In this document: positions 1-38,720 of the stretch, piece after piece
Layout: the number at the start of each line of letters is the position of its first letter
Numbering within the stretch: position 1 is the stretch's first letter
From: a virus
Length of the DNA: 38,720 nucleotides
Direction: 5' to 3' (one strand)
Virus record (IMG/VR): IMGVR_UViG_3300021963_000007
Notes under the pieces: model-generated
What the model saw: only the letters and a program-made list of their open reading frames with translations
What the model was told of the DNA's origin: nothing
Databases searched by the model: none
Program-made: the position numbers and the translations under genes

Positions 1-127
1 GTTCGGTGTCGGTGGCGCGTGACTGACGTGACGCATTGTTCCGGAAACTTTTCTCGGCGTGTGACGCAAATGACGCATTGTTCCGGAAACTTTTCCCGGG
101 ATGATGCGCCGTTTTCGGCCGTGTGTG
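1..127. repeat. Terminal direct repeat, left copy, identical to 38594..38720. It marks circular closure or terminal redundancy of a 38,593-bp unit
   Basis: Base-for-base comparison gives 127/127 identity with 38594-38720. The last CDS (stop 38613-38615) therefore also ends at 20-22. Confidence 0.95.
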
Positions 128-142
128 ACGCAAATGACGCAT
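29..142 (+). repeat. Two longer direct repeats that carry the iterons: a 25-mer at 29-53 and 71-95, and a 20-mer at 59-78 and 123-142
   Basis: The 25-mer is TGACGCATTGTTCCGGAAACTTTTC and the 20-mer is GTGTGACGCAAATGACGCAT. Both pairs are exact copies, read directly. Confidence 0.9.
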
Positions 143-143
143 C

Positions 144-172
144 TGTGACTCATTATTTTGTGATGAGTCACA
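144..172. repeat. Inverted repeat TGTGACTCAT-N9-ATGAGTCACA in an AT-rich stretch
   Basis: The 10-bp arms at 144-153 and 163-172 are perfect reverse complements. Confidence 0.85.
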
Positions 173-240
173 CTTAAGTGGTTGAATGCAATGAGAAATA
201 AACGCCTGTGACTGAAATGACGCATTTTTAGACAAGTTTG

Positions 241-280
241 GTGTGTACGCGCGCGCGCCCGCGCTCGCGCGCATGTGTGG
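241..280. repeat. Alternating purine/pyrimidine GC-rich tract (GTGTGTACGCGCGCGCGCCCGCGCTCGCGCGCATGTGTGG) between the two opposed iteron arrays
   Basis: Read directly. The composition contrasts with the AT-rich flanks. Confidence 0.7.
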
Positions 281-323
281 AGCGGTTTAATGTCGGAAAT
301 ATGCGTCATTTGCGTCACAGAGG

Positions 324-329
324 GATAAT
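324..329 (+). promoter_or_regulatory. Possible -10 hexamer GATAAT upstream of terS. The expected -35 position is occupied by TGCGTCA repeats
   Basis: GATAAT lies at 324-329 and no good -35 hexamer sits 16-18 nt upstream. The repeats at 302-317 overlap that position, so an activator-dependent promoter is only a guess. Confidence 0.25.
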
Positions 330-415
330 TAGCCGATGAATCAAGAAGATAGGTGTGACGGACTGGCCGAAATATGCGTCACAGATGCGTCACATGCGTC
401 ACAGAGGAGGGTTTT

Positions 416-937
416 ATGGCTGGACGGCTGAAAACGCGGGTCGGGTTGGTTACGCTGGCCCACAAACGCGATGAGGTGAGGGAGTTGCTTGAGGCTGGTA
501 CTCCGCTGCCCGATGTGGCCAAGCAAATGGACGTGCCATATCAGGCGCTGACCAAGTGGCTTGATCAGACTGAGCAAGCGGGGCTATACGCGCGAGCTAG
601 GGAAAAGGCGGCGGACCTGCTTGCCACTGAGACGCTGGCCATAGCGGATGACGTGCTGGGTGAGGTGGCGCGCGACCGGCTGCGCGTGGACGCGCGGCGC
701 TGGCTCGCCGGCCGCTGGGACCCGACCCGCTTCGCGGACCGGGCCGGCGTTGCCGTGCAGGTCAACCTCGGCGACCTGCACCTGACCGCTGTCAAGGCCA
801 GCGCGGAGGCCCTGACGCACGAGCCTGACAGGCCCGTGTACGAGCCTGACACCGAAGGCCTGACAAGCCCGGCGCCTGAGCCTGACGCGGTCCCTGAGCC
901 GCGGCGCCGACGCGCCCCGAAGGCGCCCCGCGCCTGA
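416..937 (+). CDS. terS: Terminase small subunit (HTH type), 173 aa
   Basis: Frame of track ORF 374..937. The ATG at 416 lies 5 nt after GAGGAGG (404-410). The product has an N-terminal HTH-like segment. It also carries the YARAREKAADLLA...RDRLRVDARRWLAGRWDPTRFADR signature that I recognise from HTH-type small terminases. Confidence 0.7.
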   Translation: MAGRLKTRVGLVTLAHKRDEVRELLEAGTPLPDVAKQMDVPYQALTKWLDQTEQAGLYARAREKAADLLATETLAIADDVLGEVARDRLRVDARRWLAGRWDPTRFADRAGVAVQVNLGDLHLTAVKASAEALTHEPDRPVYEPDTEGLTSPAPEPDAVPEPRRRRAPKAPRA

Positions 938-1041
938 GCTCCCGGCGCCCGGGCGCCGAGGCCCCCCGGGCCCGGCCCCGGCCGGGGGCGCGGCTGGTGC
1001 AGAGGCCCACACCCACCGCCAAAAAAAATTGCACCACCCTA

Positions 1042-1070
1042 TTGCTAGTGTGTCGCGCTACCTCTACACT
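1042..1070 (+). promoter_or_regulatory. Sigma70-like promoter P1: TTGCTA-17 nt-TACACT
   Basis: -35 at 1042-1047, -10 at 1065-1070, 17-nt spacer. The -10 and leader are nearly identical to P2 and P3. Confidence 0.65.
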
Positions 1071-1105
1071 ACTCCTCACTGACCAACGCAACCGAGGACC
1101 CGCAC

Positions 1106-1342
1106 ATGACCACCGAGCAAATGGAACGCATGTTAGAGAACCGCTTCAGCCGCCGCTGCCTCGCCGAGGACCGCGCGATGTCCCGCCGCGAACGGCTGGA
1201 AGCCCGCGCCGAAAAGCTGATTGGCGAGCTCTGCCGCGACGGCCGCACCGTCTACTACGTCGTTCAGACGAACGGCAAGGTGCGTGAGGCCAACTGGAAG
1301 TCCGATTTGGTCGACTTCCTGATCCGTCGCAAGTACGTCTAA
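1106..1342 (+). CDS. Hypothetical early protein (78 aa), first gene behind P1
   Basis: Track ORF. The ATG lies exactly 3 nt after the conserved CCGAGGACCCG (1092-1102). No family recognised. Confidence 0.75.
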   Translation: MTTEQMERMLENRFSRRCLAEDRAMSRRERLEARAEKLIGELCRDGRTVYYVVQTNGKVREANWKSDLVDFLIRRKYV

Positions 1343-1349
1343 CCCGGCC

Positions 1350-1369
1350 GGGGAGGGGCGACCCTCCCC
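1350..1369 (+). other. Intergenic GC hairpin GGGGAGGG-GCGA-CCCTCCCC without a U-tract
   Basis: Perfect 8-bp stem read directly, located between two early genes. Confidence 0.5.
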
Positions 1370-1404
1370 CACCACCCTGTAACCGAGAAACCGAGGACCC
1401 GACT

Positions 1405-1812
1405 ATGAAGACCAAAACAGCCTACGAATGGGCGCTTGAGACCGTCACCACCGACGACTTCAACGACATCTTGGATGTCTGGCACCACGACTCGCTGGCC
1501 GACTTCTCCGACGACCAGATTCGCCGCGTGTTGAGCGGCGAGCGCTTCACCGTGGACGGTGGCGCCGCGGGCCCGCTTGAGGTGCGCTACGAACTGGCGC
1601 TGACCAAGCGTCGATATGAGCGCCTGCCGACCACTATCCTGTCCACCGGCAAGCCGGGCGAGGACATGCTCGACCTGCTCGACATCGGCTACGCCTACGT
1701 CGGGAACGAAGAACCCGGCCAGCTTCCGGCCGAGTTCGACGAGGCGCCCGGTAAGGTCCCGGCGCGATTTAAGGCCGAGCTCGCGAAGCGAATCGCGCGC
1801 TTGAAGCCCTGA
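1405..1812 (+). CDS. Hypothetical acidic early protein (135 aa)
   Basis: Track ORF. CCGAGGACCCG at 1391-1401 lies 3 nt before the ATG. D/E-rich, no family recognised. Confidence 0.75.
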   Translation: MKTKTAYEWALETVTTDDFNDILDVWHHDSLADFSDDQIRRVLSGERFTVDGGAAGPLEVRYELALTKRRYERLPTTILSTGKPGEDMLDLLDIGYAYVGNEEPGQLPAEFDEAPGKVPARFKAELAKRIARLKP

Positions 1813-1834
1813 CCCCCGGCCGCGGGGCAGGGTG

Positions 1835-1863
1835 TTGACGCCCTGTCCCGCGACCTCTACACT
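1835..1863 (+). promoter_or_regulatory. Sigma70-like promoter P2: TTGACG-17 nt-TACACT
   Basis: -35 at 1835-1840 and -10 at 1858-1863. The -10 and leader CCTCTACACTACTCCTCAC...CAACCGAGGACCCG are shared with P1. Confidence 0.7.
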
Positions 1864-1895
1864 ACTCCTCACCAACCGCAACCGAGGACCCGCGC

Positions 1896-2333
1896 ATGAA
1901 CATCACCAGCCCCAGCCACGACCTCTTTCTCTCCTACGCCCGCCGCGCCGGCAAATGGTCGGCCATCGTGTACGTCGGCGGAAAACTGACAAAGTTCAAG
2001 GAGCTCAAGGAGCTCAAGCAGGCCGACCTGATCAGCACCGTCTCCGACCGCGGCAACGTGTACCTGCGGTTTACCCCGGCCGGCGTGGCCTACGCCCTTG
2101 AGAACGGGGTCGACCTCTGCGACGGCACGGTCATGCAGAACTACTTTGAGACCCTCAACGCCGCGCTGGAGGCCGAAGGCCTGCTCGATTCATGGGACTG
2201 CTCCAGCAGCCCGATTGCCCGCGGCGAGACCCGCCGCTGGACGTGGCAGGACGGCAGCCGCCACGGCCGCCAGTGCTCCGTGTACCGTGACGAGACCGGC
2301 CGCTACGAGCGCCCTGTCCACTACGCCCGCTAA
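1896..2333 (+). CDS. Hypothetical early protein (145 aa), first gene behind P2
   Basis: Track ORF with the conserved motif at 1882-1892. Confidence 0.75.
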   Translation: MNITSPSHDLFLSYARRAGKWSAIVYVGGKLTKFKELKELKQADLISTVSDRGNVYLRFTPAGVAYALENGVDLCDGTVMQNYFETLNAALEAEGLLDSWDCSSSPIARGETRRWTWQDGSRHGRQCSVYRDETGRYERPVHYAR

Positions 2334-2353
2334 CCGCAACCGAGGACCCGACA

Positions 2354-2689
2354 ATGGCCAAGACCATCCCCGACCTTAACCGCGCGCTGGCCAAGGCCGG
2401 CGCCCCCGTCACCCTGTACCGCGGCTACGGCTACCTGTACTACGTTTACGACGACGTGCCGGCCAACGTCTGGCAGGACCGGTCCATGCCGCTCTGCCAC
2501 TTCAAGCAGATGCCGTTCGTGTTCTGGCTGGAAGAGGGCCTGCGCTTCGCCGCCGAGGTCCGCGCACAGCGCGAGGCCCTCGCACAGCGCGAGGCGCGGT
2601 TCGCCGCCCTGATGGAGTACGACCCGGACGCCGACGAGGACGACGAGGACGACGAGGACGACGAGGACGACGAGGACGACGAGCCGTAA
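2354..2689 (+). CDS. Hypothetical early protein (111 aa) with a poly-acidic C-terminal tail (DADEDDEDDEDDEDDEDDEP)
   Basis: Track ORF with the conserved motif at 2340-2350. The tail is encoded by a perfect 9-bp repeat. Confidence 0.75.
   Translation: MAKTIPDLNRALAKAGAPVTLYRGYGYLYYVYDDVPANVWQDRSMPLCHFKQMPFVFWLEEGLRFAAEVRAQREALAQREARFAALMEYDPDADEDDEDDEDDEDDEDDEP
2633..2683 (+). repeat. In-frame 9-bp tandem repeat (GACGAGGAC), about 5.7 copies
   Basis: Read directly. It encodes the (DED)n tail and contains five internal GAGGAC Shine-Dalgarno-like strings. Confidence 0.9.
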
Positions 2690-2702
2690 GACTGCTGACG
2701 AT

Positions 2703-2741
2703 GGCCCGGGGGACCGGGCCGAAACACCGCCCCCGCGGTGT
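2703..2741 (+). other. Double stem-loop intergenic element, copy A: GGCCCGG-GGGA-CCGGGCC, then ACACCGC-CCCC-GCGGTGT
   Basis: Two perfect 7-bp stems at 2703-2720 and 2724-2741. A homologous element with compensatory changes lies on the minus strand at 27911-27947. Confidence 0.7.
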
Positions 2742-2767
2742 CCAGTCAACCAACCGAGGACCCGAGC

Positions 2768-2998
2768 ATGCCGAAGAAACCCCACCGCACCGTTTTTCAC
2801 TGGGCGTGGAACGCGGAGCCGCTGCAAGTCGACCCCAGCATGACCCGGAAGCGGGCTGCTATCCTGCTCCGGGACTGGCGCAGCAACCCGAACACGCGGC
2901 TGGAGCGCGTTGGCCGCGGGCGCTACCGGATCGAGATGGAAGGCGCCGGCTGCGCTGTTGCCACCATGACCATCGCCCGAGGACCCGACCATGCGTAA
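2768..2998 (+). CDS. Hypothetical early protein (76 aa)
   Basis: In-frame ATG 2768 inside track ORF 2738..2998. It was chosen because CCGAGGACCCG (2754-2764) sits 3 nt upstream. Confidence 0.7.
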   Translation: MPKKPHRTVFHWAWNAEPLQVDPSMTRKRAAILLRDWRSNPNTRLERVGRGRYRIEMEGAGCAVATMTIARGPDHA

Positions 2999-3173
2999 AT
3001 CCCGTTACCGCGGCCCAATGGCCGTCTGGCACCGCCCCACCCCGCTTTGGCAGCGCGCCCTGCGGTGTGTCTTCGAGGTGGTCGGCGTGGTGGGCCTGAT
3101 GCTCGCCCTGCTGTTCCTGCTGGCCGCGGCGCCACACATCGATGCATGGGTCATCGGGAACCGGCCGTGGTAG
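2991..3173 (+). CDS. Small membrane protein (60 aa, one hydrophobic helix VVGVVGLMLALLFLLAAA)
   Basis: Track ORF with the motif at 2977-2987. It overlaps the upstream gene by 8 nt. Confidence 0.65.
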   Translation: MRKSRYRGPMAVWHRPTPLWQRALRCVFEVVGVVGLMLALLFLLAAAPHIDAWVIGNRPW

Positions 3174-3388
3174 CCCGGCGCCCCAGCGGCTGGCACCGGG
3201 AGTCTCGCCGGCTCGGCGCCGCGATGGGCTGGCGGACCTGCGCGACGTGCGGCGAGCGCAAGCGCTCGGATGCGTTCTACCCCCACCCTGACACCCCGGA
3301 CGGCATTAGCCCGGACTGCAAGGCCTGCGAGGGCTACTGGATGGCGACCGGGCACATCCGCCCGCGGCGCCGGGAGCCCGCAAAATAA
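3167..3388 (+). CDS. Small zinc-ribbon protein (CATCG...CKAC); the start is uncertain (GTG 3167 or ATG 3224)
   Basis: Frame of track ORF 3047..3388. GTG 3167 follows GGGAA and overlaps the upstream stop. ATG 3224 has no Shine-Dalgarno sequence. Two CxxC pairs are present. Confidence 0.5.
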   Translation: MVARRPSGWHRESRRLGAAMGWRTCATCGERKRSDAFYPHPDTPDGISPDCKACEGYWMATGHIRPRRREPAK

Positions 3389-3402
3389 ATTGCGGGGAAG
3401 TG

Positions 3403-3431
3403 TTGACGGCATGGCGGGCAATCTCTACACT
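3403..3431 (+). promoter_or_regulatory. Sigma70-like promoter P3: TTGACG-17 nt-TACACT
   Basis: -35 at 3403-3408 and -10 at 3426-3431. The leader CTCACCAACCGCAACCGAGGACCCG is identical to that of P2. Confidence 0.7.
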
Positions 3432-3463
3432 TCCCCTCACCAACCGCAACCGAGGACCCGACC

Positions 3464-3733
3464 ATGAGCAAGCCCGACCTGATTCGCCAGACTTTGCTGG
3501 ACCACTTCATTGAGACCGGAAAGCCGCTGCTGATCAGCGAGCTGGTAACGATGTGCAAGGCCAGCCGCCAGACCGTCAAAGACGCCATCTGGGACCGCTC
3601 CTACGACTTCGACTTTTGCGACATTGAGGTGTGGAGCGGCAGCAGTTGGAATGGCCGCTACCGCGTTTGCCAAGGCGCGCAGCCGTCCCGCCGGTATCTT
3701 GCCAGCATTATCAAAGCCGCCCGCGGCGCCTAA
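3464..3733 (+). CDS. Putative winged-helix DNA-binding protein (89 aa)
   Basis: Track ORF with the motif at 3450-3460. The N-terminal segment IRQTLLDHFIETGKPLLISELVTMCKASRQTVKDAIWD looks like an HTH. Confidence 0.6.
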   Translation: MSKPDLIRQTLLDHFIETGKPLLISELVTMCKASRQTVKDAIWDRSYDFDFCDIEVWSGSSWNGRYRVCQGAQPSRRYLASIIKAARGA

Positions 3734-3747
3734 CCGAGGACCCGACC

Positions 3748-4419
3748 ATGAGCACCTACGGCTACATCCGCGTCAGCACCGCCGAGCAGGCGGACGGCAC
3801 CAGCCTCGACGAGCAGCGCCGCCAGATTGCCGGCAACGCGATGGCGCACGGCCTCGACGTTACCCAGTGGGTCGAAGACGCTGGCGTCTCCGGCTCGCTG
3901 CCGTTCGTTGACCGTCTGGCCGCGCACGGTGTCGAGCCGGTCCGCGGCGACACCATCATCGTCGCGAAGCTGGACCGCTTCAGCCGTGACCTGCGCGACG
4001 CGCTGAACACGGTCCACGGCTTCAAACAGGCCGGCGTGCGCCTGATCGTGAACGGCCACGGCGACGTGACCGACGACAGCAACATCTACGCCCGCCTGAT
4101 GCTCGAAATCCTGTGCGCCTTTGCCGGCCATGAGCGCCGGGTCATCAAGGACCGTCAGAAGACCGGCCAGCGCAACAAGCGCGCGCAGGGCGGCCACATC
4201 GGCGGCAGCGCCCCGTTTGGCTACCGCACCATCGGCCACGGCCGCAGCGCGACGCTGGAGGCCATCCCGGAGCAGCAGGCGGCCATCGCCACCATGCTGG
4301 CCCTGCGCGCCACTGGCGCGAGCCTGCGGGCCATCAGCGCGGCTGTGGAGGCCCAGCACGGCCTCAAGGCCAGCCATGAGGCCGTGCGCCGCGTCCTGCG
4401 CGAGGCAGGCGCCTTGTAG
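3748..4419 (+). CDS. Small serine recombinase (resolvase/invertase family, 223 aa)
   Basis: In-frame ATG 3748 of track ORF 3631..4419, with the motif at 3734-3744. It has the N-terminal YGYIRVSTAEQ catalytic-serine signature, KLDRFSRD, and a C-terminal HTH-like segment (GASLRAISAAV). Confidence 0.85.
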   Translation: MSTYGYIRVSTAEQADGTSLDEQRRQIAGNAMAHGLDVTQWVEDAGVSGSLPFVDRLAAHGVEPVRGDTIIVAKLDRFSRDLRDALNTVHGFKQAGVRLIVNGHGDVTDDSNIYARLMLEILCAFAGHERRVIKDRQKTGQRNKRAQGGHIGGSAPFGYRTIGHGRSATLEAIPEQQAAIATMLALRATGASLRAISAAVEAQHGLKASHEAVRRVLREAGAL

Positions 4420-4442
4420 AGGCCCTGCGCCCCGGTCACACT

Positions 4443-4468
4443 AAGGCACCCCCCGCGGTGCCTTTTTT
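4443..4468 (+). terminator. Intrinsic terminator: AAGGCACC-CCCCGC-GGTGCCTT, whose last two stem bases begin a T6 run
   Basis: The 8-bp stem spans 4443-4450 and 4457-4464. The T run spans 4463-4468 and ends immediately before the terL ATG. Confidence 0.8.
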
Positions 4469-5878
4469 ATGTCCATGCCCAACCCGTTTGTCACGTTCCT
4501 GCTCACCTACCGTAACGACCCGGTGGCGTTCGTTGTCGACGTGCTCGGCGTCGAGCCCGACGACTGGCAGAAGGACTTCCTGCGCGCGGTGGCGGCCGGG
4601 CATCGCCGGGTCAGCATCCGGTCCGGTCACGGTGTGGGCAAATCAACCGGCGCAAGCTGGGCCATGCTCTGGTATCTGCTGACTCGCTACCCGGTCAAGA
4701 TCGTGGTGACGGCGCCCACCAGCAGCCAGCTTTACGACGCCCTGTTCGCCGAGGTGAAGCGCTGGGTCAAAGCGCTGCCCCCCGCGCTGGCTGACCTGCT
4801 CGACCCGAAGCAGGAGCGCATCGAACTCAAGAGCAGCCCCACCGAGGCCTTCATCAGCGCGCGCACAAGCCGCGCAGAGCAGCCAGAGGCCTTGCAGGGC
4901 ATTCACAGCGACAACGTGATGCTGATCGCCGACGAGGCCTCTGGCGTGCCCGAGCAGGTGTTCGAGGCCGCGGCCGGGTCGATGTCCGGGCATGCGGCCA
5001 CCACCATCCTGCTGGGCAACCCGGTGCGCAGCTCTGGGTTCTTCTACGACACCCACCACCGGTTGTCGTCGGAGTGGTGGACGCGCCGGGTGTCCTGCGC
5101 CGACAGCCCCCGCGTGAGCCCGGCCTATCTGGCCGAAATGCAGAGCCGCTACGGCGAGGAGTCGAACGCATACCGGGTCCGCGTGCTGGGCGAGTTCCCG
5201 CGCAGCGACGACGACACCATCATCCCGATGGAGCTGCTGGAAGCCGCCATCCATCGCGATGTAGCGCGCAGCGACGTGGCGCAGACCGTCTGGGGGCTGG
5301 ACGTGGCGCGGTTCGGCAGCGACTCCAGCGCGCTCTGTAAGCGCGCAGGGAACGCTGTGCTGGAGCCTGTGCGCCGCTGGCGGGGTCTGGACCTGATGCA
5401 GCTCACGGGCGCCGTGGTGGCCGAGTATGAGGCCCTGTCGCATGAGGAGCGGCCGGTCGAGATACTGGTCGATTCCATCGGGCTTGGCGCCGGGGTCGTG
5501 GACCGGCTGCGCGAACTCAACTTGCCGGCGCGCGGGATCAACGTCAGCGAGTCCCCGGCGATGGGCGGGACCTACCGCAACCTGCGCGCCGAGCTCTGGT
5601 ACAAGGCCAAGGCGTGGTTCGAGAAACGCGACTGCAAGCTGCCGAAGGACGAGCAGCTCGTGTCGGAGCTGGCCACCGTGCGTTACAAGTTCAGCAGCAA
5701 CGGTAAGACGCAGGTGGAAGGCAAGGACGAGATCCGGCGCCGCGGTCTGGCGTCGCCCGACCTTGCCGATGCGTTTGTGCTCACGTTCGCCTCTGATGCC
5801 GCTACGGTGACCTACGGGGCGTCGTACAACTCCCCGTGGTCGAAGCCTATCCGCCGGGCCATCCCGCGTCTTGCGTAA
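4469..5878 (+). CDS. terL: Terminase large subunit (469 aa)
   Basis: Track ORF. It has the Walker-A-like SGHGVGKST, the ATPase stretch VMLIADEASGV, and a C-terminal nuclease-like region. Its position upstream of the portal gene also fits. Confidence 0.85.
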   Translation: MSMPNPFVTFLLTYRNDPVAFVVDVLGVEPDDWQKDFLRAVAAGHRRVSIRSGHGVGKSTGASWAMLWYLLTRYPVKIVVTAPTSSQLYDALFAEVKRWVKALPPALADLLDPKQERIELKSSPTEAFISARTSRAEQPEALQGIHSDNVMLIADEASGVPEQVFEAAAGSMSGHAATTILLGNPVRSSGFFYDTHHRLSSEWWTRRVSCADSPRVSPAYLAEMQSRYGEESNAYRVRVLGEFPRSDDDTIIPMELLEAAIHRDVARSDVAQTVWGLDVARFGSDSSALCKRAGNAVLEPVRRWRGLDLMQLTGAVVAEYEALSHEERPVEILVDSIGLGAGVVDRLRELNLPARGINVSESPAMGGTYRNLRAELWYKAKAWFEKRDCKLPKDEQLVSELATVRYKFSSNGKTQVEGKDEIRRRGLASPDLADAFVLTFASDAATVTYGASYNSPWSKPIRRAIPRLA

Positions 5879-5926
5879 TCCTGCGCGCGCTGTGGTACGC
5901 TTCCGCCATCGATTTGAGGGCCTACC

Positions 5927-6085
5927 ATGAAGAAGTCGAAGATGCAAGCCAAGGTCGGCAAGGTAATGCACGAGTTCAAGGGCGGCACGCTGCATTCCGG
6001 CAAAGGTGGGCCCGTGGTCAAGAGTCCGAAACAGGCCATCGCCATTGCGATGAGCGAGGGCCGCAAGGCCGCGAGGAAAAAGTAA
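5927..6085 (+). CDS. Small conserved basic protein (52 aa, MKKSKMQAKVGKVMHEFKGGTLHSGKGGPVVKSPKQAIAIAMSEGRKAARKK)
   Basis: Not in the ORF track because it is under 60 aa. Translated by hand. GAGGG lies 6 nt upstream. The MHEFK..G.L.SG....V.S.KQAIAIA pattern matches a widespread small-protein family, from memory only. Confidence 0.65.
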   Translation: MKKSKMQAKVGKVMHEFKGGTLHSGKGGPVVKSPKQAIAIAMSEGRKAARKK

Positions 6086-6421
6086 ATGGCTAACCAGCTT
6101 GTCGACGGCAACGGCCGTGTCATCCCCGGCGCAATTCTATCGTCTGACGACATCGGCACCTCTGGCGTTGTCGCTGTTGGTACGACCTCCGCGGCCACCG
6201 CGGTTCTGTCGGCGACCAAGGACGTGCTGGTGCGACTAGCGTGCTCGCAGGGCCATTGCCATTTTGCAATCGCCGCGACGCCCACCGCGACCATCACTGC
6301 CAGCCCGATGCTGGTCAACAATTGGGTCGAATATGTCTACGTCAAGGCCAACGAAAAGCTGGCCTTTATCCGCGACGCCGGGGTGACCGCGGCTACGGTT
6401 GCGTGGACGGTCGTCGACTAA
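6086..6421 (+). CDS. Hypothetical structural-module protein (111 aa)
   Basis: Track ORF with a TAAATG junction to the upstream gene. Confidence 0.7.
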   Translation: MANQLVDGNGRVIPGAILSSDDIGTSGVVAVGTTSAATAVLSATKDVLVRLACSQGHCHFAIAATPTATITASPMLVNNWVEYVYVKANEKLAFIRDAGVTAATVAWTVVD

Positions 6422-6852
6422 TGGAGTGCCCGCTCGCCACGCGCGACATCAAGGCCAACCTCAAGGCCCGCGACTGGGCGTTCAAAAACGTCGGCTATGG
6501 CCCGGCGAACCCGGGCGACCCCAGCCCGCAGTTTTGGCAAGCCCGGGCGGATGAATGGCAGACGACGGTGGCGCAGGCCAAGGGCATGCGCTGCGGGAAC
6601 TGCGCTGCGTTTATCCAGACTGCGGAGATGCTTGACTGCATTCTTGACGGCATCGACGACGAGCCCGAGGGCTACGCGGCGAACGTGCTGGACGCGGCTG
6701 ACCTTGGGTTTTGTGAGCTGTTCGACTTCAAGTGCGCTGGCGACCGGACGTGCTCTGCGTGGCTGGCTGGCGGTCCGATTCACGGCCCCCGGCTAGAGCG
6801 CGACCGCGTGCGCAATCAGATTCTGCGAATCCAGTACAAGGCGCCGAAATGA
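6421..6852 (+). CDS. Hypothetical Cys-rich protein (143 aa; MRCGNCAAF...FCELFDFKCAGDRTCSAW)
   Basis: In-frame ATG 6421 of track ORF 6241..6852, with a TAATG overlap to the upstream stop. Confidence 0.65.
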   Translation: MECPLATRDIKANLKARDWAFKNVGYGPANPGDPSPQFWQARADEWQTTVAQAKGMRCGNCAAFIQTAEMLDCILDGIDDEPEGYAANVLDAADLGFCELFDFKCAGDRTCSAWLAGGPIHGPRLERDRVRNQILRIQYKAPK

Positions 6853-9038
6853 CCGGACCGACCCCAGAACAGATCGCGATGCTGGCCGACGCAGGCGTCG
6901 AGCTGCCGGACGAGGACGACGCTGGTCGCGAAGACGCGGCCGAGATTGAGGCCAACGAGAAACTTTCCGCGGCCGTTGCGGCTGAGCTCACAGATGCGAT
7001 TGATTACATCGACAGCGTGGTGTCCCCGGAGCGCGCGAAGGCGACGAGATATTATCGGGGCGAACCGTTTGGCACCGAAGAGGAGGGTCGCAGCGCGCAT
7101 GTGAGCACCGATGTGCGCGACGTGGTGCTGGGCATGATGCCCAACCTGATGCGCATCTTTACGGGCACCGAGCGCGTGGCCGAGTTTGTCCCCGTGGGCC
7201 CGGAGGACATCGCTAGCGCAGAGCAAGCGACCGACGTTGTCCACCAGATTTTCAGCAAGCAGAACCCGGGCTTTTCGATCCTCTACGCGGTGTTCAAGGA
7301 TGCGCTAGTCCGCAAGACCGGCATCGTTAAGTGGTGGCCCGAGGAACAGATCGACACTAGCGAGTACAGCTATTCGGGGCTATCTGACGCCGAGGTTGCG
7401 GTGCTGACGCAGGACCCGGAACTGGCCGTGGTGAGTGTCGCGATGAACGTCGAGGCCAAGGCCGAAAGCCTCGACATGCAGGGCCTCCAGCCGATGGCGC
7501 TACCGACGTTCGATGTGGTCCTGCGCCGGGTTAAGCGCCAACTCAAGTACCGCGTCGCCGCGGTGCCGCCGGAGGAGTTTTTGGTAGACCGGCGCGCGAG
7601 AGACCTCGACAGCGCAAGCCTAGTGGCGCACCGGCAGGTGCTCACCGTCAGCGACCTCGTGGCGATGGGCTACGACCAGAAACTGGTCGAGGAAAACTCC
7701 AGCGAGGACGACGACCTCGAAACGAACGAGGAGCGCACCGAGCGCAATCCTTTCCTGTCGATTTACAAGGCGGACCGATCTGACGCCCCGAGCCGCAAGG
7801 TGCTCTACATCGAGAGCTACCTGCGCTATGACCGCGACGGCGATGGTGTCGCCGAGCTGGTGAAGGTTTGCACCATCGGCAGCGCGTACAAGGTCGTGGC
7901 AGCGGAGGGATGCGACGAGGTCCCGTTCGCGGTTTTTACGCCGGACCCCGAGCCGCATCTTGTCATCGGTTTGAGCGAGGCCGACAAGGTCCTCGACATT
8001 CAGGAGACTAAGTCCGAAGTGATGCGCGACATCCTCGACAGTCTTGCGCAGTCCATCCACCCCCGGACGGCCATTGTCGAAGGGCAGGTCAACCTCGACG
8101 ACGTGTTGAACAACGAAACCGGGGCCATCATCCGCATGCGCGCGCCGGGCATGGTCCAGCCTTTCTCGCAGCCTTTTGTTGGGCAGGCGGCGTTCCCGGT
8201 GGTCGAATACCTCGACATGGTCAAGGAGACGCGCACGGGCATCAGCAAGGCCTCGCAGGGCCTCAACGCGGACGCGCTCCAGAGCAGCACCAGAGCGGCC
8301 GTGGCGGCCACCATAAGCGCTGCGCAGGGCCGCATAGAGCTGGTGGCCCGGGTGTTTGCCGAGACTGGGCTCAAGCGCATGTTCCGCGGCCTGCTCCGCA
8401 TGCTGACCAAGCACCAGAGCCAGCCGATGATCGTGCGCCTGCGGGGCAAGTTTGTGCCCATCGACCCGCGAGTCTGGAATGCGGATATGGATGTCGATGT
8501 GAACGTGGCGCTGAGTGCTAGCAGCAATGAAGAGCGCATGGCAATGCTTACGCAGATTGCGGCGAAGCAGGAGCAGATCCTGCAAACGCTGGGTCCGGCG
8601 AATCCGCTGGTCACCGTGCAGCAGTACCGGAACACGCTGGCCAAAGTGGTCGAGCTGTCCGGATTCCGTGATGCGTCGCAGTTTGTGAGCGAAGTTTCGG
8701 CCGACTACCAGCCGCCTGAGCCCACCCCGCCGGGCCCGACGCCGGAGCAGATATTGGCGCAGGTGCAGGCGCAGTCGATCCACGCAGACATCGCCAAAAA
8801 AGCGGCCGAGCTCCAGCTCAAAAAGGAAGAATCGCTGCGGGCCGACGACCGCGAGCGAGACAAGCTCGACGCAGACATCTCGCTGCGCGCCGCCGAAATC
8901 CAAGCGAGGTACGGCGCGCAGGTCAACGTCGCGCAGATCCGCGCGCTGGTCGAGCGCGAGCGCGAACAGTCCCGGCAACAGACAGCGATGCAGCAGGCCG
9001 TCGCGCCTCAAATGCCACAACAGCTCCCGATGATGTGA
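6849..9038 (+). CDS. Portal protein (729 aa)
   Basis: In-frame ATG 6849 (ATGA overlap) of track ORF 6732..9038. Supported by its size, its position after terL, the YYRGEPFGTEEEGRSAHVSTDVRD region, and a C-terminal coiled-coil, Q-rich tail. Confidence 0.85.
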   Translation: MTGPTPEQIAMLADAGVELPDEDDAGREDAAEIEANEKLSAAVAAELTDAIDYIDSVVSPERAKATRYYRGEPFGTEEEGRSAHVSTDVRDVVLGMMPNLMRIFTGTERVAEFVPVGPEDIASAEQATDVVHQIFSKQNPGFSILYAVFKDALVRKTGIVKWWPEEQIDTSEYSYSGLSDAEVAVLTQDPELAVVSVAMNVEAKAESLDMQGLQPMALPTFDVVLRRVKRQLKYRVAAVPPEEFLVDRRARDLDSASLVAHRQVLTVSDLVAMGYDQKLVEENSSEDDDLETNEERTERNPFLSIYKADRSDAPSRKVLYIESYLRYDRDGDGVAELVKVCTIGSAYKVVAAEGCDEVPFAVFTPDPEPHLVIGLSEADKVLDIQETKSEVMRDILDSLAQSIHPRTAIVEGQVNLDDVLNNETGAIIRMRAPGMVQPFSQPFVGQAAFPVVEYLDMVKETRTGISKASQGLNADALQSSTRAAVAATISAAQGRIELVARVFAETGLKRMFRGLLRMLTKHQSQPMIVRLRGKFVPIDPRVWNADMDVDVNVALSASSNEERMAMLTQIAAKQEQILQTLGPANPLVTVQQYRNTLAKVVELSGFRDASQFVSEVSADYQPPEPTPPGPTPEQILAQVQAQSIHADIAKKAAELQLKKEESLRADDRERDKLDADISLRAAEIQARYGAQVNVAQIRALVEREREQSRQQTAMQQAVAPQMPQQLPMM

Positions 9039-9045
9039 GAACCCG

Positions 9046-9309
9046 ATGACCCGGTCCGAAGAAGTCGAATATGGCGCCCGAGCCCAGCAGTTGCTGGACG
9101 ACCCGGTGCTGCAGAAAGTGCTGGCCGACCTCGAGGCCCAGTACGTCGAGAGCTGGCGCAAAACCCCGCCAGAGGACGCACAAGGCCGCGAGATGCTCTA
9201 CAGGGCCATCACCTGCCTTGACCACGTCAGAACCCACCTAAACGTAGTGGCGCAGTCTGGGCGCCTCACGTTGGCCCATATGGAGCGCCTAAAAGGGCGC
9301 AAGGAGTAA
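9046..9309 (+). CDS. Hypothetical head-module protein (87 aa)
   Basis: Track ORF lying between the portal and scaffold genes. Confidence 0.7.
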   Translation: MTRSEEVEYGARAQQLLDDPVLQKVLADLEAQYVESWRKTPPEDAQGREMLYRAITCLDHVRTHLNVVAQSGRLTLAHMERLKGRKE

Positions 9310-9312
9310 ACG

Positions 9313-10287
9313 ATGAGCAGCACGCCAGAGAGCACTGCGGATGTTAACAGCGGCAGCCTACAAGCCGCAGAAGCCGCTTTCGAGAGTTTATTGGCCGGCG
9401 AACAGCCGGAGACCCAAGAGGCTTCCGAAAGCACGCAGGCGCCGGATTATTCCGACGCCGGTTACGACGCGCCGGAAGACGTGTCGGAGCCGCTCCGCGA
9501 TGATGATGAATCGGAGGCAGAGCAAGACCCGGTGCCGGTCTACACCATTAAGGTTAATGGTCAAGAGATCGAGGTCCCGCTTAATGAGCTGATCAACGGT
9601 TATTCAAGGACCGCGGACTACACCCGTAAGACCCAAGAGCTCGCCGAGGCACGCAAAGCAGCGCTCGCCGAGTTCGATCAGGTCCGGACGGAGCGCGCAC
9701 AATACGCGCACCTGCTCAACGCACTACAGCAGCAGGTCGAGGCCAACACGCCCGCGGAACCCGACTGGGACCGGCTTCGCGCCGACGACCCCATCGAGTA
9801 CAGCGTGCAGTGGGCTGAAAAACAGCGGCGGCAGCAGCGGCTCTACGCAATCCAGCAGGAGCAGGGCCGATTGGCCGAGATCGCTCAGTTCGAGCAGGCT
9901 CAGCACAACCAGTCGGTCCTGATGCAGGAGCGCGATGCGTTGCTGACCGTAGTCCCCGAGTGGAAAAACCCGGAGACCGCGAAACAGGAACGCGACGCAC
10001 TGCTGACCTATGGGCAGCAGAACGGGTTCCATGCCGATGAGCTGAAGAGTCTGGTGGACCACCGCTCTGTGGCCATCTTGCGCAAAGCCATGCTGTTCGA
10101 CCAACTGCAAAACCGAGCCGGACAGGTGAAGCCGGTGCAGCGCCAAGCTGCGCCCGTGCTGCGCCCCGGGGCGGCGAATACCGTGCCGAAGTCGGTGAGC
10201 GATTTGACGCGCGCGAAACAGCGTCTTGCAAAAACTGGGAGCGTCCGCGATGCCGCGAGCGCTTTTGAAGCTCTACTTTCGAGGTAA
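9313..10287 (+). CDS. Scaffolding protein candidate (324 aa)
   Basis: Track ORF with a GGAG Shine-Dalgarno sequence. It has an acidic N-terminus and long E/Q/R-rich helical segments, and sits immediately upstream of the major capsid gene. Confidence 0.6.
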   Translation: MSSTPESTADVNSGSLQAAEAAFESLLAGEQPETQEASESTQAPDYSDAGYDAPEDVSEPLRDDDESEAEQDPVPVYTIKVNGQEIEVPLNELINGYSRTADYTRKTQELAEARKAALAEFDQVRTERAQYAHLLNALQQQVEANTPAEPDWDRLRADDPIEYSVQWAEKQRRQQRLYAIQQEQGRLAEIAQFEQAQHNQSVLMQERDALLTVVPEWKNPETAKQERDALLTYGQQNGFHADELKSLVDHRSVAILRKAMLFDQLQNRAGQVKPVQRQAAPVLRPGAANTVPKSVSDLTRAKQRLAKTGSVRDAASAFEALLSR

Positions 10288-10292
10288 TTAAA

Positions 10293-11228
10293 ATGGCTAT
10301 CGTCACGAATGCTTTTCCGACCTACACCGCCAAGGGGAACCGCGAGGACCTCTCGGACATGATCTACAACATTGACCCGACCGACACCCCGTTCGTTACG
10401 GCTGTCGGTCGCCGCAATGTCTCCAACGTGACTTTCGATTGGCAGACTGAAAACCTGCCCGCCGTCTCCACCACGGCCGAGCTGGAAGGTTTTGAATTGA
10501 GCCGCAGCGCCGCCACCGCTACCGTTCGCGCCTCTAACATCTGCCAGATCCAGAAGCGCGACGCTACCGTCACCGGCTCGCAGCAGTCGATGAACAGCGC
10601 CGGCCGCAACAGCGAAATGGCGCACCAGATGGCGCTCTCAAGCAAAGCGCTCAAGCGCGACATGGAGAAGTCCCTGCTTGCAAATCAGGCGTCTAACTCC
10701 GGCAACACGACCACGGCCCGCCTCACGCGCGCGATTGAATCGTGGCTGTCGACCAACGCTAGCCGCGGCGTCGGTGGTGCCAGCGGGTCCACCTCCACGG
10801 CCGCGACGGACGGCACCCAGCGTGCGCTGGACGAGACGCTGCTCAAAGGCAATTTGCAGACCTGCTACATCAACGGCGCGGAGCCCACGCTGCTGATGGT
10901 TGGCCCGGTCAACAAGATGAAGGTCTCGGCATTTACCGGCCGCAGCACTTCGCAGCAGGTTGTGTCCCCGAGCACCATCTTGCAGTCCGCGACGATTTAC
11001 GCTTCCGACTTTGGTGACCTCAAAGTGGTCCCCAACCGCTGGCAGCGTGAGCGCACCGCGTTTTTGCTCGACCCGAGCTACGCGGCGGTGGGCTACTTCC
11101 GCAACTTCCAGCGCACCCCGATTGCTAAAATCGGCGACGCGGAAACGGAAATGATCGTGGTGGAGTACGGTCTCGAAATGCGCAACGAAGCGGCGCACGG
11201 TGTGATCGCGGACCTGACCACGACCTAA
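10293..11228 (+). CDS. Major capsid protein (HK97 fold, SU10/DUF5309-like), 311 aa
   Basis: Track ORF. The N-terminal motif GNREDLSDMIYNIDPTDTPFVTAVG is typical of this capsid family, from memory only. A strong hairpin follows the gene. Confidence 0.85.
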   Translation: MAIVTNAFPTYTAKGNREDLSDMIYNIDPTDTPFVTAVGRRNVSNVTFDWQTENLPAVSTTAELEGFELSRSAATATVRASNICQIQKRDATVTGSQQSMNSAGRNSEMAHQMALSSKALKRDMEKSLLANQASNSGNTTTARLTRAIESWLSTNASRGVGGASGSTSTAATDGTQRALDETLLKGNLQTCYINGAEPTLLMVGPVNKMKVSAFTGRSTSQQVVSPSTILQSATIYASDFGDLKVVPNRWQRERTAFLLDPSYAAVGYFRNFQRTPIAKIGDAETEMIVVEYGLEMRNEAAHGVIADLTTT

Positions 11229-11243
11229 GACTGGTGATGGCAA

Positions 11244-11261
11244 GGGGGCGGCAACGCCCCC
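11244..11261 (+). terminator. Hairpin GGGGGCG-GCAA-CGCCCCC after the capsid gene; a partial terminator or attenuator
   Basis: Perfect 7-bp stem, followed only by a weak T-containing stretch (GAGCCTTTAT). Confidence 0.45.
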
Positions 11262-11280
11262 GAGCCTTTATGGGGGGCAC

Positions 11281-11577
11281 ATGAAAACGGTACTCGAAAC
11301 GACAGCGACAACCGCAAAAACGCTGGTCAGCGACGCGCACGAGGACGGCCGCGTGGTCCACGTTTCGCAGCAGGATGTAGCGCCGATCATCGACTTCGCG
11401 CGAGCTCGTCAGGACCACGGTAAATGGGATTCTGAGATGAAACCCGTGGCCGAAATCCCGATGGTGATCGTCGAGCAGATGATGCGCGACGGTAGCTGGA
11501 ACGACCCGGCCGCGGTGAAGCGCTGGTTAAATGACCCGCAAAACGACTGCTTCCGGATTTGGCGGGGCCGCGTGTGA
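11281..11577 (+). CDS. Hypothetical head-module protein (98 aa)
   Basis: Track ORF with GGGGGG 4 nt upstream of the ATG. Confidence 0.7.
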   Translation: MKTVLETTATTAKTLVSDAHEDGRVVHVSQQDVAPIIDFARARQDHGKWDSEMKPVAEIPMVIVEQMMRDGSWNDPAAVKRWLNDPQNDCFRIWRGRV

Positions 11578-12191
11578 TCACCAACTACGCGACCCTTAAA
11601 GCCGCGGTAGCGGACTGGCTTAACCGGACCGACCTCACCGACCAGATCCCGACTTTTATCCAGCTCGCCGAAGCTGGGCTCAATCGCGACATGCGAATCC
11701 GCCCAATGGTCGTCCGCGCGGACGCCACAATCGACTCGCAGTACACCACGCTGCCGCTCGATTACCTCGAGATGACGACGCTGTACCTGCGCACCAGCCC
11801 GGTCACTAAGCTGCAATTCCTGACGCAGGAAGAGATGCAGCTCAAAAAGAGCCAAGGTTACCCGACCAGCGGCACGCCCCGATATTTTTCTGTCGTCGGC
11901 GCCTCGATGGAGGTGCTGCCGGCGCCAGACTCCGCGCAGACCGCGGAGATGATCTACTACGGCAAAACGCCGACCCTATCCGAGTCCAACACGACCAATT
12001 GGCTACTGACCGCGCACCCGGACATCTATCTGTGGGCGTCGCTCATCGCAAGCGCGCCATACCTGCGCGATGACGGCCGCATCGAAACGTGGCGCGGCCT
12101 GTTGGGCGCTGCGATGGATAGTCTGGTGCTGGCCAACTCCCGGCAGGAGTTTAGCGGCGGCGTTGTTAAGATTCGGTCGAGGTCCTACTGA
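11574..12191 (+). CDS. Head-tail adaptor / head-completion candidate (about 205 aa); start GTG 11574 or TTG 11559
   Basis: Frame of track ORF 11559..12191. GTG 11574 overlaps the upstream TGA. The N-terminal ITNYATLKAAVADWLNRTDL pattern resembles adaptor-type proteins I recall from podoviruses. Confidence 0.5.
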   Translation: MITNYATLKAAVADWLNRTDLTDQIPTFIQLAEAGLNRDMRIRPMVVRADATIDSQYTTLPLDYLEMTTLYLRTSPVTKLQFLTQEEMQLKKSQGYPTSGTPRYFSVVGASMEVLPAPDSAQTAEMIYYGKTPTLSESNTTNWLLTAHPDIYLWASLIASAPYLRDDGRIETWRGLLGAAMDSLVLANSRQEFSGGVVKIRSRSY

Positions 12192-12577
12192 TGGCCGGCT
12201 CCTACACCGATTATCTTGAGAACGCAGTGGTGCAGCATGTTTTCTGTGGCGTTCCCTACACGCCAGCAGGCACGCTTTATGTCGCCGCCTACAGCACGTT
12301 GCCGACAGATTCCGGTGGCGGTGTAGAGCTCACCGGAACTAATTACGCTCGACGCCCGATTACGTTTTCTGCGACGGGGTCCGCTGCTAGCAACGTCTCC
12401 GACATAGCATTCGCCGCAGCGGGAAGTGCATGGGGCACCGTTGTTGGCTTTGGGATTTTCGATTCGCTTTCATCCGGTAATTTGTTGGCATGGGGAGACA
12501 TAGCAGTCGCGCGGACAGTTTTCACGAACGACGTGCTATTGATCCCTGCCGGCGCCGTCACGATTACACAGTCTTAG
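12191..12577 (+). CDS. Virion-associated protein, paralogue 1 (128 aa)
   Basis: Track ORF. It shares the motifs LEN....F, TLY, P.D.GGG.E..G..YAR, WGT...FGIFD and GNLL with the next gene. Confidence 0.7.
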   Translation: MAGSYTDYLENAVVQHVFCGVPYTPAGTLYVAAYSTLPTDSGGGVELTGTNYARRPITFSATGSAASNVSDIAFAAAGSAWGTVVGFGIFDSLSSGNLLAWGDIAVARTVFTNDVLLIPAGAVTITQS

Positions 12578-12589
12578 TAGAGGGACAAC

Positions 12590-13060
12590 ATGGCCGCTTT
12601 TTCCAATTTTCTCGAAAACAAGTTGATCGACTGGCTGTTTCGCGCCCAAGCAATCGGCATTACGGGGGCATCCGCAGCGGCCGGGACTGGCCCGGCCACG
12701 CTGTATGCCGGGCTCTATACCTCGGCCCCTTCAGACGCAGGCGGCGGCACCGAGGTGTCTGGGGGCTCGTATGCTCGCGTCGCCATTACGTCGAGCCTTT
12801 CCAATTGGGCGGGGACGCAAGCGGCAGCGTCGACTACCGTTTCGTCAGGGACATCCGGGACTACCAGCAATAATGGGTCTGTGACGTTTCCGGTCCCGAC
12901 AGCCAATTGGGGCACCATCACGTCTTTTGGGATTTTTGATGCTGCGACCGGGGGCAATCTGCTGATCTATGGCACGTTGACGACATCTAAAACGGTCAAC
13001 AACGGCGACGCGGCGCCGACGTTTCCTGCGGCGGCGCTTAGCGTCCAGATAGACAACTAA
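12590..13060 (+). CDS. Virion-associated protein, paralogue 2 (156 aa)
   Basis: Track ORF with a GGGA Shine-Dalgarno sequence. It has the same motif set as 12191..12577, plus an inserted S/T/G-rich segment. Confidence 0.7.
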   Translation: MAAFSNFLENKLIDWLFRAQAIGITGASAAAGTGPATLYAGLYTSAPSDAGGGTEVSGGSYARVAITSSLSNWAGTQAAASTTVSSGTSGTTSNNGSVTFPVPTANWGTITSFGIFDAATGGNLLIYGTLTTSKTVNNGDAAPTFPAAALSVQIDN

Positions 13061-13062
13061 CC

Positions 13063-14199
13063 ATGGCGCTAGTTGTTGCAGATCGCGTACAGGAGACCAC
13101 TACCACTACTGGCACGGGCACTATTACGCTCGCAGGCGCGGTGTCCGGGTTTCAGTCTTTTGCAACAATTGGCAATGCCAACACGACGTATTACTGCGTC
13201 ACCAGTGGGGCCAACTGGGAAGTCGGGATTGGGACTTACACCGCTTCCGGCACTACGCTTGCCCGCACCACTATCCTAGCGTCATCCGCCGCTGGCGCGG
13301 CCATCACCCTCGCCGGTACGTCCAACGTCTTCTGCGTCTATCCAGCCAGTAAAGCGGTCTACGAAGACGCCAGCGGTAATATTGCGGGGTATCCGTTCAC
13401 TGCGGGGACGATTAATAGCACTACGATAGGCGCTACCACACCCTCGACTGGTGAATTTACCACTCTCGCTACTGGTGGCGTGGCTGTTGCCGGGTATTCG
13501 TTCACCTCGCGGTCCACCGGACTTACAAACGCATATTTTGTTGATACCGATGCTGGCGTGAACGGTATGAACATCAATTTTCTGAAAAACAGCGCTTCTC
13601 CAGCGGCATCAGACGACATCGCACTTTTGCGTTTTTACGGCAATGACAGCACCGCTGTCCAGACCGAATACGTCCGGTTGGCGGCAACAATCGCAGACCC
13701 GACCAACGCAAGTGAGGATGGAACGTTTTCGTTGATCACCGTAAAAGCCGGCGCCCTTGGGGAACGAGTCCGCTACACTTCTGCGGATGGCTTGTACGTT
13801 GTGGACGGTGCGTTTCGCTGCCCCGACGCTTATGCCAGCACCACCGGCACCGCTGCAAACATGGTGATGAGTTCTGCCAGCGGCATCCTTCAGCGCAGTA
13901 CCTCTTCGCTCCGATATAAAAACTCAGTTGCCGACGCAACCTACGGCCTTGCCGAGGTGATGCAACTTCGCCCAGTCACCTACAAAGGCAACAACGACGG
14001 CGACACTGTATTCGGTGGATTTATTGCTGAAGAAGTGCATGACATCGGGTTGTCTCAGTTTGTCCAATACGACGACCAGAACCGCCCCGATGCGCTAGCT
14101 TACGGCAATATGGTTTCTCTGCTGACCAAAGCCATGCAAGAGCAGCAGGCGGTAATCGAAGACCTCAAGGCCCGCGTGGCGGCGCTTGAAGCCAAATGA
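13063..14199 (+). CDS. Tail fibre with a C-terminal intramolecular-chaperone (peptidase S74-type) domain, 378 aa
   Basis: Track ORF. The N-terminal ETTTTTGTGTITLAGA...WEVGIGTY is a fibre anchor motif. The C-terminal portion from about nt 13897 is SSLRYKNSV...GFIAEEV...ALAYGNMVSLLTKAMQEQQAVIEDLKARVAALE, which is typical of self-cleaving chaperone domains. Confidence 0.8.
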   Translation: MALVVADRVQETTTTTGTGTITLAGAVSGFQSFATIGNANTTYYCVTSGANWEVGIGTYTASGTTLARTTILASSAAGAAITLAGTSNVFCVYPASKAVYEDASGNIAGYPFTAGTINSTTIGATTPSTGEFTTLATGGVAVAGYSFTSRSTGLTNAYFVDTDAGVNGMNINFLKNSASPAASDDIALLRFYGNDSTAVQTEYVRLAATIADPTNASEDGTFSLITVKAGALGERVRYTSADGLYVVDGAFRCPDAYASTTGTAANMVMSSASGILQRSTSSLRYKNSVADATYGLAEVMQLRPVTYKGNNDGDTVFGGFIAEEVHDIGLSQFVQYDDQNRPDALAYGNMVSLLTKAMQEQQAVIEDLKARVAALEAK

Positions 14200-14402
14200 G
14201 TCCAAATGAGCAGTTGTCGGTCTGGGTGACCCTCATTGCTACGATCACGCTGGTTAGTGGTTGCGGATACGACGGAGATTTTCGCTATCCATGCCAAAAT
14301 CCAAAAAACTGGAAAAACGAGGATTGCCAAAAGCCATTTTGTGAGGCGACCGGAACATGCCCAGAACAACTAGCGAAACGACATCAGACGAACAACCTGT
14401 AG
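14196..14402 (+). CDS. Small Cys-rich lipoprotein candidate (68 aa)
   Basis: Track ORF with an ATGA overlap to the fibre gene. It has a signal-like helix ending in the lipobox LVSGC, plus four more Cys residues. Local GC is about 45-50 percent. Confidence 0.6.
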   Translation: MSPNEQLSVWVTLIATITLVSGCGYDGDFRYPCQNPKNWKNEDCQKPFCEATGTCPEQLAKRHQTNNL

Positions 14403-14662
14403 GCAAAACAAGTTCCCGATTGACGCCCGCGGAACTTGATGCTCGTCTTCGATTTATTGTCGGCCTGACGTTAGCCGTAACGATGGTCGGGATTATCGCG
14501 GCGGTTCTTTTTTCATTGATTTTCGTGACTCAGCCGATTGATTCTCAAGCGCCAAACGATGCTGAGTTTTTCAAATTGGTAACCCCTATTGCTACATTTT
14601 TGACGGGGGCACTGAGTGGGATAATGGTGACGAGCGGCGGAAGTAAACGAGGGGACGAATGA
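14357..14662 (+). CDS. Two-TM membrane protein, class II holin-like (up to 101 aa; the start may be TTG 14420)
   Basis: Track ORF. Two hydrophobic helices (FIVGLTLAVTMVGIIAAVLFSLIFV and VTPIATFLTGALSGIMV) are followed by a charged C-terminus. Its stop is ATGA-coupled to the endolysin remnant. Confidence 0.55.
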   Translation: MPRTTSETTSDEQPVGKTSSRLTPAELDARLRFIVGLTLAVTMVGIIAAVLFSLIFVTQPIDSQAPNDAEFFKLVTPIATFLTGALSGIMVTSGGSKRGDE

Positions 14663-14700
14663 CTTTCGAGAAATCTTTCAAGGTGCTTGAAGCCAGATAA
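14659..14700 (+). pseudogene. Remnant of an endolysin 5' end (MTFEKSFKVLEAR-stop)
   Basis: 14659-14688 matches the start of the intact endolysin (16841-16870) at 28 of 30 nt, including the ATGA junction. Homology ends after GTGCTT, and a stop follows at 14698-14700. Confidence 0.8.
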
Positions 14701-15509
14701 TGTTTTCCATCGCGCCATTTTCCGTAGCACCGTTTTCGTCGATTAGAATCGACAATCAGCTTGCGGCAAACGTTTCCGCCGTTGCGTCTGCTGCCGGCGA
14801 CTTGTCCACGTCCATTCAGCTTGCGGCGAACGTTTCCGCCGTTGCGTCTGCTGCCGGCGACTTGTCCACGTCCATTCAGCTTGCGGCGAACGTTTCCGCC
14901 GTTGCGTCTGCTGCCGGCGACTTGTCTACGTCCATCCAACTTGCGGCAGACGTTTTCGCCGTTGCGTCTGTTGCCGGCGACTTATCCACGTCCATCCAAC
15001 TTGCGGCAGACGCCTCCGCCGTTGCGTCTGTTGCCGGCGACTTATCCACGTCCATCCAACTTGCGGCAGACGCCTCCGCCGTTGCGTCCGCTGCCGGCGA
15101 CTTGTTTACGTTCAAGCCGATTGCGGCAGACGTTTATGCTGTTGCGTCAGCAAGTGCCACCTTAGTTTCCGCCGTATTGATAGACGGCAGCGCGCTGATT
15201 GTAGCTAGTGCTATCGCGCAGCTTGCCGAGGTTAGCGGGCCGGTAGACATTGCGGGCCCGGCAACTGTGTCGGGAAGCGCTATAGTTTTAATCGGCAGTG
15301 GTGAGTGTTCAGTTTACGCCGGAAGCGTTGCCACTATCCAATGGCTTCCCGTAATTGATACCGGCGAATCATGGGGCCCGATTGCAACGTCTGCGGCGAC
15401 TTGGACCCCCCAGACCGCGCCAATTGATCCGTGGACCGCGCAGGCGACCCCGGCCGAGACGTGGACCGCGCAAACAGTACCACCGGGCGGCTGGTCCGCC
15501 GCCGCATAA
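14700..15509 (+). CDS. Repeat-containing fibre-region protein (269 aa) with 20-aa tandem repeats and a Trp-periodic C-terminus
   Basis: Track ORF. The unit LAANVSAVASAAGDLSTSIQ recurs about 6.5 times. The C-terminus is WGPIATSAATWTPQTAPIDPWTAQATPAETWTAQTVPPGGW. Confidence 0.7.
   Translation: MFSIAPFSVAPFSSIRIDNQLAANVSAVASAAGDLSTSIQLAANVSAVASAAGDLSTSIQLAANVSAVASAAGDLSTSIQLAADVFAVASVAGDLSTSIQLAADASAVASVAGDLSTSIQLAADASAVASAAGDLFTFKPIAADVYAVASASATLVSAVLIDGSALIVASAIAQLAEVSGPVDIAGPATVSGSAIVLIGSGECSVYAGSVATIQWLPVIDTGESWGPIATSAATWTPQTAPIDPWTAQATPAETWTAQTVPPGGWSAAA
14757..15150 (+). repeat. 60-bp tandem repeat, about 6.5 copies, in frame
   Basis: Units are phased exactly with the 60-nt sequence lines 14761, 14821, 14881, 14941, 15001, 15061 and 15121. 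Copies 1-2 differ at 1 nt, and later copies diverge progressively. Confidence 0.95.
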
Positions 15510-15521
15510 AGAGGGCCTCCG

Positions 15522-16337
15522 ATGGCAGATACCACTACCACCAACCTGTCGCTGACCAAACCGGAGGTTGGTGCCAGCGCGGACACATGGGGCGCTAAGC
15601 TCAACACCGACTTCGACCTGCTTGATGCCATCTTTACCGCGGCCGGGACGGGCACGTCGGTTGGCATCAACATCGGCGCCGGCAAAAAGATTGTCATCAC
15701 CGGCAGCATCGAAACAAACGCCATTGCCGAGCGCACCGCGGCGTCGGGCGTAACAATCGACGGGGCCCTGCTGAAAGACGGTGGGGCCGAGCTCACCACG
15801 CTGAAGGTCACGACAGGCGCCACGGCTGACCTGCCGATGGGCGGGTTCAAGGTCACCGGGCTCGCGGCGCCAACGGCCGGCACCGACGCGGTCACCAAGA
15901 CCTACGCCGACACCGCAAGCGGCTTGCAGTTTGTTTCCGGCAACCAGACGCTGTTCCGGCCCAGCGCGGCCGGCACGGGCTCGGTGCCCACCGGGTGGAC
16001 GATTGCCGCGCAGACCAACAAAGGCCTGCGAATTGTTTCCGCGACCCCCAGCTCCGGTGGCACGGACACATGGACCACCGTTTTCTCGGCCGCCAAGACC
16101 ACCGACTCAACGACGCTGACCGCGGCACAGTCTGGTATGCCCGCGCACACACACAACTACGACAAGGTGAGCTTTCCCGCAGGGGCCACGCTTGGTGGCG
16201 ATAACAGCGACTACGGGTTTACCTATACCGCGACCGCGTCCTCGCAGGCCGCCGCACAAAATGCGTCCAGCGGCCACACCCATCCTATGACGATGGATTT
16301 GCAGTACTACGACATGCACGTCATCACCAAGACCTAG
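15522..16337 (+). CDS. Tail fibre protein (271 aa)
   Basis: Track ORF. The N-terminal [27 protein letters not shown] and [25 protein letters not shown] are classic fibre motifs. His-rich C-terminal motifs (PAHTHNY, SGHTHPM) resemble tail-collar domains. Confidence 0.8.
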
Positions 16338-16342
16338 CCGCC

Positions 16343-16627
16343 ATGAAAACCATCTGCCCCCTGATTAAAGACGAATGCGCCGAGCATGCGTGCTGCTGGC
16401 ACATCCACCTGCAAGGCCAGCACCCGCAGACCGGAGAGACCCTCGACCGATACACCTGCGCCATTGCAGCCATGCCGATGCTGCTGGTGGAGACCGCTAG
16501 GCAGGGCCGGGACGCGGCCTCTCGCGTTGACAATTTGCGCGAGCTTGCAGCGCAGGCCATTAAATCATCCGCGCTGCAAAAGCCCACTCCGGAGCTGCTG
16601 AGACTCATCGGGGTGTCGGATGGCTGA
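16343..16627 (+). CDS. Hypothetical Cys/His-rich protein (94 aa)
   Basis: Track ORF with the N-terminal cluster CPLIKDECAEHACCWHIH. Confidence 0.65.
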   Translation: MKTICPLIKDECAEHACCWHIHLQGQHPQTGETLDRYTCAIAAMPMLLVETARQGRDAASRVDNLRELAAQAIKSSALQKPTPELLRLIGVSDG

Positions 16628-16844
16628 GCACCCGGATTGGCGGCAGAACGACATCGAACTGGCGATGTTGCGAAAGGACGTGGAGCTGCTCACCGACCGG
16701 GTGGGTGAGCTGACCAATCAGGTGAGCGGGCTCGTGCGAGCTTGGGAGACGGCCGGCTATATCGTCAGCATCGTGAAGTGGGCCGCGGGTCTTGCATCGG
16801 CCGCGGCCGTTGTGGCGGCGGCACTTAAGGGGTTCGGCAAATGA
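16620..16844 (+). CDS. Lysis-associated membrane protein, holin candidate (74 aa, single C-terminal TM)
   Basis: Track ORF with the hydrophobic segment YIVSIVKWAAGLASAAAVVAAAL. Its stop is ATGA-coupled to the endolysin start. Confidence 0.5.
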   Translation: MAEHPDWRQNDIELAMLRKDVELLTDRVGELTNQVSGLVRAWETAGYIVSIVKWAAGLASAAAVVAAALKGFGK

Positions 16845-17347
16845 CGTTCGAGGAATCTTTCAAGGTGCTTATCGGCCACGAAGGCGGCTACAGCGACGAC
16901 CGCAACGACCCCGGCAATTGGACTGGCGGCATAGTTGGCTCTGGCCAACTGCTGGGCACCAAGTATGGCATCGCGGCCAACACCTACCCGCAGGAAGACA
17001 TTAAAGGGCTGACGCTAGACCGAGCGCAGCAGATTTATCGCCGCGACTACTGGGACAAACTTCACGCGGACGAGCTTCCGAAACAGGTGCGTTTTGCGGT
17101 TTTCGACGCGGCCGTAAACTCTGGCACCGGGCAGGCCGCAAAATGGTTGCAGCGAGCTGTTGGGGTTCGGGACGACGGGATTATCGGCCCCGGTACACTG
17201 GCCGCGGTGCGGGCGATGGACCAGTACAAACTGGCCGCGGTGTTCATCGGGCAGCGCCTGCGCTTCATGGCGGACCTAAAAGTTTTCGACCGATATGGCA
17301 AAGGGTGGTCCCGGCGGATTGCCGACAATTTGATTAACCTACCGTAG
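16841..17347 (+). CDS. Endolysin: glycoside hydrolase family 108 domain plus a C-terminal peptidoglycan-binding domain (168 aa)
   Basis: Track ORF. It has the N-terminal GHEGGYSDDRNDPGNWTGG signature with the catalytic Glu, and a C-terminal DGIIGPGTLAAV motif. Confidence 0.85.
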   Translation: MTFEESFKVLIGHEGGYSDDRNDPGNWTGGIVGSGQLLGTKYGIAANTYPQEDIKGLTLDRAQQIYRRDYWDKLHADELPKQVRFAVFDAAVNSGTGQAAKWLQRAVGVRDDGIIGPGTLAAVRAMDQYKLAAVFIGQRLRFMADLKVFDRYGKGWSRRIADNLINLP

Positions 17348-17355
17348 GGGTGCGC

Positions 17356-17520
17356 ATGAAATACGTTTTTGCCCGACTGAAAGAGCCTTCGACGTGGAAG
17401 GGCGCGGCGCTGTTGGCTGGCGCATTCGGCCTGCATGTCCACCCGGACGCAATTGCGCAGATCGGCACCGCGGTCGGCGCCGCAATCTCAGTGGTTGAAA
17501 TCCTGCGCAAAGAAACCTGA
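17356..17520 (+). CDS. Small membrane protein (54 aa), lysis-associated candidate
   Basis: Not in the track because it is under 60 aa. Hand translation gives MKYVFARLKEPSTWKGAALLAGAFGLHVHPDAIAQIGTAVGAAISVVEILRKET. GGGG lies 5 nt upstream. It has two hydrophobic stretches. Confidence 0.6.
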   Translation: MKYVFARLKEPSTWKGAALLAGAFGLHVHPDAIAQIGTAVGAAISVVEILRKET

Positions 17521-19010
17521 TGGCGCTGGTCCCGCTTAAACTCCCCGCAGGGGTCGTTCGCAACGGCACACAATATTCTGTGGGTGGCCGTTGGTTTGAC
17601 GCAAACCTCGTGCGGTGGTCCAGCGGGATGATGCTACCGATTGGCGGGTGGCAGAGACAAACGGCAACGACATTCACGGGTGTTTGCCGTGGTCTTTTTT
17701 CGTGGCGCTCGTTGGGGATTCAGCGCTATCTGGCAGTCGGGACCAACAGCAAGCTGTATGCGTGGAACGACTCCGGGACGCTGTACGACATCACCCCGGC
17801 CGGGCTGATTGCCGGTCGCGTCGACGCGGTGTACGGCCTCGGCTACGGCACCGGCCCGTTCGGCGCCAGCACGTTCGGCACCGCCCGGGCCGCATCTGGC
17901 GGCGCTATTTTGGACGTGGCGACGTGGTCTTTCGACACATGGGGCGAGTATCTGGTAGCGGTGGCGCCTCACAACGGCACCATCTTCGAGTGGGCGCTCA
18001 ACCCGGCCAGCGTGGCGACGGCCGTTACGAATGCCCCAACGTCGAACCTTGGCGTCATCGTGACGCCAGAGCGGCATCTGGTCGCGCTTGGGGCAGGTGG
18101 CAACGGCCGCAAGGTTCAGTGGTCCTCGCAAGAGGACCGCAACCAGTGGACGGTCACGGCGACGACAACGGCCGGGGATCAGGAACTGCAAACCAGCGGC
18201 ACGATTAAGGCCGCGCGCCGCGTCCGCGGTCAGACCTTAATTGTCACCGACGTTGATGCGCACATCATGACCTATGTCGGGTTGCCATACATATACGGAT
18301 TCGAGCGGGTCGGGTCGTTTTGCGGCGCTGTTGGCGCTAACGCTATCGCGGCCGGCGATACGTTTGCGGTCTGGATGGGGGCGGACAATTTTTACAAATA
18401 TGACGGCGCTGCTGGGATTTTGCCGTGCGATGTTCGCGATTATGTTTTCGGCGACATCAACACCAACCAGATCAGCAAAGTTTACGCTGGCGCTAACCCA
18501 CAGCACTCCGAAATATGGTGGTTTTACCCTAGCGCATCCTCGACCGAAAATGACCGGTATGTGCTCTGGAATTATCGCGAAAACCACTGGAGTATCGGCC
18601 AGCTGGCGCGCACCGCGTGGACCGCGGGCGGCATCTTCCGCTACCCGTTCGCGGCCAGCACTGATGGCTACGTCTACTCGCACGAGCAGGGCTGGACCGC
18701 GGCCAACACGCCGTTATTGAGCGCCCGGTATGCGGAGTCCGGCGCCATTGAAATCGGCAATGGTGACGCGGTCGCGGTGGTGACCAAACTCATCCCGGAC
18801 GAAAAAACGCAGGGGCAGGTGACCATGTCGTTCAAAACCCGATTCACGCCCAACGGGCCCGAGTCCACGTTCGGTCCGTATCCATTGGACGACTACACCG
18901 ACGTGCGTTTTACCGGACGGCAAGCGGCCGTGCGCGTGACTGGTGCTGCTGACGCCGATTGGCGCGTCGGCACGCCGCGCGTAGAGGCAACGACCGGGGG
19001 CGGCCGATGA
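17520..19010 (+). CDS. Tail structural protein (496 aa; tail tubular/nozzle candidate)
   Basis: Track ORF with a TGATG junction. Its composition is beta-rich and W/G/T-rich. The functional assignment rests on position only. Confidence 0.55.
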   Translation: MALVPLKLPAGVVRNGTQYSVGGRWFDANLVRWSSGMMLPIGGWQRQTATTFTGVCRGLFSWRSLGIQRYLAVGTNSKLYAWNDSGTLYDITPAGLIAGRVDAVYGLGYGTGPFGASTFGTARAASGGAILDVATWSFDTWGEYLVAVAPHNGTIFEWALNPASVATAVTNAPTSNLGVIVTPERHLVALGAGGNGRKVQWSSQEDRNQWTVTATTTAGDQELQTSGTIKAARRVRGQTLIVTDVDAHIMTYVGLPYIYGFERVGSFCGAVGANAIAAGDTFAVWMGADNFYKYDGAAGILPCDVRDYVFGDINTNQISKVYAGANPQHSEIWWFYPSASSTENDRYVLWNYRENHWSIGQLARTAWTAGGIFRYPFAASTDGYVYSHEQGWTAANTPLLSARYAESGAIEIGNGDAVAVVTKLIPDEKTQGQVTMSFKTRFTPNGPESTFGPYPLDDYTDVRFTGRQAAVRVTGAADADWRVGTPRVEATTGGGR

Positions 19011-19240
19011 GTTCCCCGGCGCCGGCATCACTTCGTTTGCCCGTCCCGCTTTCGGCGTACAGCGCCGAGCGAGAGGTCGTGCGCAACGGGATCATCGAGC
19101 GGGCCGATACCATGAACCGAAAACGTGGGCAGGACCTAGAGGTGAGCGGGTCCGAGCGACTGATTTTGTCCTCACCAGACGGTACGCGATGGAAACTGAC
19201 GGTCTCGAACGCTGGGGTGCTGACCGCGACTTCGTTTTAG
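19007..19240 (+). CDS. Hypothetical tail-module protein (77 aa)
   Basis: In-frame ATG 19007 (ATGA overlap) of track ORF 18959..19240. Confidence 0.65.
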   Translation: MSSPAPASLRLPVPLSAYSAEREVVRNGIIERADTMNRKRGQDLEVSGSERLILSSPDGTRWKLTVSNAGVLTATSF

Positions 19241-19644
19241 CGCTGGACGCTGTCCGGGTCGACGGTGAGCTGCCGGAATGGGCCGAGGTGTTCGCCCGGT
19301 GCTACGGTTGGATCGAGGCCGCGCTGGCCCGGTCCGGCGGCACGCACCATGTGGTCGATGTGTTCGACCGAGTAGCGCGAGGACAGGCGCAGTTCTGGTC
19401 GGACCCCGAGGGGTGCGCTGTCACTGAAATTGTGGCGCACCCGCGCTGTACGGAATTGAACGGGTGGCTGGCCGGGGGCTCGCTAGAGGCCGCCGAGCGC
19501 ATCGAGGCCTACGTCGAGGACTACGCGCGGCGCAACGGGTGCCGGCGGATTATCACTACATGCCGGCGCGGATGGGAGCGCAGTTGGATGACAAAACGAA
19601 GCGGGTATGTGGCCGAGCAGGTCACCCTTACCAAGGAGCTTTAG
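19189..19644 (+). CDS. Hypothetical protein (151 aa) with a weak GNAT-like C-terminal pattern; start uncertain
   Basis: Track ORF that overlaps the upstream gene by 52 nt. The YARRNGCRRIITTC...GY pattern is only suggestive. Confidence 0.5.
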   Translation: METDGLERWGADRDFVLALDAVRVDGELPEWAEVFARCYGWIEAALARSGGTHHVVDVFDRVARGQAQFWSDPEGCAVTEIVAHPRCTELNGWLAGGSLEAAERIEAYVEDYARRNGCRRIITTCRRGWERSWMTKRSGYVAEQVTLTKEL

Positions 19645-19646
19645 AG

Positions 19647-20576
19647 ATGGGCAATTCGAGTTCTCCGCAGACGAGCACTTCGACCGTCAAGCTGCCGGAG
19701 TGGATGGACACGGCCGGGCAGCAGCTTTGGCAGCAGGCCTCGCAGGTCGCCTCGAAACCGTATGAGGCCTACACCGGCCAGCGCGTGGCGCAATTCACCC
19801 CGGCAGAAGTCGAGGCGCAGCAGCGCGCGATGGCGTTCTCGAATGCCAACGTCGGTGGCGCCGCGCTTGACCAGAGCATGGGCGCAACCCGGGCCGGCAC
19901 CGAATACAACGCAAAATCGATCCTCGACATGGGGCTCGACAAGTACATGAACCCATATCTGCAAAACGTCAGCGACCGCGCGATGTCGGACATCCAGCGG
20001 CAGCAGACGATGACGCAGCAAAAGAACGCACAATCCGCCGCCGCTGCCGGGGCGTTTGGTGGGTCGCGACATGGTGTGGCGGAGGCAGAGACCGCGCGGA
20101 ACTACGGGGACATTTACGCGAACCAGACGGCGAACATGTATGCCAACGCATTTAACAACGCGGCCGGGCTCGCGCAAGGCGACATCACGAACGCATACAA
20201 CGCACAGAACCTGCGGCTGAGCGCAGCGAACCAACTGGCGACGATGGCGGGGACGCAGCGGCAGTTCGGCATGCAGGACATCGACCTCGCGAATCAGGTC
20301 GGGATGGCACAGCGCAAGCTGGACCAAGCGCAGGCCGACTTCGATTACCAGCAATGGCAGGAGCAGCAGAACTATCCGATGCGCCAGCTTGCGATCAAGC
20401 AAGGCACCCTGTTCGGCATGCCGCACGGGTCGACAACGACCAGCACCACGACGGGCGGGAGTGGCGGGTCCAACCCGCTGATGGGCGCCGCTGGGGGTGC
20501 AATGGCCGGGTCCGCGTTTGGGCCGTGGGGCGCCGTTGCAGGCGGAACCATCGGCCTGCTCGGTTCGCTGTTTTAG
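19647..20576 (+). CDS. Virion internal protein candidate (309 aa) with a Gly-rich hydrophobic C-terminus
   Basis: In-frame ATG 19647 of track ORF 19464..20576, with GGAG 9 nt upstream. It is Q/N/A-rich and ends GGAMAGSAFGPWGAVAGGTIGLLGSLF. Confidence 0.6.
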   Translation: MGNSSSPQTSTSTVKLPEWMDTAGQQLWQQASQVASKPYEAYTGQRVAQFTPAEVEAQQRAMAFSNANVGGAALDQSMGATRAGTEYNAKSILDMGLDKYMNPYLQNVSDRAMSDIQRQQTMTQQKNAQSAAAAGAFGGSRHGVAEAETARNYGDIYANQTANMYANAFNNAAGLAQGDITNAYNAQNLRLSAANQLATMAGTQRQFGMQDIDLANQVGMAQRKLDQAQADFDYQQWQEQQNYPMRQLAIKQGTLFGMPHGSTTTSTTTGGSGGSNPLMGAAGGAMAGSAFGPWGAVAGGTIGLLGSLF

Positions 20577-20585
20577 GAGGGCACC

Positions 20586-21002
20586 ATGTTCGGCAGCCTG
20601 TTCAATCCCAACACCGCGGCCAGCTCAAGCTGGGCGCCGGGCTGGGCTTCCCAGCTTTACCAGCCGGCGTCGATGCCCGGCGCCACCCCGGCCAACTCAT
20701 GGGGCGCGGGCATGTACAGCCCGCAGAGCATGGGCATGGCCCCCGGGCTCGACAGTTCTGGCTTGCTGGCGGAGTCCTTGTACGCCCCAAAAAGTCTGGG
20801 GGCGATGGGTGGGGGTGTAAACATGGGCCAGATGACGGCCGGGCTCGGCCTGTTGGCCGACAGTATGGACAAACCCGCCCCGCAGATGCAGGCCCCGCAA
20901 GCCCAGATTACGCCCGGCCGGTACATTCCAATCGAGGAGCTGATGAAGCTGATGGGTGCCACCGCGATCCCGTACTCCCCCCAGAGGTCCCCCTATGGCT
21001 AG
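20586..21002 (+). CDS. Low-complexity (M/G/P/Q/S-rich) virion protein candidate (138 aa)
   Basis: Track ORF with an AGGAGG Shine-Dalgarno sequence at 20575-20580. Confidence 0.6.
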   Translation: MFGSLFNPNTAASSSWAPGWASQLYQPASMPGATPANSWGAGMYSPQSMGMAPGLDSSGLLAESLYAPKSLGAMGGGVNMGQMTAGLGLLADSMDKPAPQMQAPQAQITPGRYIPIEELMKLMGATAIPYSPQRSPYG

Positions 21003-22305
21003 CCTACTCGACCTATTCGGAGCCGATCCGTCCGGCTTACTGACCGCTGAGCAGCAACAGGGCTTGCAGAAACGCGCGTTGCTCAACGCTGGCCTGACAA
21101 TGATGGCCAACAGCGTCGGCCAGCCCGGGCAGGACCCCCGCTGGCTGCCGGCGATTGCGCAAAGCATCGGCGCCGGGCAGCAGGCCTACGCGACCGGGGC
21201 CGACGAGCAGGTCAAGGGCATGCTGACCGCGGCCAAACTGGCCGAGATGCGCCGCGCGCAGATGATGCAGGCGTTGGAGCTGCGCACGCTGTACCCAGAT
21301 GCCGCAGGAGCCACGGAGAGCCCGTCTGGCGCGTCTATGCTCTCCCCGGCGGCTACCGCACCTCTAGGCGCGCCTGCGGGGCCTGCGGGGCCTGCGGCAG
21401 CCGCAGGGGCTTCCGGGGCGCCCCCCGCGGGCACTCCGATGTCAGGCACCAAAGCCAAGGCTGAGCGCTACCGGCAGGCGGCACAGTTCGCCGCAATGCG
21501 CGGCGACAGTCCGGCCGCGGCGAACTACATGGCGATGGCGGACCGGCTAGACCCTGCCGAGAAGTTTGGGACCTCCACGCAGACAATGGTTGGCGCGGAC
21601 GGCAGGCCGGTTGCCGTGCAGGTGGGCGATCAAGGGACGTTGCGTCCTGTGCCGGGCTACACGCCGCAGGCAACGGTCCCCGGAGCTGTGCAGGCCTTCC
21701 GGCAGATTTACGGGCGCGACCCAACACAGGCCGACTTGCCCCAGCTTAAGCAGGTCGCCGAAAGCCTCAATTCTGGGACCGGCACAAGCGTCACCTTGCA
21801 GGCCGACCAAAAACTGTTTAGCAACGAGATGGACCTGCGCAAGGAGTTCCAAGGATTGCCGGTCGTCAAGGCATACGGCGCGCTGGCCGAGACCAAGGCG
21901 AAGATGGACACCCTGCTAGCAGACCCGAGCGGGGTTTCGGACCTCGGCGCCGCAACGATGTTTATGAAGATGCTGGACCCCGGCAGCGTGGTCCGTGAGT
22001 CCGAACTGGCGATGGCGATGCAGACCACCGGGCTGCTCGACAGCATGCAGAACTACTACACCAAGCTGAAAAACGGCGAGACGCTGAACCCGCAGCAGCG
22101 GGCTGAGTTCGCTGCCGTCACGCAGCGATTGTTCGACGCCGCGCAGCACGCCTACGCCCCCGTCGAACAGCAATACCGGCAACTGGCCGAAAGCTATGAC
22201 TTCACCCCCGGCCGGGTGGCGGTGCCCCCGGTGGGGGTCCCGAAAACAGTGCCGCCGGGTGAACGTCGGCCGCTTGAAGACATCTTCCAGAGGCCCCGCC
22301 AATGA
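20995..22305 (+). CDS. Virion internal protein candidate (436 aa)
   Basis: In-frame ATG 20995 of track ORF 20956..22305, overlapping the upstream stop by 8 nt. Confidence 0.6.
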   Translation: MASLLDLFGADPSGLLTAEQQQGLQKRALLNAGLTMMANSVGQPGQDPRWLPAIAQSIGAGQQAYATGADEQVKGMLTAAKLAEMRRAQMMQALELRTLYPDAAGATESPSGASMLSPAATAPLGAPAGPAGPAAAAGASGAPPAGTPMSGTKAKAERYRQAAQFAAMRGDSPAAANYMAMADRLDPAEKFGTSTQTMVGADGRPVAVQVGDQGTLRPVPGYTPQATVPGAVQAFRQIYGRDPTQADLPQLKQVAESLNSGTGTSVTLQADQKLFSNEMDLRKEFQGLPVVKAYGALAETKAKMDTLLADPSGVSDLGAATMFMKMLDPGSVVRESELAMAMQTTGLLDSMQNYYTKLKNGETLNPQQRAEFAAVTQRLFDAAQHAYAPVEQQYRQLAESYDFTPGRVAVPPVGVPKTVPPGERRPLEDIFQRPRQ

Positions 22306-24434
22306 CCCCGGAGCTTAACGCTCAGATCCAAGAGGCCCTCGCCGCGGGCTACGCGCCCGGCGACGTTGTCAATTTTCTGGCCAAGGGGGAGCTGGGCCCG
22401 CAGGTCAGTGAAGCCCTCACAAGCGGGCACAGCCCGGACGCGATTCTGGCCTATCTGGCCAAAGCCGGCGCTGCGCCAGCCGCGCCGTCCCCGCCGCCCA
22501 GCATGCTGGAGACCGCGGGGCAGTATGCAGGCCTTGCAGGCCGCGCTGCCGTGCAGGCCGCGCCCGGTGCGGTGCTGGGCCTTCCCGCGCTCACTATGGA
22601 CGCATACGGCTCGCTGCAAGCGCTGGCGGCCAAGGGCGCTAACGAGCTGTTCCCGACACTGACTCAGCAAGCGCTGGGCCGCCCTGCGCAGGCGCCGGAG
22701 CCGTTTGCGTACACCAAGATGCTGGCCGACGCCGGCGTGCAACTGGCAGACATGGCCGGATTACCGGAACCGCAGACCCCGGGCCAGCAGACCGCGTTGA
22801 CATACGCCACGCCGATTCTGGGCGCGGTGGGCGGTGCTGCGGCAGCCGGGAAAGTGGCCGCGATGACGGCTGGGACATCCGCGGCCCCCGTGTTCTCTGG
22901 GCTTGCAGAGGGCCCCATACAGCAGGCCGTTGGGGTGGGTGCGTCGACCGGCATGGCGCAGTATCTGGCGCAGCACCCCGAGGCCATGAAGGATTTAGGC
23001 GAGACCGGGGCCGGGCTGGCCATCATGGGCGCCGGTACGTTGGCCCCGGCAGCGACCGGCAACCTAGTAAACCGGGTGGCGACCCCGGTCAGGGCGATCA
23101 CAAACGCCGGCCAGCGCGCAGTTGCCGGAGGCGTGCTGAACAGTCTTGCGTCCGATCCGAGGCGCGCCCTGACCCAGCTTAACGCCAATCAGATGGAGAT
23201 CCTCCCGGGCTCCCGCATGACCACCGGAGAGGTCGCAGGAGACGCTGGGCTGGCCGGGGCGCAGCAGCCTATCCTCAAGGCCTTTGACGAGACGAACAAG
23301 GCCGGGCAGTTAGCGTCCCAGCGAAACGAGGCGCGCGTGGCCGAGCTCAATCGGCTGAGCGGCGCAAACATCAAACCGGGCGCCGCGGAGCTGCTGGCGG
23401 CTCAGGGCGGCCAGCCCGGGGTTCCGCTGATGACCACGGCAGAGTACGCCGCCGCCAAGCGCGACCTGACGGGCGCCGCGATGCGCGAGGAGGCTTTCGG
23501 CGGGTCCGCCAGAGCCGCCGCGCTGGAGGGCACTGGCTACGCTGGGGGCGCGCTGAATGAGGCGACGCGCACCGGGGTCGGGGCAGTGGTCGACCGGATC
23601 ATGCAAGGGTCCAAGGGGACCCGGTCCGACGTGCAGACCGCGCTCAACTGGGCGATGGGTCGGCTACAGCAAAACATCGACACGCCCGAGCGCTTGTACT
23701 CCATCCGCAAGGACCTGCGGGACGCATCGGTTGGCCGGTACTCGAAGGACGTGCCGTCGCTATCGTTGGCCAAGGGTGAGCTAGAGCAGGTTATCCGCGC
23801 GGTGGACGATGTAATTGAGGCCTCGGCGCCCGGCTACATGGCCTACATGCGCAAGTATTCGCAGACATCGAAAGCCATAAACCAGATGGAGATTTTTGAC
23901 CATCTGCGCCGGGCCGGCGAGTCCGCGGCTATTGACGTGACCAAGGCCGGCGGCGGGGCTCAGCAGTTCCCGATCATCATGGCGGGGAAGCTGCGCTCGG
24001 CAATTGAGAGGCTCCGCGGGACCGGCGAGCTGGACGCACTCACCGCCACTCAACAGCGAGTCCTCGACCGAGTTTTTAGCGACATCCGCAGCGAAATGAG
24101 TCTGAGCTCCGGCAGCCGGATCACCCGGCAGCCCGGGTCGGACACTTTCAAAAACATGACGATGGCCAACATCGTTGGGCAGGTAGTCGGCGACTACTTG
24201 GGCTCGACGCAGGCGGCCAAGACGGTCACCGCCCCGTTCCAGTGGCTTTACAAGATCCCGGAATCGAACGTGCAGGCTCTGCTGGTGGACGCGATGCTCG
24301 ACCCGAAACTTGCACGGCAACTGATGGGCGAGGCATCGAGCACAAAGGTGCTCAAGATGTCAGAGGCTTTGCAGCGGCGCGCTGTGGCCGCGGGCATGAT
24401 TCAATCGCAACAACAACTTCCCTTCGGCCCGTAG
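22302..24434 (+). CDS. Large internal virion / ejection protein candidate (710 aa)
   Basis: Track ORF with an ATGA overlap. It has a duplicated N-terminal motif (ALAAGYAPGDVVNFLAK and ALTSGHSPDAILAYLAK) and is A/G-rich. The size and position are typical of podovirus ejection proteins. Confidence 0.6.
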   Translation: MTPELNAQIQEALAAGYAPGDVVNFLAKGELGPQVSEALTSGHSPDAILAYLAKAGAAPAAPSPPPSMLETAGQYAGLAGRAAVQAAPGAVLGLPALTMDAYGSLQALAAKGANELFPTLTQQALGRPAQAPEPFAYTKMLADAGVQLADMAGLPEPQTPGQQTALTYATPILGAVGGAAAAGKVAAMTAGTSAAPVFSGLAEGPIQQAVGVGASTGMAQYLAQHPEAMKDLGETGAGLAIMGAGTLAPAATGNLVNRVATPVRAITNAGQRAVAGGVLNSLASDPRRALTQLNANQMEILPGSRMTTGEVAGDAGLAGAQQPILKAFDETNKAGQLASQRNEARVAELNRLSGANIKPGAAELLAAQGGQPGVPLMTTAEYAAAKRDLTGAAMREEAFGGSARAAALEGTGYAGGALNEATRTGVGAVVDRIMQGSKGTRSDVQTALNWAMGRLQQNIDTPERLYSIRKDLRDASVGRYSKDVPSLSLAKGELEQVIRAVDDVIEASAPGYMAYMRKYSQTSKAINQMEIFDHLRRAGESAAIDVTKAGGGAQQFPIIMAGKLRSAIERLRGTGELDALTATQQRVLDRVFSDIRSEMSLSSGSRITRQPGSDTFKNMTMANIVGQVVGDYLGSTQAAKTVTAPFQWLYKIPESNVQALLVDAMLDPKLARQLMGEASSTKVLKMSEALQRRAVAAGMIQSQQQLPFGP

Positions 24435-24446
24435 GAGACTGGCAGC

Positions 24447-26528
24447 ATGGCAAACGACTATTTTCGGCGGTACATGACCGGGCAGCAGAGCCTGCTCGAC
24501 GATGCGCTGTGGGCAGCACAGAACGGCCAAGTCCCGGCCGATATGGTCTCGATGTCGCCATCGCTGCGCGACCGGGCCACCGACTATTTGCGGGAGTCGT
24601 TCCCTAACAGCGGGTGGATACAGCGGCAGGCCCCCAACGTCGCCGGTCTGCTCGATTTTGTGCCGGGCGTGGGCAACGCGATGGGCGTGCAGGAGGGCTC
24701 GCAACTGGTTGACGAGGGCCTGTCCGCGCTAGAGCGCGGCGACTACCGCAGCGGGGCCATCAACTCCGCGCTGGGTGGCCTTGGCGTGATCGGTTCGATG
24801 ATCCCGGGCGGTGGCAAATCGGGCAAGGGCTCCAAAAAACTTGGCCGCTATCTCACTGGCGGGACCAAGGGCAACTACCGCGGCACCAATGCGTTCGGCG
24901 GGATCAACCCGCAAAAGTTGGGCGTGGCTCGGAGAAACTATTTAGCGGATGCGACGGCCGGTGCGGATGCGAGCAAGTACTGGTACGACGACACCAGCCG
25001 AGACCTGTTTAATCTGACTGGCCAACAGGTGCCTGATGCAGACAAGTTGGCCAATGTGATGGCCACCTACAGTTCGCGCACGCCAGTCGGCACGAACACC
25101 ATGTACGGGTTCAAGGGCTGGAATGAGGACCTCACCGGCATGCCGTTGACTGCTGGGGGATTCCCCAATGCGATGAACAAAAAAGTGAAGGCCATTATGT
25201 CCGGCGTCGAACCGGGAACATCAGGGCTAAAACGCGAGCCGTATGCCGAAGGTTTGTCAGTCAATTGGCGCCCGAATCCAAACATTCGGCCGACCAACGA
25301 CATCCATCAGGTGCGTGCATGGGGCGTGACAGATCCGAAAACAGGCAAACCGTGGAGCAAAGGTGTTGGCAAGGCCGGACATCAGTTTTTGGACGATCAA
25401 AGTGCATGGGCCGTTGAGCAGATGAACTTGCGCGCACAAGCTGCGGGCGAGCCGATGGATTGGAATAACTACCGATTGCAAGCGGCAGCGTGGGCCCCGC
25501 AGCGTTTCCGGGCTGGGCTTGCTCCGGATATTCAGTCTGCGGCCAAGCATTACGGTGACTTCATCGGAGAAAACTCCGGGCTGCTGACTCGCGAGTGGAC
25601 GCCCGGAGAAACATCCGGGCATTTGCCGGAGCTGCTGGGGATGCCGTTGGCGACCCGGCAGGCCTACGCTGATGCGCTGGAAGCCCCCGTGATTGGCCCC
25701 AATGGCATCGACAACATTGTGCGCGGGATGGGCCCGCTTAGCGCGCCAACGCTGCCTAATCTTGGTGTGTATGAGGGGAACATCAACCCGGGGTTTGTCT
25801 CTCAGGTCCCGGTGGGCAAACTCACAGGAACACAGCAGATTGATGCGGCCAGCGAAAAGGTGATGAATGCGGTGGCATCTGCGCATGGCTTGCTTGGGCT
25901 GCAAGACCAAGCGGCGTGGAATTACGCGGCCGGAAAGCCCTCCAATGTCTCGGCGGGGGCATATGATTTTGTCCGCCCCGGCGGCCCGTTATCGCCAGAT
26001 GAGCTGGCCCGGCTTCGCGAGAGAACTCAAGCGCTGGGGATCGACATGCCGATTGCGTCCCCGTCCGGTGCCCGTGTGTTGATGTTCGACGAAACGAAAC
26101 CAACTACCGCTCAACGGAAAAAACTGGCAAAGGAGCTACAGGCGGCCGGGGCCGAGTTTGGGGCCGAATTACAACCGCGGGTCATGTCGAGCAACATTAT
26201 TCCGGAAAACAAACCCGCGCCGGGACAGTGGTCGTCGAAACCGTACATCGCTGGCATTGAGGCCGCGGGTCCCCGTGTCGTGGAGAACTTTAACCGGACG
26301 ATGCAGACCATCGCGCCGGCTCAACTGGCCGCGACTGAGGCTTTCGCCAAGCAGCACGGCCTGACACAGGCGCCGTACTACCGGCCGATGATGGAGGCCC
26401 TGAGCACTGGCGGACTCGATGCGCTGAAGGCTCTGGTGGCTAAAGGCATTGTGCCGGTCACGGCCCTCTACATGGTGGGGCAGGCCATGACCGATTCGCA
26501 GGGTCAGGACACGGGAGCCGGGACGTAG
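24447..26528 (+). CDS. Large internal virion / ejection protein candidate (693 aa)
   Basis: Track ORF with a GGAG Shine-Dalgarno sequence. It is the last gene of the rightward structural block. No catalytic motif recognised. Confidence 0.6.
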   Translation: MANDYFRRYMTGQQSLLDDALWAAQNGQVPADMVSMSPSLRDRATDYLRESFPNSGWIQRQAPNVAGLLDFVPGVGNAMGVQEGSQLVDEGLSALERGDYRSGAINSALGGLGVIGSMIPGGGKSGKGSKKLGRYLTGGTKGNYRGTNAFGGINPQKLGVARRNYLADATAGADASKYWYDDTSRDLFNLTGQQVPDADKLANVMATYSSRTPVGTNTMYGFKGWNEDLTGMPLTAGGFPNAMNKKVKAIMSGVEPGTSGLKREPYAEGLSVNWRPNPNIRPTNDIHQVRAWGVTDPKTGKPWSKGVGKAGHQFLDDQSAWAVEQMNLRAQAAGEPMDWNNYRLQAAAWAPQRFRAGLAPDIQSAAKHYGDFIGENSGLLTREWTPGETSGHLPELLGMPLATRQAYADALEAPVIGPNGIDNIVRGMGPLSAPTLPNLGVYEGNINPGFVSQVPVGKLTGTQQIDAASEKVMNAVASAHGLLGLQDQAAWNYAAGKPSNVSAGAYDFVRPGGPLSPDELARLRERTQALGIDMPIASPSGARVLMFDETKPTTAQRKKLAKELQAAGAEFGAELQPRVMSSNIIPENKPAPGQWSSKPYIAGIEAAGPRVVENFNRTMQTIAPAQLAATEAFAKQHGLTQAPYYRPMMEALSTGGLDALKALVAKGIVPVTALYMVGQAMTDSQGQDTGAGT

Positions 26529-26543
26529 CTCAGTGACTGAGCT
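26527..26543. other. Hairpin AGCTCAG-TGA-CTGAGCT at the convergence point of the structural block and the leftward operon
   Basis: Perfect 7-bp stem overlapping both stop codons (TAG 26526-26528 on + and TGA 26530-26532 on -). There is no U-tract on either side. Confidence 0.35.
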
Positions 26544-26823
26544 CAGCAATGGTTTTACGACACCCGGCCAGCACTGAACGCAACGTCGACAGTTGCCACC
26601 GGAGCTGTCTCAGCTCGCCCTGCAAATGCAGGATGCGGAGATCCTCTGGCAGCTCCATGCTCTGGTGCTCGCGCGCAGTGGCGCAAAACGAGCGGATAGC
26701 GTGCCAGACGTACTCCGGCGCCGGGTCAAGCGACAGCACCGCCGGGTCGAGGCCAAGGTATTGCGCGGCTTCAGCCGGCGTAGTGCTGCATCGTGCCAGC
26801 AGGCGGGTCACTCGTGCGTCCAT
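26530..26823 (-). CDS. Hypothetical protein (97 aa; alternative start 26847)
   Basis: Frame of track ORF 26530..26847. The ATG at 26823 follows AAGGGGGA and overlaps the upstream TGA as TGATG. The C-terminal part looks helical (LQGELRQLRWQLSTLRSVL). Confidence 0.6.
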   Translation of the reverse strand: MDARVTRLLARCSTTPAEAAQYLGLDPAVLSLDPAPEYVWHAIRSFCATAREHQSMELPEDLRILHLQGELRQLRWQLSTLRSVLAGCRKTIAELSH

Positions 26824-27095
26824 CAGGTCCCCCTTTTTGCGCGCCATTTGCGCTGGTATTCGGTTGGTGTTCTAGGGTCGGGCTTGTCCGCGTCGGGCAG
26901 GGCGCCCAGCGCGAACACCGGCATCGGGTATTCGCGTTCGCCCTCGCGGTCCCAGCGCAGGACGTACAGCAGCCCCTCGTCTCGGGCGTTGGAAATCAGC
27001 CGGGCAATGGTGCGTGGTGAGCACGCAAGCACTGACCGGAGCTGGACCGAGGTCATCGGCCCATGTTGTTCGATGGCGGACAGGACGCGGCTCAT
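26823..27095 (-). CDS. Winged-helix DNA-binding protein candidate (90 aa)
   Basis: This is the C-terminal 90 codons of track ORF 26823..27773. The ATG at 27095 is preceded by GGAG. The sequence MSRVLSAIEQHGPMTSVQLRSVLACSPRTIARLISNARDEGLLYVLRW has a typical wHTH layout. The upstream 226 codons of the track ORF are Arg/Pro-rich shadow sequence. Confidence 0.6.
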   Translation of the reverse strand: MSRVLSAIEQHGPMTSVQLRSVLACSPRTIARLISNARDEGLLYVLRWDREGEREYPMPVFALGALPDADKPDPRTPTEYQRKWRAKRGT

Positions 27096-27157
27096 GGGTG
27101 GCTCCGTAGGTTCGCCCGGGCAGGCGCCCGGGGCTGGTGTAGTGACTGGCCGCCATC

Positions 27158-27883
27158 CTAACCGCAGGTGTGGTGCTCGACAATCACCGAGGTGATTTTC
27201 GGGCGCTGGATAATGGTCTGCGGGACCCCCTCGCGCTCGCCGTGCTCTTTGACCGTGGCCTTCATGGTGACGCGGGTGCCGGCCTTGGCCGCGACGGTCG
27301 AGTAATGGTTCTCCACATGCCCGGAGTACACGCCGCGGTACGCTTTGCCTTCGGCATCGCGGGCCAGTTCGCGGTAAACCCACACGACTTGCTGCTGTAT
27401 CTCGGCCGCACCCTTGTATACAACGATGTTCCCCGCCGCGTCGCGCATGATGTAGATGTAAGCGGTTTCCATGCGCGCGCCATAGCCGAAGCCGGGGCGC
27501 TCGAACGTGTGGACGTGCTGCACGGTCAGCTCGAAGTCCTGACGCTGGCCCACGACGCCGACGTGGCCTTTGTCGAGGTCCGCCGCGATGCGCTGGGCCT
27601 TGCGCTCGACCTTGTCTCGCTCGCGATACCAATCGTCGACCATCATCTGCTCGACGCAGGCGACCTGCTTTTCGGACAGTTTGCCGTACTGGTCGAGCGA
27701 CCCGGCCAGCTTGCCGCAAAACTCGTTGCGACCTTCGTTCTCGATCAGCCAGTCGGTGACGTGGTTGGCCCACGCGTTAAACGTCTTGCGGGCGTTCATC
27801 AGGATGTTGCGCTTCACGGCCGCGCCATATGCGGCTTCGTTTTCGATCCACTTCTGGCCGGGAATGGGGAAGCGATTGCTCAT
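27158..27883 (-). CDS. Hypothetical early protein (241 aa), possibly with a C-terminal beta-barrel/OB-like domain
   Basis: Track ORF. The ATG lies exactly 3 nt after CCGAGGACCCG (complement of 27887-27897). The amino-acid composition is balanced. No family recognised. Confidence 0.75.
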   Translation of the reverse strand: MSNRFPIPGQKWIENEAAYGAAVKRNILMNARKTFNAWANHVTDWLIENEGRNEFCGKLAGSLDQYGKLSEKQVACVEQMMVDDWYRERDKVERKAQRIAADLDKGHVGVVGQRQDFELTVQHVHTFERPGFGYGARMETAYIYIMRDAAGNIVVYKGAAEIQQQVVWVYRELARDAEGKAYRGVYSGHVENHYSTVAAKAGTRVTMKATVKEHGEREGVPQTIIQRPKITSVIVEHHTCG

Positions 27884-27910
27884 GTTCGGGTCCTCGGTGT
27901 TGGTTGCTAG

Positions 27911-27947
27911 ACCCCGCGGGCGGGGTTTCGGCCGGGTCCCCCCGGCC
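27911..27947 (-). other. Double stem-loop intergenic element, copy B: GGCCGGG-GGGA-CCCGGCC, then ACCCCG-CCCG-CGGGGT
   Basis: Read on the reverse complement. It has the same architecture, the same GGGA loop and the same GAAAC linker as copy A (2703-2741), with compensated base-pair differences. Confidence 0.7.
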
Positions 27948-27958
27948 TCATCAGTAGC

Positions 27959-28195
27959 TTAAAACGGGCAGTCCATATCGACCTCAACGTCGGCAGCTTC
28001 CCACGCCTCGCATTGTTCGTAAAAACCGTCATCTTCCGGGTGACGAACCGCCGGGCCGGCGTAAAACGGGTTAGCCTGCCACGTGTCGTAATCCGTGAGG
28101 ATCCACGCCTGTTCAGGGCGCTCGCGACCGACGTTGCAAGCGTACTCACGGCAGGCATCATCTTCAGTGGCCAGTTGGTCGTGCGGGTAATTCAT
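27959..28195 (-). CDS. Small acidic early protein (78 aa)
   Basis: Track ORF, with CCGAGGACCCG (complement of 28199-28209) 3 nt before the ATG. Strongly D/E-rich. Confidence 0.75.
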   Translation of the reverse strand: MNYPHDQLATEDDACREYACNVGRERPEQAWILTDYDTWQANPFYAGPAVRHPEDDGFYEQCEAWEAADVEVDMDCPF

Positions 28196-28226
28196 GTTCG
28201 GGTCCTCGGTGTTGGTTGGTTCGGTA

Positions 28227-28255
28227 ATTGTCTGCTAGTAGAGATTGCCTGTCAA
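28227..28255 (-). promoter_or_regulatory. Leftward sigma70-like promoter PL: TTGACA-17 nt-GACAAT
   Basis: On the minus strand the -35 is at 28255-28250 and the -10 at 28232-28227. The flanking GTGTTGAC and GGCAATCTCTAC strings are shared with P3. The -10-to-ATG distance (31 nt) matches P2 and P3 (32 nt). Confidence 0.55.
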
Positions 28256-28281
28256 CACTTTTGTAGAGGTTGCGCTACAGT
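28252..28281 (+). promoter_or_regulatory. Tentative rightward promoter PR: TCAACA-18 nt-TACAGT, its -35 overlapping the -35 of PL
   Basis: TACAGT at 28276-28281 resembles the TACACT -10 of P1-P3. The -35 is a weak match (4 of 6). Confidence 0.35.
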
Positions 28282-28305
28282 GGTCCTGCTTTCCCTCCCT
28301 ACCTT

Positions 28306-28331
28306 GCCCCGGGTCACACCGGGGCGCTTTT
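28306..28331 (+). terminator. Terminator-like leader hairpin GCCCCGG-GTCACA-CCGGGGC followed by GCTTTT, upstream of the replication operon
   Basis: 7-bp GC stem at 28306-28312 and 28319-28325, with T4 at 28328-31. It lies between the putative PR and the first replication gene. Confidence 0.45.
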
Positions 28332-28357
28332 AGGGCAACCGCGAAACCGAGGTAATT

Positions 28358-28834
28358 ATGAGAGTTCTGGGGATTGACCCGGGCGCGTCTGGCGCCATCG
28401 CACTGCTCGACACCGAGCAAAACACCATTGCCGTAATCGATATGCCATGCGTCGACATTCGCCGCGGCACGCGCAACGTGCGCCACGTTTCGGCGCAGGC
28501 GCTGTCGCTGGTCGTGGCCGCGCTCCAGCCGATTGACCACGCGGTCGTCGAGCGGGTCCACAGCATGCCCGGGCAGGGCGTCGCCAGCACGTTTGCCTTT
28601 GGCCGCGCGTTTGGCGTCTGCGAAGGCGTACTGGCCGGGGCCGGCGTGCGCTACACCGACGTGGCGCCAGCGACGTGGATGCGCGCCCTGCGCCTCACAG
28701 GCGGCAAGGACGCAGCGCGCCACATGGCGATGCAATTGTTCCCAACCGAAGCCGAGCGCTTCAGCCGCAAAAAGGACGACGGCCGCGCCGATGCGACCCT
28801 GCTGGCCGTCTATGGCGCGCGGGTGGTCGCATGA
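28358..28834 (+). CDS. RuvC-like Holliday-junction resolvase (158 aa)
   Basis: Track ORF with a GAGG Shine-Dalgarno sequence. It has the N-terminal MRVLGIDPGASGAIALL motif and the C-terminal DDGRADATLLAVYG acidic motif typical of phage RuvC-type resolvases. Confidence 0.8.
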   Translation: MRVLGIDPGASGAIALLDTEQNTIAVIDMPCVDIRRGTRNVRHVSAQALSLVVAALQPIDHAVVERVHSMPGQGVASTFAFGRAFGVCEGVLAGAGVRYTDVAPATWMRALRLTGGKDAARHMAMQLFPTEAERFSRKKDDGRADATLLAVYGARVVA

Positions 28835-30126
28835 GCGCGCCGCTGCTCTATCCGTATCAATACGAAGGAGCTAAATGGCTAGCCGCTCAGCGCTTTGCGC
28901 TGCTTGCCGATGGCATGGGCCTTGGCAAAACGCCGCAGGCCATCGCTGCCGCTCGCATGGCCGGAGCCCAGCAGACGGTCGTGCTCTGCCCGGCCATCGC
29001 CCGGACGATGTGGCGCCGCGAATGGGAGCGCTGGGGCGGCCCGGGCCAGCTCGATGTTTTTTCATACGACACCGCAGTCCGCAATCAGAGCTGCGAAATC
29101 CTGATGGCCACCGCGCGCCCTGACCTGCTGATCTGCGACGAGGCCCACTACCTTAAAAGCCGCACCAGCAAACGTACCAAGCTCGTCTATGGGGACCGCT
29201 GCGAGAACACGGGCATTGCGGCGCACGCGGGCCGCGTGTGGTTGCTCACCGGCACGCCTGCGCCCAACGATGTCGGCGAGCTCTGGCCACACCTGCGCGC
29301 ACTCTGGCCGCACCTGCTCAGCGGCGACAAAAGTTACATGTCGTACATCGGCGAATACTGCCGGTACATGTCGACGACCTACGGCATCCGCGTGCTGGGC
29401 AACAAGCGCGACAAGGTGGCCCGGTTGCGCGCGCTGCTGCACGACGTGATGCGACGCCGGCAGGTCGAGGATGTCTTGCCGGACTTGCCGCCGCTAATCT
29501 GGCAGCACCACACGGTCGACGTGGCCAAGATGTCGCCGGAGCTGCGCGCGGTCGAAGCTGAGCCGGCGACGCTGGCCGCGCTCGCGGTGCTCGGCAATCC
29601 AGACGCGGACCCGGCAGAGCTCGACGCGGTGGCGCTGTCCACGCTGCGGCGCCTGACGGGCGCGGCCAAGGCGCCCGCTGTGGCGGAGCAGATACGCGAC
29701 GAGCTGCGCGAAAACGCATACCGAAAAATCGTGGTTTTTGCGGTTCACAAGGACGTGCTCGCGGTGTTGCGCGACACGTTGGCCGAGTTTAGCCCGGCCT
29801 ACATCGATGGCTCGGTGCCGCAAACACAGCGCGCGGAGGCTATCGACCGATTCCAGACAGACCCGGCGTGCCGGGTGTTCGTCGGCCAGCTACAGGCCTG
29901 CGCCACCGCGGTGACGCTGCACGCAGCCTCGCAGGTCGCGTTTGTCGAGATGAGTTGGTCGCCTGCGGACAATTTGCAGGCGGCGAAGCGGGCGCATCGG
30001 ATCGGGCAGAGCCTGCCGGTTACGGTGCGGATGTTTGGGTTGGCCGGGTCCATTGACGACGCGGTCACCCGGGTGCTCGGCCGTAAGGTCAAGCAGGTAG
30101 ACGAAATAATCGAAAACGAGGTGTAG
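28831..30126 (+). CDS. SNF2/DEAD-like helicase (431 aa)
   Basis: In-frame ATG 28831 (ATGA overlap) of track ORF 28675..30126. Motifs present: LADGMGLGKT (motif I), LICDEAHYLKS (DEAH box), and the C-terminal helicase motif QAAKRAHRIGQ. Confidence 0.85.
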   Translation: MSAPLLYPYQYEGAKWLAAQRFALLADGMGLGKTPQAIAAARMAGAQQTVVLCPAIARTMWRREWERWGGPGQLDVFSYDTAVRNQSCEILMATARPDLLICDEAHYLKSRTSKRTKLVYGDRCENTGIAAHAGRVWLLTGTPAPNDVGELWPHLRALWPHLLSGDKSYMSYIGEYCRYMSTTYGIRVLGNKRDKVARLRALLHDVMRRRQVEDVLPDLPPLIWQHHTVDVAKMSPELRAVEAEPATLAALAVLGNPDADPAELDAVALSTLRRLTGAAKAPAVAEQIRDELRENAYRKIVVFAVHKDVLAVLRDTLAEFSPAYIDGSVPQTQRAEAIDRFQTDPACRVFVGQLQACATAVTLHAASQVAFVEMSWSPADNLQAAKRAHRIGQSLPVTVRMFGLAGSIDDAVTRVLGRKVKQVDEIIENEV

Positions 30127-30128
30127 AG

Positions 30129-30515
30129 ATGAGGCTGTATCTGAAGACAATTGTGGGCCAGTTTGAGGTGACCGTAGACGCCGCGGACACCGCCGAGGCG
30201 CAGACCGCGGTGGACTGGCTGTATTCGCTTGAGGCGCAGGAGGAGCGCGCGGCTATTCGCGCGGAGTCCAGCCCAAGCAACTGCCTGCGACCGCCAGAGC
30301 CGCCGGAGACGCCGCCAGAGGCGACGCAGGAGCCGGACCCGTTTGTGGTCGAGCCCGCTACCGTCGAGCAGGCTGTGGACGCGGTGAAGGCCTACGCGGG
30401 CCAGCATGGCACGGTCAAGGCGCGCGAAATGATGGCCACGCTCGGCATCAAGCGCACCGCGGAAATTACTGACGAGCTGGTGCCTGCGGTCATCGCCGCC
30501 TGCGGAGGTGCGTGA
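30129..30515 (+). CDS. Hypothetical replication-module protein (128 aa)
   Basis: Track ORF with a GAGG Shine-Dalgarno sequence and a Pro/Glu-rich linker in the middle. Confidence 0.7.
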   Translation: MRLYLKTIVGQFEVTVDAADTAEAQTAVDWLYSLEAQEERAAIRAESSPSNCLRPPEPPETPPEATQEPDPFVVEPATVEQAVDAVKAYAGQHGTVKAREMMATLGIKRTAEITDELVPAVIAACGGA

Positions 30516-31666
30516 TGGCGGTGCATTCGGAGTTTGGCGCATCAAGCGCTTACCGCTGGATGGCCTGCCCCGGCTCTGTGTCGATGAGCCGCGGCGTGCC
30601 CAACACCAGCAGCGTCTATGCCGAAGAGGGCACCGCCGCGCACGAGATGGGCGAGTTGGCCATCAAGGCCGGCAAGCCGGCCTCGGCGTATGTCGGCGCG
30701 AAAGCATCGAACGGGGTCGAATACACCGAGGAGATGGCCGAGGCCGTGCAGGTCTACGTTGACTGGGCGCTCGGCATGGTGCAGGAAACCGACGACTGGG
30801 GCCTCGAACGCCGCGGCTCGCTGGAACGTCTGCACCCGCCGGCTCCGATGTTCGGGACCGCCGACTTCGTGCTCTACCGGCGCGCCGAGAAGCTGCTGGT
30901 GATCGGGGACTACAAGCACGGCCAAGGCGTGCCGGTCGAGGTGGCCAACAATTCGCAGCTTCGCTACTACGCTCTGGCGCAGTTGCTGGGGCTGCCAGAC
31001 GACTCGCCGTGCGACCGGGTAGACGCCTATATCATCCAGCCGCGAGCGCCGCACGCGGACGGCCCGGTGCGCTGCGAATCGTTCCGCCCGGGGGACCTGC
31101 TGGATTACGCCGCGGACCTTATCGACGGGGTCGAGGCCGCGACGGCGCCAGACGCGAAGCTGGTGCCGGGCGGGCACTGCCGGTTCTGCCCCGCGCTGGC
31201 GCTGTGCCCGGCCAAACGTGACGCGGTGCTGTCCGCGGCGCAGGACGAGTTCAACCCGCCCGCGCTGCGCGATGTGCGGTTGCTGAGCGCAGAGCAGGTC
31301 GGTGAGCTGCTGGCTCGCGCGGGGGAGCTCGACAACTGGGTGACCGCGCTGCGCGCCCAAGCGCAGGAGCTGCTGGCGGCCGGGAAGACAGTCCCGGGCT
31401 GGAAGCTGGTTGCTAAGCGCGCCATCCGCAAATGGTCCTGCGACCCGGAGACCGTAGCGGCCCGCCTGCCCGGCGCCGATATTTGGGAGGCGCCGGCAAT
31501 CAAGAGCCCGGCGCAGATCGAGAAACTGGTCGGGAAGAAAAACTTCCCGGCAGATTTGGTGGCGGCGGTCTCCAGCGGTGAAACGCTGGCCCCCGCGGCC
31601 GACAAACGACCCGCTGTGGTCGCCACTACCGCGGCCGATGATTTTGCCGCAATCGAGAAAAACTAG
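30515..31666 (+). CDS. PD-(D/E)XK nuclease, Cas4-like/DUF2800-type (383 aa; alternative GTG start 30512)
   Basis: Frame of track ORF 30512..31666, with GGAGG 6 nt before ATG 30515. Motifs: RWMACPGS, IGDYKHGQG (D-x-K), and the C-terminal Cys triad GGHCRFCPALALCP. Together these give the four-Cys pattern of Cas4/AddB-type nucleases. Confidence 0.75.
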   Translation: MAVHSEFGASSAYRWMACPGSVSMSRGVPNTSSVYAEEGTAAHEMGELAIKAGKPASAYVGAKASNGVEYTEEMAEAVQVYVDWALGMVQETDDWGLERRGSLERLHPPAPMFGTADFVLYRRAEKLLVIGDYKHGQGVPVEVANNSQLRYYALAQLLGLPDDSPCDRVDAYIIQPRAPHADGPVRCESFRPGDLLDYAADLIDGVEAATAPDAKLVPGGHCRFCPALALCPAKRDAVLSAAQDEFNPPALRDVRLLSAEQVGELLARAGELDNWVTALRAQAQELLAAGKTVPGWKLVAKRAIRKWSCDPETVAARLPGADIWEAPAIKSPAQIEKLVGKKNFPADLVAAVSSGETLAPAADKRPAVVATTAADDFAAIEKN

Positions 31667-31675
31667 GAGACGTTT

Positions 31676-32218
31676 ATGAGCAAGGTAATCACCCCGCGGG
31701 CGCGCTTGAGCTACCCGCACCTGTTCGAGCCCCAGACCCCGCCCGGGTCCTCCACGCCGGTCTATTCGTGCGCTTTGGTGTTCGAGCCCGGCGCCGACCT
31801 GAGCGCGCTGCGCGCTGCGGCCGACGAGGCCGGCAAGGAGCATTGGGGCGCCAAGTGGGCCGAGATGGTCAAAACGGGCAAGGCCCGCCTGCCGTTCCGC
31901 GAGGACGGTGTCGACAAGGGCTACGAACAGGGCAGCGTGTTCTTGAACGTCAAGAGCCAGCAGCGGCCGGGCGTTGTGTCGATTTACGCGGGCCCGGATG
32001 GGCGCCCGCAGCCAATCGAGAACGCGGCCGATGTGTACGCGGGCTGCTACGTCCGCGCTAGCCTGCGCCCGTTCCCGTACGACAAAAACGGGAACAAGGG
32101 GGTCAGCTTCGCGCTCGGCAATCTGCAAAAGATTGGCGACGGCGAGCGGCTTGACGGCCGCGCCCGAGCGCAGGACGAGTTCGAGGCCGAGGCCGGGGAG
32201 TCACTCGACGACCTGTAA
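31676..32218 (+). CDS. DUF2815-like protein (putative ssDNA-binding), 180 aa
   Basis: Track ORF with a GGAG Shine-Dalgarno sequence. The N-terminal ITPRARLSYPHLFEP pattern and an acidic C-terminal tail (DEFEAEAGESLDDL) are as in phage SSB-like proteins that accompany DUF2800 and PolA. Family name from memory. Confidence 0.6.
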   Translation: MSKVITPRARLSYPHLFEPQTPPGSSTPVYSCALVFEPGADLSALRAAADEAGKEHWGAKWAEMVKTGKARLPFREDGVDKGYEQGSVFLNVKSQQRPGVVSIYAGPDGRPQPIENAADVYAGCYVRASLRPFPYDKNGNKGVSFALGNLQKIGDGERLDGRARAQDEFEAEAGESLDDL

Positions 32219-32272
32219 ACCATTCGGCGCGGCGGCCATCGCGGTCGCCGCGTCCCAACCGAGGACACGAGA

Positions 32273-32752
32273 ATGCCAGCACATCACAAACGCAGCGAGA
32301 CCGGAGTGGCCGCTGCGAATCCGCACAGCGGGCCCAGAGGCGGCGACGCCAGCTATCGGGCCTACTTCCAGACCGCCGAGCAATTCCAAGCCGCGATGAC
32401 CTTGGCCGCCCGACTTGAGGCCAAGGGCATGCCCCGCCGCGCGTGGCGGGTCCGGCTGAATCTTGATGGCCAGCAGCCGGTGTATTGCGCGCCGAAGGAC
32501 GACGAGGAAGACGATGCCGAGGACGAGAATGGCACCGCGCAACGCCCCGTCCGCACAATGTCTCTCGAGCTACTGCTGGAAGCGCAGGCCGAAATCAAGA
32601 AGCTGATAAAAAAGAGCCAACTATCTCACCGAAAACTTTCGGCTGAGCTCGGCGTTTCGCAGCAAACAGTCTCAAGTTGGAACAAAGGCGGATACATCGG
32701 CAAAGACTCGTTTGAAAAACTCAAAAAGTTCGTGGAGAGCATGAAGAAATGA
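32273..32752 (+). CDS. Two-part protein (159 aa): GC-rich N-terminal half, acidic linker, lower-GC C-terminal XRE-type HTH
   Basis: Track ORF. The variant motif CCGAGGACACG (32259-32269) sits 3 nt before the ATG. The C-terminal SQLSHRKLSAELGVSQQTVSSWNKGG is a canonical HTH. Confidence 0.65.
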   Translation: MPAHHKRSETGVAAANPHSGPRGGDASYRAYFQTAEQFQAAMTLAARLEAKGMPRRAWRVRLNLDGQQPVYCAPKDDEEDDAEDENGTAQRPVRTMSLELLLEAQAEIKKLIKKSQLSHRKLSAELGVSQQTVSSWNKGGYIGKDSFEKLKKFVESMKK

Positions 32753-33036
32753 GCAGACGTGCGACAGATTATTTAGCGCAAGCGAAGGCTGAAATGGAGG
32801 ACCGCGCGGCCAGCCGAGACACGCCAACCGGAGAGCGCTCGATGGCCAGAGCCGTGGCAGCTTTTAACACTCTCTACAATCATGATCTGACCGAGACAGA
32901 GGGCTGGCAGTTTATGTCCATTCTCAAAAAGGCGCGGGGCGCGCAGGGCGCATATCGGGAAGACGACTACATCGACGATGTCGCGTACGCAGCGCTTGCA
33001 GCCGAAAGCGCCAGCGGCGCAAGGGGGGAGAAATGA
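32749..33036 (+). CDS. Small conserved phage protein (95 aa; resembles the family I recall as DUF6378)
   Basis: Track ORF with an ATGA overlap. Characteristic pattern: ERSMARAVAAFNTLYNHDLTETEGWQFMSILKKAR...DDYIDDVAYAAL. Confidence 0.65.
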   Translation: MSRRATDYLAQAKAEMEDRAASRDTPTGERSMARAVAAFNTLYNHDLTETEGWQFMSILKKARGAQGAYREDDYIDDVAYAALAAESASGARGEK

Positions 33037-33197
33037 GAAACCGATACCCGGGCCAATGCTATGCCTGTGGTGCGACGGTCGAGAGGGGAGCTGGGCATTT
33101 TGAGCGCCACCTTGGCGGCTGGCGAACAATCCATGCGCCGTGCGCTATCAAGCAGCGGGCCGACAAAAACAAATCCGCGAAAGGGGGGAAGATATGA
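33033..33197 (+). CDS. Small zinc-ribbon-like protein (54 aa)
   Basis: Not in the track. Hand translation gives MRNRYPGQCYACGATVERGAGHFERHLGGWRTIHAPCAIKQRADKNKSAKGGKI. It has ATGA overlaps at both ends and AAGGGGGGAG upstream. Confidence 0.6.
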   Translation: MRNRYPGQCYACGATVERGAGHFERHLGGWRTIHAPCAIKQRADKNKSAKGGKI

Positions 33198-33367
33198 CAC
33201 GCGAAGAAATCATCCGGTTGGCGCGGGATGCTGGGTTTGATGCCCACGACATGTCCTCCGACTTTACCTGCAATTTGCAGGACATTGAACGCCTCGCCGC
33301 CCTTGTCGCCGCTGCCGAAAGGCAGGCGTTGAAAGAGGAGCAGCAACGCTGCTATGTCGCCAAATGA
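33194..33367 (+). CDS. Mini-protein, ERE-CA family member a (57 aa)
   Basis: In-frame ATG 33194 of track ORF 33140..33367, starting MTREEIIRLARDAGFD and containing LVAAAERQ. AAAGGGGGGAAG lies upstream. Confidence 0.6.
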   Translation: MTREEIIRLARDAGFDAHDMSSDFTCNLQDIERLAALVAAAERQALKEEQQRCYVAK

Positions 33368-33612
33368 ACCTTGAACAAATTGAAGAAATCATCGCTAAGA
33401 ATCTTACGATAACTGACCAACGTCTGATGGATGGAGTCATTGGCGCAGTGATGGATGCAGTCGCTGCCGAGCGCGAAGCGTGTGCGGGGATTTGCGACCG
33501 CCTAGAGCGGCGCTATGGGGGCAGCCCGGAACTTGAGCATTGGGCGCAGGGGTTCAAAAAAGGCGCATGTGTTAGCGCGGCGAAAATCCGCGCAAGGGGG
33601 AAAAATGTGTAA
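33364..33612 (+). CDS. Mini-protein, ERE-CA family member b (82 aa)
   Basis: Track ORF with an ATGA overlap. It contains AVAAEREACAGICD and ends AAKIRARGKNV. Confidence 0.65.
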   Translation: MNLEQIEEIIAKNLTITDQRLMDGVIGAVMDAVAAEREACAGICDRLERRYGGSPELEHWAQGFKKGACVSAAKIRARGKNV

Positions 33613-33757
33613 AAAACTGAGGGAAGCGGCGCAACACTTAATTAAGTGTTGGGATGACGAGGAAACGGCGACCAAGATCTTTGACGCCATAAACGCGCTG
33701 CGCGGCGCAGTGGCAGACGACAAAGAAAAGGCGATTCGCGCAAGGGGGCAGGAATGA
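33605..33757 (+). CDS. Mini-protein (50 aa) ending KAIRARGQE
   Basis: In-frame ATG 33605 of track ORF 33515..33757, with GCAAGGGGGAAAA upstream and an 8-nt overlap with the previous gene. Confidence 0.5.
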   Translation: MCKKLREAAQHLIKCWDDEETATKIFDAINALRGAVADDKEKAIRARGQE

Positions 33758-34092
33758 CTAGGGAAGAGATTTGTCAGCGTCTGGGCTGGATGACGTTGCC
33801 GAAAACGTCGGAAATGCTTGGGAAAACTCAGCACTCCGACATGTTAGACCGAATCGAAAAAATTGTGGAAGCGGCGGTGCTGGCCGAGCAGCAAGAAAAT
33901 TGCCCTATTTGCGAATGCGATTACCGGCAGAAAAATCTGGCGGCGGCGGTGCTGGCCGAGCGCGAGGCGTGCGCGAAGGCTGCGGAAGGCTACGCAGACT
34001 TTCAACTGCAACTGGGCGACGACCTCGCCCAGTGGAGGGCAATCGGCGCGTTGGCCGTGATGGCAGCAATTAGCGAAAGGGGGCAGGAATGA
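33754..34092 (+). CDS. Mini-protein, ERE-CA family member c (112 aa)
   Basis: Track ORF with an ATGA overlap. It starts MTREEI, contains AAVLAEREACAKAAE, and ends AAISERGQE. Confidence 0.65.
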   Translation: MTREEICQRLGWMTLPKTSEMLGKTQHSDMLDRIEKIVEAAVLAEQQENCPICECDYRQKNLAAAVLAEREACAKAAEGYADFQLQLGDDLAQWRAIGALAVMAAISERGQE

Positions 34093-34277
34093 ACCGCGAC
34101 GTCTGCGGCCAATGCGACGCGCCGGTTGAGTTGTGCCGGTGCGCCGCGCTGGTCGCTGCCGCCGAGCGCAAGGAGAGGGAGCGTTGCGCAAAAATCTGCG
34201 AGCAGCTACAGGACTGGCCCGAGGGCGCAACGCCATATGACTGCGCCAAAGCGATCCGCGCGGGGCGGCCGGTATGA
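34089..34277 (+). CDS. Mini-protein, ERE-CA family member d (62 aa)
   Basis: Track ORF with an ATGA overlap. It contains LVAAAERKERERCAKICE and ends CAKAIRAGRPV. Confidence 0.65.
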   Translation: MNRDVCGQCDAPVELCRCAALVAAAERKERERCAKICEQLQDWPEGATPYDCAKAIRAGRPV

Positions 34278-36217
34278 TCAGCATCGACTTCGAGACCCGG
34301 AGCTGTAGCGACCTGCGCGCGGTCGGCGTGTACCGCTACACCGAAGACCCTACTACCGATGTCTGGTGTATGGCCTACCGGCTGCCCTTCGATGATGAGG
34401 TTCGCGAGTGGCGCCCCGGCATCAGCGGCTGGGACGTGGAGCTGCTGTCGTTAATCGCGCAGGGCGTGCCAATGCGAGCGTGGAACGCCGGGTTCGAGCG
34501 GCGCATCTGGGACCGGATTATGGTCCCGCGCTATCGATTCCCGGCCATCCCGCGCGAGCAGTGGTACTGCACGGCCGCGGATGCGCGAGCGATGGCGCTG
34601 CCCAACAAACTCGGCGACGCTGCTAAGGTGCTGGGCGTCTTGGACCAGAAGGACGGCAGCGGCCAGCGGCTGATGTTGCAAATGTGCCGGCCGCGGTTGA
34701 TAGCCGACAGCGGCCCGGTCTGGTGGCATCAGCGGGAAAAAGTCAGCGCGCTAGTCGAGTACTGCAAACAGGACGTGCGCACCGAGAGCGCTTGCGCGCA
34801 GGTCATCCCGGAGCTGCCGCCGCTGAGCCGCGAGGTGTACCTGCTCGACCAGACGATCAACGACCGCGGTATCCTGCTGGACCGTGAGCTCGCGCAAGCC
34901 GCGCAAAAGATGGCCGAGCAGGCTACCGACCTCGCCGACGCCGCGATGCGTCAGGCAACAAACAACGCGGTCAGCGCGGTCACCAGCGCGGCGCAGCTCA
35001 CCGCGTGGCTGCGCGAGAGCGGGCTAGAGACTCCGGGCGTCGACAAACTTAACGTCAGCCGCATGCTGGAGCTGCCAGACCTGCTGCCAGAGCAGGAGAC
35101 AGCGCTGCGCCTGCGCGAGGAGTTTGGCCGGTCGTCGGTGGCCAAGGTCAACACGATGCTGGAGTGCGTCTGCGAGGACGGGCGCCTGCGGGGCCTGATG
35201 ATGTTCCACGGCGCCTCCACCGGGCGCTGGTCTGGCCAGCTCGTGCAGCCGCAGAACTTCCCGCGCGGTGCAGTCAACAAGCCCGAGCGTTTTATCCCCG
35301 ACGTGCTAGCCGGAGACATCGACGGCATCGACGTTCACTATCCGGTGCTGGAGGTGCTGTCGTCGATGCTGCGGCCGATGATGATGGCCGCGCCGGGGCA
35401 TCTGCTGGTGGCTGCGGACTACGCTGCCATCGAGGCCCGGGTGCTGGCGTGGCTGGCCGGGGAGGATGCGCTCTTGCAGACGTTTGCGGATGGTGGCGAC
35501 GTGTATCGGGAGATGGGTTCCCGCATCTACGCCAAGCCGGCGGACCGCATCACAAAGGGCGAACGGCAGCTTGCCAAGATGGCCGTGCTGGGCCTTGGGT
35601 ATGGCATGGGCCACGTCAAGTTTCGCGATTCCTGCGGCGCCCAGAACGTCGACATCGATGCAGAAGAGGCCAAGCGTGTCGTGGATGTGTATCGAGGCTC
35701 GAACACGGCAATCACGCGGCTCTGGAAGCAGATGGAGCAGGCTTGTGTCGCGGCGATGGAAAGCCCGGGCGCGGTGTACCGCGTCGGAGACAAGGTCCGG
35801 TTTCAGTTCCGGGACCGATTCCTGCGCATGGAGCTGCCGTCCGGGCGCGCGCTGGCCTACGCCAAACCGGCGCTGGTGGACCGCGCCACCCCGTGGGGCT
35901 CGACCCAGCCGGCGGTGCGCGTCTGGGGCGTCAATTCGGTAACTCGGCAGTGGGCCCCGCGCGATCTGTACAGTGGGCTGCTGGTCGAAAACGCGGTGCA
36001 GGCCATCGCGGCGGATCTGCTTTGGCATGCAATGCTGACGACAGAAAAGGCCGGCATGCCGGTCGTGCTGTCGGTACACGACGAAATTGTTTGCGAGGTC
36101 CCAGAAGAACAGGCATCAGTGCCGGCTCTGGAAGATGCGATGTGTGATGCGCCATTATGGGCATCCGGGCTGCCGCTGGCGGCCGAGGGTTGGAAAGGGC
36201 AACGATACAGAAAGTGA
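34274..36217 (+). CDS. Family A DNA polymerase with a 3'-5' exonuclease domain (647 aa)
   Basis: Track ORF. Exo I is ISIDFETRS, motif A is DYAAIEARVLAWLAGE, motif B is RQLAKMAVLGLGYGMG, and motif C is VLSVHDEIVCEV. Confidence 0.9.
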   Translation: MISIDFETRSCSDLRAVGVYRYTEDPTTDVWCMAYRLPFDDEVREWRPGISGWDVELLSLIAQGVPMRAWNAGFERRIWDRIMVPRYRFPAIPREQWYCTAADARAMALPNKLGDAAKVLGVLDQKDGSGQRLMLQMCRPRLIADSGPVWWHQREKVSALVEYCKQDVRTESACAQVIPELPPLSREVYLLDQTINDRGILLDRELAQAAQKMAEQATDLADAAMRQATNNAVSAVTSAAQLTAWLRESGLETPGVDKLNVSRMLELPDLLPEQETALRLREEFGRSSVAKVNTMLECVCEDGRLRGLMMFHGASTGRWSGQLVQPQNFPRGAVNKPERFIPDVLAGDIDGIDVHYPVLEVLSSMLRPMMMAAPGHLLVAADYAAIEARVLAWLAGEDALLQTFADGGDVYREMGSRIYAKPADRITKGERQLAKMAVLGLGYGMGHVKFRDSCGAQNVDIDAEEAKRVVDVYRGSNTAITRLWKQMEQACVAAMESPGAVYRVGDKVRFQFRDRFLRMELPSGRALAYAKPALVDRATPWGSTQPAVRVWGVNSVTRQWAPRDLYSGLLVENAVQAIAADLLWHAMLTTEKAGMPVVLSVHDEIVCEVPEEQASVPALEDAMCDAPLWASGLPLAAEGWKGQRYRK

Positions 36218-36224
36218 GGGGAAC

Positions 36225-38615
36225 GTGAGAGCAGAACAACTATTTTCGGCGGGGTTTACGGACCTCGTCAGCGTGGCGCCTCCGGGCGCCGCGTTGTCTC
36301 CGGCTAGCAATATCAAGCCGGATGCGCTGGGCAAGGCGCCAGCGCGATTGGGTGGCGCGGGGTGGGCCGGGTACGACTGGCGCCGCGCCGAGGTGCGTCT
36401 GTCCGATGCGCAGACGATGGACCGCACCGGGGCCAGCATCGGCCTGCGGGCGCGGACCTATCCGGCGCTCGACATCGATGTGCTGGACGAGGACCTCGCC
36501 GCGGTCGTCGAGCGGCTCGCGTTGGAGATACTGGGGCCGGCGCCCTGTCGGATCGGACGCGCCCCCAAGCGGCTGCTGGCCTACCGCTGCTCGACACCGT
36601 TCGGCCGGATGCGGCTGTGGCTGACTGAGGATAGCGGCAAGCGGCATCTGGTCGAGATGCTGGCCGATGGGCAGCAGTACGTCATCGCGGGCACACACGC
36701 CACCACAGGCCGCCCCTACGAGTGGGACGCGGACTTGTGCGAGCTGAGCCCAATGGGCCTGCGCGAGGTCGACCGGGACAAGGTGCAGGCATTCTTTGCC
36801 GCGCTTGAGTCCGAGGTGGATTTTCTGGGGCTCAAGGTCGAGCGAGAGGGCACGGGTGCGGTGGCGATGGCTGGGGATGCGCCTGCGCAGGACTCACTGC
36901 GCGCGCCGTCTCTGGACCTGCTGGCGAGCGCTGTGGCGGCCATGCCCAACGATGCCGCCAACTACGAGGAGTACATCGCGGTGGGCATCGCCATCAAGGC
37001 CGCGGGCGCGGCCGATGAGGGCGCCGCGTTGCAGGTCTATCAGGCATGGGCCGCGCGCTGGCCTGATGGAGACAATGACCCACAAAACGTGGCCCGGGAC
37101 TGGGCGCGCATGCGTTCGCCATACCGGATCGGATGGCAATGGGTGGCGGACCGCGCCGCGCGCTATGGCTGGAACGCGGCCGGGTGGGAGTTCCCGGTGG
37201 AGCCGATTGCGGACGAGGTCGAGAGCCGGGGCACGGTGGAGTACACCGACGCGGCGATGGCGGCGCGGATGGTGCTGGCGCACTCACACGAGGCCAAGCA
37301 CTGCGCCGCGCTGGGCGGCTGGCTGGTCTGGGACGGCTCGCGCTGGGCGCCGGACGAGACGCTGCTGGTGGCGGACTGGGCCGGGGCGCTGCTGCAAGAG
37401 GCCGCGCGCGAGGTGCTGGCCCGGGGCGACTACAAGGCCGAGCGCGCGACAAAGGTGGCCGAGCGGCTGTCGAGCGTGAGCTCGCGCAACAACTGCGAGG
37501 CCTATGCCCGAGCGGACCGCCGGGTGAATGTGCGGGCTGAGCAATTCGACGCGGACCCGATGCTGCTGAACACACCCGGCGGCATCGTGGACCTGCGCAC
37601 CGGGGTGCTGCGCGACCGACACCGGGGCGAGCTGGTGATGCGGGTGGCGGGCGCGGTGCCTGACCGCAAGACGCGGCCGGTGGCGTGGCTGGAGTTCCTG
37701 CGCTGGGCCACGGGCGAGGACGATGCGCTGCTGGGCTACCTGCGGCGGCTGATTGGGTACTGCCTGACCGGGCAGACGCACGAGCAGCACCTGTCGTTCC
37801 TGTTCGGCCCGGGCGGCACTGGCAAGTCGGTTTTTGCGGGGCTGGTGGCGTCGCTGCTGGGGGACTACGCGGTCAAGTCGCAGATGGAGACGTTTGTGGC
37901 TAGCACCGTGGACCGGCACCCGACTGAGCTGGCGCGGTTGCGCGGCGCGCGGTTGGTGTGGGCTAGCGAGACGCAGGACGGCCGGCGATGGGCCGAGGGT
38001 CGCGTCAAGGAATTGACGGGCGGCGAGCCGGTCACCGCGCGGTTCCTGCACCGCGACGAGTTCACCTATGTGCCGCAGTTCAAGCTGGTGTTTTTGGGCA
38101 ACCATCGCCCGGCCATTCGCAACGTCGAGAGCGGCATCAGGCGTCGGCTGCATGTGGTGCCGTTCATCCGGCCGCCTGCTGTGGTCGACCAGACGCTGCC
38201 AGAGCGGCTTAGGGCCGAGCTGCCGGCCATCATGGGCTGGGCGGTCGAGGCGTGCCTAGAGTGGCAGCGCGATGGTCTCCGGCCGCCGCAGGCGGTGCTC
38301 GACGCGACCGACGATTACTGCGAGGAGGAGGACGTGTTCGGGCGTTGGATCGACGACTGCTGCACGGCGGGGCCGGCAGAGTTCGCGACCATTCCCGAGC
38401 TGTTCGAGAGCTGGCGCGGCTGGGCGGTCGAGCAGGGCGAGTACGTTGGGAGCGCCAAGCGGTTGTCGGCCGCGCTCAAGCAGAGGGGATTGCAGGCCGT
38501 GCGGACGCGGGATGCGCGGGCGTTTGCGGGTCTGGCGGTGCGGCTGGGGCCGGGACAACTGGGCCGGGCGGCCGGTGTCGTGGTGCGTGGTGAGTTCGGT
38601 GTCGGTGGCGCGTGA
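36225..38615 (+). CDS. Primase-polymerase (AEP) fused to a P4/D5-type SF3 helicase (796 aa)
   Basis: In-frame GTG 36225 of track ORF 36087..38615, with GAGGGG 5 nt upstream, just after the polymerase stop. AEP motifs are ALDIDVLD and IAGTHATTGRPYEW. There is a central primase C-terminal-like region. Walker A is GPGGTGKS, and KLVFLGNHRP and RRRLHVVPF are typical of the P4-family primase C-terminal domain. Confidence 0.85.
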   Translation: MRAEQLFSAGFTDLVSVAPPGAALSPASNIKPDALGKAPARLGGAGWAGYDWRRAEVRLSDAQTMDRTGASIGLRARTYPALDIDVLDEDLAAVVERLALEILGPAPCRIGRAPKRLLAYRCSTPFGRMRLWLTEDSGKRHLVEMLADGQQYVIAGTHATTGRPYEWDADLCELSPMGLREVDRDKVQAFFAALESEVDFLGLKVEREGTGAVAMAGDAPAQDSLRAPSLDLLASAVAAMPNDAANYEEYIAVGIAIKAAGAADEGAALQVYQAWAARWPDGDNDPQNVARDWARMRSPYRIGWQWVADRAARYGWNAAGWEFPVEPIADEVESRGTVEYTDAAMAARMVLAHSHEAKHCAALGGWLVWDGSRWAPDETLLVADWAGALLQEAAREVLARGDYKAERATKVAERLSSVSSRNNCEAYARADRRVNVRAEQFDADPMLLNTPGGIVDLRTGVLRDRHRGELVMRVAGAVPDRKTRPVAWLEFLRWATGEDDALLGYLRRLIGYCLTGQTHEQHLSFLFGPGGTGKSVFAGLVASLLGDYAVKSQMETFVASTVDRHPTELARLRGARLVWASETQDGRRWAEGRVKELTGGEPVTARFLHRDEFTYVPQFKLVFLGNHRPAIRNVESGIRRRLHVVPFIRPPAVVDQTLPERLRAELPAIMGWAVEACLEWQRDGLRPPQAVLDATDDYCEEEDVFGRWIDDCCTAGPAEFATIPELFESWRGWAVEQGEYVGSAKRLSAALKQRGLQAVRTRDARAFAGLAVRLGPGQLGRAAGVVVRGEFGVGGA

Positions 38616-38720
38616 CTGACGTGACGCATTGTTCCGGAAACTTTTCTCGGCGTGTGACGCAAATGACGCATTGTTCCGGAAACTTTTCCCGGGATGATGC
38701 GCCGTTTTCGGCCGTGTGTG
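38594..38720. repeat. Terminal direct repeat, right copy, identical to 1..127
   Basis: 127/127 identity with the window start, read directly. Confidence 0.95.

Follow-up and report, generated by a model that had tools for sequence, protein, structure and literature searches.

The closest described systems are the origins of the SaPIs (Staphylococcus aureus pathogenicity islands), whose Rep proteins are both self-loading helicases and initiators (PMC9371898). The C-terminal winged helix of the SaPI Rep recognises iterons of 5–6 nt, and 6–12 of these iterons follow directly on the rep reading frame. They are divided by an AT-rich region near the centre, and each side contains two or more iterons, those of one side being oriented opposite to those of the other (PMC9371898). 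Two hexamers are thought to load, one per side (PMC9371898).

The window analysed here was a stretch of viral DNA of 38,720 nucleotides (IMG/VR record IMGVR_UViG_3300021963_000007). Its region ~19–403, located between a primase-helicase gene and the small terminase gene (terS), is very probably, as judged from sequence comparison, a phage replication origin of the ‘self-loading helicase’ type, that is, of the Rep/PriRep (SaPI-like) type. The origin most likely belongs to this already known kind, of which it would be an ordinary though well-formed member.

In the alpha protein of satellite phage P4, a primase, a helicase of the SF3 type, and an origin-binding winged-helix domain at the C terminus are combined in one polypeptide, which recognises short octamer repeats in ori and crr, several kb apart. 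In this domain plan, P4 alpha is similar to the window helicase, whereas the P4 sites are divided between two regions. SV40 large T antigen and papillomavirus E1 form two oppositely oriented SF3 hexamers on inverted short repeats with easily melted flanks. In these eukaryotic viruses, the origin-binding domain is located on the N-terminal side of the helicase, and the repeats of 5–6 nt are arranged in a compact palindrome of ~64 bp.

Organization of the helicase–terS junction

Bases 1–127 of the window were identical to bases 38594–38720. This exact terminal overlap of 127 bp is a circularisation overlap of the kind that assembly with k=127 typically leaves on circular contigs; it is neither a biological terminal repeat nor a genome end. 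The phage genome was assembled as a circle, with a true length of 38,593 bp after the overlap was removed. An independent contig of 6.3 kb from another metagenome (L001), which was 99% identical, was continuous through the helicase gene, the array, and terS. The junction is thus genuine and does not mark a genome end. The few differences between L001 and the window within the gap were all located outside the repeat cores.

The stop codon of the helicase gene, TGA, was located at 20–22 (= 38613–38615), and a non-coding gap of 393 bp (23–415) separated it from the ATG of terS at 416. The ribosome-binding site of terS, GAGGAGG, was located at 404–410. The helicase was a fusion protein, in which a Prim-Pol primase was followed by PriCT_2, D5_N, an SF3-type helicase (DUF5906), and a domain at the C terminus (~residues 735–842). 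TerS carried an N-terminal helix-turn-helix; its gene is a neighbour of the origin and no part of it. The gap closed a complete replication module encoding RuvC-like, SNF2, PD-(D/E)XK, Enc34-type SSB, HTH, PolA (34274–36217), and Prim-Pol-helicase proteins.

When the DNA was searched for similarity against known phages, only distant terL/portal matches were obtained (phiM5 and two spring-water contigs), and the gap sequence itself had no match. The genome of phiM5 (L139, MF074189) contained terminal repeats of 357 bp upstream of terL and had no array adjoining its helicase gene. The terminal repeats of this distant relative say little about the ends of the window genome. Six ATTGCGC copies were present in the non-coding DNA of phiM5 (43215–43515), just before the right 357-bp terminal repeat. 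MW202879 (L141) contained a different helicase, annotated as repA, and no array, and it is likewise uninformative on the ends of the window genome.

Two tandem repeats were observed elsewhere in the window, both within open reading frames. A 60-bp unit was tandemly repeated ~6.5 times (14757–15148; 91% matches) in the reading frame 14700–15509 (269 aa), where it corresponded to a 20-residue protein repeat; this reading frame had no Pfam match. About 5.8 perfect tandem copies of CGACGAGGA (2632–2683) in the reading frame 2354–2689 encoded an acidic tail rich in Asp/Glu.

Repeat copies and double sites

The gap contained 11 exact and five degenerate copies of the repeat TGACGCA. The six exact copies on the + strand began at 29, 62, 71, 126, 135, and 218 (together 29–224), and the five on the − strand at 302, 311, 375, 386, and 395 (together 302–401). 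The degenerate copies were TGACTGA at 21 and 208, TGACTCA at 146 with its reverse complement at 164, and TGACGGA at 356. The spacings of 9 and 11 bp were exact, as were the direct repeats of 25 nt at 29/71 and 20 nt at 59/123, and every coordinate, motif count, spacing, and direct repeat given in the preliminary description was borne out on recheck.

TGACGCA occurred 22 times in the whole window, as compared with 7.5 ± 2.8 times in shuffled sequences, and 22 copies were reached by none of 100 shuffles. Three of the 22 copies were duplicates within the terminal overlap, and the eight copies outside the gap were at chance level. The chance figure of about five in the preliminary description was slightly low, and its point that the word is enriched stands.

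The working unit of the array was a double site, TGTGACGCA-AATGACGCA-T, in which two half-sites of 9 bp were joined. Four double sites faced right, and one double site and one triple site faced left (Table 1). The triple site stopped ~4 nt short of the ribosome-binding site of terS. The repeats contained no Dam (GATC) sites and, as judged by eye, did not match the consensus sites of CRP, DnaA, CtrA, or IHF. An Rfam scan gave nothing above the threshold.

Table 1. Features of the helicase–terS junction, with positions in the window
Feature	Position	Strand	Remarks
Prim-Pol/D5-type helicase (initiator gene)	36087..38615, start provisional	+	Pfam and PHROG matches
42-bp direct repeats, each a double site plus TTGTTCCGGAAACTTTTC	14–55 / 56–97	+	86% identity
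Left-array double site 1, GTGACTGAC GTGACGCAT	19..37	+	first half degenerate, overlaps helicase stop codon
Left-array double site 2, GTGTGACGCAAATGACGCAT	59..78	+	9-bp register
Left-array double site 3	123..142	+	sequence identical to double site 2
AT-rich stretch	141..240		35–40% GC, as compared with ~65% GC in the genome
Perfect palindrome, TGTGACTCAT-N9-ATGAGTCACA	144..172		inside the AT-rich stretch
Left-array double site 4, CTGTGACTGAAATGACGCAT	206..225	+	first half degenerate
Alternating purine/pyrimidine GC tract	241..280		77% GC; repeat orientation flips here
Right-array double site, ATGCGTCATTTGCGTCACA (+ strand reading)	301..319	−	
Lone degenerate copy, GTGTGACGGA	353..362	+	
Right-array triple site, three ATGCGTCAC(A) copies	374..403	−	11- and 9-bp spacing
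Sf6-type small terminase (terS)	416..937	+	Pfam PF20901 at 1.1e-17, PHROG 1482

The junction agreed with the described SaPI origin layout in almost every point. The SaPI initiator combines primase and helicase in one protein, with a winged-helix domain at its C terminus, and it is homologous to the window helicase family. The repeats began right after the stop codon of the initiator gene, and the first copy in the window overlapped or abutted this codon. The iterons formed two sets facing each other, with at least two opposed iterons per side, and an AT-rich stretch was located inside the putative origin. However, the window is a full phage with a Gram-negative-like, GC-rich host, and not a satellite. 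Its repeat core was 7–9 nt long and mostly arranged in double sites of 9-bp register, whereas the SaPI repeats are of 5–6 nt. The AT-rich stretch was off-centre, inside the left half, and the repeat orientation switched instead at the alternating purine/pyrimidine (Pu/Py) GC tract. In addition, the putative origin of the window abutted the packaging module.

Conservation of the array at the helicase stop codon

In the helicase-anchored comparison, the window helicase was aligned with two relatives, which yielded 40 viral loci, and the 35 non-redundant loci were counted. These loci were scanned blindly for locally repeated 7-mers on both strands, and an array was defined as a cluster of at least five copies of a 7-mer between −150 and +500 of the helicase stop. 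The strongest cluster of the whole ~8-kb locus began, in most cases, at the helicase stop codon or a few bases past it. An array at the helicase stop was present in 24 of the 35 loci (helicases 27–52% identical), as compared with ~1.7 of 35 expected by chance. This expectation was based on the background of 18 clusters in 241 kb elsewhere, corresponding to 0.049 per 650 bp. About a third of the helicase relatives had no detectable array at the stop.

The layout was common across lineages and consisted of double sites in a short register, grouped in opposed sets that enclosed an AT-rich stretch or a Pu/Py tract. The repeat words varied by lineage. They were GGACAC variants in L024–L034, GGGGACAGG in L035, TACCGGT in L004/L037, CCTCTAC in L038, CCTTCCA in L041 and L046, CCTCCCA(A) in L044–L054, GTGACGTG in L023, GTGACGGCA in L056, and GTGACGCA, with a TGACGCA core, in L050; GACGGCA was also among them. 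An architecture that is kept while the repeat word changes is as expected for a co-evolving protein and its site. This supports the earlier proposal that the repeats are bound by a protein with sequence specificity, which would be encoded by the phage.

The helicase open reading frame ran through the array in L004 and L038. At 5361–5466 of L004 (= 4861–4966 of L037), perfect inverted double sites, GTTACCGGTGATACCGGTAA and TTACCGGTATCACCGGTAAC, were arranged around an AT-rich island of 66 bp, and this element was located wholly within the part by which the helicase open reading frame is extended at its 3′ end.

Across the family, the array went with the 3′ end of the helicase gene, which favours the origin reading over the terminase-site and operator readings.

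terS-anchored comparison and alternative readings

The terminase-site reading, which had been raised in the preliminary description, regards the array as a pac site, in which TerS would bind both arrays and TerL would cut between them, as in P1 pac or SPP1 pacL/pacR. The junction was similar to these sites in that clusters of short repeats were located on either side of a core, near the terminase genes. The array also ended just before the ribosome-binding site of terS, and the N-terminal helix-turn-helix of TerS is consistent with this reading. Furthermore, arrays between helicase and terS were also present in L006 and L080, which contain a DUF3987 helicase.

In the terS-anchored comparison, an alignment of four Sf6-type TerS proteins was used, which yielded 80 loci, 73 of them with at least 450 bp of upstream sequence. 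Most of these 73 loci had no upstream array and no helicase homologue detected within 4 kb. Clear arrays upstream of terS occurred where a helicase homologue ended (L065, L080, L088, L101, and L102), apart from two further cases, L066 and L079, with upstream sequences too short for a judgement. In L120, L121, L109, and L129, the helicase stop and terS were separated by 849, 1035, 1059, and 1771 bp, respectively (0.85–1.8 kb), and the array was located at the helicase stop, not at terS, in all four loci. The genes past the arrays in the helicase-anchored loci encoded SNF2 helicase, antiterminators, Neck1, HNH nuclease, tail-like proteins, and unknowns, and none of the 20 typed downstream genes was recognisable as a small terminase. 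In characterised Sf6/P22-type systems, pac is located inside terS, which also counts against the pac reading.

The exception was L003, the closest diverged relative, with a helicase and TerS that were 50 and 46% identical, respectively. In L003, small genes followed the helicase gene without a gap, and the repeat/Pu-Py array was located 3.3 kb further downstream, directly upstream of terS. This array consisted, in order, of GAAGGATTAGAAGGATTA, a Pu/Py tract of 30 nt, and ATCCTTC copies. Within this sub-clade, the position beside terS is thus conserved at least as well as the position beside the helicase. Therefore, adjacency alone does not separate the origin and terminase readings in the sub-clade, and the verdict rests on the wider family.

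In the wider family, the array tracked the helicase gene and not terS, and the repeats, in a further difference from P1 and SPP1 pac, were without Dam sites. The preliminary description had likened the locus to both P1-type pac sites and iteron origins. Since the array is tied to the helicase and not to Sf6-type terS, the former comparison is unsupported and the latter is supported. The pac reading is improbable, although L003 lends it some weight.

A second alternative is an operator set for the terS/late transcript, with a repressor or an activator on the repeats; such control could stand by itself or be a further role of the helicase bound at the origin. The right array was located just upstream of the first late gene, the GATAAT hexamer that had been put forward as a promoter element was present at 324–329, and an HTH_3 protein was encoded at 32273–32752. 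However, no sigma-70-like promoter was found in 1–1000 by a scan for sigma-70 consensus promoters, nor was a terminator found in this region, and the hexamers upstream of GATAAT (301–306 and 310–315) matched poorly or were wrongly spaced. No extra or clustered copies of the repeat were present in other intergenic regions, including the divergent region at 26.5–28.7 kb, and the architecture followed the helicase genes whatever gene was next. An operator set is thus quite improbable, although helicase binding could have a secondary effect on read-through into terS.

A res/dimer-resolution site for the serine recombinase (3631–4419), or a plasmid-type partition centromere, is highly improbable: a resolvase-family gene is located between terS and terL and repeat arrays are typical of partition sites too, but the array and the recombinase gene were 3.2 kb apart, the typed proteins included no ParA/ParB, and the partner of the array across the family was the helicase gene. 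The small serine recombinase contained a Resolvase domain (3.6e-30) and may act in dimer resolution, inversion, or integration, and a resolvase gene was likewise located next to terS in MW202879.

AT-rich stretch, palindrome, and Pu/Py tract

Two elements between or within the arrays may be involved in the opening of the putative origin. The AT-rich stretch is a candidate DNA-unwinding element. The inverted repeat inside it, noted in the preliminary description, was confirmed as a perfect palindrome and was formed by an inverted pair of one-mismatch repeat variants (TGTGACTCAT). Its hairpin energy was −8.6 kcal/mol (z = −4.65).

The Pu/Py tract had been described as 40 bp long. The alternating GC tract was present, but it was not unbroken and was composed of two alternating runs (241–258 and 266–279) with a short break. 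Pu/Py tracts of at least 12 nt were located within 450 bp past the helicase stop in 24 of the 35 helicase-anchored loci, as well as in L006, and their density there was 9 times that in the rest of the same loci. The tract was usually located at the symmetry point of the opposed repeats, as in the window, L003, L041, L047, and L056. It was also present in L006 and L080, beside an unrelated DnaG-zinc-finger/DUF3987 helicase. When the gap was aligned with the equivalent gaps of L003, L006, and L080, no conserved block was found except the Pu/Py tract. As single-stranded DNA, the tract folded no better than shuffled sequence.

The SaPI origin has been described without mention of an alternating Pu/Py tract (PMC9371898), and no paper on such a tract together with iterons and origins was found by full-text search. 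The tract, which is often (CG)n-rich, might tentatively be regarded as a conserved functional core of the origins of this helicase family, although we consider this rather doubtful. It could be a Z-DNA- or cruciform-prone switch, a primase start site, or a spacer, and could replace, or share the role of, the classical AT-rich unwinding element. It is the only detail of this origin family that is possibly new.

Alternating tracts of the (CG)n type were also observed ~90–160 nt into the Sf6-type terS genes of L065, L076, L088, L101, L109, L121, and L129. As judged by eye, these tracts coincided with conserved Ala-Arg-Ala-Arg codons, and they are therefore a coding by-product, unrelated to the origin tract. 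In MW202879, a protein of 134 aa encoded at 166–570, near the terS/resolvase cluster, was annotated by the depositors as a ‘Z-DNA-binding protein’, which is curious given the Z-DNA-prone tracts of the related origins.

Homology of the helicase and predicted recognition of the repeats

A profile of the helicase family was built from 21 members and compared with solved structures. The profile matched ASFV C962R with an E-value of 2e-30, poxvirus D5 with an E-value of 1e-13, and SaPI5 PriRep5 (PDB code 7OLA, the structure reported in PMC9371898) with an E-value of 1.1e-22. The alignment with PriRep5 covered profile positions 81–445 of 452 and spanned the ATPase domain, followed by the C-terminal domain. 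By these matches, the window helicase is a predicted initiator of the D5/SF3 type that carries a winged-helix domain at its C terminus and shares homology with SaPI Rep/PriRep. A single-sequence structure model of the C-terminal half of the helicase had a pLDDT of 38 and was unusable.

The similarity of the repeat words was compared with the identity of the C-terminal domains across 25 loci, with the ATPase core controlled. The partial r was 0.38, a value reached in 0 of 2000 permutations, in a partial Mantel covariation test that is inflated by shared ancestry. The reverse partial correlation, for the ATPase core, gave an r of −0.14 (p 0.98). There were counter-examples among individual loci: the window and L050 had a common TGACGCA core, yet their C-terminal domains were only 16% identical, and the window and L003 had similar C-terminal helices, while their repeats were different. 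The covariation lends indirect support to a role of the C-terminal domain in reading the repeats.

Three very different helicases had TGACGCA as their repeat word: the window helicase, that of L050 (29% identical), and that of L017, which is of the VapE type. Such reuse, a minor lead besides the Pu/Py core, would mean that origin modules have been exchanged or that the words have converged. In L050 (IMGVR_UViG_3300031364_000069), nine GTGACGCA copies were arranged around a very AT-rich centre at 5089–5389, after the helicase gene. When viral contigs were searched for relatives of the array with exact 17-mers, 13 single matches were obtained, which was about the number expected by chance, and a real array was found in L017 only. 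This miniature array of L017 (IMGVR_UViG_3300047160_014252), at 9538–9631, was composed of ATGACGCAAATGACGCAT, ~50 bp of AT-rich DNA, and three TGCGTCA copies, and it overlapped the stop codon of the VapE/DUF5906 helicase gene. L017 is an unrelated phage fragment, and the window and L017 had no protein in common at the BLAST level.

Proposed mechanism of the probable origin

The architecture of the array, its conservation at the 3′ end of the helicase genes, and the homology to PriRep5, both of the helicase and of its C-terminal domain, were all seen directly in the sequences. From these, we infer the protein that binds, the place where melting starts, and a possibly bidirectional course of replication. 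The Prim-Pol/D5-type helicase would recognise the TGTGACGCA repeats through its C-terminal winged-helix domain. It would find four double sites in the left array, facing one double site and one triple site in the right array. Since the arrays are opposed, helicase rings would assemble in opposite orientations on the two sides. The DNA between the arrays would then open, either in the AT-rich stretch with its palindrome or in the Pu/Py tract. Synthesis may be primed by the helicase itself, through its Prim-Pol domain, and the PolA encoded by the phage may extend the primers.

The sign of the GC skew changed near 800–900, with a polarity opposite to that of a bidirectional origin. This is weak evidence against an origin because phage GC skew is dominated by transcription.

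Implications for the phage and its helicase family

The analysis places a probable origin in the genome of an uncultured, GC-rich, podovirus-like phage of ~38.6 kb. It also provides a search rule, in which an opposed repeat array is sought directly past the stop codon of D5/PriRep-type primase-helicase genes. The recurring Pu/Py tract offers a modest lead on how such origins open. The distribution of the arrays suggests that the ‘self-loading helicase’ origin layout of the SaPIs is widespread among phages of GC-rich bacteria. The repeat words differ across lineages and appear to co-vary with the C-terminal domain of the helicase, and the family may thus provide natural pairs of protein and site for studies of winged-helix specificity.

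Follow-up and report, generated by a model that had tools for sequence, protein, structure and literature searches.

A terS-terL gap that probably behaves as a hyperplastic region of exchangeable expression cassettes in a small tailed phage

In T4-type myoviruses, the hyperplastic regions carry mobile regulatory cassettes called promoter-early stem-loops (PeSLs) (Arbiol et al. 2010, PMC2839356; Comeau et al. 2014, PMC4122927). We analyzed a viral DNA of 38,720 nucleotides (the window; IMG/VR record IMGVR_UViG_3300021963_000007), in which an island of small genes lies between terS and terL; this island matches the T4-type PeSLs both in anatomy and in evolutionary behaviour (PMC2839356, PMC4122927). 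In both, the repeated intergenic units consist of the upstream stop codon, a GC stem-loop, a sigma-70-like promoter, and the Shine-Dalgarno (SD) sequence and start codon of an ORFan, and an A/T tract lies upstream of the promoter. The placement of the stem-loop relative to the promoter is variable; here, it surrounds the -35 box in P2 and precedes that box in P3. Furthermore, both types of unit cluster in variable regions, and indels or replacements between close relatives break at the units. However, the phage studied here has a 38.6-kb genome of 64% GC with SU10-type capsid and portal genes, whereas the T4-like phages have 170-250 kb. Here, the island divides the terS-terL pair, a serine recombinase gene is the fixed neighbour, and the most conserved part is a leader of 20-30 nt, which also occurs without a promoter in leader-only and hairpin-plus-leader variants. 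The promoters and the terminator described here are predicted from sequence, and all the sources are metagenome assemblies.

Other systems share parts of this arrangement. Morons reportedly occur in lambdoid and other tailed phages, and the island resembles them in that accessory genes with their own promoter and terminator lie between genes adjacent in related phages. However, morons generally occur singly, have a foreign composition, and are expressed from the prophage, whereas the nine genes here share one family of control units, their composition is native (GC3 of 0.81-0.95, similar to terL and the polymerase gene), and no prophage state is known for this phage. In integrons, too, small, exchangeable, and mostly ORFan genes are arrayed next to a recombinase gene. 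However, integrons rely on a tyrosine recombinase with attI/attC sites and on a single shared promoter, whereas the island encodes a serine recombinase, its cassettes have their own promoters, and att-like flanking repeats are absent in most relatives.

As the first-pass annotation had described, the terminase genes are separated by 3.5 kb, and nine packed small genes on the + strand span 1106-4419 of this gap, with which the JGI gene calls on the same contig concur. The borders and the genes are as follows.

416-937, + strand: terS (small terminase), left border; Pfam Sf6_terminase 1.1e-17, PHROG 1482 2.8e-19
1106-1342, + strand: g1, 78 aa, basic; PHROG 16256 6.4e-22
1405-1812, + strand: g2, 135 aa, acidic ORFan, pI 4.86; ORF call and protein search
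1896-2333, + strand: g3, 145 aa, fusion of two small-protein families (N-terminal 1-77, C-terminal 78-145); homologue search
2354-2689, + strand: g4, 111 aa, (DED)n acidic tail, pI 4.07; PHROG 23727 3.4e-11
2768-2998, + strand: g5, 76 aa, basic ORFan; ORF call
2991-3173, + strand: g6, 60 aa, one transmembrane helix; hydrophobic helix prediction
3167-3388, + strand: g7, 54-73 aa, CxxC...CxxC zinc ribbon; PHROG endonuclease VII and Lar-like zinc-ribbon regions, 2e-8 to 1e-5
3464-3733, + strand: g8, 89 aa, possible winged helix, gene of a variable slot; flanking repeat and lineage comparison
3748-4419, + strand: g9, 223-aa serine recombinase; Pfam Resolvase 2e-30
4469-5878, + strand: terL (large terminase), right border; 69% identical to an annotated terminase large subunit

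The island had been read as an insertion between normally adjacent genes. Indeed, of the 75 informative relatives whose TerL is about 77% identical to that of the window, all 75 have terS abutting or overlapping terL, indicating that the split is lineage-specific; an adjacent terS was also observed in one relative at 85%.

Family, protein, and fold searches confirmed that the cargo proteins are lineage-restricted ORFans, and the acidic (g2, g4), one-transmembrane (g6), and zinc-ribbon (g7) products noticed earlier were all found. The claim that the first seven products match no recognised family held only in part: g1, g4, and g7 match PHROG families, although those of g1 and g4 are without an assigned function and that of g7 is matched through the zinc ribbon only. 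For g2, a search of 5.8 billion proteins gave just 9 clusters, none below 59% identity, and a PDB fold search with its model (pLDDT 89) gave no match. The halves of g3 each match stand-alone proteins of 60-130 aa (119 representatives); the fold search with its C-terminal domain (pLDDT >94) gave no informative match. No family was found for g5 in the Pfam and PHROG profile searches. A stretch of 73 nt in g1 was 82% identical to Sinorhizobium T4-like phages, and the length of g4 was 111 or 114 aa depending on the sample. The cargo searches returned no match for or against a role in host takeover or anti-defence.

The regulatory elements are as follows.

938-1041, + strand: GC-rich hairpin block downstream of terS, followed by an A8 tract (1021-1028); fold -60.6 kcal/mol, z -2.74
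1042-1105, + strand: P1 cassette, TTGCTA, 17 nt, TACACT, and a CA-rich leader with AACCGAGGACCCG; regex and leader search
1343-1404, + strand: promoter-less cassette, hairpin 1350-1369 (GGGGAGGG/CCCTCCCC) and leader; fold and lineage comparison
1813-1895, + strand: P2 cassette, palindrome, -35, -10, and leader; z -3.8
2334-2353, + strand: leader-only junction ahead of g4; leader search
2690-2767, + strand: double-hairpin element and leader; fold, and a paralogous copy at 27958-27884 (- strand)
3377-3463, + strand: P3 cassette, hairpin 3377-3396, TTGACG 3403-3408, TACACT 3426-3431, and leader; fold and regex
4443-4470, + strand: intrinsic terminator, 8-bp stem, T6, abutting the terL start codon; fold and terminator scan
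27884-28255, - strand: cassette set outside the island, PL and leader, 78-aa gene, double hairpin and leader, 241-aa gene

Three promoters of identical geometry had been proposed (1042-1070, 1835-1863, and 3403-3431, each with a 17-nt spacer and TACACT). A relaxed sigma-70 regex applied to both strands of the whole 38.7 kb matched only these sites, and a stricter built-in promoter scan picked two of the three, with a chance expectation of 0.5. The direct repeats formed by the promoters were also recovered: P2 and P3 have 71 nt in common at 83% and all three have 34 nt in common at 76-88% (repeat families D11 and D12). In 15 promoter cassettes from five lineages, the TTG of the -35 box, the 17-nt spacer length, and ACCTCTAC were constant and the spacer sequences differed; in P1, the spacer varies and both hexamers are invariant across four lineages. 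The A8 tract upstream of P1 occupies the position of an UP element, and an A/T tract is present there in all the lineages and in a distant recombinase clade.

The GC hairpins reported between the genes fold at 938-990, 1350-1369, 1821-1852 (z -3.8), 2690-2747, and 3377-3396, and the island indeed ends in an intrinsic terminator (4443-4464, then a T-run); a U-tract is found only on this last hairpin. The P2 palindrome (1821-1852) has a 14-bp stem, with the -35 box TTGACG (1835-1840) within the loop and the 3' arm and the -10 box TACACT at 1858-1863; this stem type is preserved in six copies with one compensatory pair, and covariation of the hairpins was slight, amounting to one such pair per alignment. 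The double-hairpin element has a closing stem (2690-2694/2743-2747) around two hairpins (2703-2720 and 2724-2741), and in the close lineages L386, L390, and L391 the pairing is retained with different stem sequences. The P3 hairpin surrounds the g7 stop codon.

The first-pass annotation missed that the leader AACCGAGGACCCGnnnATG is shared gene by gene, being present on eight of the nine island genes. Its core, CCGAGGACCCG, has exactly eight copies in the island, each 3 nt before an ATG, and two further copies on the - strand at 27887 and 28199; allowing at most one mismatch, 13 matches were obtained versus 1.55 expected. The leader of g6 lies inside the end of g5, and g7, which overlaps the g6 stop, is the sole island gene with no leader. 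The two outside copies belong to a leftward operon at 28.2 kb, where they head the first and the second gene; this operon is preceded by PL (TTGACA, 17 nt, GACAAT; 28255-28227, - strand). The divergent operon encodes small regulators and adjoins the replication genes, a location typical of early genes.

We consider that the gap is probably a hyperplastic accessory-gene region of self-contained expression cassettes, evolving by recombination at the repeated regulatory units. A cassette would combine at most three elements: a GC stem-loop where the preceding gene ends, a sigma-70-like promoter (TTGACG or TTGCTA, 17 nt, then CTCTACACT), and a near-invariant CA-rich leader ending in AACCGAGGACCCGnnnATG, in which the SD core, GAGG, lies about 8 nt upstream of the ATG. 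The host RNA polymerase, in its unmodified form, would transcribe the cassettes, most likely as soon as infection begins; read-through between units may be attenuated by the stem-loops, and the terminator at 4443-4470 would insulate the late operon beginning at terL. Promoter activity, timing, and terminator function are predictions. Early transcription of the island is plausible, since the island sites and the one leftward promoter are the only sigma-70-like sites of the genome and the terminator is expected to insulate terL.

It could also be supposed that transcription of the rightward terL/structural operon depends mainly on the three promoters, which would be constitutive or activator-dependent, with the small genes as morons and the terminator as an attenuator. 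No other promoter-like site precedes terL and no late promoter for it was found in the window; moreover, terL has no SD and starts directly after the T-run. In some relatives, the recombinase gene overlaps terL (L221 and L222), to which it would be translationally coupled, or lies 41-44 nt from it with no hairpin (44 nt in the L263-type clade), behind the promoter that follows terS. The overlap implies co-transcription in those relatives, which weakens a strict early-only reading; the promoter after terS probably also feeds terL there and would not be purely early. Nevertheless, we regard this explanation as unlikely, because the leader and a consensus TTGACA promoter also head the leftward regulator operon, the structural genes do not use the leader, and the terminator between the recombinase gene and terL is conserved in five of five close lineages (in L003, L386, L390, and L391 with loop changes and T6-T9).

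The earlier suggestion of a recombination-prone accessory locus with varying content was examined in four close lineages, in which the recombinases are 94-99.6% and the TerL proteins 97-99% identical. The gene sizes (aa) between terS and terL are as follows.

Window: 78-135-145-111-76-60-73-89-rec
L386: 78-245-66-85-76-60-73-178-rec
L390: 78-246-113-77-76-82-63-58-196-rec
L391: 78-159-63-58-85-63-rec

The suggestion was supported: the promoter, hairpin, and leader units are alike, the gene sets behind them differ, and the breakpoints are at the promoter/leader units. The first gene is g1 in all four (81-90% identical in the other three), and g6 and g7 are also present in all; g5 was found elsewhere only in L386. 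The cassette with hairpin 1350-1369 is kept in all four before different genes (135, 245, 246, and 159 aa), the slot of g2 being occupied by an unrelated 245-aa gene in L386/L390. The C-terminal half of g3 stands alone in other lineages (66-77 aa in L386/L390; 85 aa, more divergent, and 59% identical in L391). The P3 cassette heads a different gene of 178 aa in L386/L390 (196 aa in the JGI call of L390), and g8, which is flanked by a 22-nt direct repeat, ACCGAGGACCCGACCATGAGCA, at 3449-3470 and 3733-3754, is replaced in L386, L390, and L391 and absent in L003. The blastn homology blocks end at 1413/1414, 1815, 1898, 2688-2765, 3470/3471, and 3732 of the window, which are cassette edges. L003 (89% nucleotide identity) has a hybrid promoter, P3-type on the left and P2b-type on the right, joined at the common -35 box GTGTTGACG.

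Units of 20-70 nt that are alike before unrelated genes amount to portable homology. Recombination between them would delete, insert, or replace single genes, and the survivors would keep correct expression. The comparison of relatives demonstrates exchange of one gene at a time by recombination between units; the breakpoints at promoters could partly result from selection for recombinants that are still expressed rather than from a preferred crossover site. That the differences are instead assembly chimeras, formed at 30-70-nt repeats in mixed metagenomic populations, is extremely improbable. Several contigs do end at cassettes (L083 breaks off at P2, and L003 begins immediately ahead of P3), but typical reads are longer than the repeats, the variable genes are not one set rearranged but unrelated in sequence, and each arrangement recurs across independent samples and assemblers (JGI, ENA MEGAHIT, and Logan). 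The exact TerS of the window was on 23 contigs read (37 index blocks), with the window gene order in 10 of the 10 shown; the recombinase types of L391, L386, and L390 were on 19, 13, and 3 contigs, respectively, in agreement among the places shown.

The product of g9, missed by the first-pass annotation, has the YxRVSTxxQ serine motif in a Resolvase catalytic domain and a C-terminal helix-turn-helix-like region. The order terS, recombinase, terL was observed in 65 of 65 informative related contigs; g9 is the conserved anchor, the one fixed resident of the gap across a large clade. The catalytic domain is common to small serine recombinases (gamma-delta/Tn3 resolvase and Hin/Gin invertases) and large integrases (TP901-1, CcrB, and XisF). 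However, g9 is distant from every characterised member (best PDB E-value 9e-11), its best matches are the N-terminal parts of large recombinases yet it has only 223 aa, and a fixed position between terS and terL is not known from those families. The analysis identified no res, hix, or att site for g9.

Such an enzyme might indicate a lifestyle module, namely an integrase or a multimer resolvase of a plasmid-prophage with small genes as lysogenic-conversion or maintenance cargo, or else the block as a whole might be a selfish element that invaded the terS-terL junction. The catalytic domain most resembles those of large serine recombinases, including the integrases; an iteron-like array and a RepA/D5-type primase gene lie beside terS, a CI-like HTH protein is encoded at 32273-32752, and the recombinase occurs in one clade and not in another at similar TerL identity to the window (70-81% versus 77%). 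On the other hand, g9 has neither the zinc-ribbon nor the coiled-coil domain of the large serine integrases, no close homologue (>45% identity) was integrated in 185,579 species genomes, and close matches were on two tiny MAG contigs only. No partition genes were seen, and the genome has a complete lytic-type replication set (DNA polymerase A, primase-helicase, SSB, and exonuclease). We judge this possibility to be doubtful, slightly more so than the assignment of the promoters to the terL operon.

Phage P1 carries Cre/loxP close to its pac site, so that the first headful can circularise through recombination between its terminally redundant ends. As in P1, a site-specific recombinase gene is kept beside the packaging start of a headful phage, although g9 is a serine enzyme, unlike the tyrosine recombinase Cre with its defined loxP. 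By this analogy, our leading guess is that g9 may serve genome circularisation or multimer resolution near the packaging start.

We do not think that g9 is the agent of cassette exchange. In an integron-like scheme, the recombinase would capture and excise cassettes by cutting the TTGA centre of the P2-type palindrome (13-14-bp arms) at the -35 box. The recombinase gene is always beside variable slots, and the palindrome, at 13+4+13 bp, matches a recombinase core site in size. In L386, L390, and L003, the palindrome immediately precedes the recombinase gene. The position is reminiscent of Tn3-family transposons, in which the res site is beside tnpR. The palindrome centre is also the junction in three hybrid sites (L003_P, P3, and L390 P2c). 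Such a scheme is nevertheless very improbable. P1 and P3 are not palindromes, and in other recombinase-bearing clades the recombinase promoter has no palindrome and the variable slots are tightly packed, overlapping ORFs with no repeated intergenic site. Furthermore, an RNA stem-loop explains the palindrome equally well, the hybrid sites are accounted for by the 9-nt common -35 box together with selection for promoter function, and most breakpoints are located in the non-palindromic leader.

Bases 1-127 of the window were identical to 38594-38720, giving an exact 127-nt terminal direct repeat into which the primase gene (stop at 38615) extends. Furthermore, a second contig (L083) matched the window at 99.3-99.7% identity from 34086 across the end and into 1-1839. 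The terminal repeat and the contig crossing the ends therefore indicate that the window, JGI contig Ga0222713_10000665, is a circular assembly of approximately 38,593 bp. Many other samples contained this phage too. A megablast search with bases 1-6000 found no match in 50,697 phage records; the closest record was an uncultured phage from Manatee Spring, whose TerL was 69% identical. Rfam gave no match at the gathering threshold, and no tRNAs were found. The gene order around the circle was as follows.

Gene order around the circular genome
1-415: TGACGCA repeat array
After the repeat array: terS, then the island (938-4468)
To about 26.5 kb: terL and the structural genes (SU10-type portal and capsid, tail and others)
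28.2 to 26.5 kb, minus strand: short leftward operon
After the leftward operon: rightward replication block (RuvC-like resolvase, SNF2 helicase, DUF2800 nuclease, Enc34-type SSB, DNA polymerase A, D5-type primase)

Upstream of terS, copies of (G)TGACGCAAATGACGCA, direct at 15-40, 57-82, 121-146 and 204-229 and inverted at 294-319 and 374-403, surround a 40-nt alternating purine-pyrimidine tract (approximately 241-280, GTGTGTACGCGCGCGCGCCCGCGCTCGCGCGCATGTGTGG). The repeats and the tract of 1-415 are candidates for a pac site, an origin of replication or an array of protein-binding sites. Two other regions were also repetitive. The ORF at 14700-15509 contains seven tandem 60-nt units (14697-15236; 61-100% identical), which encode a repeated 20-residue motif in a protein from the structural region; GC content around it, at 12-15 kb, was markedly lower (0.52-0.59). 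At 33010-34277, a second repeated gene junction, GCGATTCGCGCAAGGGGGCAGGAATGA-like and present in four copies (33010, 33731, 34066 and 34251), links small ORFs upstream of the DNA polymerase gene. Three small ORFs at these junctions and an overlapping ORF in another frame (33515-33757) have similar AIRARGQE-like tails, and this may be another small variable region.

Profile and homology searches agreed with the earlier assignment of terS (416-937) and terL (4469-5878), and the nine plus-strand genes packed between them (g1 to g9, 1106-4419) were also found. A relaxed sigma-70 pattern run over both strands of the whole genome matched only the three predicted promoters that the first-pass annotation had described as identical in geometry (P1, 1042-1070; P2, 1835-1863; P3, 3403-3431), all with a 17-nt spacer and TACACT. 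Two of the three were also found by the built-in promoter scan, against 0.5 expected. The promoters lie in direct repeats, as had been claimed, of 34-71 nt; the GC hairpins between the sub-operons folded as predicted, and the final intrinsic terminator was placed by the built-in scan at 4443-4464. The strongest hairpin was the P2 stem at 1821-1852 (-38 kcal/mol, z -3.8), whose loop and 3' arm hold the -35 box of P2. The P3 hairpin lies upstream of the promoter around a stop codon, and P1 is preceded by a GC block; the position of the stem-loop relative to the -35 and -10 boxes thus varies among the cassettes.

Within 4420-4475, the terminator T-run ends at the terL start codon, and terL has no Shine-Dalgarno sequence. 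When the window was searched for a late promoter ahead of terL, nothing convincing was obtained; the only candidate was a weak motif (TTGTAG, 17 nt, CACACT) over the recombinase (g9) stop codon. The predicted start of that motif would fall within the terminator stem. A search for a rightward promoter ahead of the RuvC/replication genes likewise gave nothing convincing.

A CA-rich leader with a Shine-Dalgarno sequence, overlooked in the first-pass annotation, heads eight of the nine island genes and none of the structural genes, which have other, heterogeneous ribosome-binding sites. Its 11-mer CCGAGGACCCG occurs in exactly eight copies in the island, every one 3 nt before an ATG, and twice on the minus strand, before genes 1 and 2 of the leftward operon; when one mismatch was allowed, 13 matches were found against 1.55 expected. 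Diverged copies precede the genes for an HTH regulator (32258) and the RuvC-like resolvase (28346; leader AACCGAGGTAATT). The common unit recurs gene by gene, and not promoter by promoter alone.

Features of the divergent control region at 26530-28357
28255, minus strand: promoter PL of the leftward operon, consensus-like (TTGACA, 17 nt, GACAAT)
27958-27884, minus strand: double hairpin and leader, a paralogue of the island element at 2690-2767
28.2 to 26.5 kb, minus strand: leftward operon with island leader and hairpin units, encoding in turn products of 78 and 241 aa, a MarR-like winged helix of 90 aa and a product of 105 aa
About 28305-28326, strand opposite the leftward operon: terminator-like hairpin followed by CGCTTTT, just before the RuvC-like gene

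The differences between the two double-hairpin copies preserve pairing.

The island was compared with those of close lineages drawn from the 90%-identity recombinase cluster, which contained several variants on contigs that differed in length. These contigs yielded three more islands, complete or almost so (L386, L390 and L391), and one fragment (L003) was added. Their recombinases were 94-99.6% identical and their TerL proteins 97-99% identical, yet the gene sets differed.

Gene products from the terS side to the recombinase (rec), in aa
Window: 78-135-145-111-76-60-73-89-rec
L386: 78-245-66-85-76-60-73-178-rec
L390: 78-246-113-77-76-82-63-58-196-rec
L391: 78-159-63-58-85-63-rec
L003 (fragment): ...73-rec

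The same junction units were present in all lineages, ahead of different genes.

Junction units
P1 cassette
GGGGAGGG hairpin and leader
Palindromic P2 cassette
Double hairpin and leader
P3 cassette
Bare leader

Nucleotide homology relative to the window ended at 1413/1414 (leader and g2 start), at 1815 and 1898 (the edges of P2), at 2688-2765 (double hairpin), at 3470/3471 (P3 leader/ATG) and at 3732 (recombinase leader). One breakpoint, at approximately 2132-2151, was internal to g3, which fits g3 being a fusion of two independent small-protein families. In the window, g8 is bracketed by a 22-nt direct repeat consisting of the leader and ATGAGCA, and g8 is missing from L003. The promoter of L003 is P3-type up to GTGTTGACG and P2b-type beyond it, as would be expected of a deletion between two promoters in an L386-like ancestor. 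Every arrangement turned up in several samples independent of one another and with more than one assembler, evidence against the arrangements being assembly chimeras. Comparison of relatives shows that the gap between terS and terL is lineage-specific and recombinase-anchored, and that it evolves by single-gene gain, loss and replacement at repeated regulatory units. The island is a real feature, and the view that it is a recombination-prone locus of variable content was right.

A 17-nt spacer, ACCTCTAC and, within the -35 box, TTG were common to the 15 promoter cassettes of the five lineages, which differed in spacer sequence. Because the ATG lies 31-36 nt beyond the -10 box, an alignment anchored on the ATG was gapped, and conservation was scored from the -10 box. 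When the leader pattern was scanned over metagenomes, 119 matches were obtained, mostly single and by chance, and L003 alone was found again; in IMG/VR it detected only fragments of the window's phage.

PeSL cassettes of T4-type phages consist of an upstream stop codon, a GC stem-loop at a variable position, and a sigma-70 promoter with an A/T tract; they close with an ORFan's Shine-Dalgarno sequence and start codon, and give rise to indels between closely related phages (PMC2839356, PMC4122927). The same elements were seen here: an intergenic sigma-70-like promoter motif repeated three times in the window in addition to PL (15 cassettes over the five lineages), a stem-loop tied to the promoter at a variable position, a unit ending in the Shine-Dalgarno sequence and start of an ORFan and concentrated in a variable region, and indel or replacement breakpoints that fall in the units between close relatives, including the hybrid promoter of L003. 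The genome is, however, not T4-type; it is 38.6 kb in size, its major capsid protein and portal are SU10-type, and it encodes DNA polymerase A and a D5-like primase. The island, with its predicted promoters and terminator, would therefore function as PeSLs do, but outside that phage group. It also resembles a moron, since it has its own predicted promoter and terminator and is inserted between genes that are adjacent in relatives, but its composition is not foreign to the surrounding genome. The GC (0.60-0.73) and GC3 (0.81-0.95) of the island genes were within the range of terL, the polymerase and the primase; the sole compositional difference was that all nine genes had a slightly negative GC skew. 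The island is best described as a PeSL-like hyperplastic region of an unrelated small, high-GC phage, inside the terminase pair and beside a recombinase conserved throughout its clade.

The natural variants show that single-gene turnover at copied promoter/stem-loop/leader units is not peculiar to T4-like giants; it also shapes a 38.6-kb, high-GC phage with SU10-type capsid genes, where its position between the two terminase genes is unusual. With about 10 ORFans, four natural arrangements and known junctions, the region is a compact, well-delimited test system, possibly of use for learning how new early genes enter phages and are tried out, and how they act.

In IMG/VR relatives found through TerL at approximately 77% identity (77 contigs, 75 with enough upstream sequence to judge), terS abutted or overlapped terL and the recombinase was absent in all 75 informative contigs. 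A relative at 85% had a different terS, likewise adjacent to terL. Homologues of g9 (59-74% identical) were present on 277 IMG/VR stretches; the best 80 of these were retrieved, and 79 entered the analysis. The order terS-recombinase-terL was found in 65 of the 65 loci with enough sequence on both sides; the other 14 were cut on the missing side. Among these best 80 of 277, the gap was 186-1782 nt from terS to the recombinase and 41-3976 nt from the recombinase to terL (27 nt in the relatives L221 and L222), and the end of terS lay 1.1-4.9 kb from the start of terL. No g1-g8 homologue was detected in these recombinase-bearing loci. The constant order and the lack of g1-g8 homologues make the recombinase the conserved anchor of the gap, with ORFans in two variable slots beside it. 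For the recombinase (about 222 aa), the minimum count was 277 contigs in IMG/VR and 667 protein clusters; a terS-based IMG/VR scan returned three loci.

In the largest recombinase subclade, an A8T8 tract lies directly behind terS with a near-consensus promoter (TTGACA, CATAAT 16 nt downstream), both ahead of the recombinase; P1 of the window occupies the same post-terS position and also has an A-tract. The main recombinase clade, exemplified by contig L228, has tightly overlapping small ORFs with no repeated junction motif, and its variable slots are therefore without PeSL-like units. In that clade and at 10630-12480 of L228, the gene for a conserved 58-aa helix-turn-helix protein follows the recombinase at a distance of one or two small genes at most. 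The closest GenBank relative has a 'Z-DNA-binding protein' annotated within its own terS-terL gap.

The cassette units of the island would supply working promoters of host type, stem-loops that act as attenuators and a strong translation start common to the genes, and the island would be an early block read by the host polymerase, with the terminator insulating terL. The recombinase gene runs into terL in the relatives L221 and L222, and only 44 nt without a hairpin lie between the two in the clade typified by L263; because of these arrangements, the post-terS promoter there probably serves terL as well, which is a caveat on early timing.

The 223-aa product of g9 matched PF00239 (Resolvase) at 2e-30, with 106 bits against a cut-off of 23.3, and the catalytic-motif residues R8, S10, Q14, R77 and R80 were invariant across 12 homologues. 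These matches identify g9, missed in the first-pass annotation, as a serine recombinase; its catalytic domain was closer to large serine recombinases than to Tn3 or Hin. A role as an integrase is unlikely, as the protein lacks the zinc-ribbon and coiled-coil domains of large serine integrases. No close homologue integrated in a host was found among 185,579 species genomes, where the only close matches were MAG contigs of 525 nt and 3.2 kb. The latter (L305, CAZPTM010000201.1; recombinase 61%, TerL 73%) was binned as Limnohabitans, which is a weak clue to the group that a related phage infects.

A Gin/Cin-type invertase was rejected: the only inverted repeats involving the island are leader copies 24 kb apart, which leaves no suitable sites. 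Gene order was constant in all contigs. The Cre/lox system circularises or resolves the phage P1 genome next to the packaging start. We infer that g9 may circularise or resolve the genome at such a place in a Cre/lox-like manner, because its fixed position and strong promoter fit this role.

Alternatively, g9 would be the enzyme of a gene-capture platform that swaps single cassettes at palindromic -35 sites, a proposal we regard as highly improbable. The P2-type palindrome was the only candidate for a dyad-symmetric recombination site (res/hix/att) near g9, and nothing was kept across clades. Most breakpoints fall in the non-palindromic leader, and other recombinase-bearing clades are without any repeated site, so that cassette exchange by g9 at the P2 palindrome is very doubtful. 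If this were true, a large clade of uncultured phages with SU10-type capsid genes would have, at its packaging start, a counterpart of the integron that is run by a serine recombinase. Integrons themselves differ in using the tyrosine integrase IntI, an attI site and promoterless cassettes with attC on either side, and the cassettes here bring their own promoters; an integron reading was discarded, since the slots of relatives have no repeated sites between genes. The recombinase of about 222 aa that a large clade keeps between terS and terL may have a genome-circularisation or resolution function or, less likely, may drive the exchanges.

Pfam, NCBIfam and PHROG searches of the nine products and of the alternative cargo of other lineages gave only PHROGs of unknown function for the cargo. 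Together with the structure searches, they matched no known anti-defence family or fold among the products, which speaks neither for nor against an anti-defence role. The properties of the products were as described earlier, with acidity in g2 and g4, a single hydrophobic helix in g6 and two CxxC pairs in g7. The PHROG likeness of g7 was limited to zinc ribbons, endonuclease VII-like and Lar-like, the weak Lar-like match (9.5e-6) covering the ribbon only. The structure model of g2 (mean pLDDT 89) and that of the g3 C-terminal domain (above 94) were confident. Against PDB and BFVD, g2 gave no informative match and the g3 domain one uncharacterised viral homologue only; the best PDB E-values were 0.1 and 1.2, respectively. 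Nine homologue clusters of g2, all at least 59% identical, were found among 5.8 billion proteins. For g1, seven homologue clusters and a PHROG of unknown function were obtained, and a 73-nt stretch was common, at 82%, to T4-like Sinorhizobium phages. The acidic tail of g4 is encoded by a 9-nt GACGAGGAC repeat (2626-2689), the copy number of which varies between samples, giving a product of 111 or 114 aa.

Follow-up and report, generated by a model that had tools for sequence, protein, structure and literature searches.

An exact 11-nucleotide block before accessory-gene start codons of a small aquatic phage: a candidate portable start module at points of cassette exchange

Accessory genes and their common start block

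The window analysed here, a stretch of 38,720 nucleotides, is a complete phage genome (circular assembly, ~38.6 kb) that is found in river, lake and estuary metagenomes and in no RNA run. The phage is small, podovirus-like and aquatic, carries a T7-type replication module, lacks T4-like genes, and encodes a gp2.5-like annealing protein as well as an exonuclease; beyond a small serine recombinase, we detected no signs of lysogeny, and Rfam and tRNA searches returned no matches. Its host is probably not an actinobacterium. Known relatives include sequences of 35–47 kb.

Ten genes of this phage, eight in an island between terS and terL and two in a leftward operon, carry an exact 11-nucleotide motif three nucleotides upstream of their start codons, and they are the genes that lie behind four related sigma-70-type promoters (Table 1). 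Profile searches, including Pfam, showed the island genes to be ORFans or of unknown function, apart from gene 8, a recombinase, and nine of the ten encoded proteins are on record in public collections. GC3 is 0.80–0.95 in all ten reading frames. The ten proteins show no mutual similarity, ruling out paralogy of the genes, which means that the motif was not spread by gene duplication.

The promoter-like elements resemble one another beyond their consensus boxes. P3 and P2 are 83% identical over 71 nt, with differences mostly in the spacer, the P1 leader is homologous to the leaders of P2 and P3, and the upstream half of PL is related to P3. The -35 box of P2 lies in the loop of a strong hairpin (1818–1854, z = -3.7), and a hairpin is also found upstream of P3. 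The promoter consensus is matched by P2 and P3, compared to 0.3 matches expected, and promoter-like matches elsewhere in the window occur at chance level only. The sigma-70-type character of these promoters suggests that the motif genes are expressed early.

Table 1. Positions of promoter-like elements, motif copies and the predicted terminator in the window, with the products of the genes that follow the motif
Feature	Position	Strand	Context	Gene product
Promoter-like P1, TTGCTA-17-TACACT	1042–1070	+	Read from sequence; repeat family D12	
Motif copy 1 + cac + ATG of gene 1	1092–1108	+	Downstream of P1	78 aa; phrog_16256, function unknown
Motif copy 2 + act + ATG of gene 2	1391–1407	+		135 aa, acidic
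Promoter-like P2, TTGACG-17-TACACT	1835–1863	+	Repeat family D11	
Motif copy 3 + cgc + ATG of gene 3	1882–1898	+	Downstream of P2	145 aa
Motif copy 4 + aca + ATG of gene 4	2340–2356	+	6 nt past gene 3 stop	111 aa, poly-acidic tail
Motif copy 5 + agc + ATG of gene 5	2754–2770	+	Double stem-loop 2703–2741 upstream	76 aa
Motif copy 6 + acc + ATG of gene 6	2977–2993	+	Within gene 5 3' end	60 aa, hydrophobic
Promoter-like P3, TTGACG-17-TACACT	3403–3431	+	Repeat family D11	
Motif copy 7 + acc + ATG of gene 7	3450–3466	+	Downstream of P3	89 aa
Motif copy 8 + acc + ATG of gene 8	3734–3750	+	Adjoins gene 7 stop codon	Small serine recombinase (Pfam Resolvase, 2e-30)
Intrinsic terminator (predicted)	4443–4464	+	Closes the island, just upstream of terL	
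Motif copy 10 + aac + ATG of leftward gene L2	27881–27897	-		241 aa
Motif copy 9 + aac + ATG of leftward gene L1	28193–28209	-	Downstream of PL	78 aa, acidic
Promoter-like PL, TTGACA-17-GACAAT	28227–28255	-	Leftward operon	
Half copy AACCGAGG-taatt-ATG of gene 28358	28345–28360	+		RuvC-like resolvase
One-mismatch copy CCGAGGACACG + aga + ATG of gene 32273	32259–32275	+		159 aa

Our recount confirmed the copy number, positions and spacing given in a preliminary description of the sequence: the motif, CCGAGGACCCG, occurs in ten exact copies, whereas 0.03 are expected in the window (100 shuffles, maximum 1). Eight of these are on the plus strand and two on the minus strand (the 11-mer itself at 27887–27897 and 28199–28209), and in all ten N3-ATG follows directly, always in the sense orientation of the reading frame. 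The one-mismatch copy before gene 32273 and the AA prefix noted earlier were likewise recovered, with A at position -16 in seven and at position -15 in nine of the copies. Pairwise identity is 100% over the 11 bases, drops to 0.53 in the 3-nt spacer and reaches background (~0.3) beyond. The consensus of the proposed start module of ~20 nt reads AA-CCGAGGACCCG-A(c)C-ATG-A.

Around this core, similarity between the copies is mosaic and breaks off abruptly. Genes 3, 4 and 7 have AACCGCAA plus the motif in common, genes 6, 7 and 8 the motif plus ACCATG, and the start regions of L1 and L2 a stretch of 27 nt. Upstream of copy 2 lie a hairpin and a slipped half copy, AACCGAGAA, and copy 10 is preceded by a double stem-loop (27947–27911) of the same kind as that at copy 5. 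The last seven residues of gene 5 (ARGPDHA) are a read-through of the gene 6 start region; proteins of the gene 5 family usually end at ...TMxI, and the motif within the gene 5 tail is therefore attributable to the gene 6 start rather than to a constraint on the protein.

The exact motif occurs at no structural gene in the whole window, and it is absent from one island gene (3167–3388), which has a GTG start and overlaps the gene 6 stop. As far as exact copies go, the earlier claim that the motif is missing from structural and core replication genes is correct, but a half copy precedes the RuvC-like gene and the gene with the one-mismatch copy sits within the replication module. The product of the latter gene gave a weak HTH match, under the Pfam cut-off. 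The RuvC-like gene is the first gene of the rightward replication operon.

Leaders of the motif genes (-30 to -1) consist of 45% C, 28% A and 6% T, compared to a genome-wide T content of 17%. Inspection against the canonical ...GAUCACCUCCUU-3' tail, which may not be that of the host, indicates that the motif can pair with the anti-Shine–Dalgarno (anti-SD) sequence only through GAGG, or through GAGGA with one G-U pair, leaving six of the 11 bases unpaired; no longer pairing with this tail was seen.

Cassette junctions in related phages

We compared the island with related sequences, in which genes are gained, lost and replaced at the motif or its promoter-leader. A relative that is 89% identical (L007) lacks gene 7, with a joint lying within 23 nt common to copies 7 and 8, and its promoter spacer is P2-like within a P3 context. 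The same gene 7 joint (3471->3732) recurs in contigs of lake and aquatic runs; in such contigs, gene 1 is replaced from ATG+1 on (1109->1367), and a short form of gene 3 stands directly behind the motif (3460->2151; proteins P0013, P0014, P0017 and P0015). After 3460 these contigs read CC-ATG, equivalent to a 2-nt spacing before the short gene 3, whereas the translated leader of P0015 implies 3 nt. A contig from a plankton run is a P3/P2 recombinant in the promoter-leader (3434->1867), at which 26 nt fit both sides. Altogether, four of six island joints have one end within 12 nt of the motif-ATG block, and one more falls in the promoter-leader. One candidate joint (1402->2752), with a side on the scale of 27 nt and two extra letters, was dropped as too weak. 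The common stretches at the joints, 23–26 nt, are shorter than k = 31 and L007 was assembled independently, which makes it unlikely that the joints are assembly chimeras.

These junctions, lying in the motif or in the promoter-leader, directly support the earlier suggestion that an initiation region has been spread by duplication or recombination. The motif itself is kept in L001 and L007 and is implied by the translated leader of P0015, and in the lake and aquatic contigs the alignment with relatives extends through the last motif base. In the lineage of P0045, whose gene 5 is 81% identical, the gene 6 copy differs at no fewer than two positions, one of which is a guanine of the SD.

Among viral contigs, more than one copy was found only in L001, which is the same phage, and a scan of metagenome contigs with AACCGAGGACCCGNNNATG gave single matches among those listed, except for L200, which is the L007 sequence. 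Loci of 25 relatives, 11 kb or longer, yielded no start-associated 8-mer, a weak test, as these loci hold mostly structural genes; nearly all are low-GC, with terL ~77% identical. Neither a distant homologue of gene 1 (L214) nor a distant relative (L262) uses the motif. Across 185,579 species genomes there were 19 scattered single matches, among them an IS-like repeat in alphaproteobacterial MAGs (L216, L217 and L226) and single gene starts in Polaromonas, Betaproteobacteria, Burkholderiales and Denitrobaculum MAGs; none of the 19 yields a host or prophage. A 604-nt sequence (L219; coverage 1) in a Verrucomicrobiota MAG bin is 100% identical to window positions 2291–2653 and was rejected as host evidence.

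Possible readings of the motif

In the explanation that we favour, and to which we give nearly an even chance, the motif is a portable translation-start module that is read by the ribosome alone and also serves as a short-homology crossover point. The 11-mer would be the core of a start module of ~20 nt acting in the mRNA, with GAGG pairing to the 16S rRNA tail 8 nt upstream of the AUG and a C/A-rich, almost U-free leader holding the start site fairly open. One such module would have become fixed to the accessory genes behind the four related promoters, in the terS-terL ORFan island and the leftward operon alike. Being identical before every cassette, it would provide a short patch of homology through which related phages could acquire, discard, replace or rearrange cassettes. 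Such traffic may help the copies to stay identical, with no dedicated reader assumed.

Predicted folding is consistent with a modest gain in openness, the motif starts being 0.60 unpaired compared to 0.50 at the other 33 starts (Mann–Whitney p = 0.003), which lends weak support to the preliminary notion of an 'optimised' start, although the SD pairing spans just 4–5 bp. Other observations sit less easily with the start-module explanation. A ribosome-only signal should not require all 11 bases, and 11–17 nt of identity is short for homologous recombination. Moreover, the CC and CCCG on either side of the SD core are invariant in all ten copies though unpaired, next to a spacer of low identity, which argues for sequence-specific reading of the non-SD bases.

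Such a reader is the essence of the strongest alternative, which we consider possible and distinctly less probable, namely that the 11-mer is an mRNA operator through which a phage or host RNA-binding protein, or a small RNA, switches the accessory set on or off jointly, in concept like T4 RegA and as has been proposed for the start-associated sequences (SAS) of mycobacteriophages. The invariance of 11 of 11 positions in ten copies, beside three varying nucleotides and background flanks, points in this direction, as do the six bases for which inspection shows no partner in the canonical anti-SD (the host's may differ), the spacing to the AUG fixed in ten of ten copies, and the restriction of the motif to one promoter and gene class; the same argument has been put forward for SAS (PMC3203893). 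Conversely, we recognised no RNA-binding or regulator family among the small proteins of the phage, genes 7 and 1 are excluded as the reader because relatives without them retain the motif, and the P0045 relative tolerates at least two changes in its gene 6 copy, an SD guanine among them. The earlier proposal of a regulator or processing operator gains from the invariant bases and loses from the altered copy and from the lack of a recognised RNA-binding protein. We give the same chance to a reader, whether an RNA-binding protein of phage or host, a small RNA or a non-canonical ribosome contact, that coordinates the translation of all accessory and host-takeover genes of the phage. If a dedicated reader exists, the motif would be a handle for finding it, and SAS-type control would be a general phage strategy that arose independently outside actinobacteriophages, here fused to cassette shuffling.

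A role in RNA processing appears improbable to us. Phage T4 RegB inactivates early messages at GGAG, and an endoribonuclease cutting polycistronic transcripts at or beside the motif could similarly inactivate early messages or give each cistron its own 5' end, outcomes that we regard as just as improbable. Such cleavage would suit a motif that stands both behind promoters and at borders between cistrons, in many cases shortly after a stable hairpin able to shield a 3' end; however, a cleavage site needs no exact N3 spacing to the ATG, and searches with the small proteins revealed no candidate nuclease.

Still less likely is a DNA site of the stoperator kind, at which a bound repressor would block transcription through the accessory genes. 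Cluster A mycobacteriophages have asymmetric 13-bp stoperators, and the motif likewise lacks symmetry, follows the direction of transcription on either strand and recurs many times outside the structural regions, but a DNA roadblock would have no use for a constant 3-nt spacing to the start codon, the only repressor candidate is the sub-threshold HTH in the gene 32273 protein, and lysogeny signs are absent beyond the small serine recombinase. That the motif is the crossover site of the gene 8 recombinase in an integron-like cassette system is hardly credible: a resolvase/invertase-type recombinase is indeed encoded in the island and cassette junctions lie at the motif, yet the motif is not palindromic and small serine recombinase sites are far longer than 11 nt, the 3434->1867 junction lies in the promoter -10/leader outside the motif and the joints share 23–26 nt, which together fit homology-driven exchange, and the phage itself encodes a gp2.5-like annealing protein and an exonuclease.

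Comparison with known phage systems

The preliminary description had likened the motif to the operators of T4 RegA. Both systems have an early gene set with a common signal overlapping the initiation region; however, RegA sites are degenerate, AU-rich and variable in position around the AUG, with a known repressor, whereas the copies here are identical, C-rich sites, and searches with the small proteins of the phage recognised nothing RegA-like. The closest precedents are instead the SAS of cluster K mycobacteriophages (Pope et al. 2011, PMC3203893; 188-genome survey, PMC12699233) and the PeSL cassettes of T4-type phages (Arbiol et al. 2010, PMC2839356; PMC4122927).

Like the motif, SAS are short asymmetric repeats in about 10–19 copies of one orientation, placed a few nucleotides upstream of a start codon that is mostly ATG (here ten of ten, at 3 nt). 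Both occur only at non-structural genes of unrelated families. SAS combine an SD core with conserved flanks unpaired with 16S rRNA, as the motif probably does, judged by inspection against a canonical tail that may not be that of the host. The sequences are unrelated, however (CCGAGGACCCG here compared to the GGGATAGGAGCCC consensus), spacing is strictly 3 nt here and 3–7 nt in SAS, and the 17-bp inverted-repeat ESAS is absent from this small podovirus-like aquatic phage with its T7-type replication module. Here, the motif is also tied to repeated promoter and stem-loop cassettes, and cassette junctions at the motif are unreported for SAS. Since both sequence and phage lineage differ, the motif is an analogue of SAS, not a member of the SAS sequence family. 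SAS have been known since 2011, what reads them has not yet been shown by anyone, and their function was still without a test in 2025 (PMC12699233). A clean SAS-like case of different sequence in an unrelated aquatic phage indicates that the phenomenon is not peculiar to mycobacteriophages, and its ten exact copies, strict 3-nt spacing and SD of only 4–5 nt are useful features.

PeSL are defined by a promoter and terminator rather than by a ribosome-binding block, whereas the sharpest conservation here is the 11-mer at the start codon, also at promoterless internal cistrons. PeSL lie in hyperplastic regions of T4-type myoviruses and their activity was shown experimentally, compared to predicted promoters and terminator in the present phage. 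[quoted passage not shown] In our phage, the block at which translation would start also marks the points where ORFan genes come, go or are exchanged among relatives, and a start signal at the point of exchange would explain immediate expression of a newly acquired gene. The joint that goes back, 3434->1867, is as expected from tandem duplication or an excised circle between cassettes.

The start motif and its conservation

A search of the 38,720-nt window recovered all ten copies of the 11-mer CCGAGGACCCG located in the preliminary description, against 0.03 expected from dinucleotide-preserving shuffles of the window. Every copy (10/10) lies in the sense of an open reading frame, with exactly three bases between the motif and the ATG; copies 1-8 precede genes 1-8 of the island, the accessory genes between terS and terL, and copies 9 and 10 precede L1 and L2 on the opposite strand. 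The one-mismatch copy reported before position 32273 was also confirmed, and a half copy, AACCGAGG-taatt-ATG, was found upstream of the RuvC-like gene at 28358.

All ten copies agree at every position from -14 to -4; around this core, A stands at -15 (9/10) and at -3 (8/10), and C at -1 (8/10). Mean pairwise identity is 1.0 in the 11-mer, 0.53 in the 3-nt spacer, 0.36 from -26 to -17 (about 0.3 further out) and 0.3-0.4 on the coding side; an invariant core beside a variable spacer argues for selection on the core itself. Longer identities with abrupt borders link sub-groups of copies: AACCGCAA plus the motif is common to genes 3, 4 and 7, the motif plus ACCATG to genes 6, 7 and 8, and 27 nt to L1 and L2. 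Such a patchwork is the mark that recombination leaves when it spreads and reshuffles copies.

The genes that carry the motif have a high GC3 (0.80-0.95), and public protein collections contain nine of their ten products; when the ten were compared with each other, no mutual similarity was found. Gene 8 encodes a small serine recombinase (Pfam Resolvase, 2e-30) and is the only one with a recognised function, the other nine being ORFans or members of PHROG families without known function. Inside gene 1 (1164-1180), CCGAGGACCGC-gcg-ATG has 9/11 motif bases and the same 3-nt spacing before the in-frame Met25, which could be chance or an internal start yielding a 54-aa form.

Genomic setting of the motif genes

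In L001, the same phage in IMG/VR, the end of the window is joined to its start, which, together with identical first and last 127 nt (terminal overlap), shows a complete, circularly assembled genome of ~38.6 kb. It encodes head and packaging proteins (terS, terL, portal, scaffold, major head proteins), virion proteins and a replication module comprising a RuvC-like resolvase, SNF2 helicase, exonuclease, gp2.5-like SSB, DNA polymerase and primase-helicase. The phage is present in estuary, marine, river and lake metagenomes, and the closest named phage is Sinorhizobium phage phiM5, with ~66% DNA identity in terL and portal. The 604-nt contig L219, at coverage 1 and assigned to a Verrucomicrobiota MAG, matches window 2291-2653 at 100% identity, which probably reflects mis-binning rather than a host signal. 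Repeats of the TGTGACGCA type form arrays in both orientations between the primase-helicase gene and terS, and a 269-aa protein with seven tandem 60-nt (20-aa) repeats is encoded inside a low-GC (52-59%) region at 12-15 kb.

Coordinates of features and joints in the window
Feature	Coordinates	Description	Source
Island, terS-terL	938-4468	nine genes, 8/9 with motif	
Promoter-like P1	1042-1070		
Promoter-like P2	1835-1863		
Promoter-like P3	3403-3431		
Promoter-like PL	28255-28227	minus strand	
Double stem-loop, copy 5	2703-2741	upstream of copy	
Double stem-loop, copy 10	27947-27911	upstream of copy, minus strand	
P1 and P2 leaders	1071-1100, 1861-1890	CCUC upstream of GAGG	
Terminal overlap and TGTGACGCA-type arrays	1-415, 38594-38720	127-nt overlap; array families D7, D8, I2, I4	
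Tandem 60-nt repeats	14697-15236	seven repeats	
GCGATTCGCGCAAGGGGGCAGGA-ATGA-type blocks	33010-33036, 33731-33757, 34066-34092, 34251-34277	family D10	
Joint	3471->3732	same gene-7 joint as L007	two 10-kb contigs
Joint	1109->1367	gene 1 replaced, ATG+1 to next hairpin	lake and aquatic runs
Joint	3460->2151	20 new letters; short gene 3 (MQLFFP...) directly behind motif	lake and aquatic runs
Joint	3434->1867	P3/P2 promoter-leader recombinant; 26 nt compatible with either side	plankton run

The one island gene without the motif has a GTG start overlapping the preceding stop; in the leftward operon, the motif stands on the first two genes. All motif genes lie downstream of four related promoter-like sites of the sigma-70 type (P1, P2, P3 and PL), and matches to the sigma-70 consensus are above chance at P2, P3 and PL and at chance level elsewhere in the genome. 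Over a stretch of 71 nt, P2 and P3 share 83% identity, with differences clustered in the spacer (repeat family D11). Strong predicted hairpins lie upstream of or overlap the promoters and occur at some internal motif copies, and a double stem-loop of one kind precedes copies 5 and 10. The motif thus stands after promoters and at internal cistron borders alike. We infer promoter activity, terminator activity and 'early' timing of the motif genes. A CCUC placed 13-16 nt ahead of the motif's GAGG in the leaders of P1 and P2 is predicted to pair with it in a small hairpin present in the centroid fold, and would sit at or near the 5' end of transcripts from these putative promoters.

One copy lies within the 3' end of gene 5. 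Since proteins of this family usually end in ...TMxI, the tail ARGPDHA in gene 5 is no more than read-through of gene 6's start region.

Cassette joints and motif change in relatives

The relative L007 (89% identity over 9.4 kb) is without gene 7: its P3 promoter-leader leads straight into the recombinase gene, with the joint within 23 nt common to copies 7 and 8, and its promoter spacer is P2-like within the P3 context. Logan contigs from four runs (river, plankton, lake, aquatic) were compared with window 300-6000, and the resulting joints are listed in the table. Four of the six island joints have one end at most 12 nt from a motif-ATG block; these blocks with their margins make up ~9% of the island, giving p ~0.01 per joint by a rough binomial estimate. 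Because the shared stretches are shorter than the assembler k-mer and L007 is an independent assembly, we infer that the joints are not chimeras.

The plankton-run joint puts gene 3 after gene 6b, and fits a cassette block that was reordered or tandemly duplicated, or else an excised circle with a promoter cassette at each border, as in the mini-circles of T4-type promoter-early stem-loop (PeSL) cassettes. The logic of PeSL (PMC2839356) is matched here by promoters and stem-loops that recur as cassettes and by where the junctions fall; however, PeSL are defined by promoter plus terminator and belong to T4-like phages.

Gene 3 has 145 aa in the window (1896-2333), and forms of 65-77 aa (P0013, P0014, P0017, P0019) correspond to its C-terminal half, which makes the N-terminal 78 residues an added domain, placed between the motif and the short gene. 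The 66-aa proteins P0013, P0014 and P0017 match the short form of the joint, and the gene call P0015 is over-extended, its N-terminus (..TATEDPT-M) being a translation of leader and motif with the 3-nt spacing. In relatives, gene 2 (window 1405-1812) occurs in 158-159-aa forms (P0005, P0006), the C-terminus of which (..FAALMEYDPDADEDC) resembles the tail region of gene 4 (window 2354-2689), pointing to a fusion of genes 2 and 4, or to the loss of gene 3, in a 36.6-kb relative.

Gene 5 has just one further homologue that exceeds 50% identity, P0045 (81%); its likely origin is a 4.7-kb contig that also encodes a recombinase with 99% identity to gene 8. P0045 ends in ...IARVTDHA, so its gene-6 copy is altered at at least two of the 11 positions, including an SD guanine; this is one case against universal conservation of the motif, the per-position comparison across lineages being based on few copies. 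In another phage, a homologue of gene 1 with 49% identity starts behind a different ribosome site, indicating that the motif belongs to the phage lineage rather than to gene families.

Translation initiation and competing readings

Three features, namely the constant 3-nt gap before ATG, the strand rule and the SD embedded in the motif, indicate that it acts at translation initiation, in mRNA. By inspection, pairing with the canonical anti-SD would be limited to GAGG, or to GAGGA with one G-U pair, at a GAGG-to-AUG distance of 8 nt. The leaders of motif genes are C/A-rich and almost without U, and folding predictions make the start region modestly more open at motif starts (0.60 vs 0.50 at the other 33 starts, p=0.003).

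Tentatively, we favour a portable start module that is read by the ribosome and doubles as a short-homology crossover point. One such module, carried by unrelated cassettes, would offer a short patch of homology in which junctions fall, and a gene arriving behind it would be expressed at once; the motif on unrelated cassettes, the junctions within it and the instant expression of an acquired gene would thereby be explained. The ribosome alone, however, leaves six invariant non-SD bases unaccounted for, which makes a dedicated reader of the 11-mer, in line with the translational regulator proposed earlier, the main rival, one that we consider rather unlikely. An RNA processing site is improbable, and a stoperator-like DNA site is more improbable still; a site for the island's own serine recombinase is the least credible reading.

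The closest precedent is the start-associated sequences (SAS) of cluster K mycobacteriophages, which are 13 bp long, asymmetric, present in 11-19 copies per genome, placed 3-7 bp before mostly ATG starts of non-structural genes only, and composed of an SD core plus conserved bases unable to pair with rRNA (PMC3203893). Their role, unknown in 2011 (PMC3203893), had still not been put to the test by 2025 (PMC12699233). The motif described here resembles SAS in position and gene class, but differs in sequence, in its strict spacing and in phage lineage, and is thus an SAS analogue rather than a member. A search of Rfam gave no family match.

An IS-like repeat of uncultured alphaproteobacterial MAGs (L216:4739-4785, L217:408-454, L226:2790) carries the exact start AACCGAGGACCCGACAATG on one side, with CCGAGGACCTG-cg-ATG on the opposite strand, and is unrelated to the phage. 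Within the window, a second start context recurs: a 27-nt block of the GCGATTCGCGCAAGGGGGCAGGA-ATGA type (about 78-100% identity) is common to the ends of four small replication-module genes, so that each stop overlaps the next ATG; this G-rich, coupled-start context is distinct from the CCGAGGACCCG motif.

Follow-up and report, generated by a model that had tools for sequence, protein, structure and literature searches.

An apparent lysin/tail-fibre chimera of 13 codons at a mosaic joint in an uncultured SU10-like phage

The window, that is, the whole 38,720-nt stretch of DNA that was analysed, is a complete circularly assembled phage genome in which bases 1-127 recur at 38594-38720, giving a unit of 38,593 bp. 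Its structural genes match the Pfam families SU10_portal, SU10_MCP, SU10_adaptor and Gp80. No useful cultured relatives were found at the DNA level, with blastn of 12500-18500 returning only weak 65-70% matches to the lysin gene, and NCBIfam gave no match for any small protein of the region. The features of the region are as follows.

11559-12191, adaptor gene
12191-12577, first of two Gp80 genes
12590-13060, second of two Gp80 genes
13063-14199, + strand, TF1, a tail fibre of 378 aa with a C-terminal Peptidase_S74 chaperone domain (Pfam PF13884; PHROG tail-fibre matches)
14181-14199, + strand, first copy of the TF1 3'-end repeat, GGCGCTTGAAGCCAAATGA, at the left edge of a 501-nt block
14196-14402, + strand, lipo68, a small Cys-rich predicted lipoprotein with the lipobox LVSGC, its ATG overlapping the TF1 stop
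14357-14662, + strand, memb101, a membrane protein with two hydrophobic segments (PHROG 25359)
14659-14700, + strand, the stub, 42 nt or 13 codons, apparently endolysin-derived at 14659-14688 (lysin nt 1-30) and TF1-derived at 14689-14700
14682-14688, + strand, the 7-nt microhomology GGTGCTT, as shown by comparing the window with the L279 lysin and with the L083/L092 TF1 end
14700-15509, + strand, rep269, a repeat protein whose gene has a 60-bp unit repeated 6.5 times (14757-15148) and whose C-terminus is Trp-rich
15522-16337, + strand, TF2, a second tail fibre of 271 aa whose N-terminus, MADTTTTN..., is conserved family-wide
16343-16627, + strand, cys94, a Cys-rich protein
16620-16844, + strand, hol74, a holin-like candidate for the backbone's lysis cassette, with one C-terminal hydrophobic segment and, by eye, a probable N-terminal coiled coil
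16841-17347, + strand, lys168, an intact GH108 + PG_binding_3 endolysin whose first 30 nt (16841-16870) are the second copy of a 30-nt repeat
17350-17520, + strand, p56, a small membrane protein with a weak PHROG holin match, which travels with the lysin in relatives
17520-19010, vsp496

An earlier note on this DNA had drawn attention to the 30-nt repeat, and its description is borne out: 28 of 30 positions agree between 14659-14688 (ATGACTTTCGAGAAATCTTTCAAGGTGCTT) and 16841-16870 (ATGACGTTCGAGGAATCTTTCAAGGTGCTT). The window has no match beyond these two when up to three mismatches are allowed, and none came up in 100 dinucleotide-preserving shuffles. An ATGA overlap lies at both copies, formed with the TGA of memb101 (14357-14662) at the first and with that of hol74 (16620-16844) at the second. 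The stub reads MTFEKSFKVLEAR-stop, with the final A of its TAA common to the rep269 ATG at 14700, and the genes between the two copies are, as had been listed, those for the 60-bp-repeat protein, a tail fibre, a Cys-rich protein and a second holin-like protein. The arrangement had been explained as a 2.2-kb fibre cassette inserted into a resident pair of membrane-protein and endolysin genes.

The pre-insertion state which that explanation predicted does exist. In two relatives recovered by an exact memb101 look-up, L279 (ENA ERZ4231614) and L282 (ENA ERZ4231501), memb101 is ATGA-coupled to a full 168-aa GH108 lysin, followed in L279 by a p53 gene and then a vsp gene. Over 14196/14212-14688 both share 97.6% identity with the window, an identity that breaks off exactly at 14688, after GTGCTT; every relative loses its DNA similarity to the window at 14662 or 14688 and regains it at 16838. 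Against the L279/L282 lysin start the stub matches at 29 of 30 positions, having AAA where L279, L282 and the window's own lysin have GAA. It holds codons 1-10 only, without the catalytic GH108 domain, and is a remnant rather than a family member, the intact lysins (window 16841-17347; L279 2049-2555) being those that match PF05838 or PHROG 315. In the IMG/VR relatives L001-L004 a 78-aa gene separates memb101 from the lysin. A complete parent of this type (hereafter A-type), with TF1-lipoprotein and directly coupled membrane protein and lysin, was not found on any one contig; its junctions were seen separately, that of fibre and lipoprotein in L003, L276 and L277 and that of membrane protein and lysin in L279 and L282.

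The letters that follow the breakpoint have a different source. In the IMG/VR relatives L083, L088 and L092, TF1 ends ...GGTGCTTGAAGCCAGATAA and shares a TAATG overlap with the start of a repeat-protein gene; the ending, ...GCGGTGCTTGAAGCCAGATAA, encodes AVLEAR-stop, and the rep-like gene whose ATG lies across its TAA (MFSVAPFSGAPFS..., 318 aa) has downstream of it a fibre gene, cys97, p102, memb80, p77, lys168, p56 and vsp. A run of 24 nt, GCTTGAAGCCAGATAATGTTTTCC, is identical between this native TF1/rep junction and window 14685-14708. The four codons after GTGCTT had been taken as a mere tail of the stub, but GAAGCCAGATAA (EAR-stop, 14689-14700) is the last 12 nt of the TF1 gene. Because the TF1 3' end natively overlaps the repeat-protein start, the right-hand parent (hereafter T-type) appears to have been TF1-rep-TF2... 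rather than a free cassette. In every case seen, its rep allele is a diverged one (rep318 in L083 and L092).

The two parental sequences meet in GGTGCTT, which occupies nt 24-30 of the lysin and nt -19 to -13 of TF1 in the same reading phase and is flanked on both sides by letters that differ between the two. The window is identical with L279 and L282 as far as 14688 and with L083, L088 and L092 from 14682 on; at the switch point (marked by a slash) the lysin reads ...CAAGGTGCTT/ATCGG and TF1 ...GCGGTGCTT/GAAGCC, in the same codon phase. Since a crossover in GGTGCTT is in phase, the fusion would automatically be in frame. The stub is a chimera of a lysin 5' end and a TF1 3' end. The earlier note was right to see in its first 30 nt what is left of the 5' part of a GH108 endolysin gene, a scar of recombination; its last 12 nt belong to TF1. 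In consequence the window also contains a second direct repeat, formed by the TF1 3' end. Its own TF1 ends ...GGCGCTTGAAGCCAAATGA (LEAK-stop), and 15 of 17 positions in 14181-14197 (GGCGCTTGAAGCCAAAT) recur in 14682-14698 (GGTGCTTGAAGCCAGAT), which lies 501 nt further on. Homologues of TF1 are present in L083, L092 and L277.

The identical junction is found in at least seven assemblies, namely L276, L277, L278, L280, L281, L284 and the window's own JGI record, among them three complete genomes of ~38.6 kb. The assemblies that carry it, made by different projects and with different assemblers, are JGI 3300021962 Ga0222713_10000665, Logan ERR14822393 and SRR7130819/20, and ENA ERZ27251672/3 and ERZ27296343. 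A 24-mer across the junction had no exact match in the IMG/VR search collection, which does not contain the window's own contig.

Which of the two sides is the newcomer can be approached through near relatives. The TF1 of L277, which has the stub junction, and that of L092, in which TF1 and rep are contiguous, are 98.3% identical over their full 2185 nt, and at this site the two genomes differ by the block of lipo68, memb101 and stub. Both parental junctions, the breakpoint, the microhomology and this pair with and without the block are observed directly. The block has a GC content of 0.475-0.48 against a genome mean of 0.64 (z = -3.3) and is the minimum of the genome; its GC3 is 0.45-0.52 as against 0.72-0.81 for TF2, cys94, hol74, lys168, MCP and adaptor. 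TF1, the Gp80 genes and rep269 are intermediate in GC3 (0.59-0.67), and for this reason the imported segment may be longer than 501 nt. The order adaptor-Gp80-rep-like-TF2-like-...-holin(s)-lysin-vsp496 recurs in dozens of relatives, which identifies the rep-TF2-hol-lysin series as backbone; in L200 the order is rep244, TF2, a 101-aa gene, hol77, a 62-aa holin-like gene, Rz/Rz1-like genes, GH108 and vsp. The polarity that the earlier note had assigned, with the 2.2-kb fibre cassette as the insert, is therefore probably reversed, the block being the GC outlier and the rep-TF2-holin-lysin order the family backbone. What was inserted is most likely the membrane-protein block of 0.5 kb and not the fibre cassette, as judged from composition and synteny rather than from a dated phylogeny.

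Carriers of the block are ~100% identical over 14200-14799, even where their TF1 genes are 50-88% identical; in L276 and L277 the block, the stub and the rep269 5' end are ~100% identical despite diverged TF1. This identity suggests a recent spread of the block as a unit. The only coding content of the block is lipo68 and memb101, with no transposase, integrase or homing endonuclease gene. Its ends carry no terminal inverted repeats, the direct repeat of the TF1 3' end being the only flanking repeat. A transposon-like insertion was accordingly rejected, there being neither terminal inverted repeats nor mobility genes. No sigma-70-like promoter and no terminator was found on the + strand within 14150-14750, and the genes of the block are translationally coupled to their neighbours.

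The genes carried in the block appear to come from a lysis setting. The hydrophobic segments of memb101 span aa 29-63 and aa 74-92, and the protein lies outside the described holin families, having a match to PHROG 25359 only and none in Pfam or NCBIfam. Its homologues are followed, mostly with an ATGA overlap, by lysins of the GH19/M15_3, CHAP or GH108 kind, by GTA_holin_3TM or by other small proteins, and it is because of these downstream genes that memb101 is placed in lysis cassettes. In ~35 of 80 IMG/VR loci with memb101 a lysin of GH19-like type comes next, a 392-aa representative of which matches Glyco_hydro_19 and Peptidase_M15_3. Through the neighbourhoods of its relatives, memb101 is a small transmembrane protein beside an endolysin, the arrangement by which a holin is recognised, and it may be regarded as a candidate holin or antiholin whose role is suggested by neighbourhood only. 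A lipo68 gene accompanies the memb101 homologues in nearly all of the 80 loci; lipo68 itself has no match in Pfam, PHROG or NCBIfam and is not recorded as a called gene.

In relatives, rep269 has TF1 or Gp80 as its native neighbour on one side and TF2 on the other, and the repeat copy number of rep269 varies between assemblies (229 aa in L284). The cassette-alone genomes that had been predicted are matched in part: contigs L131, L132, L287 and L288 carry TF2, cys94 and hol74, and L132 also holds part of the repeat protein, but their left context was not recovered, being lost in L131 and L132 because the contigs break in the 60-bp repeats. Homologues of cys94 lie downstream of a fibre gene in L083, L092, L131 and L287, and homologues of hol74 lie upstream of holin, spanin and lysin genes in L199, L200 and L202. 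Searches for rep269 itself returned little: a metagenome scan with its N-terminal peptide gave 600 pattern matches of which 0 were confirmed, a scan with a degenerate DNA pattern for IAPFS[VA]APFSSIRIDNQ gave nothing, and a search for homologous proteins found one weak match to the full length and none to the C-terminal domain. On contig ERZ21982217, a 140-aa partial gene and a 133-aa gene are found together with TF2.

The second copy of the 30-nt repeat had been taken for a joint brought in by the cassette; it is instead the start of the backbone's own lysin. The window lysin is 72.6% identical to that of L279 and 83.9% to that of L282, compared with 97.6% for the block of lipoprotein and membrane protein, and it is a different allele, which does not continue the truncated one. 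Across most lineages these GH108 genes are 87-97% identical in their first 30 nt and 65-87% in the rest; the stub still matches lys168 because these first 30 nt are conserved between lineages. In L131, the window's nearest backbone relative, identity in 100-nt windows is ~76-98%, mostly >90%, over 15428-16840, falls to ~60-68% over 16841-17519 (lys168 to p56) and is ~83-100%, again mostly >90%, from 17520 onward. The product of vsp496 is 97% identical at the amino acid level in L131 and shows 29-45% identity in A-type genomes. Between hol74 and p56, L131 has memb72 and a 156-aa GH108 gene, and L287 and L288 have a Peptidase_M15_4 lysin. The lysin and p56 thus form a separately swapped module, exchanged at gene boundaries. 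One long BLAST HSP had hinted that lys168 is itself a chimera of an A-type 5' end (142 nt) and an L131-type 3' end; this idea was dropped on the ~60-68% identity of lys-p56 to L131 throughout. Deletion of the cassette through the 30-nt repeats had also been envisaged. No product of it was seen, the exact window lysin occurring only after hol74 in assemblies, which show majority genotypes.

In the account that we favour, with considerable confidence, the stub probably formed as a joint when two related SU10-like podophages, each with a TF1 gene, recombined unequally through a microhomology (illegitimate recombination). One parent would have been A-type, TF1-lipoprotein-memb101-GH108 lysin, and the other T-type, TF1-rep-TF2-cys-hol-lysin. 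Their strands would have joined inside GGTGCTT, which the A-type lysin has at nt 24-30 and the T-type TF1 has 12 nt short of its end. In the product, A-type sequence would run as far as lysin nt 30 and be followed by the 12 final nt of the T-type TF1 and, through the native TAATG, by rep269. The net result would be a 501-nt block between TF1 and rep269, with the TF1 3' end forming a 17-nt direct repeat on its two sides. A single unequal crossover would suffice, and homologous exchange in TF1 together with a microhomology joint would be an equivalent route. On composition and family-wide synteny, the fibre, hol74 and lysin genes would be the residents and the small lysis-type membrane-protein pair the import. 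The order of events, the setting of co-infection, the resident arm and any function of the stub are what we infer from these comparisons.

It is conceivable, if unlikely, that the stub is instead a selected small gene or leader, by which ribosomes are passed from memb101 to rep269 and TF2 through termination and reinitiation, or whose peptide is itself active. The stub ATG, ATGA-coupled to memb101, has a strong Shine-Dalgarno-like GAGGGG 4 nt upstream; the reading frame closes at the TAATG that is native to TF1 and rep in L083 and L092; the Shine-Dalgarno of rep269 itself is weak; and the frame is intact in 7 of 7 assemblies. Intactness is uninformative here, since the carriers are ~100% identical across the block, and the in-frame fusion follows automatically from in-phase microhomology. 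Having kept the lysin Shine-Dalgarno (GAGGGG) and the ATGA coupling and ending at TAATG, the stub could relay terminating ribosomes to rep269, a function that would be compatible with, and secondary to, an origin by recombination. A broader version, which seems quite unlikely, is that the 13-codon frame works as a translational relay and that the repeats (30 nt, 2,182 apart; 17 nt, 501 apart) regenerate variants without the fibre genes or without the membrane-protein block. If it were true, the population would be heterogeneous in host range or lysis.

The model of the earlier note, in which a 2.2-kb cassette (rep269-TF2-cys94-hol74 plus an endolysin start) entered a resident memb101-endolysin pair by a two-ended event so that the resident lysin continues on the right, also now seems improbable. 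It draws on the pre-insertion arrangement in L279 and L282, on the existence of contigs with the fibre genes and on the fact that the 30-nt copies bracket exactly rep269, TF2, cys94 and hol74. The right-hand lysin, at 72.6%/83.9% identity to those of L279/L282, nevertheless does not share the 97.6% of the left block, and vsp496 and the genes downstream group with the fibre-cassette lineage (L131) and not with the A-type genomes. Moreover, the 12 nt after the breakpoint show that the donor sequence starts inside a TF1 gene, and the pair supposed to be resident is the compositional outlier.

Decay in place, from an ancestor with memb101, full lysin, rep and TF2 that lost the body of its lysin after gaining a second one downstream, is very hard to sustain. 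L069, L071, L073, L075 and L076 do have the order memb, lysin, W75, TF2-like, hol73-like, vsp with no second lysin, L069 having a putative GH19-like lysin between memb84 and a W-repeat protein with a TF2-like gene, and the stub is in frame. Against this, the 3' part of the stub is a TF1 end, whereas the GH108 lysins here end ...NLINLP-stop; memb101, GH108 lysin and rep were not found in a row among the relatives; and what separates L277 from L092 is the whole block and not the body of a lysin. The idea that a first-site lysin was deleted in situ, which L069 had raised, was ruled out by the 12 TF1-derived nt. A mis-join by the assembler deserves almost no credence: the source is metagenomic and the 30-nt repeat and the nearby 60-bp tandem repeats are of a kind that does break assemblies, but the same junction recurs in contigs assembled from different runs (JGI, ENA and Logan), at least seven in all, with the three complete ~38.6 kb genomes among them, and is for that reason not a misassembly.

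Taken together, the preferred reading, recombination at the microhomology between A-type and T-type phages, makes the locus a genuine microhomology-mediated mosaic joint of a known kind, a clean but ordinary case of phage mosaicism. It reveals no new mechanism and no new kind of element. Its value lies in being an unusually well-resolved natural module joint, for which both junctions, a 7-nt in-phase microhomology and the L277/L092 pair are available in public metagenomes, and in which a fragment of a lysis cassette has been carried into the tail-fibre region. The region from TF1 to the lysin is a hot spot in this uncultured SU10-like group, where fibres, small membrane proteins and lysins are swapped, mostly at gene boundaries; the lysin types exchanged there are GH108, putative GH19-like, GH24-like (by eye) and M15_4.

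Three known systems invite comparison. Lambdoid phages and mycobacteriophages are examples of mosaicism with novel joints. Phage mosaic joints arise by illegitimate or short-homology recombination, and RecET-type functions can recombine 5-13 bp (Martinsohn, Radman & Petit 2008, PMC2327257). The present joint resembles them in its abrupt switch of relatedness, in the lack of a site-specific signal, in a microhomology of a few bases and in a product filtered by viability. It differs in that reported joints mostly lie between genes, at their boundaries, with no remnant left to read, whereas this one is intragenic in both parents (lysin codon 10, TF1 codon -4) and yields a chimeric 13-codon reading frame, and in that both of its parental junctions can be recovered from metagenomes. 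Like a moron, the block is short and low in GC, holds small membrane-protein and lipoprotein genes between two conserved virion genes and is present or absent between near-isogenic relatives (L277 and L092); unlike a moron, it has no promoter or terminator of its own that could be detected, and its genes would derive from the lysis cassette of another phage rather than being host-interaction genes of obscure source. Finally, ATGA-coupled holin-endolysin cassettes have their counterparts in the memb101-lysin pairs of L279, L282 and many relatives and in hol74-lys168 of the window, but the memb101 of the window matches no curated holin family and has lost its lysin, of which the first ten codons of the stub appear to be what is left.

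The module made up of the lysin gene and p56, the gene of a small membrane protein, lies between the holin-like candidate gene hol74 and the downstream gene vsp496, and it has been exchanged exactly at gene boundaries, as seen when window positions 16841-17519 are compared with positions 1414-2281 of L131, a contig of a related phage, and with L287/L288. Across the flanks of the module, the window and L131 share ~76-100% identity, mostly >90%. Three versions occupy this place.

Variants of the lysin-p56 module
GH108 lysin of 168 aa
memb72 (a membrane-protein gene) and a GH108 lysin of 156 aa
Peptidase_M15_4 protein of 115 aa

Mosaicism extends into the GH108 lysin genes themselves. In the L279 lysin, the 5′ half resembles that of L282 (96%), and the 3′ half (2217-2559) has 82% identity to the L131 lysin (1761-2103).

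The first ~57 nt of lipo68, a predicted lipoprotein gene, encode M..N..LSVWVTLIATxTL and are common to memb72 and memb80, which encode otherwise different two-TM proteins and are located upstream of the lysin in other lineages.

Locations of the shared ~57-nt gene start
window 14196-14252
L131 1414-1470
L083 7529-7585
L081 about 6408

This conserved ~57-nt start seems to serve as a linker for recombination. In addition, the C-terminal part of memb72 resembles that of memb101, a membrane protein with two hydrophobic segments encoded next to lipo68 in the window. In the JGI record of the window itself (L283 8679-9178), no gene is called anywhere in window positions 14196-14662, a stretch that begins with lipo68, includes memb101 and reaches the stub of the lysin 5′ end; memb101 is called as a gene in other assemblies, and a search for lipo68 as a called gene found it on record nowhere.

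Within the gene of the repeat protein rep269, a tandem array of 60-bp units (14757-15148; 6.5 copies, 91% matches) encodes 20-aa repeats. Its copy number varies among near-identical genomes, with rep269 having 269 aa in the window vs 229 aa in L284, and many short-read contigs end in this array (L132, L276, L277, L289-L294).

The termini of the window overlap perfectly over 127 bp (1-127 = 38594-38720), a sign that the assembly is circular or complete, with a length of 38,593 bp, and the overlap contains a 42-nt tandem repeat (GACGCATTGTTCCGGAAACTTTTC...) at about 28-127. Elsewhere, a ~65-nt leader is present twice, each time upstream of a + strand gene, and comprises TTGACG, 17 nt, TACACT and then CCTCACCAACCGCAACCGAGGACCCG..CATGA. 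The leader resembles a promoter plus ribosome-binding site, duplicated ahead of these two genes, and a related motif, CACCGAGGACCCGAACATGA, precedes two − strand genes.

Repeated leaders in the window
1835-1899, + strand, ~65-nt leader
3403-3467, + strand, ~65-nt leader
27883-27909, reverse strand, related motif
28195-28221, reverse strand, related motif

A more distant relative, L069 (7832-11200), has a tandem layout in which the first-site lysin is intact. The series of genes opens with lipo57 and memb84 and continues with a putative GH19-like lysin (for which no Pfam match of its own was found), a 75-aa W-repeat protein, a TF2-like tail fibre, a 146-aa protein, a hol73-like protein, a 115-aa protein, spanin-like proteins of 127 aa and 85 aa, and vsp. 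Fibre genes embedded among lysis genes are therefore recurrent in this phage group.
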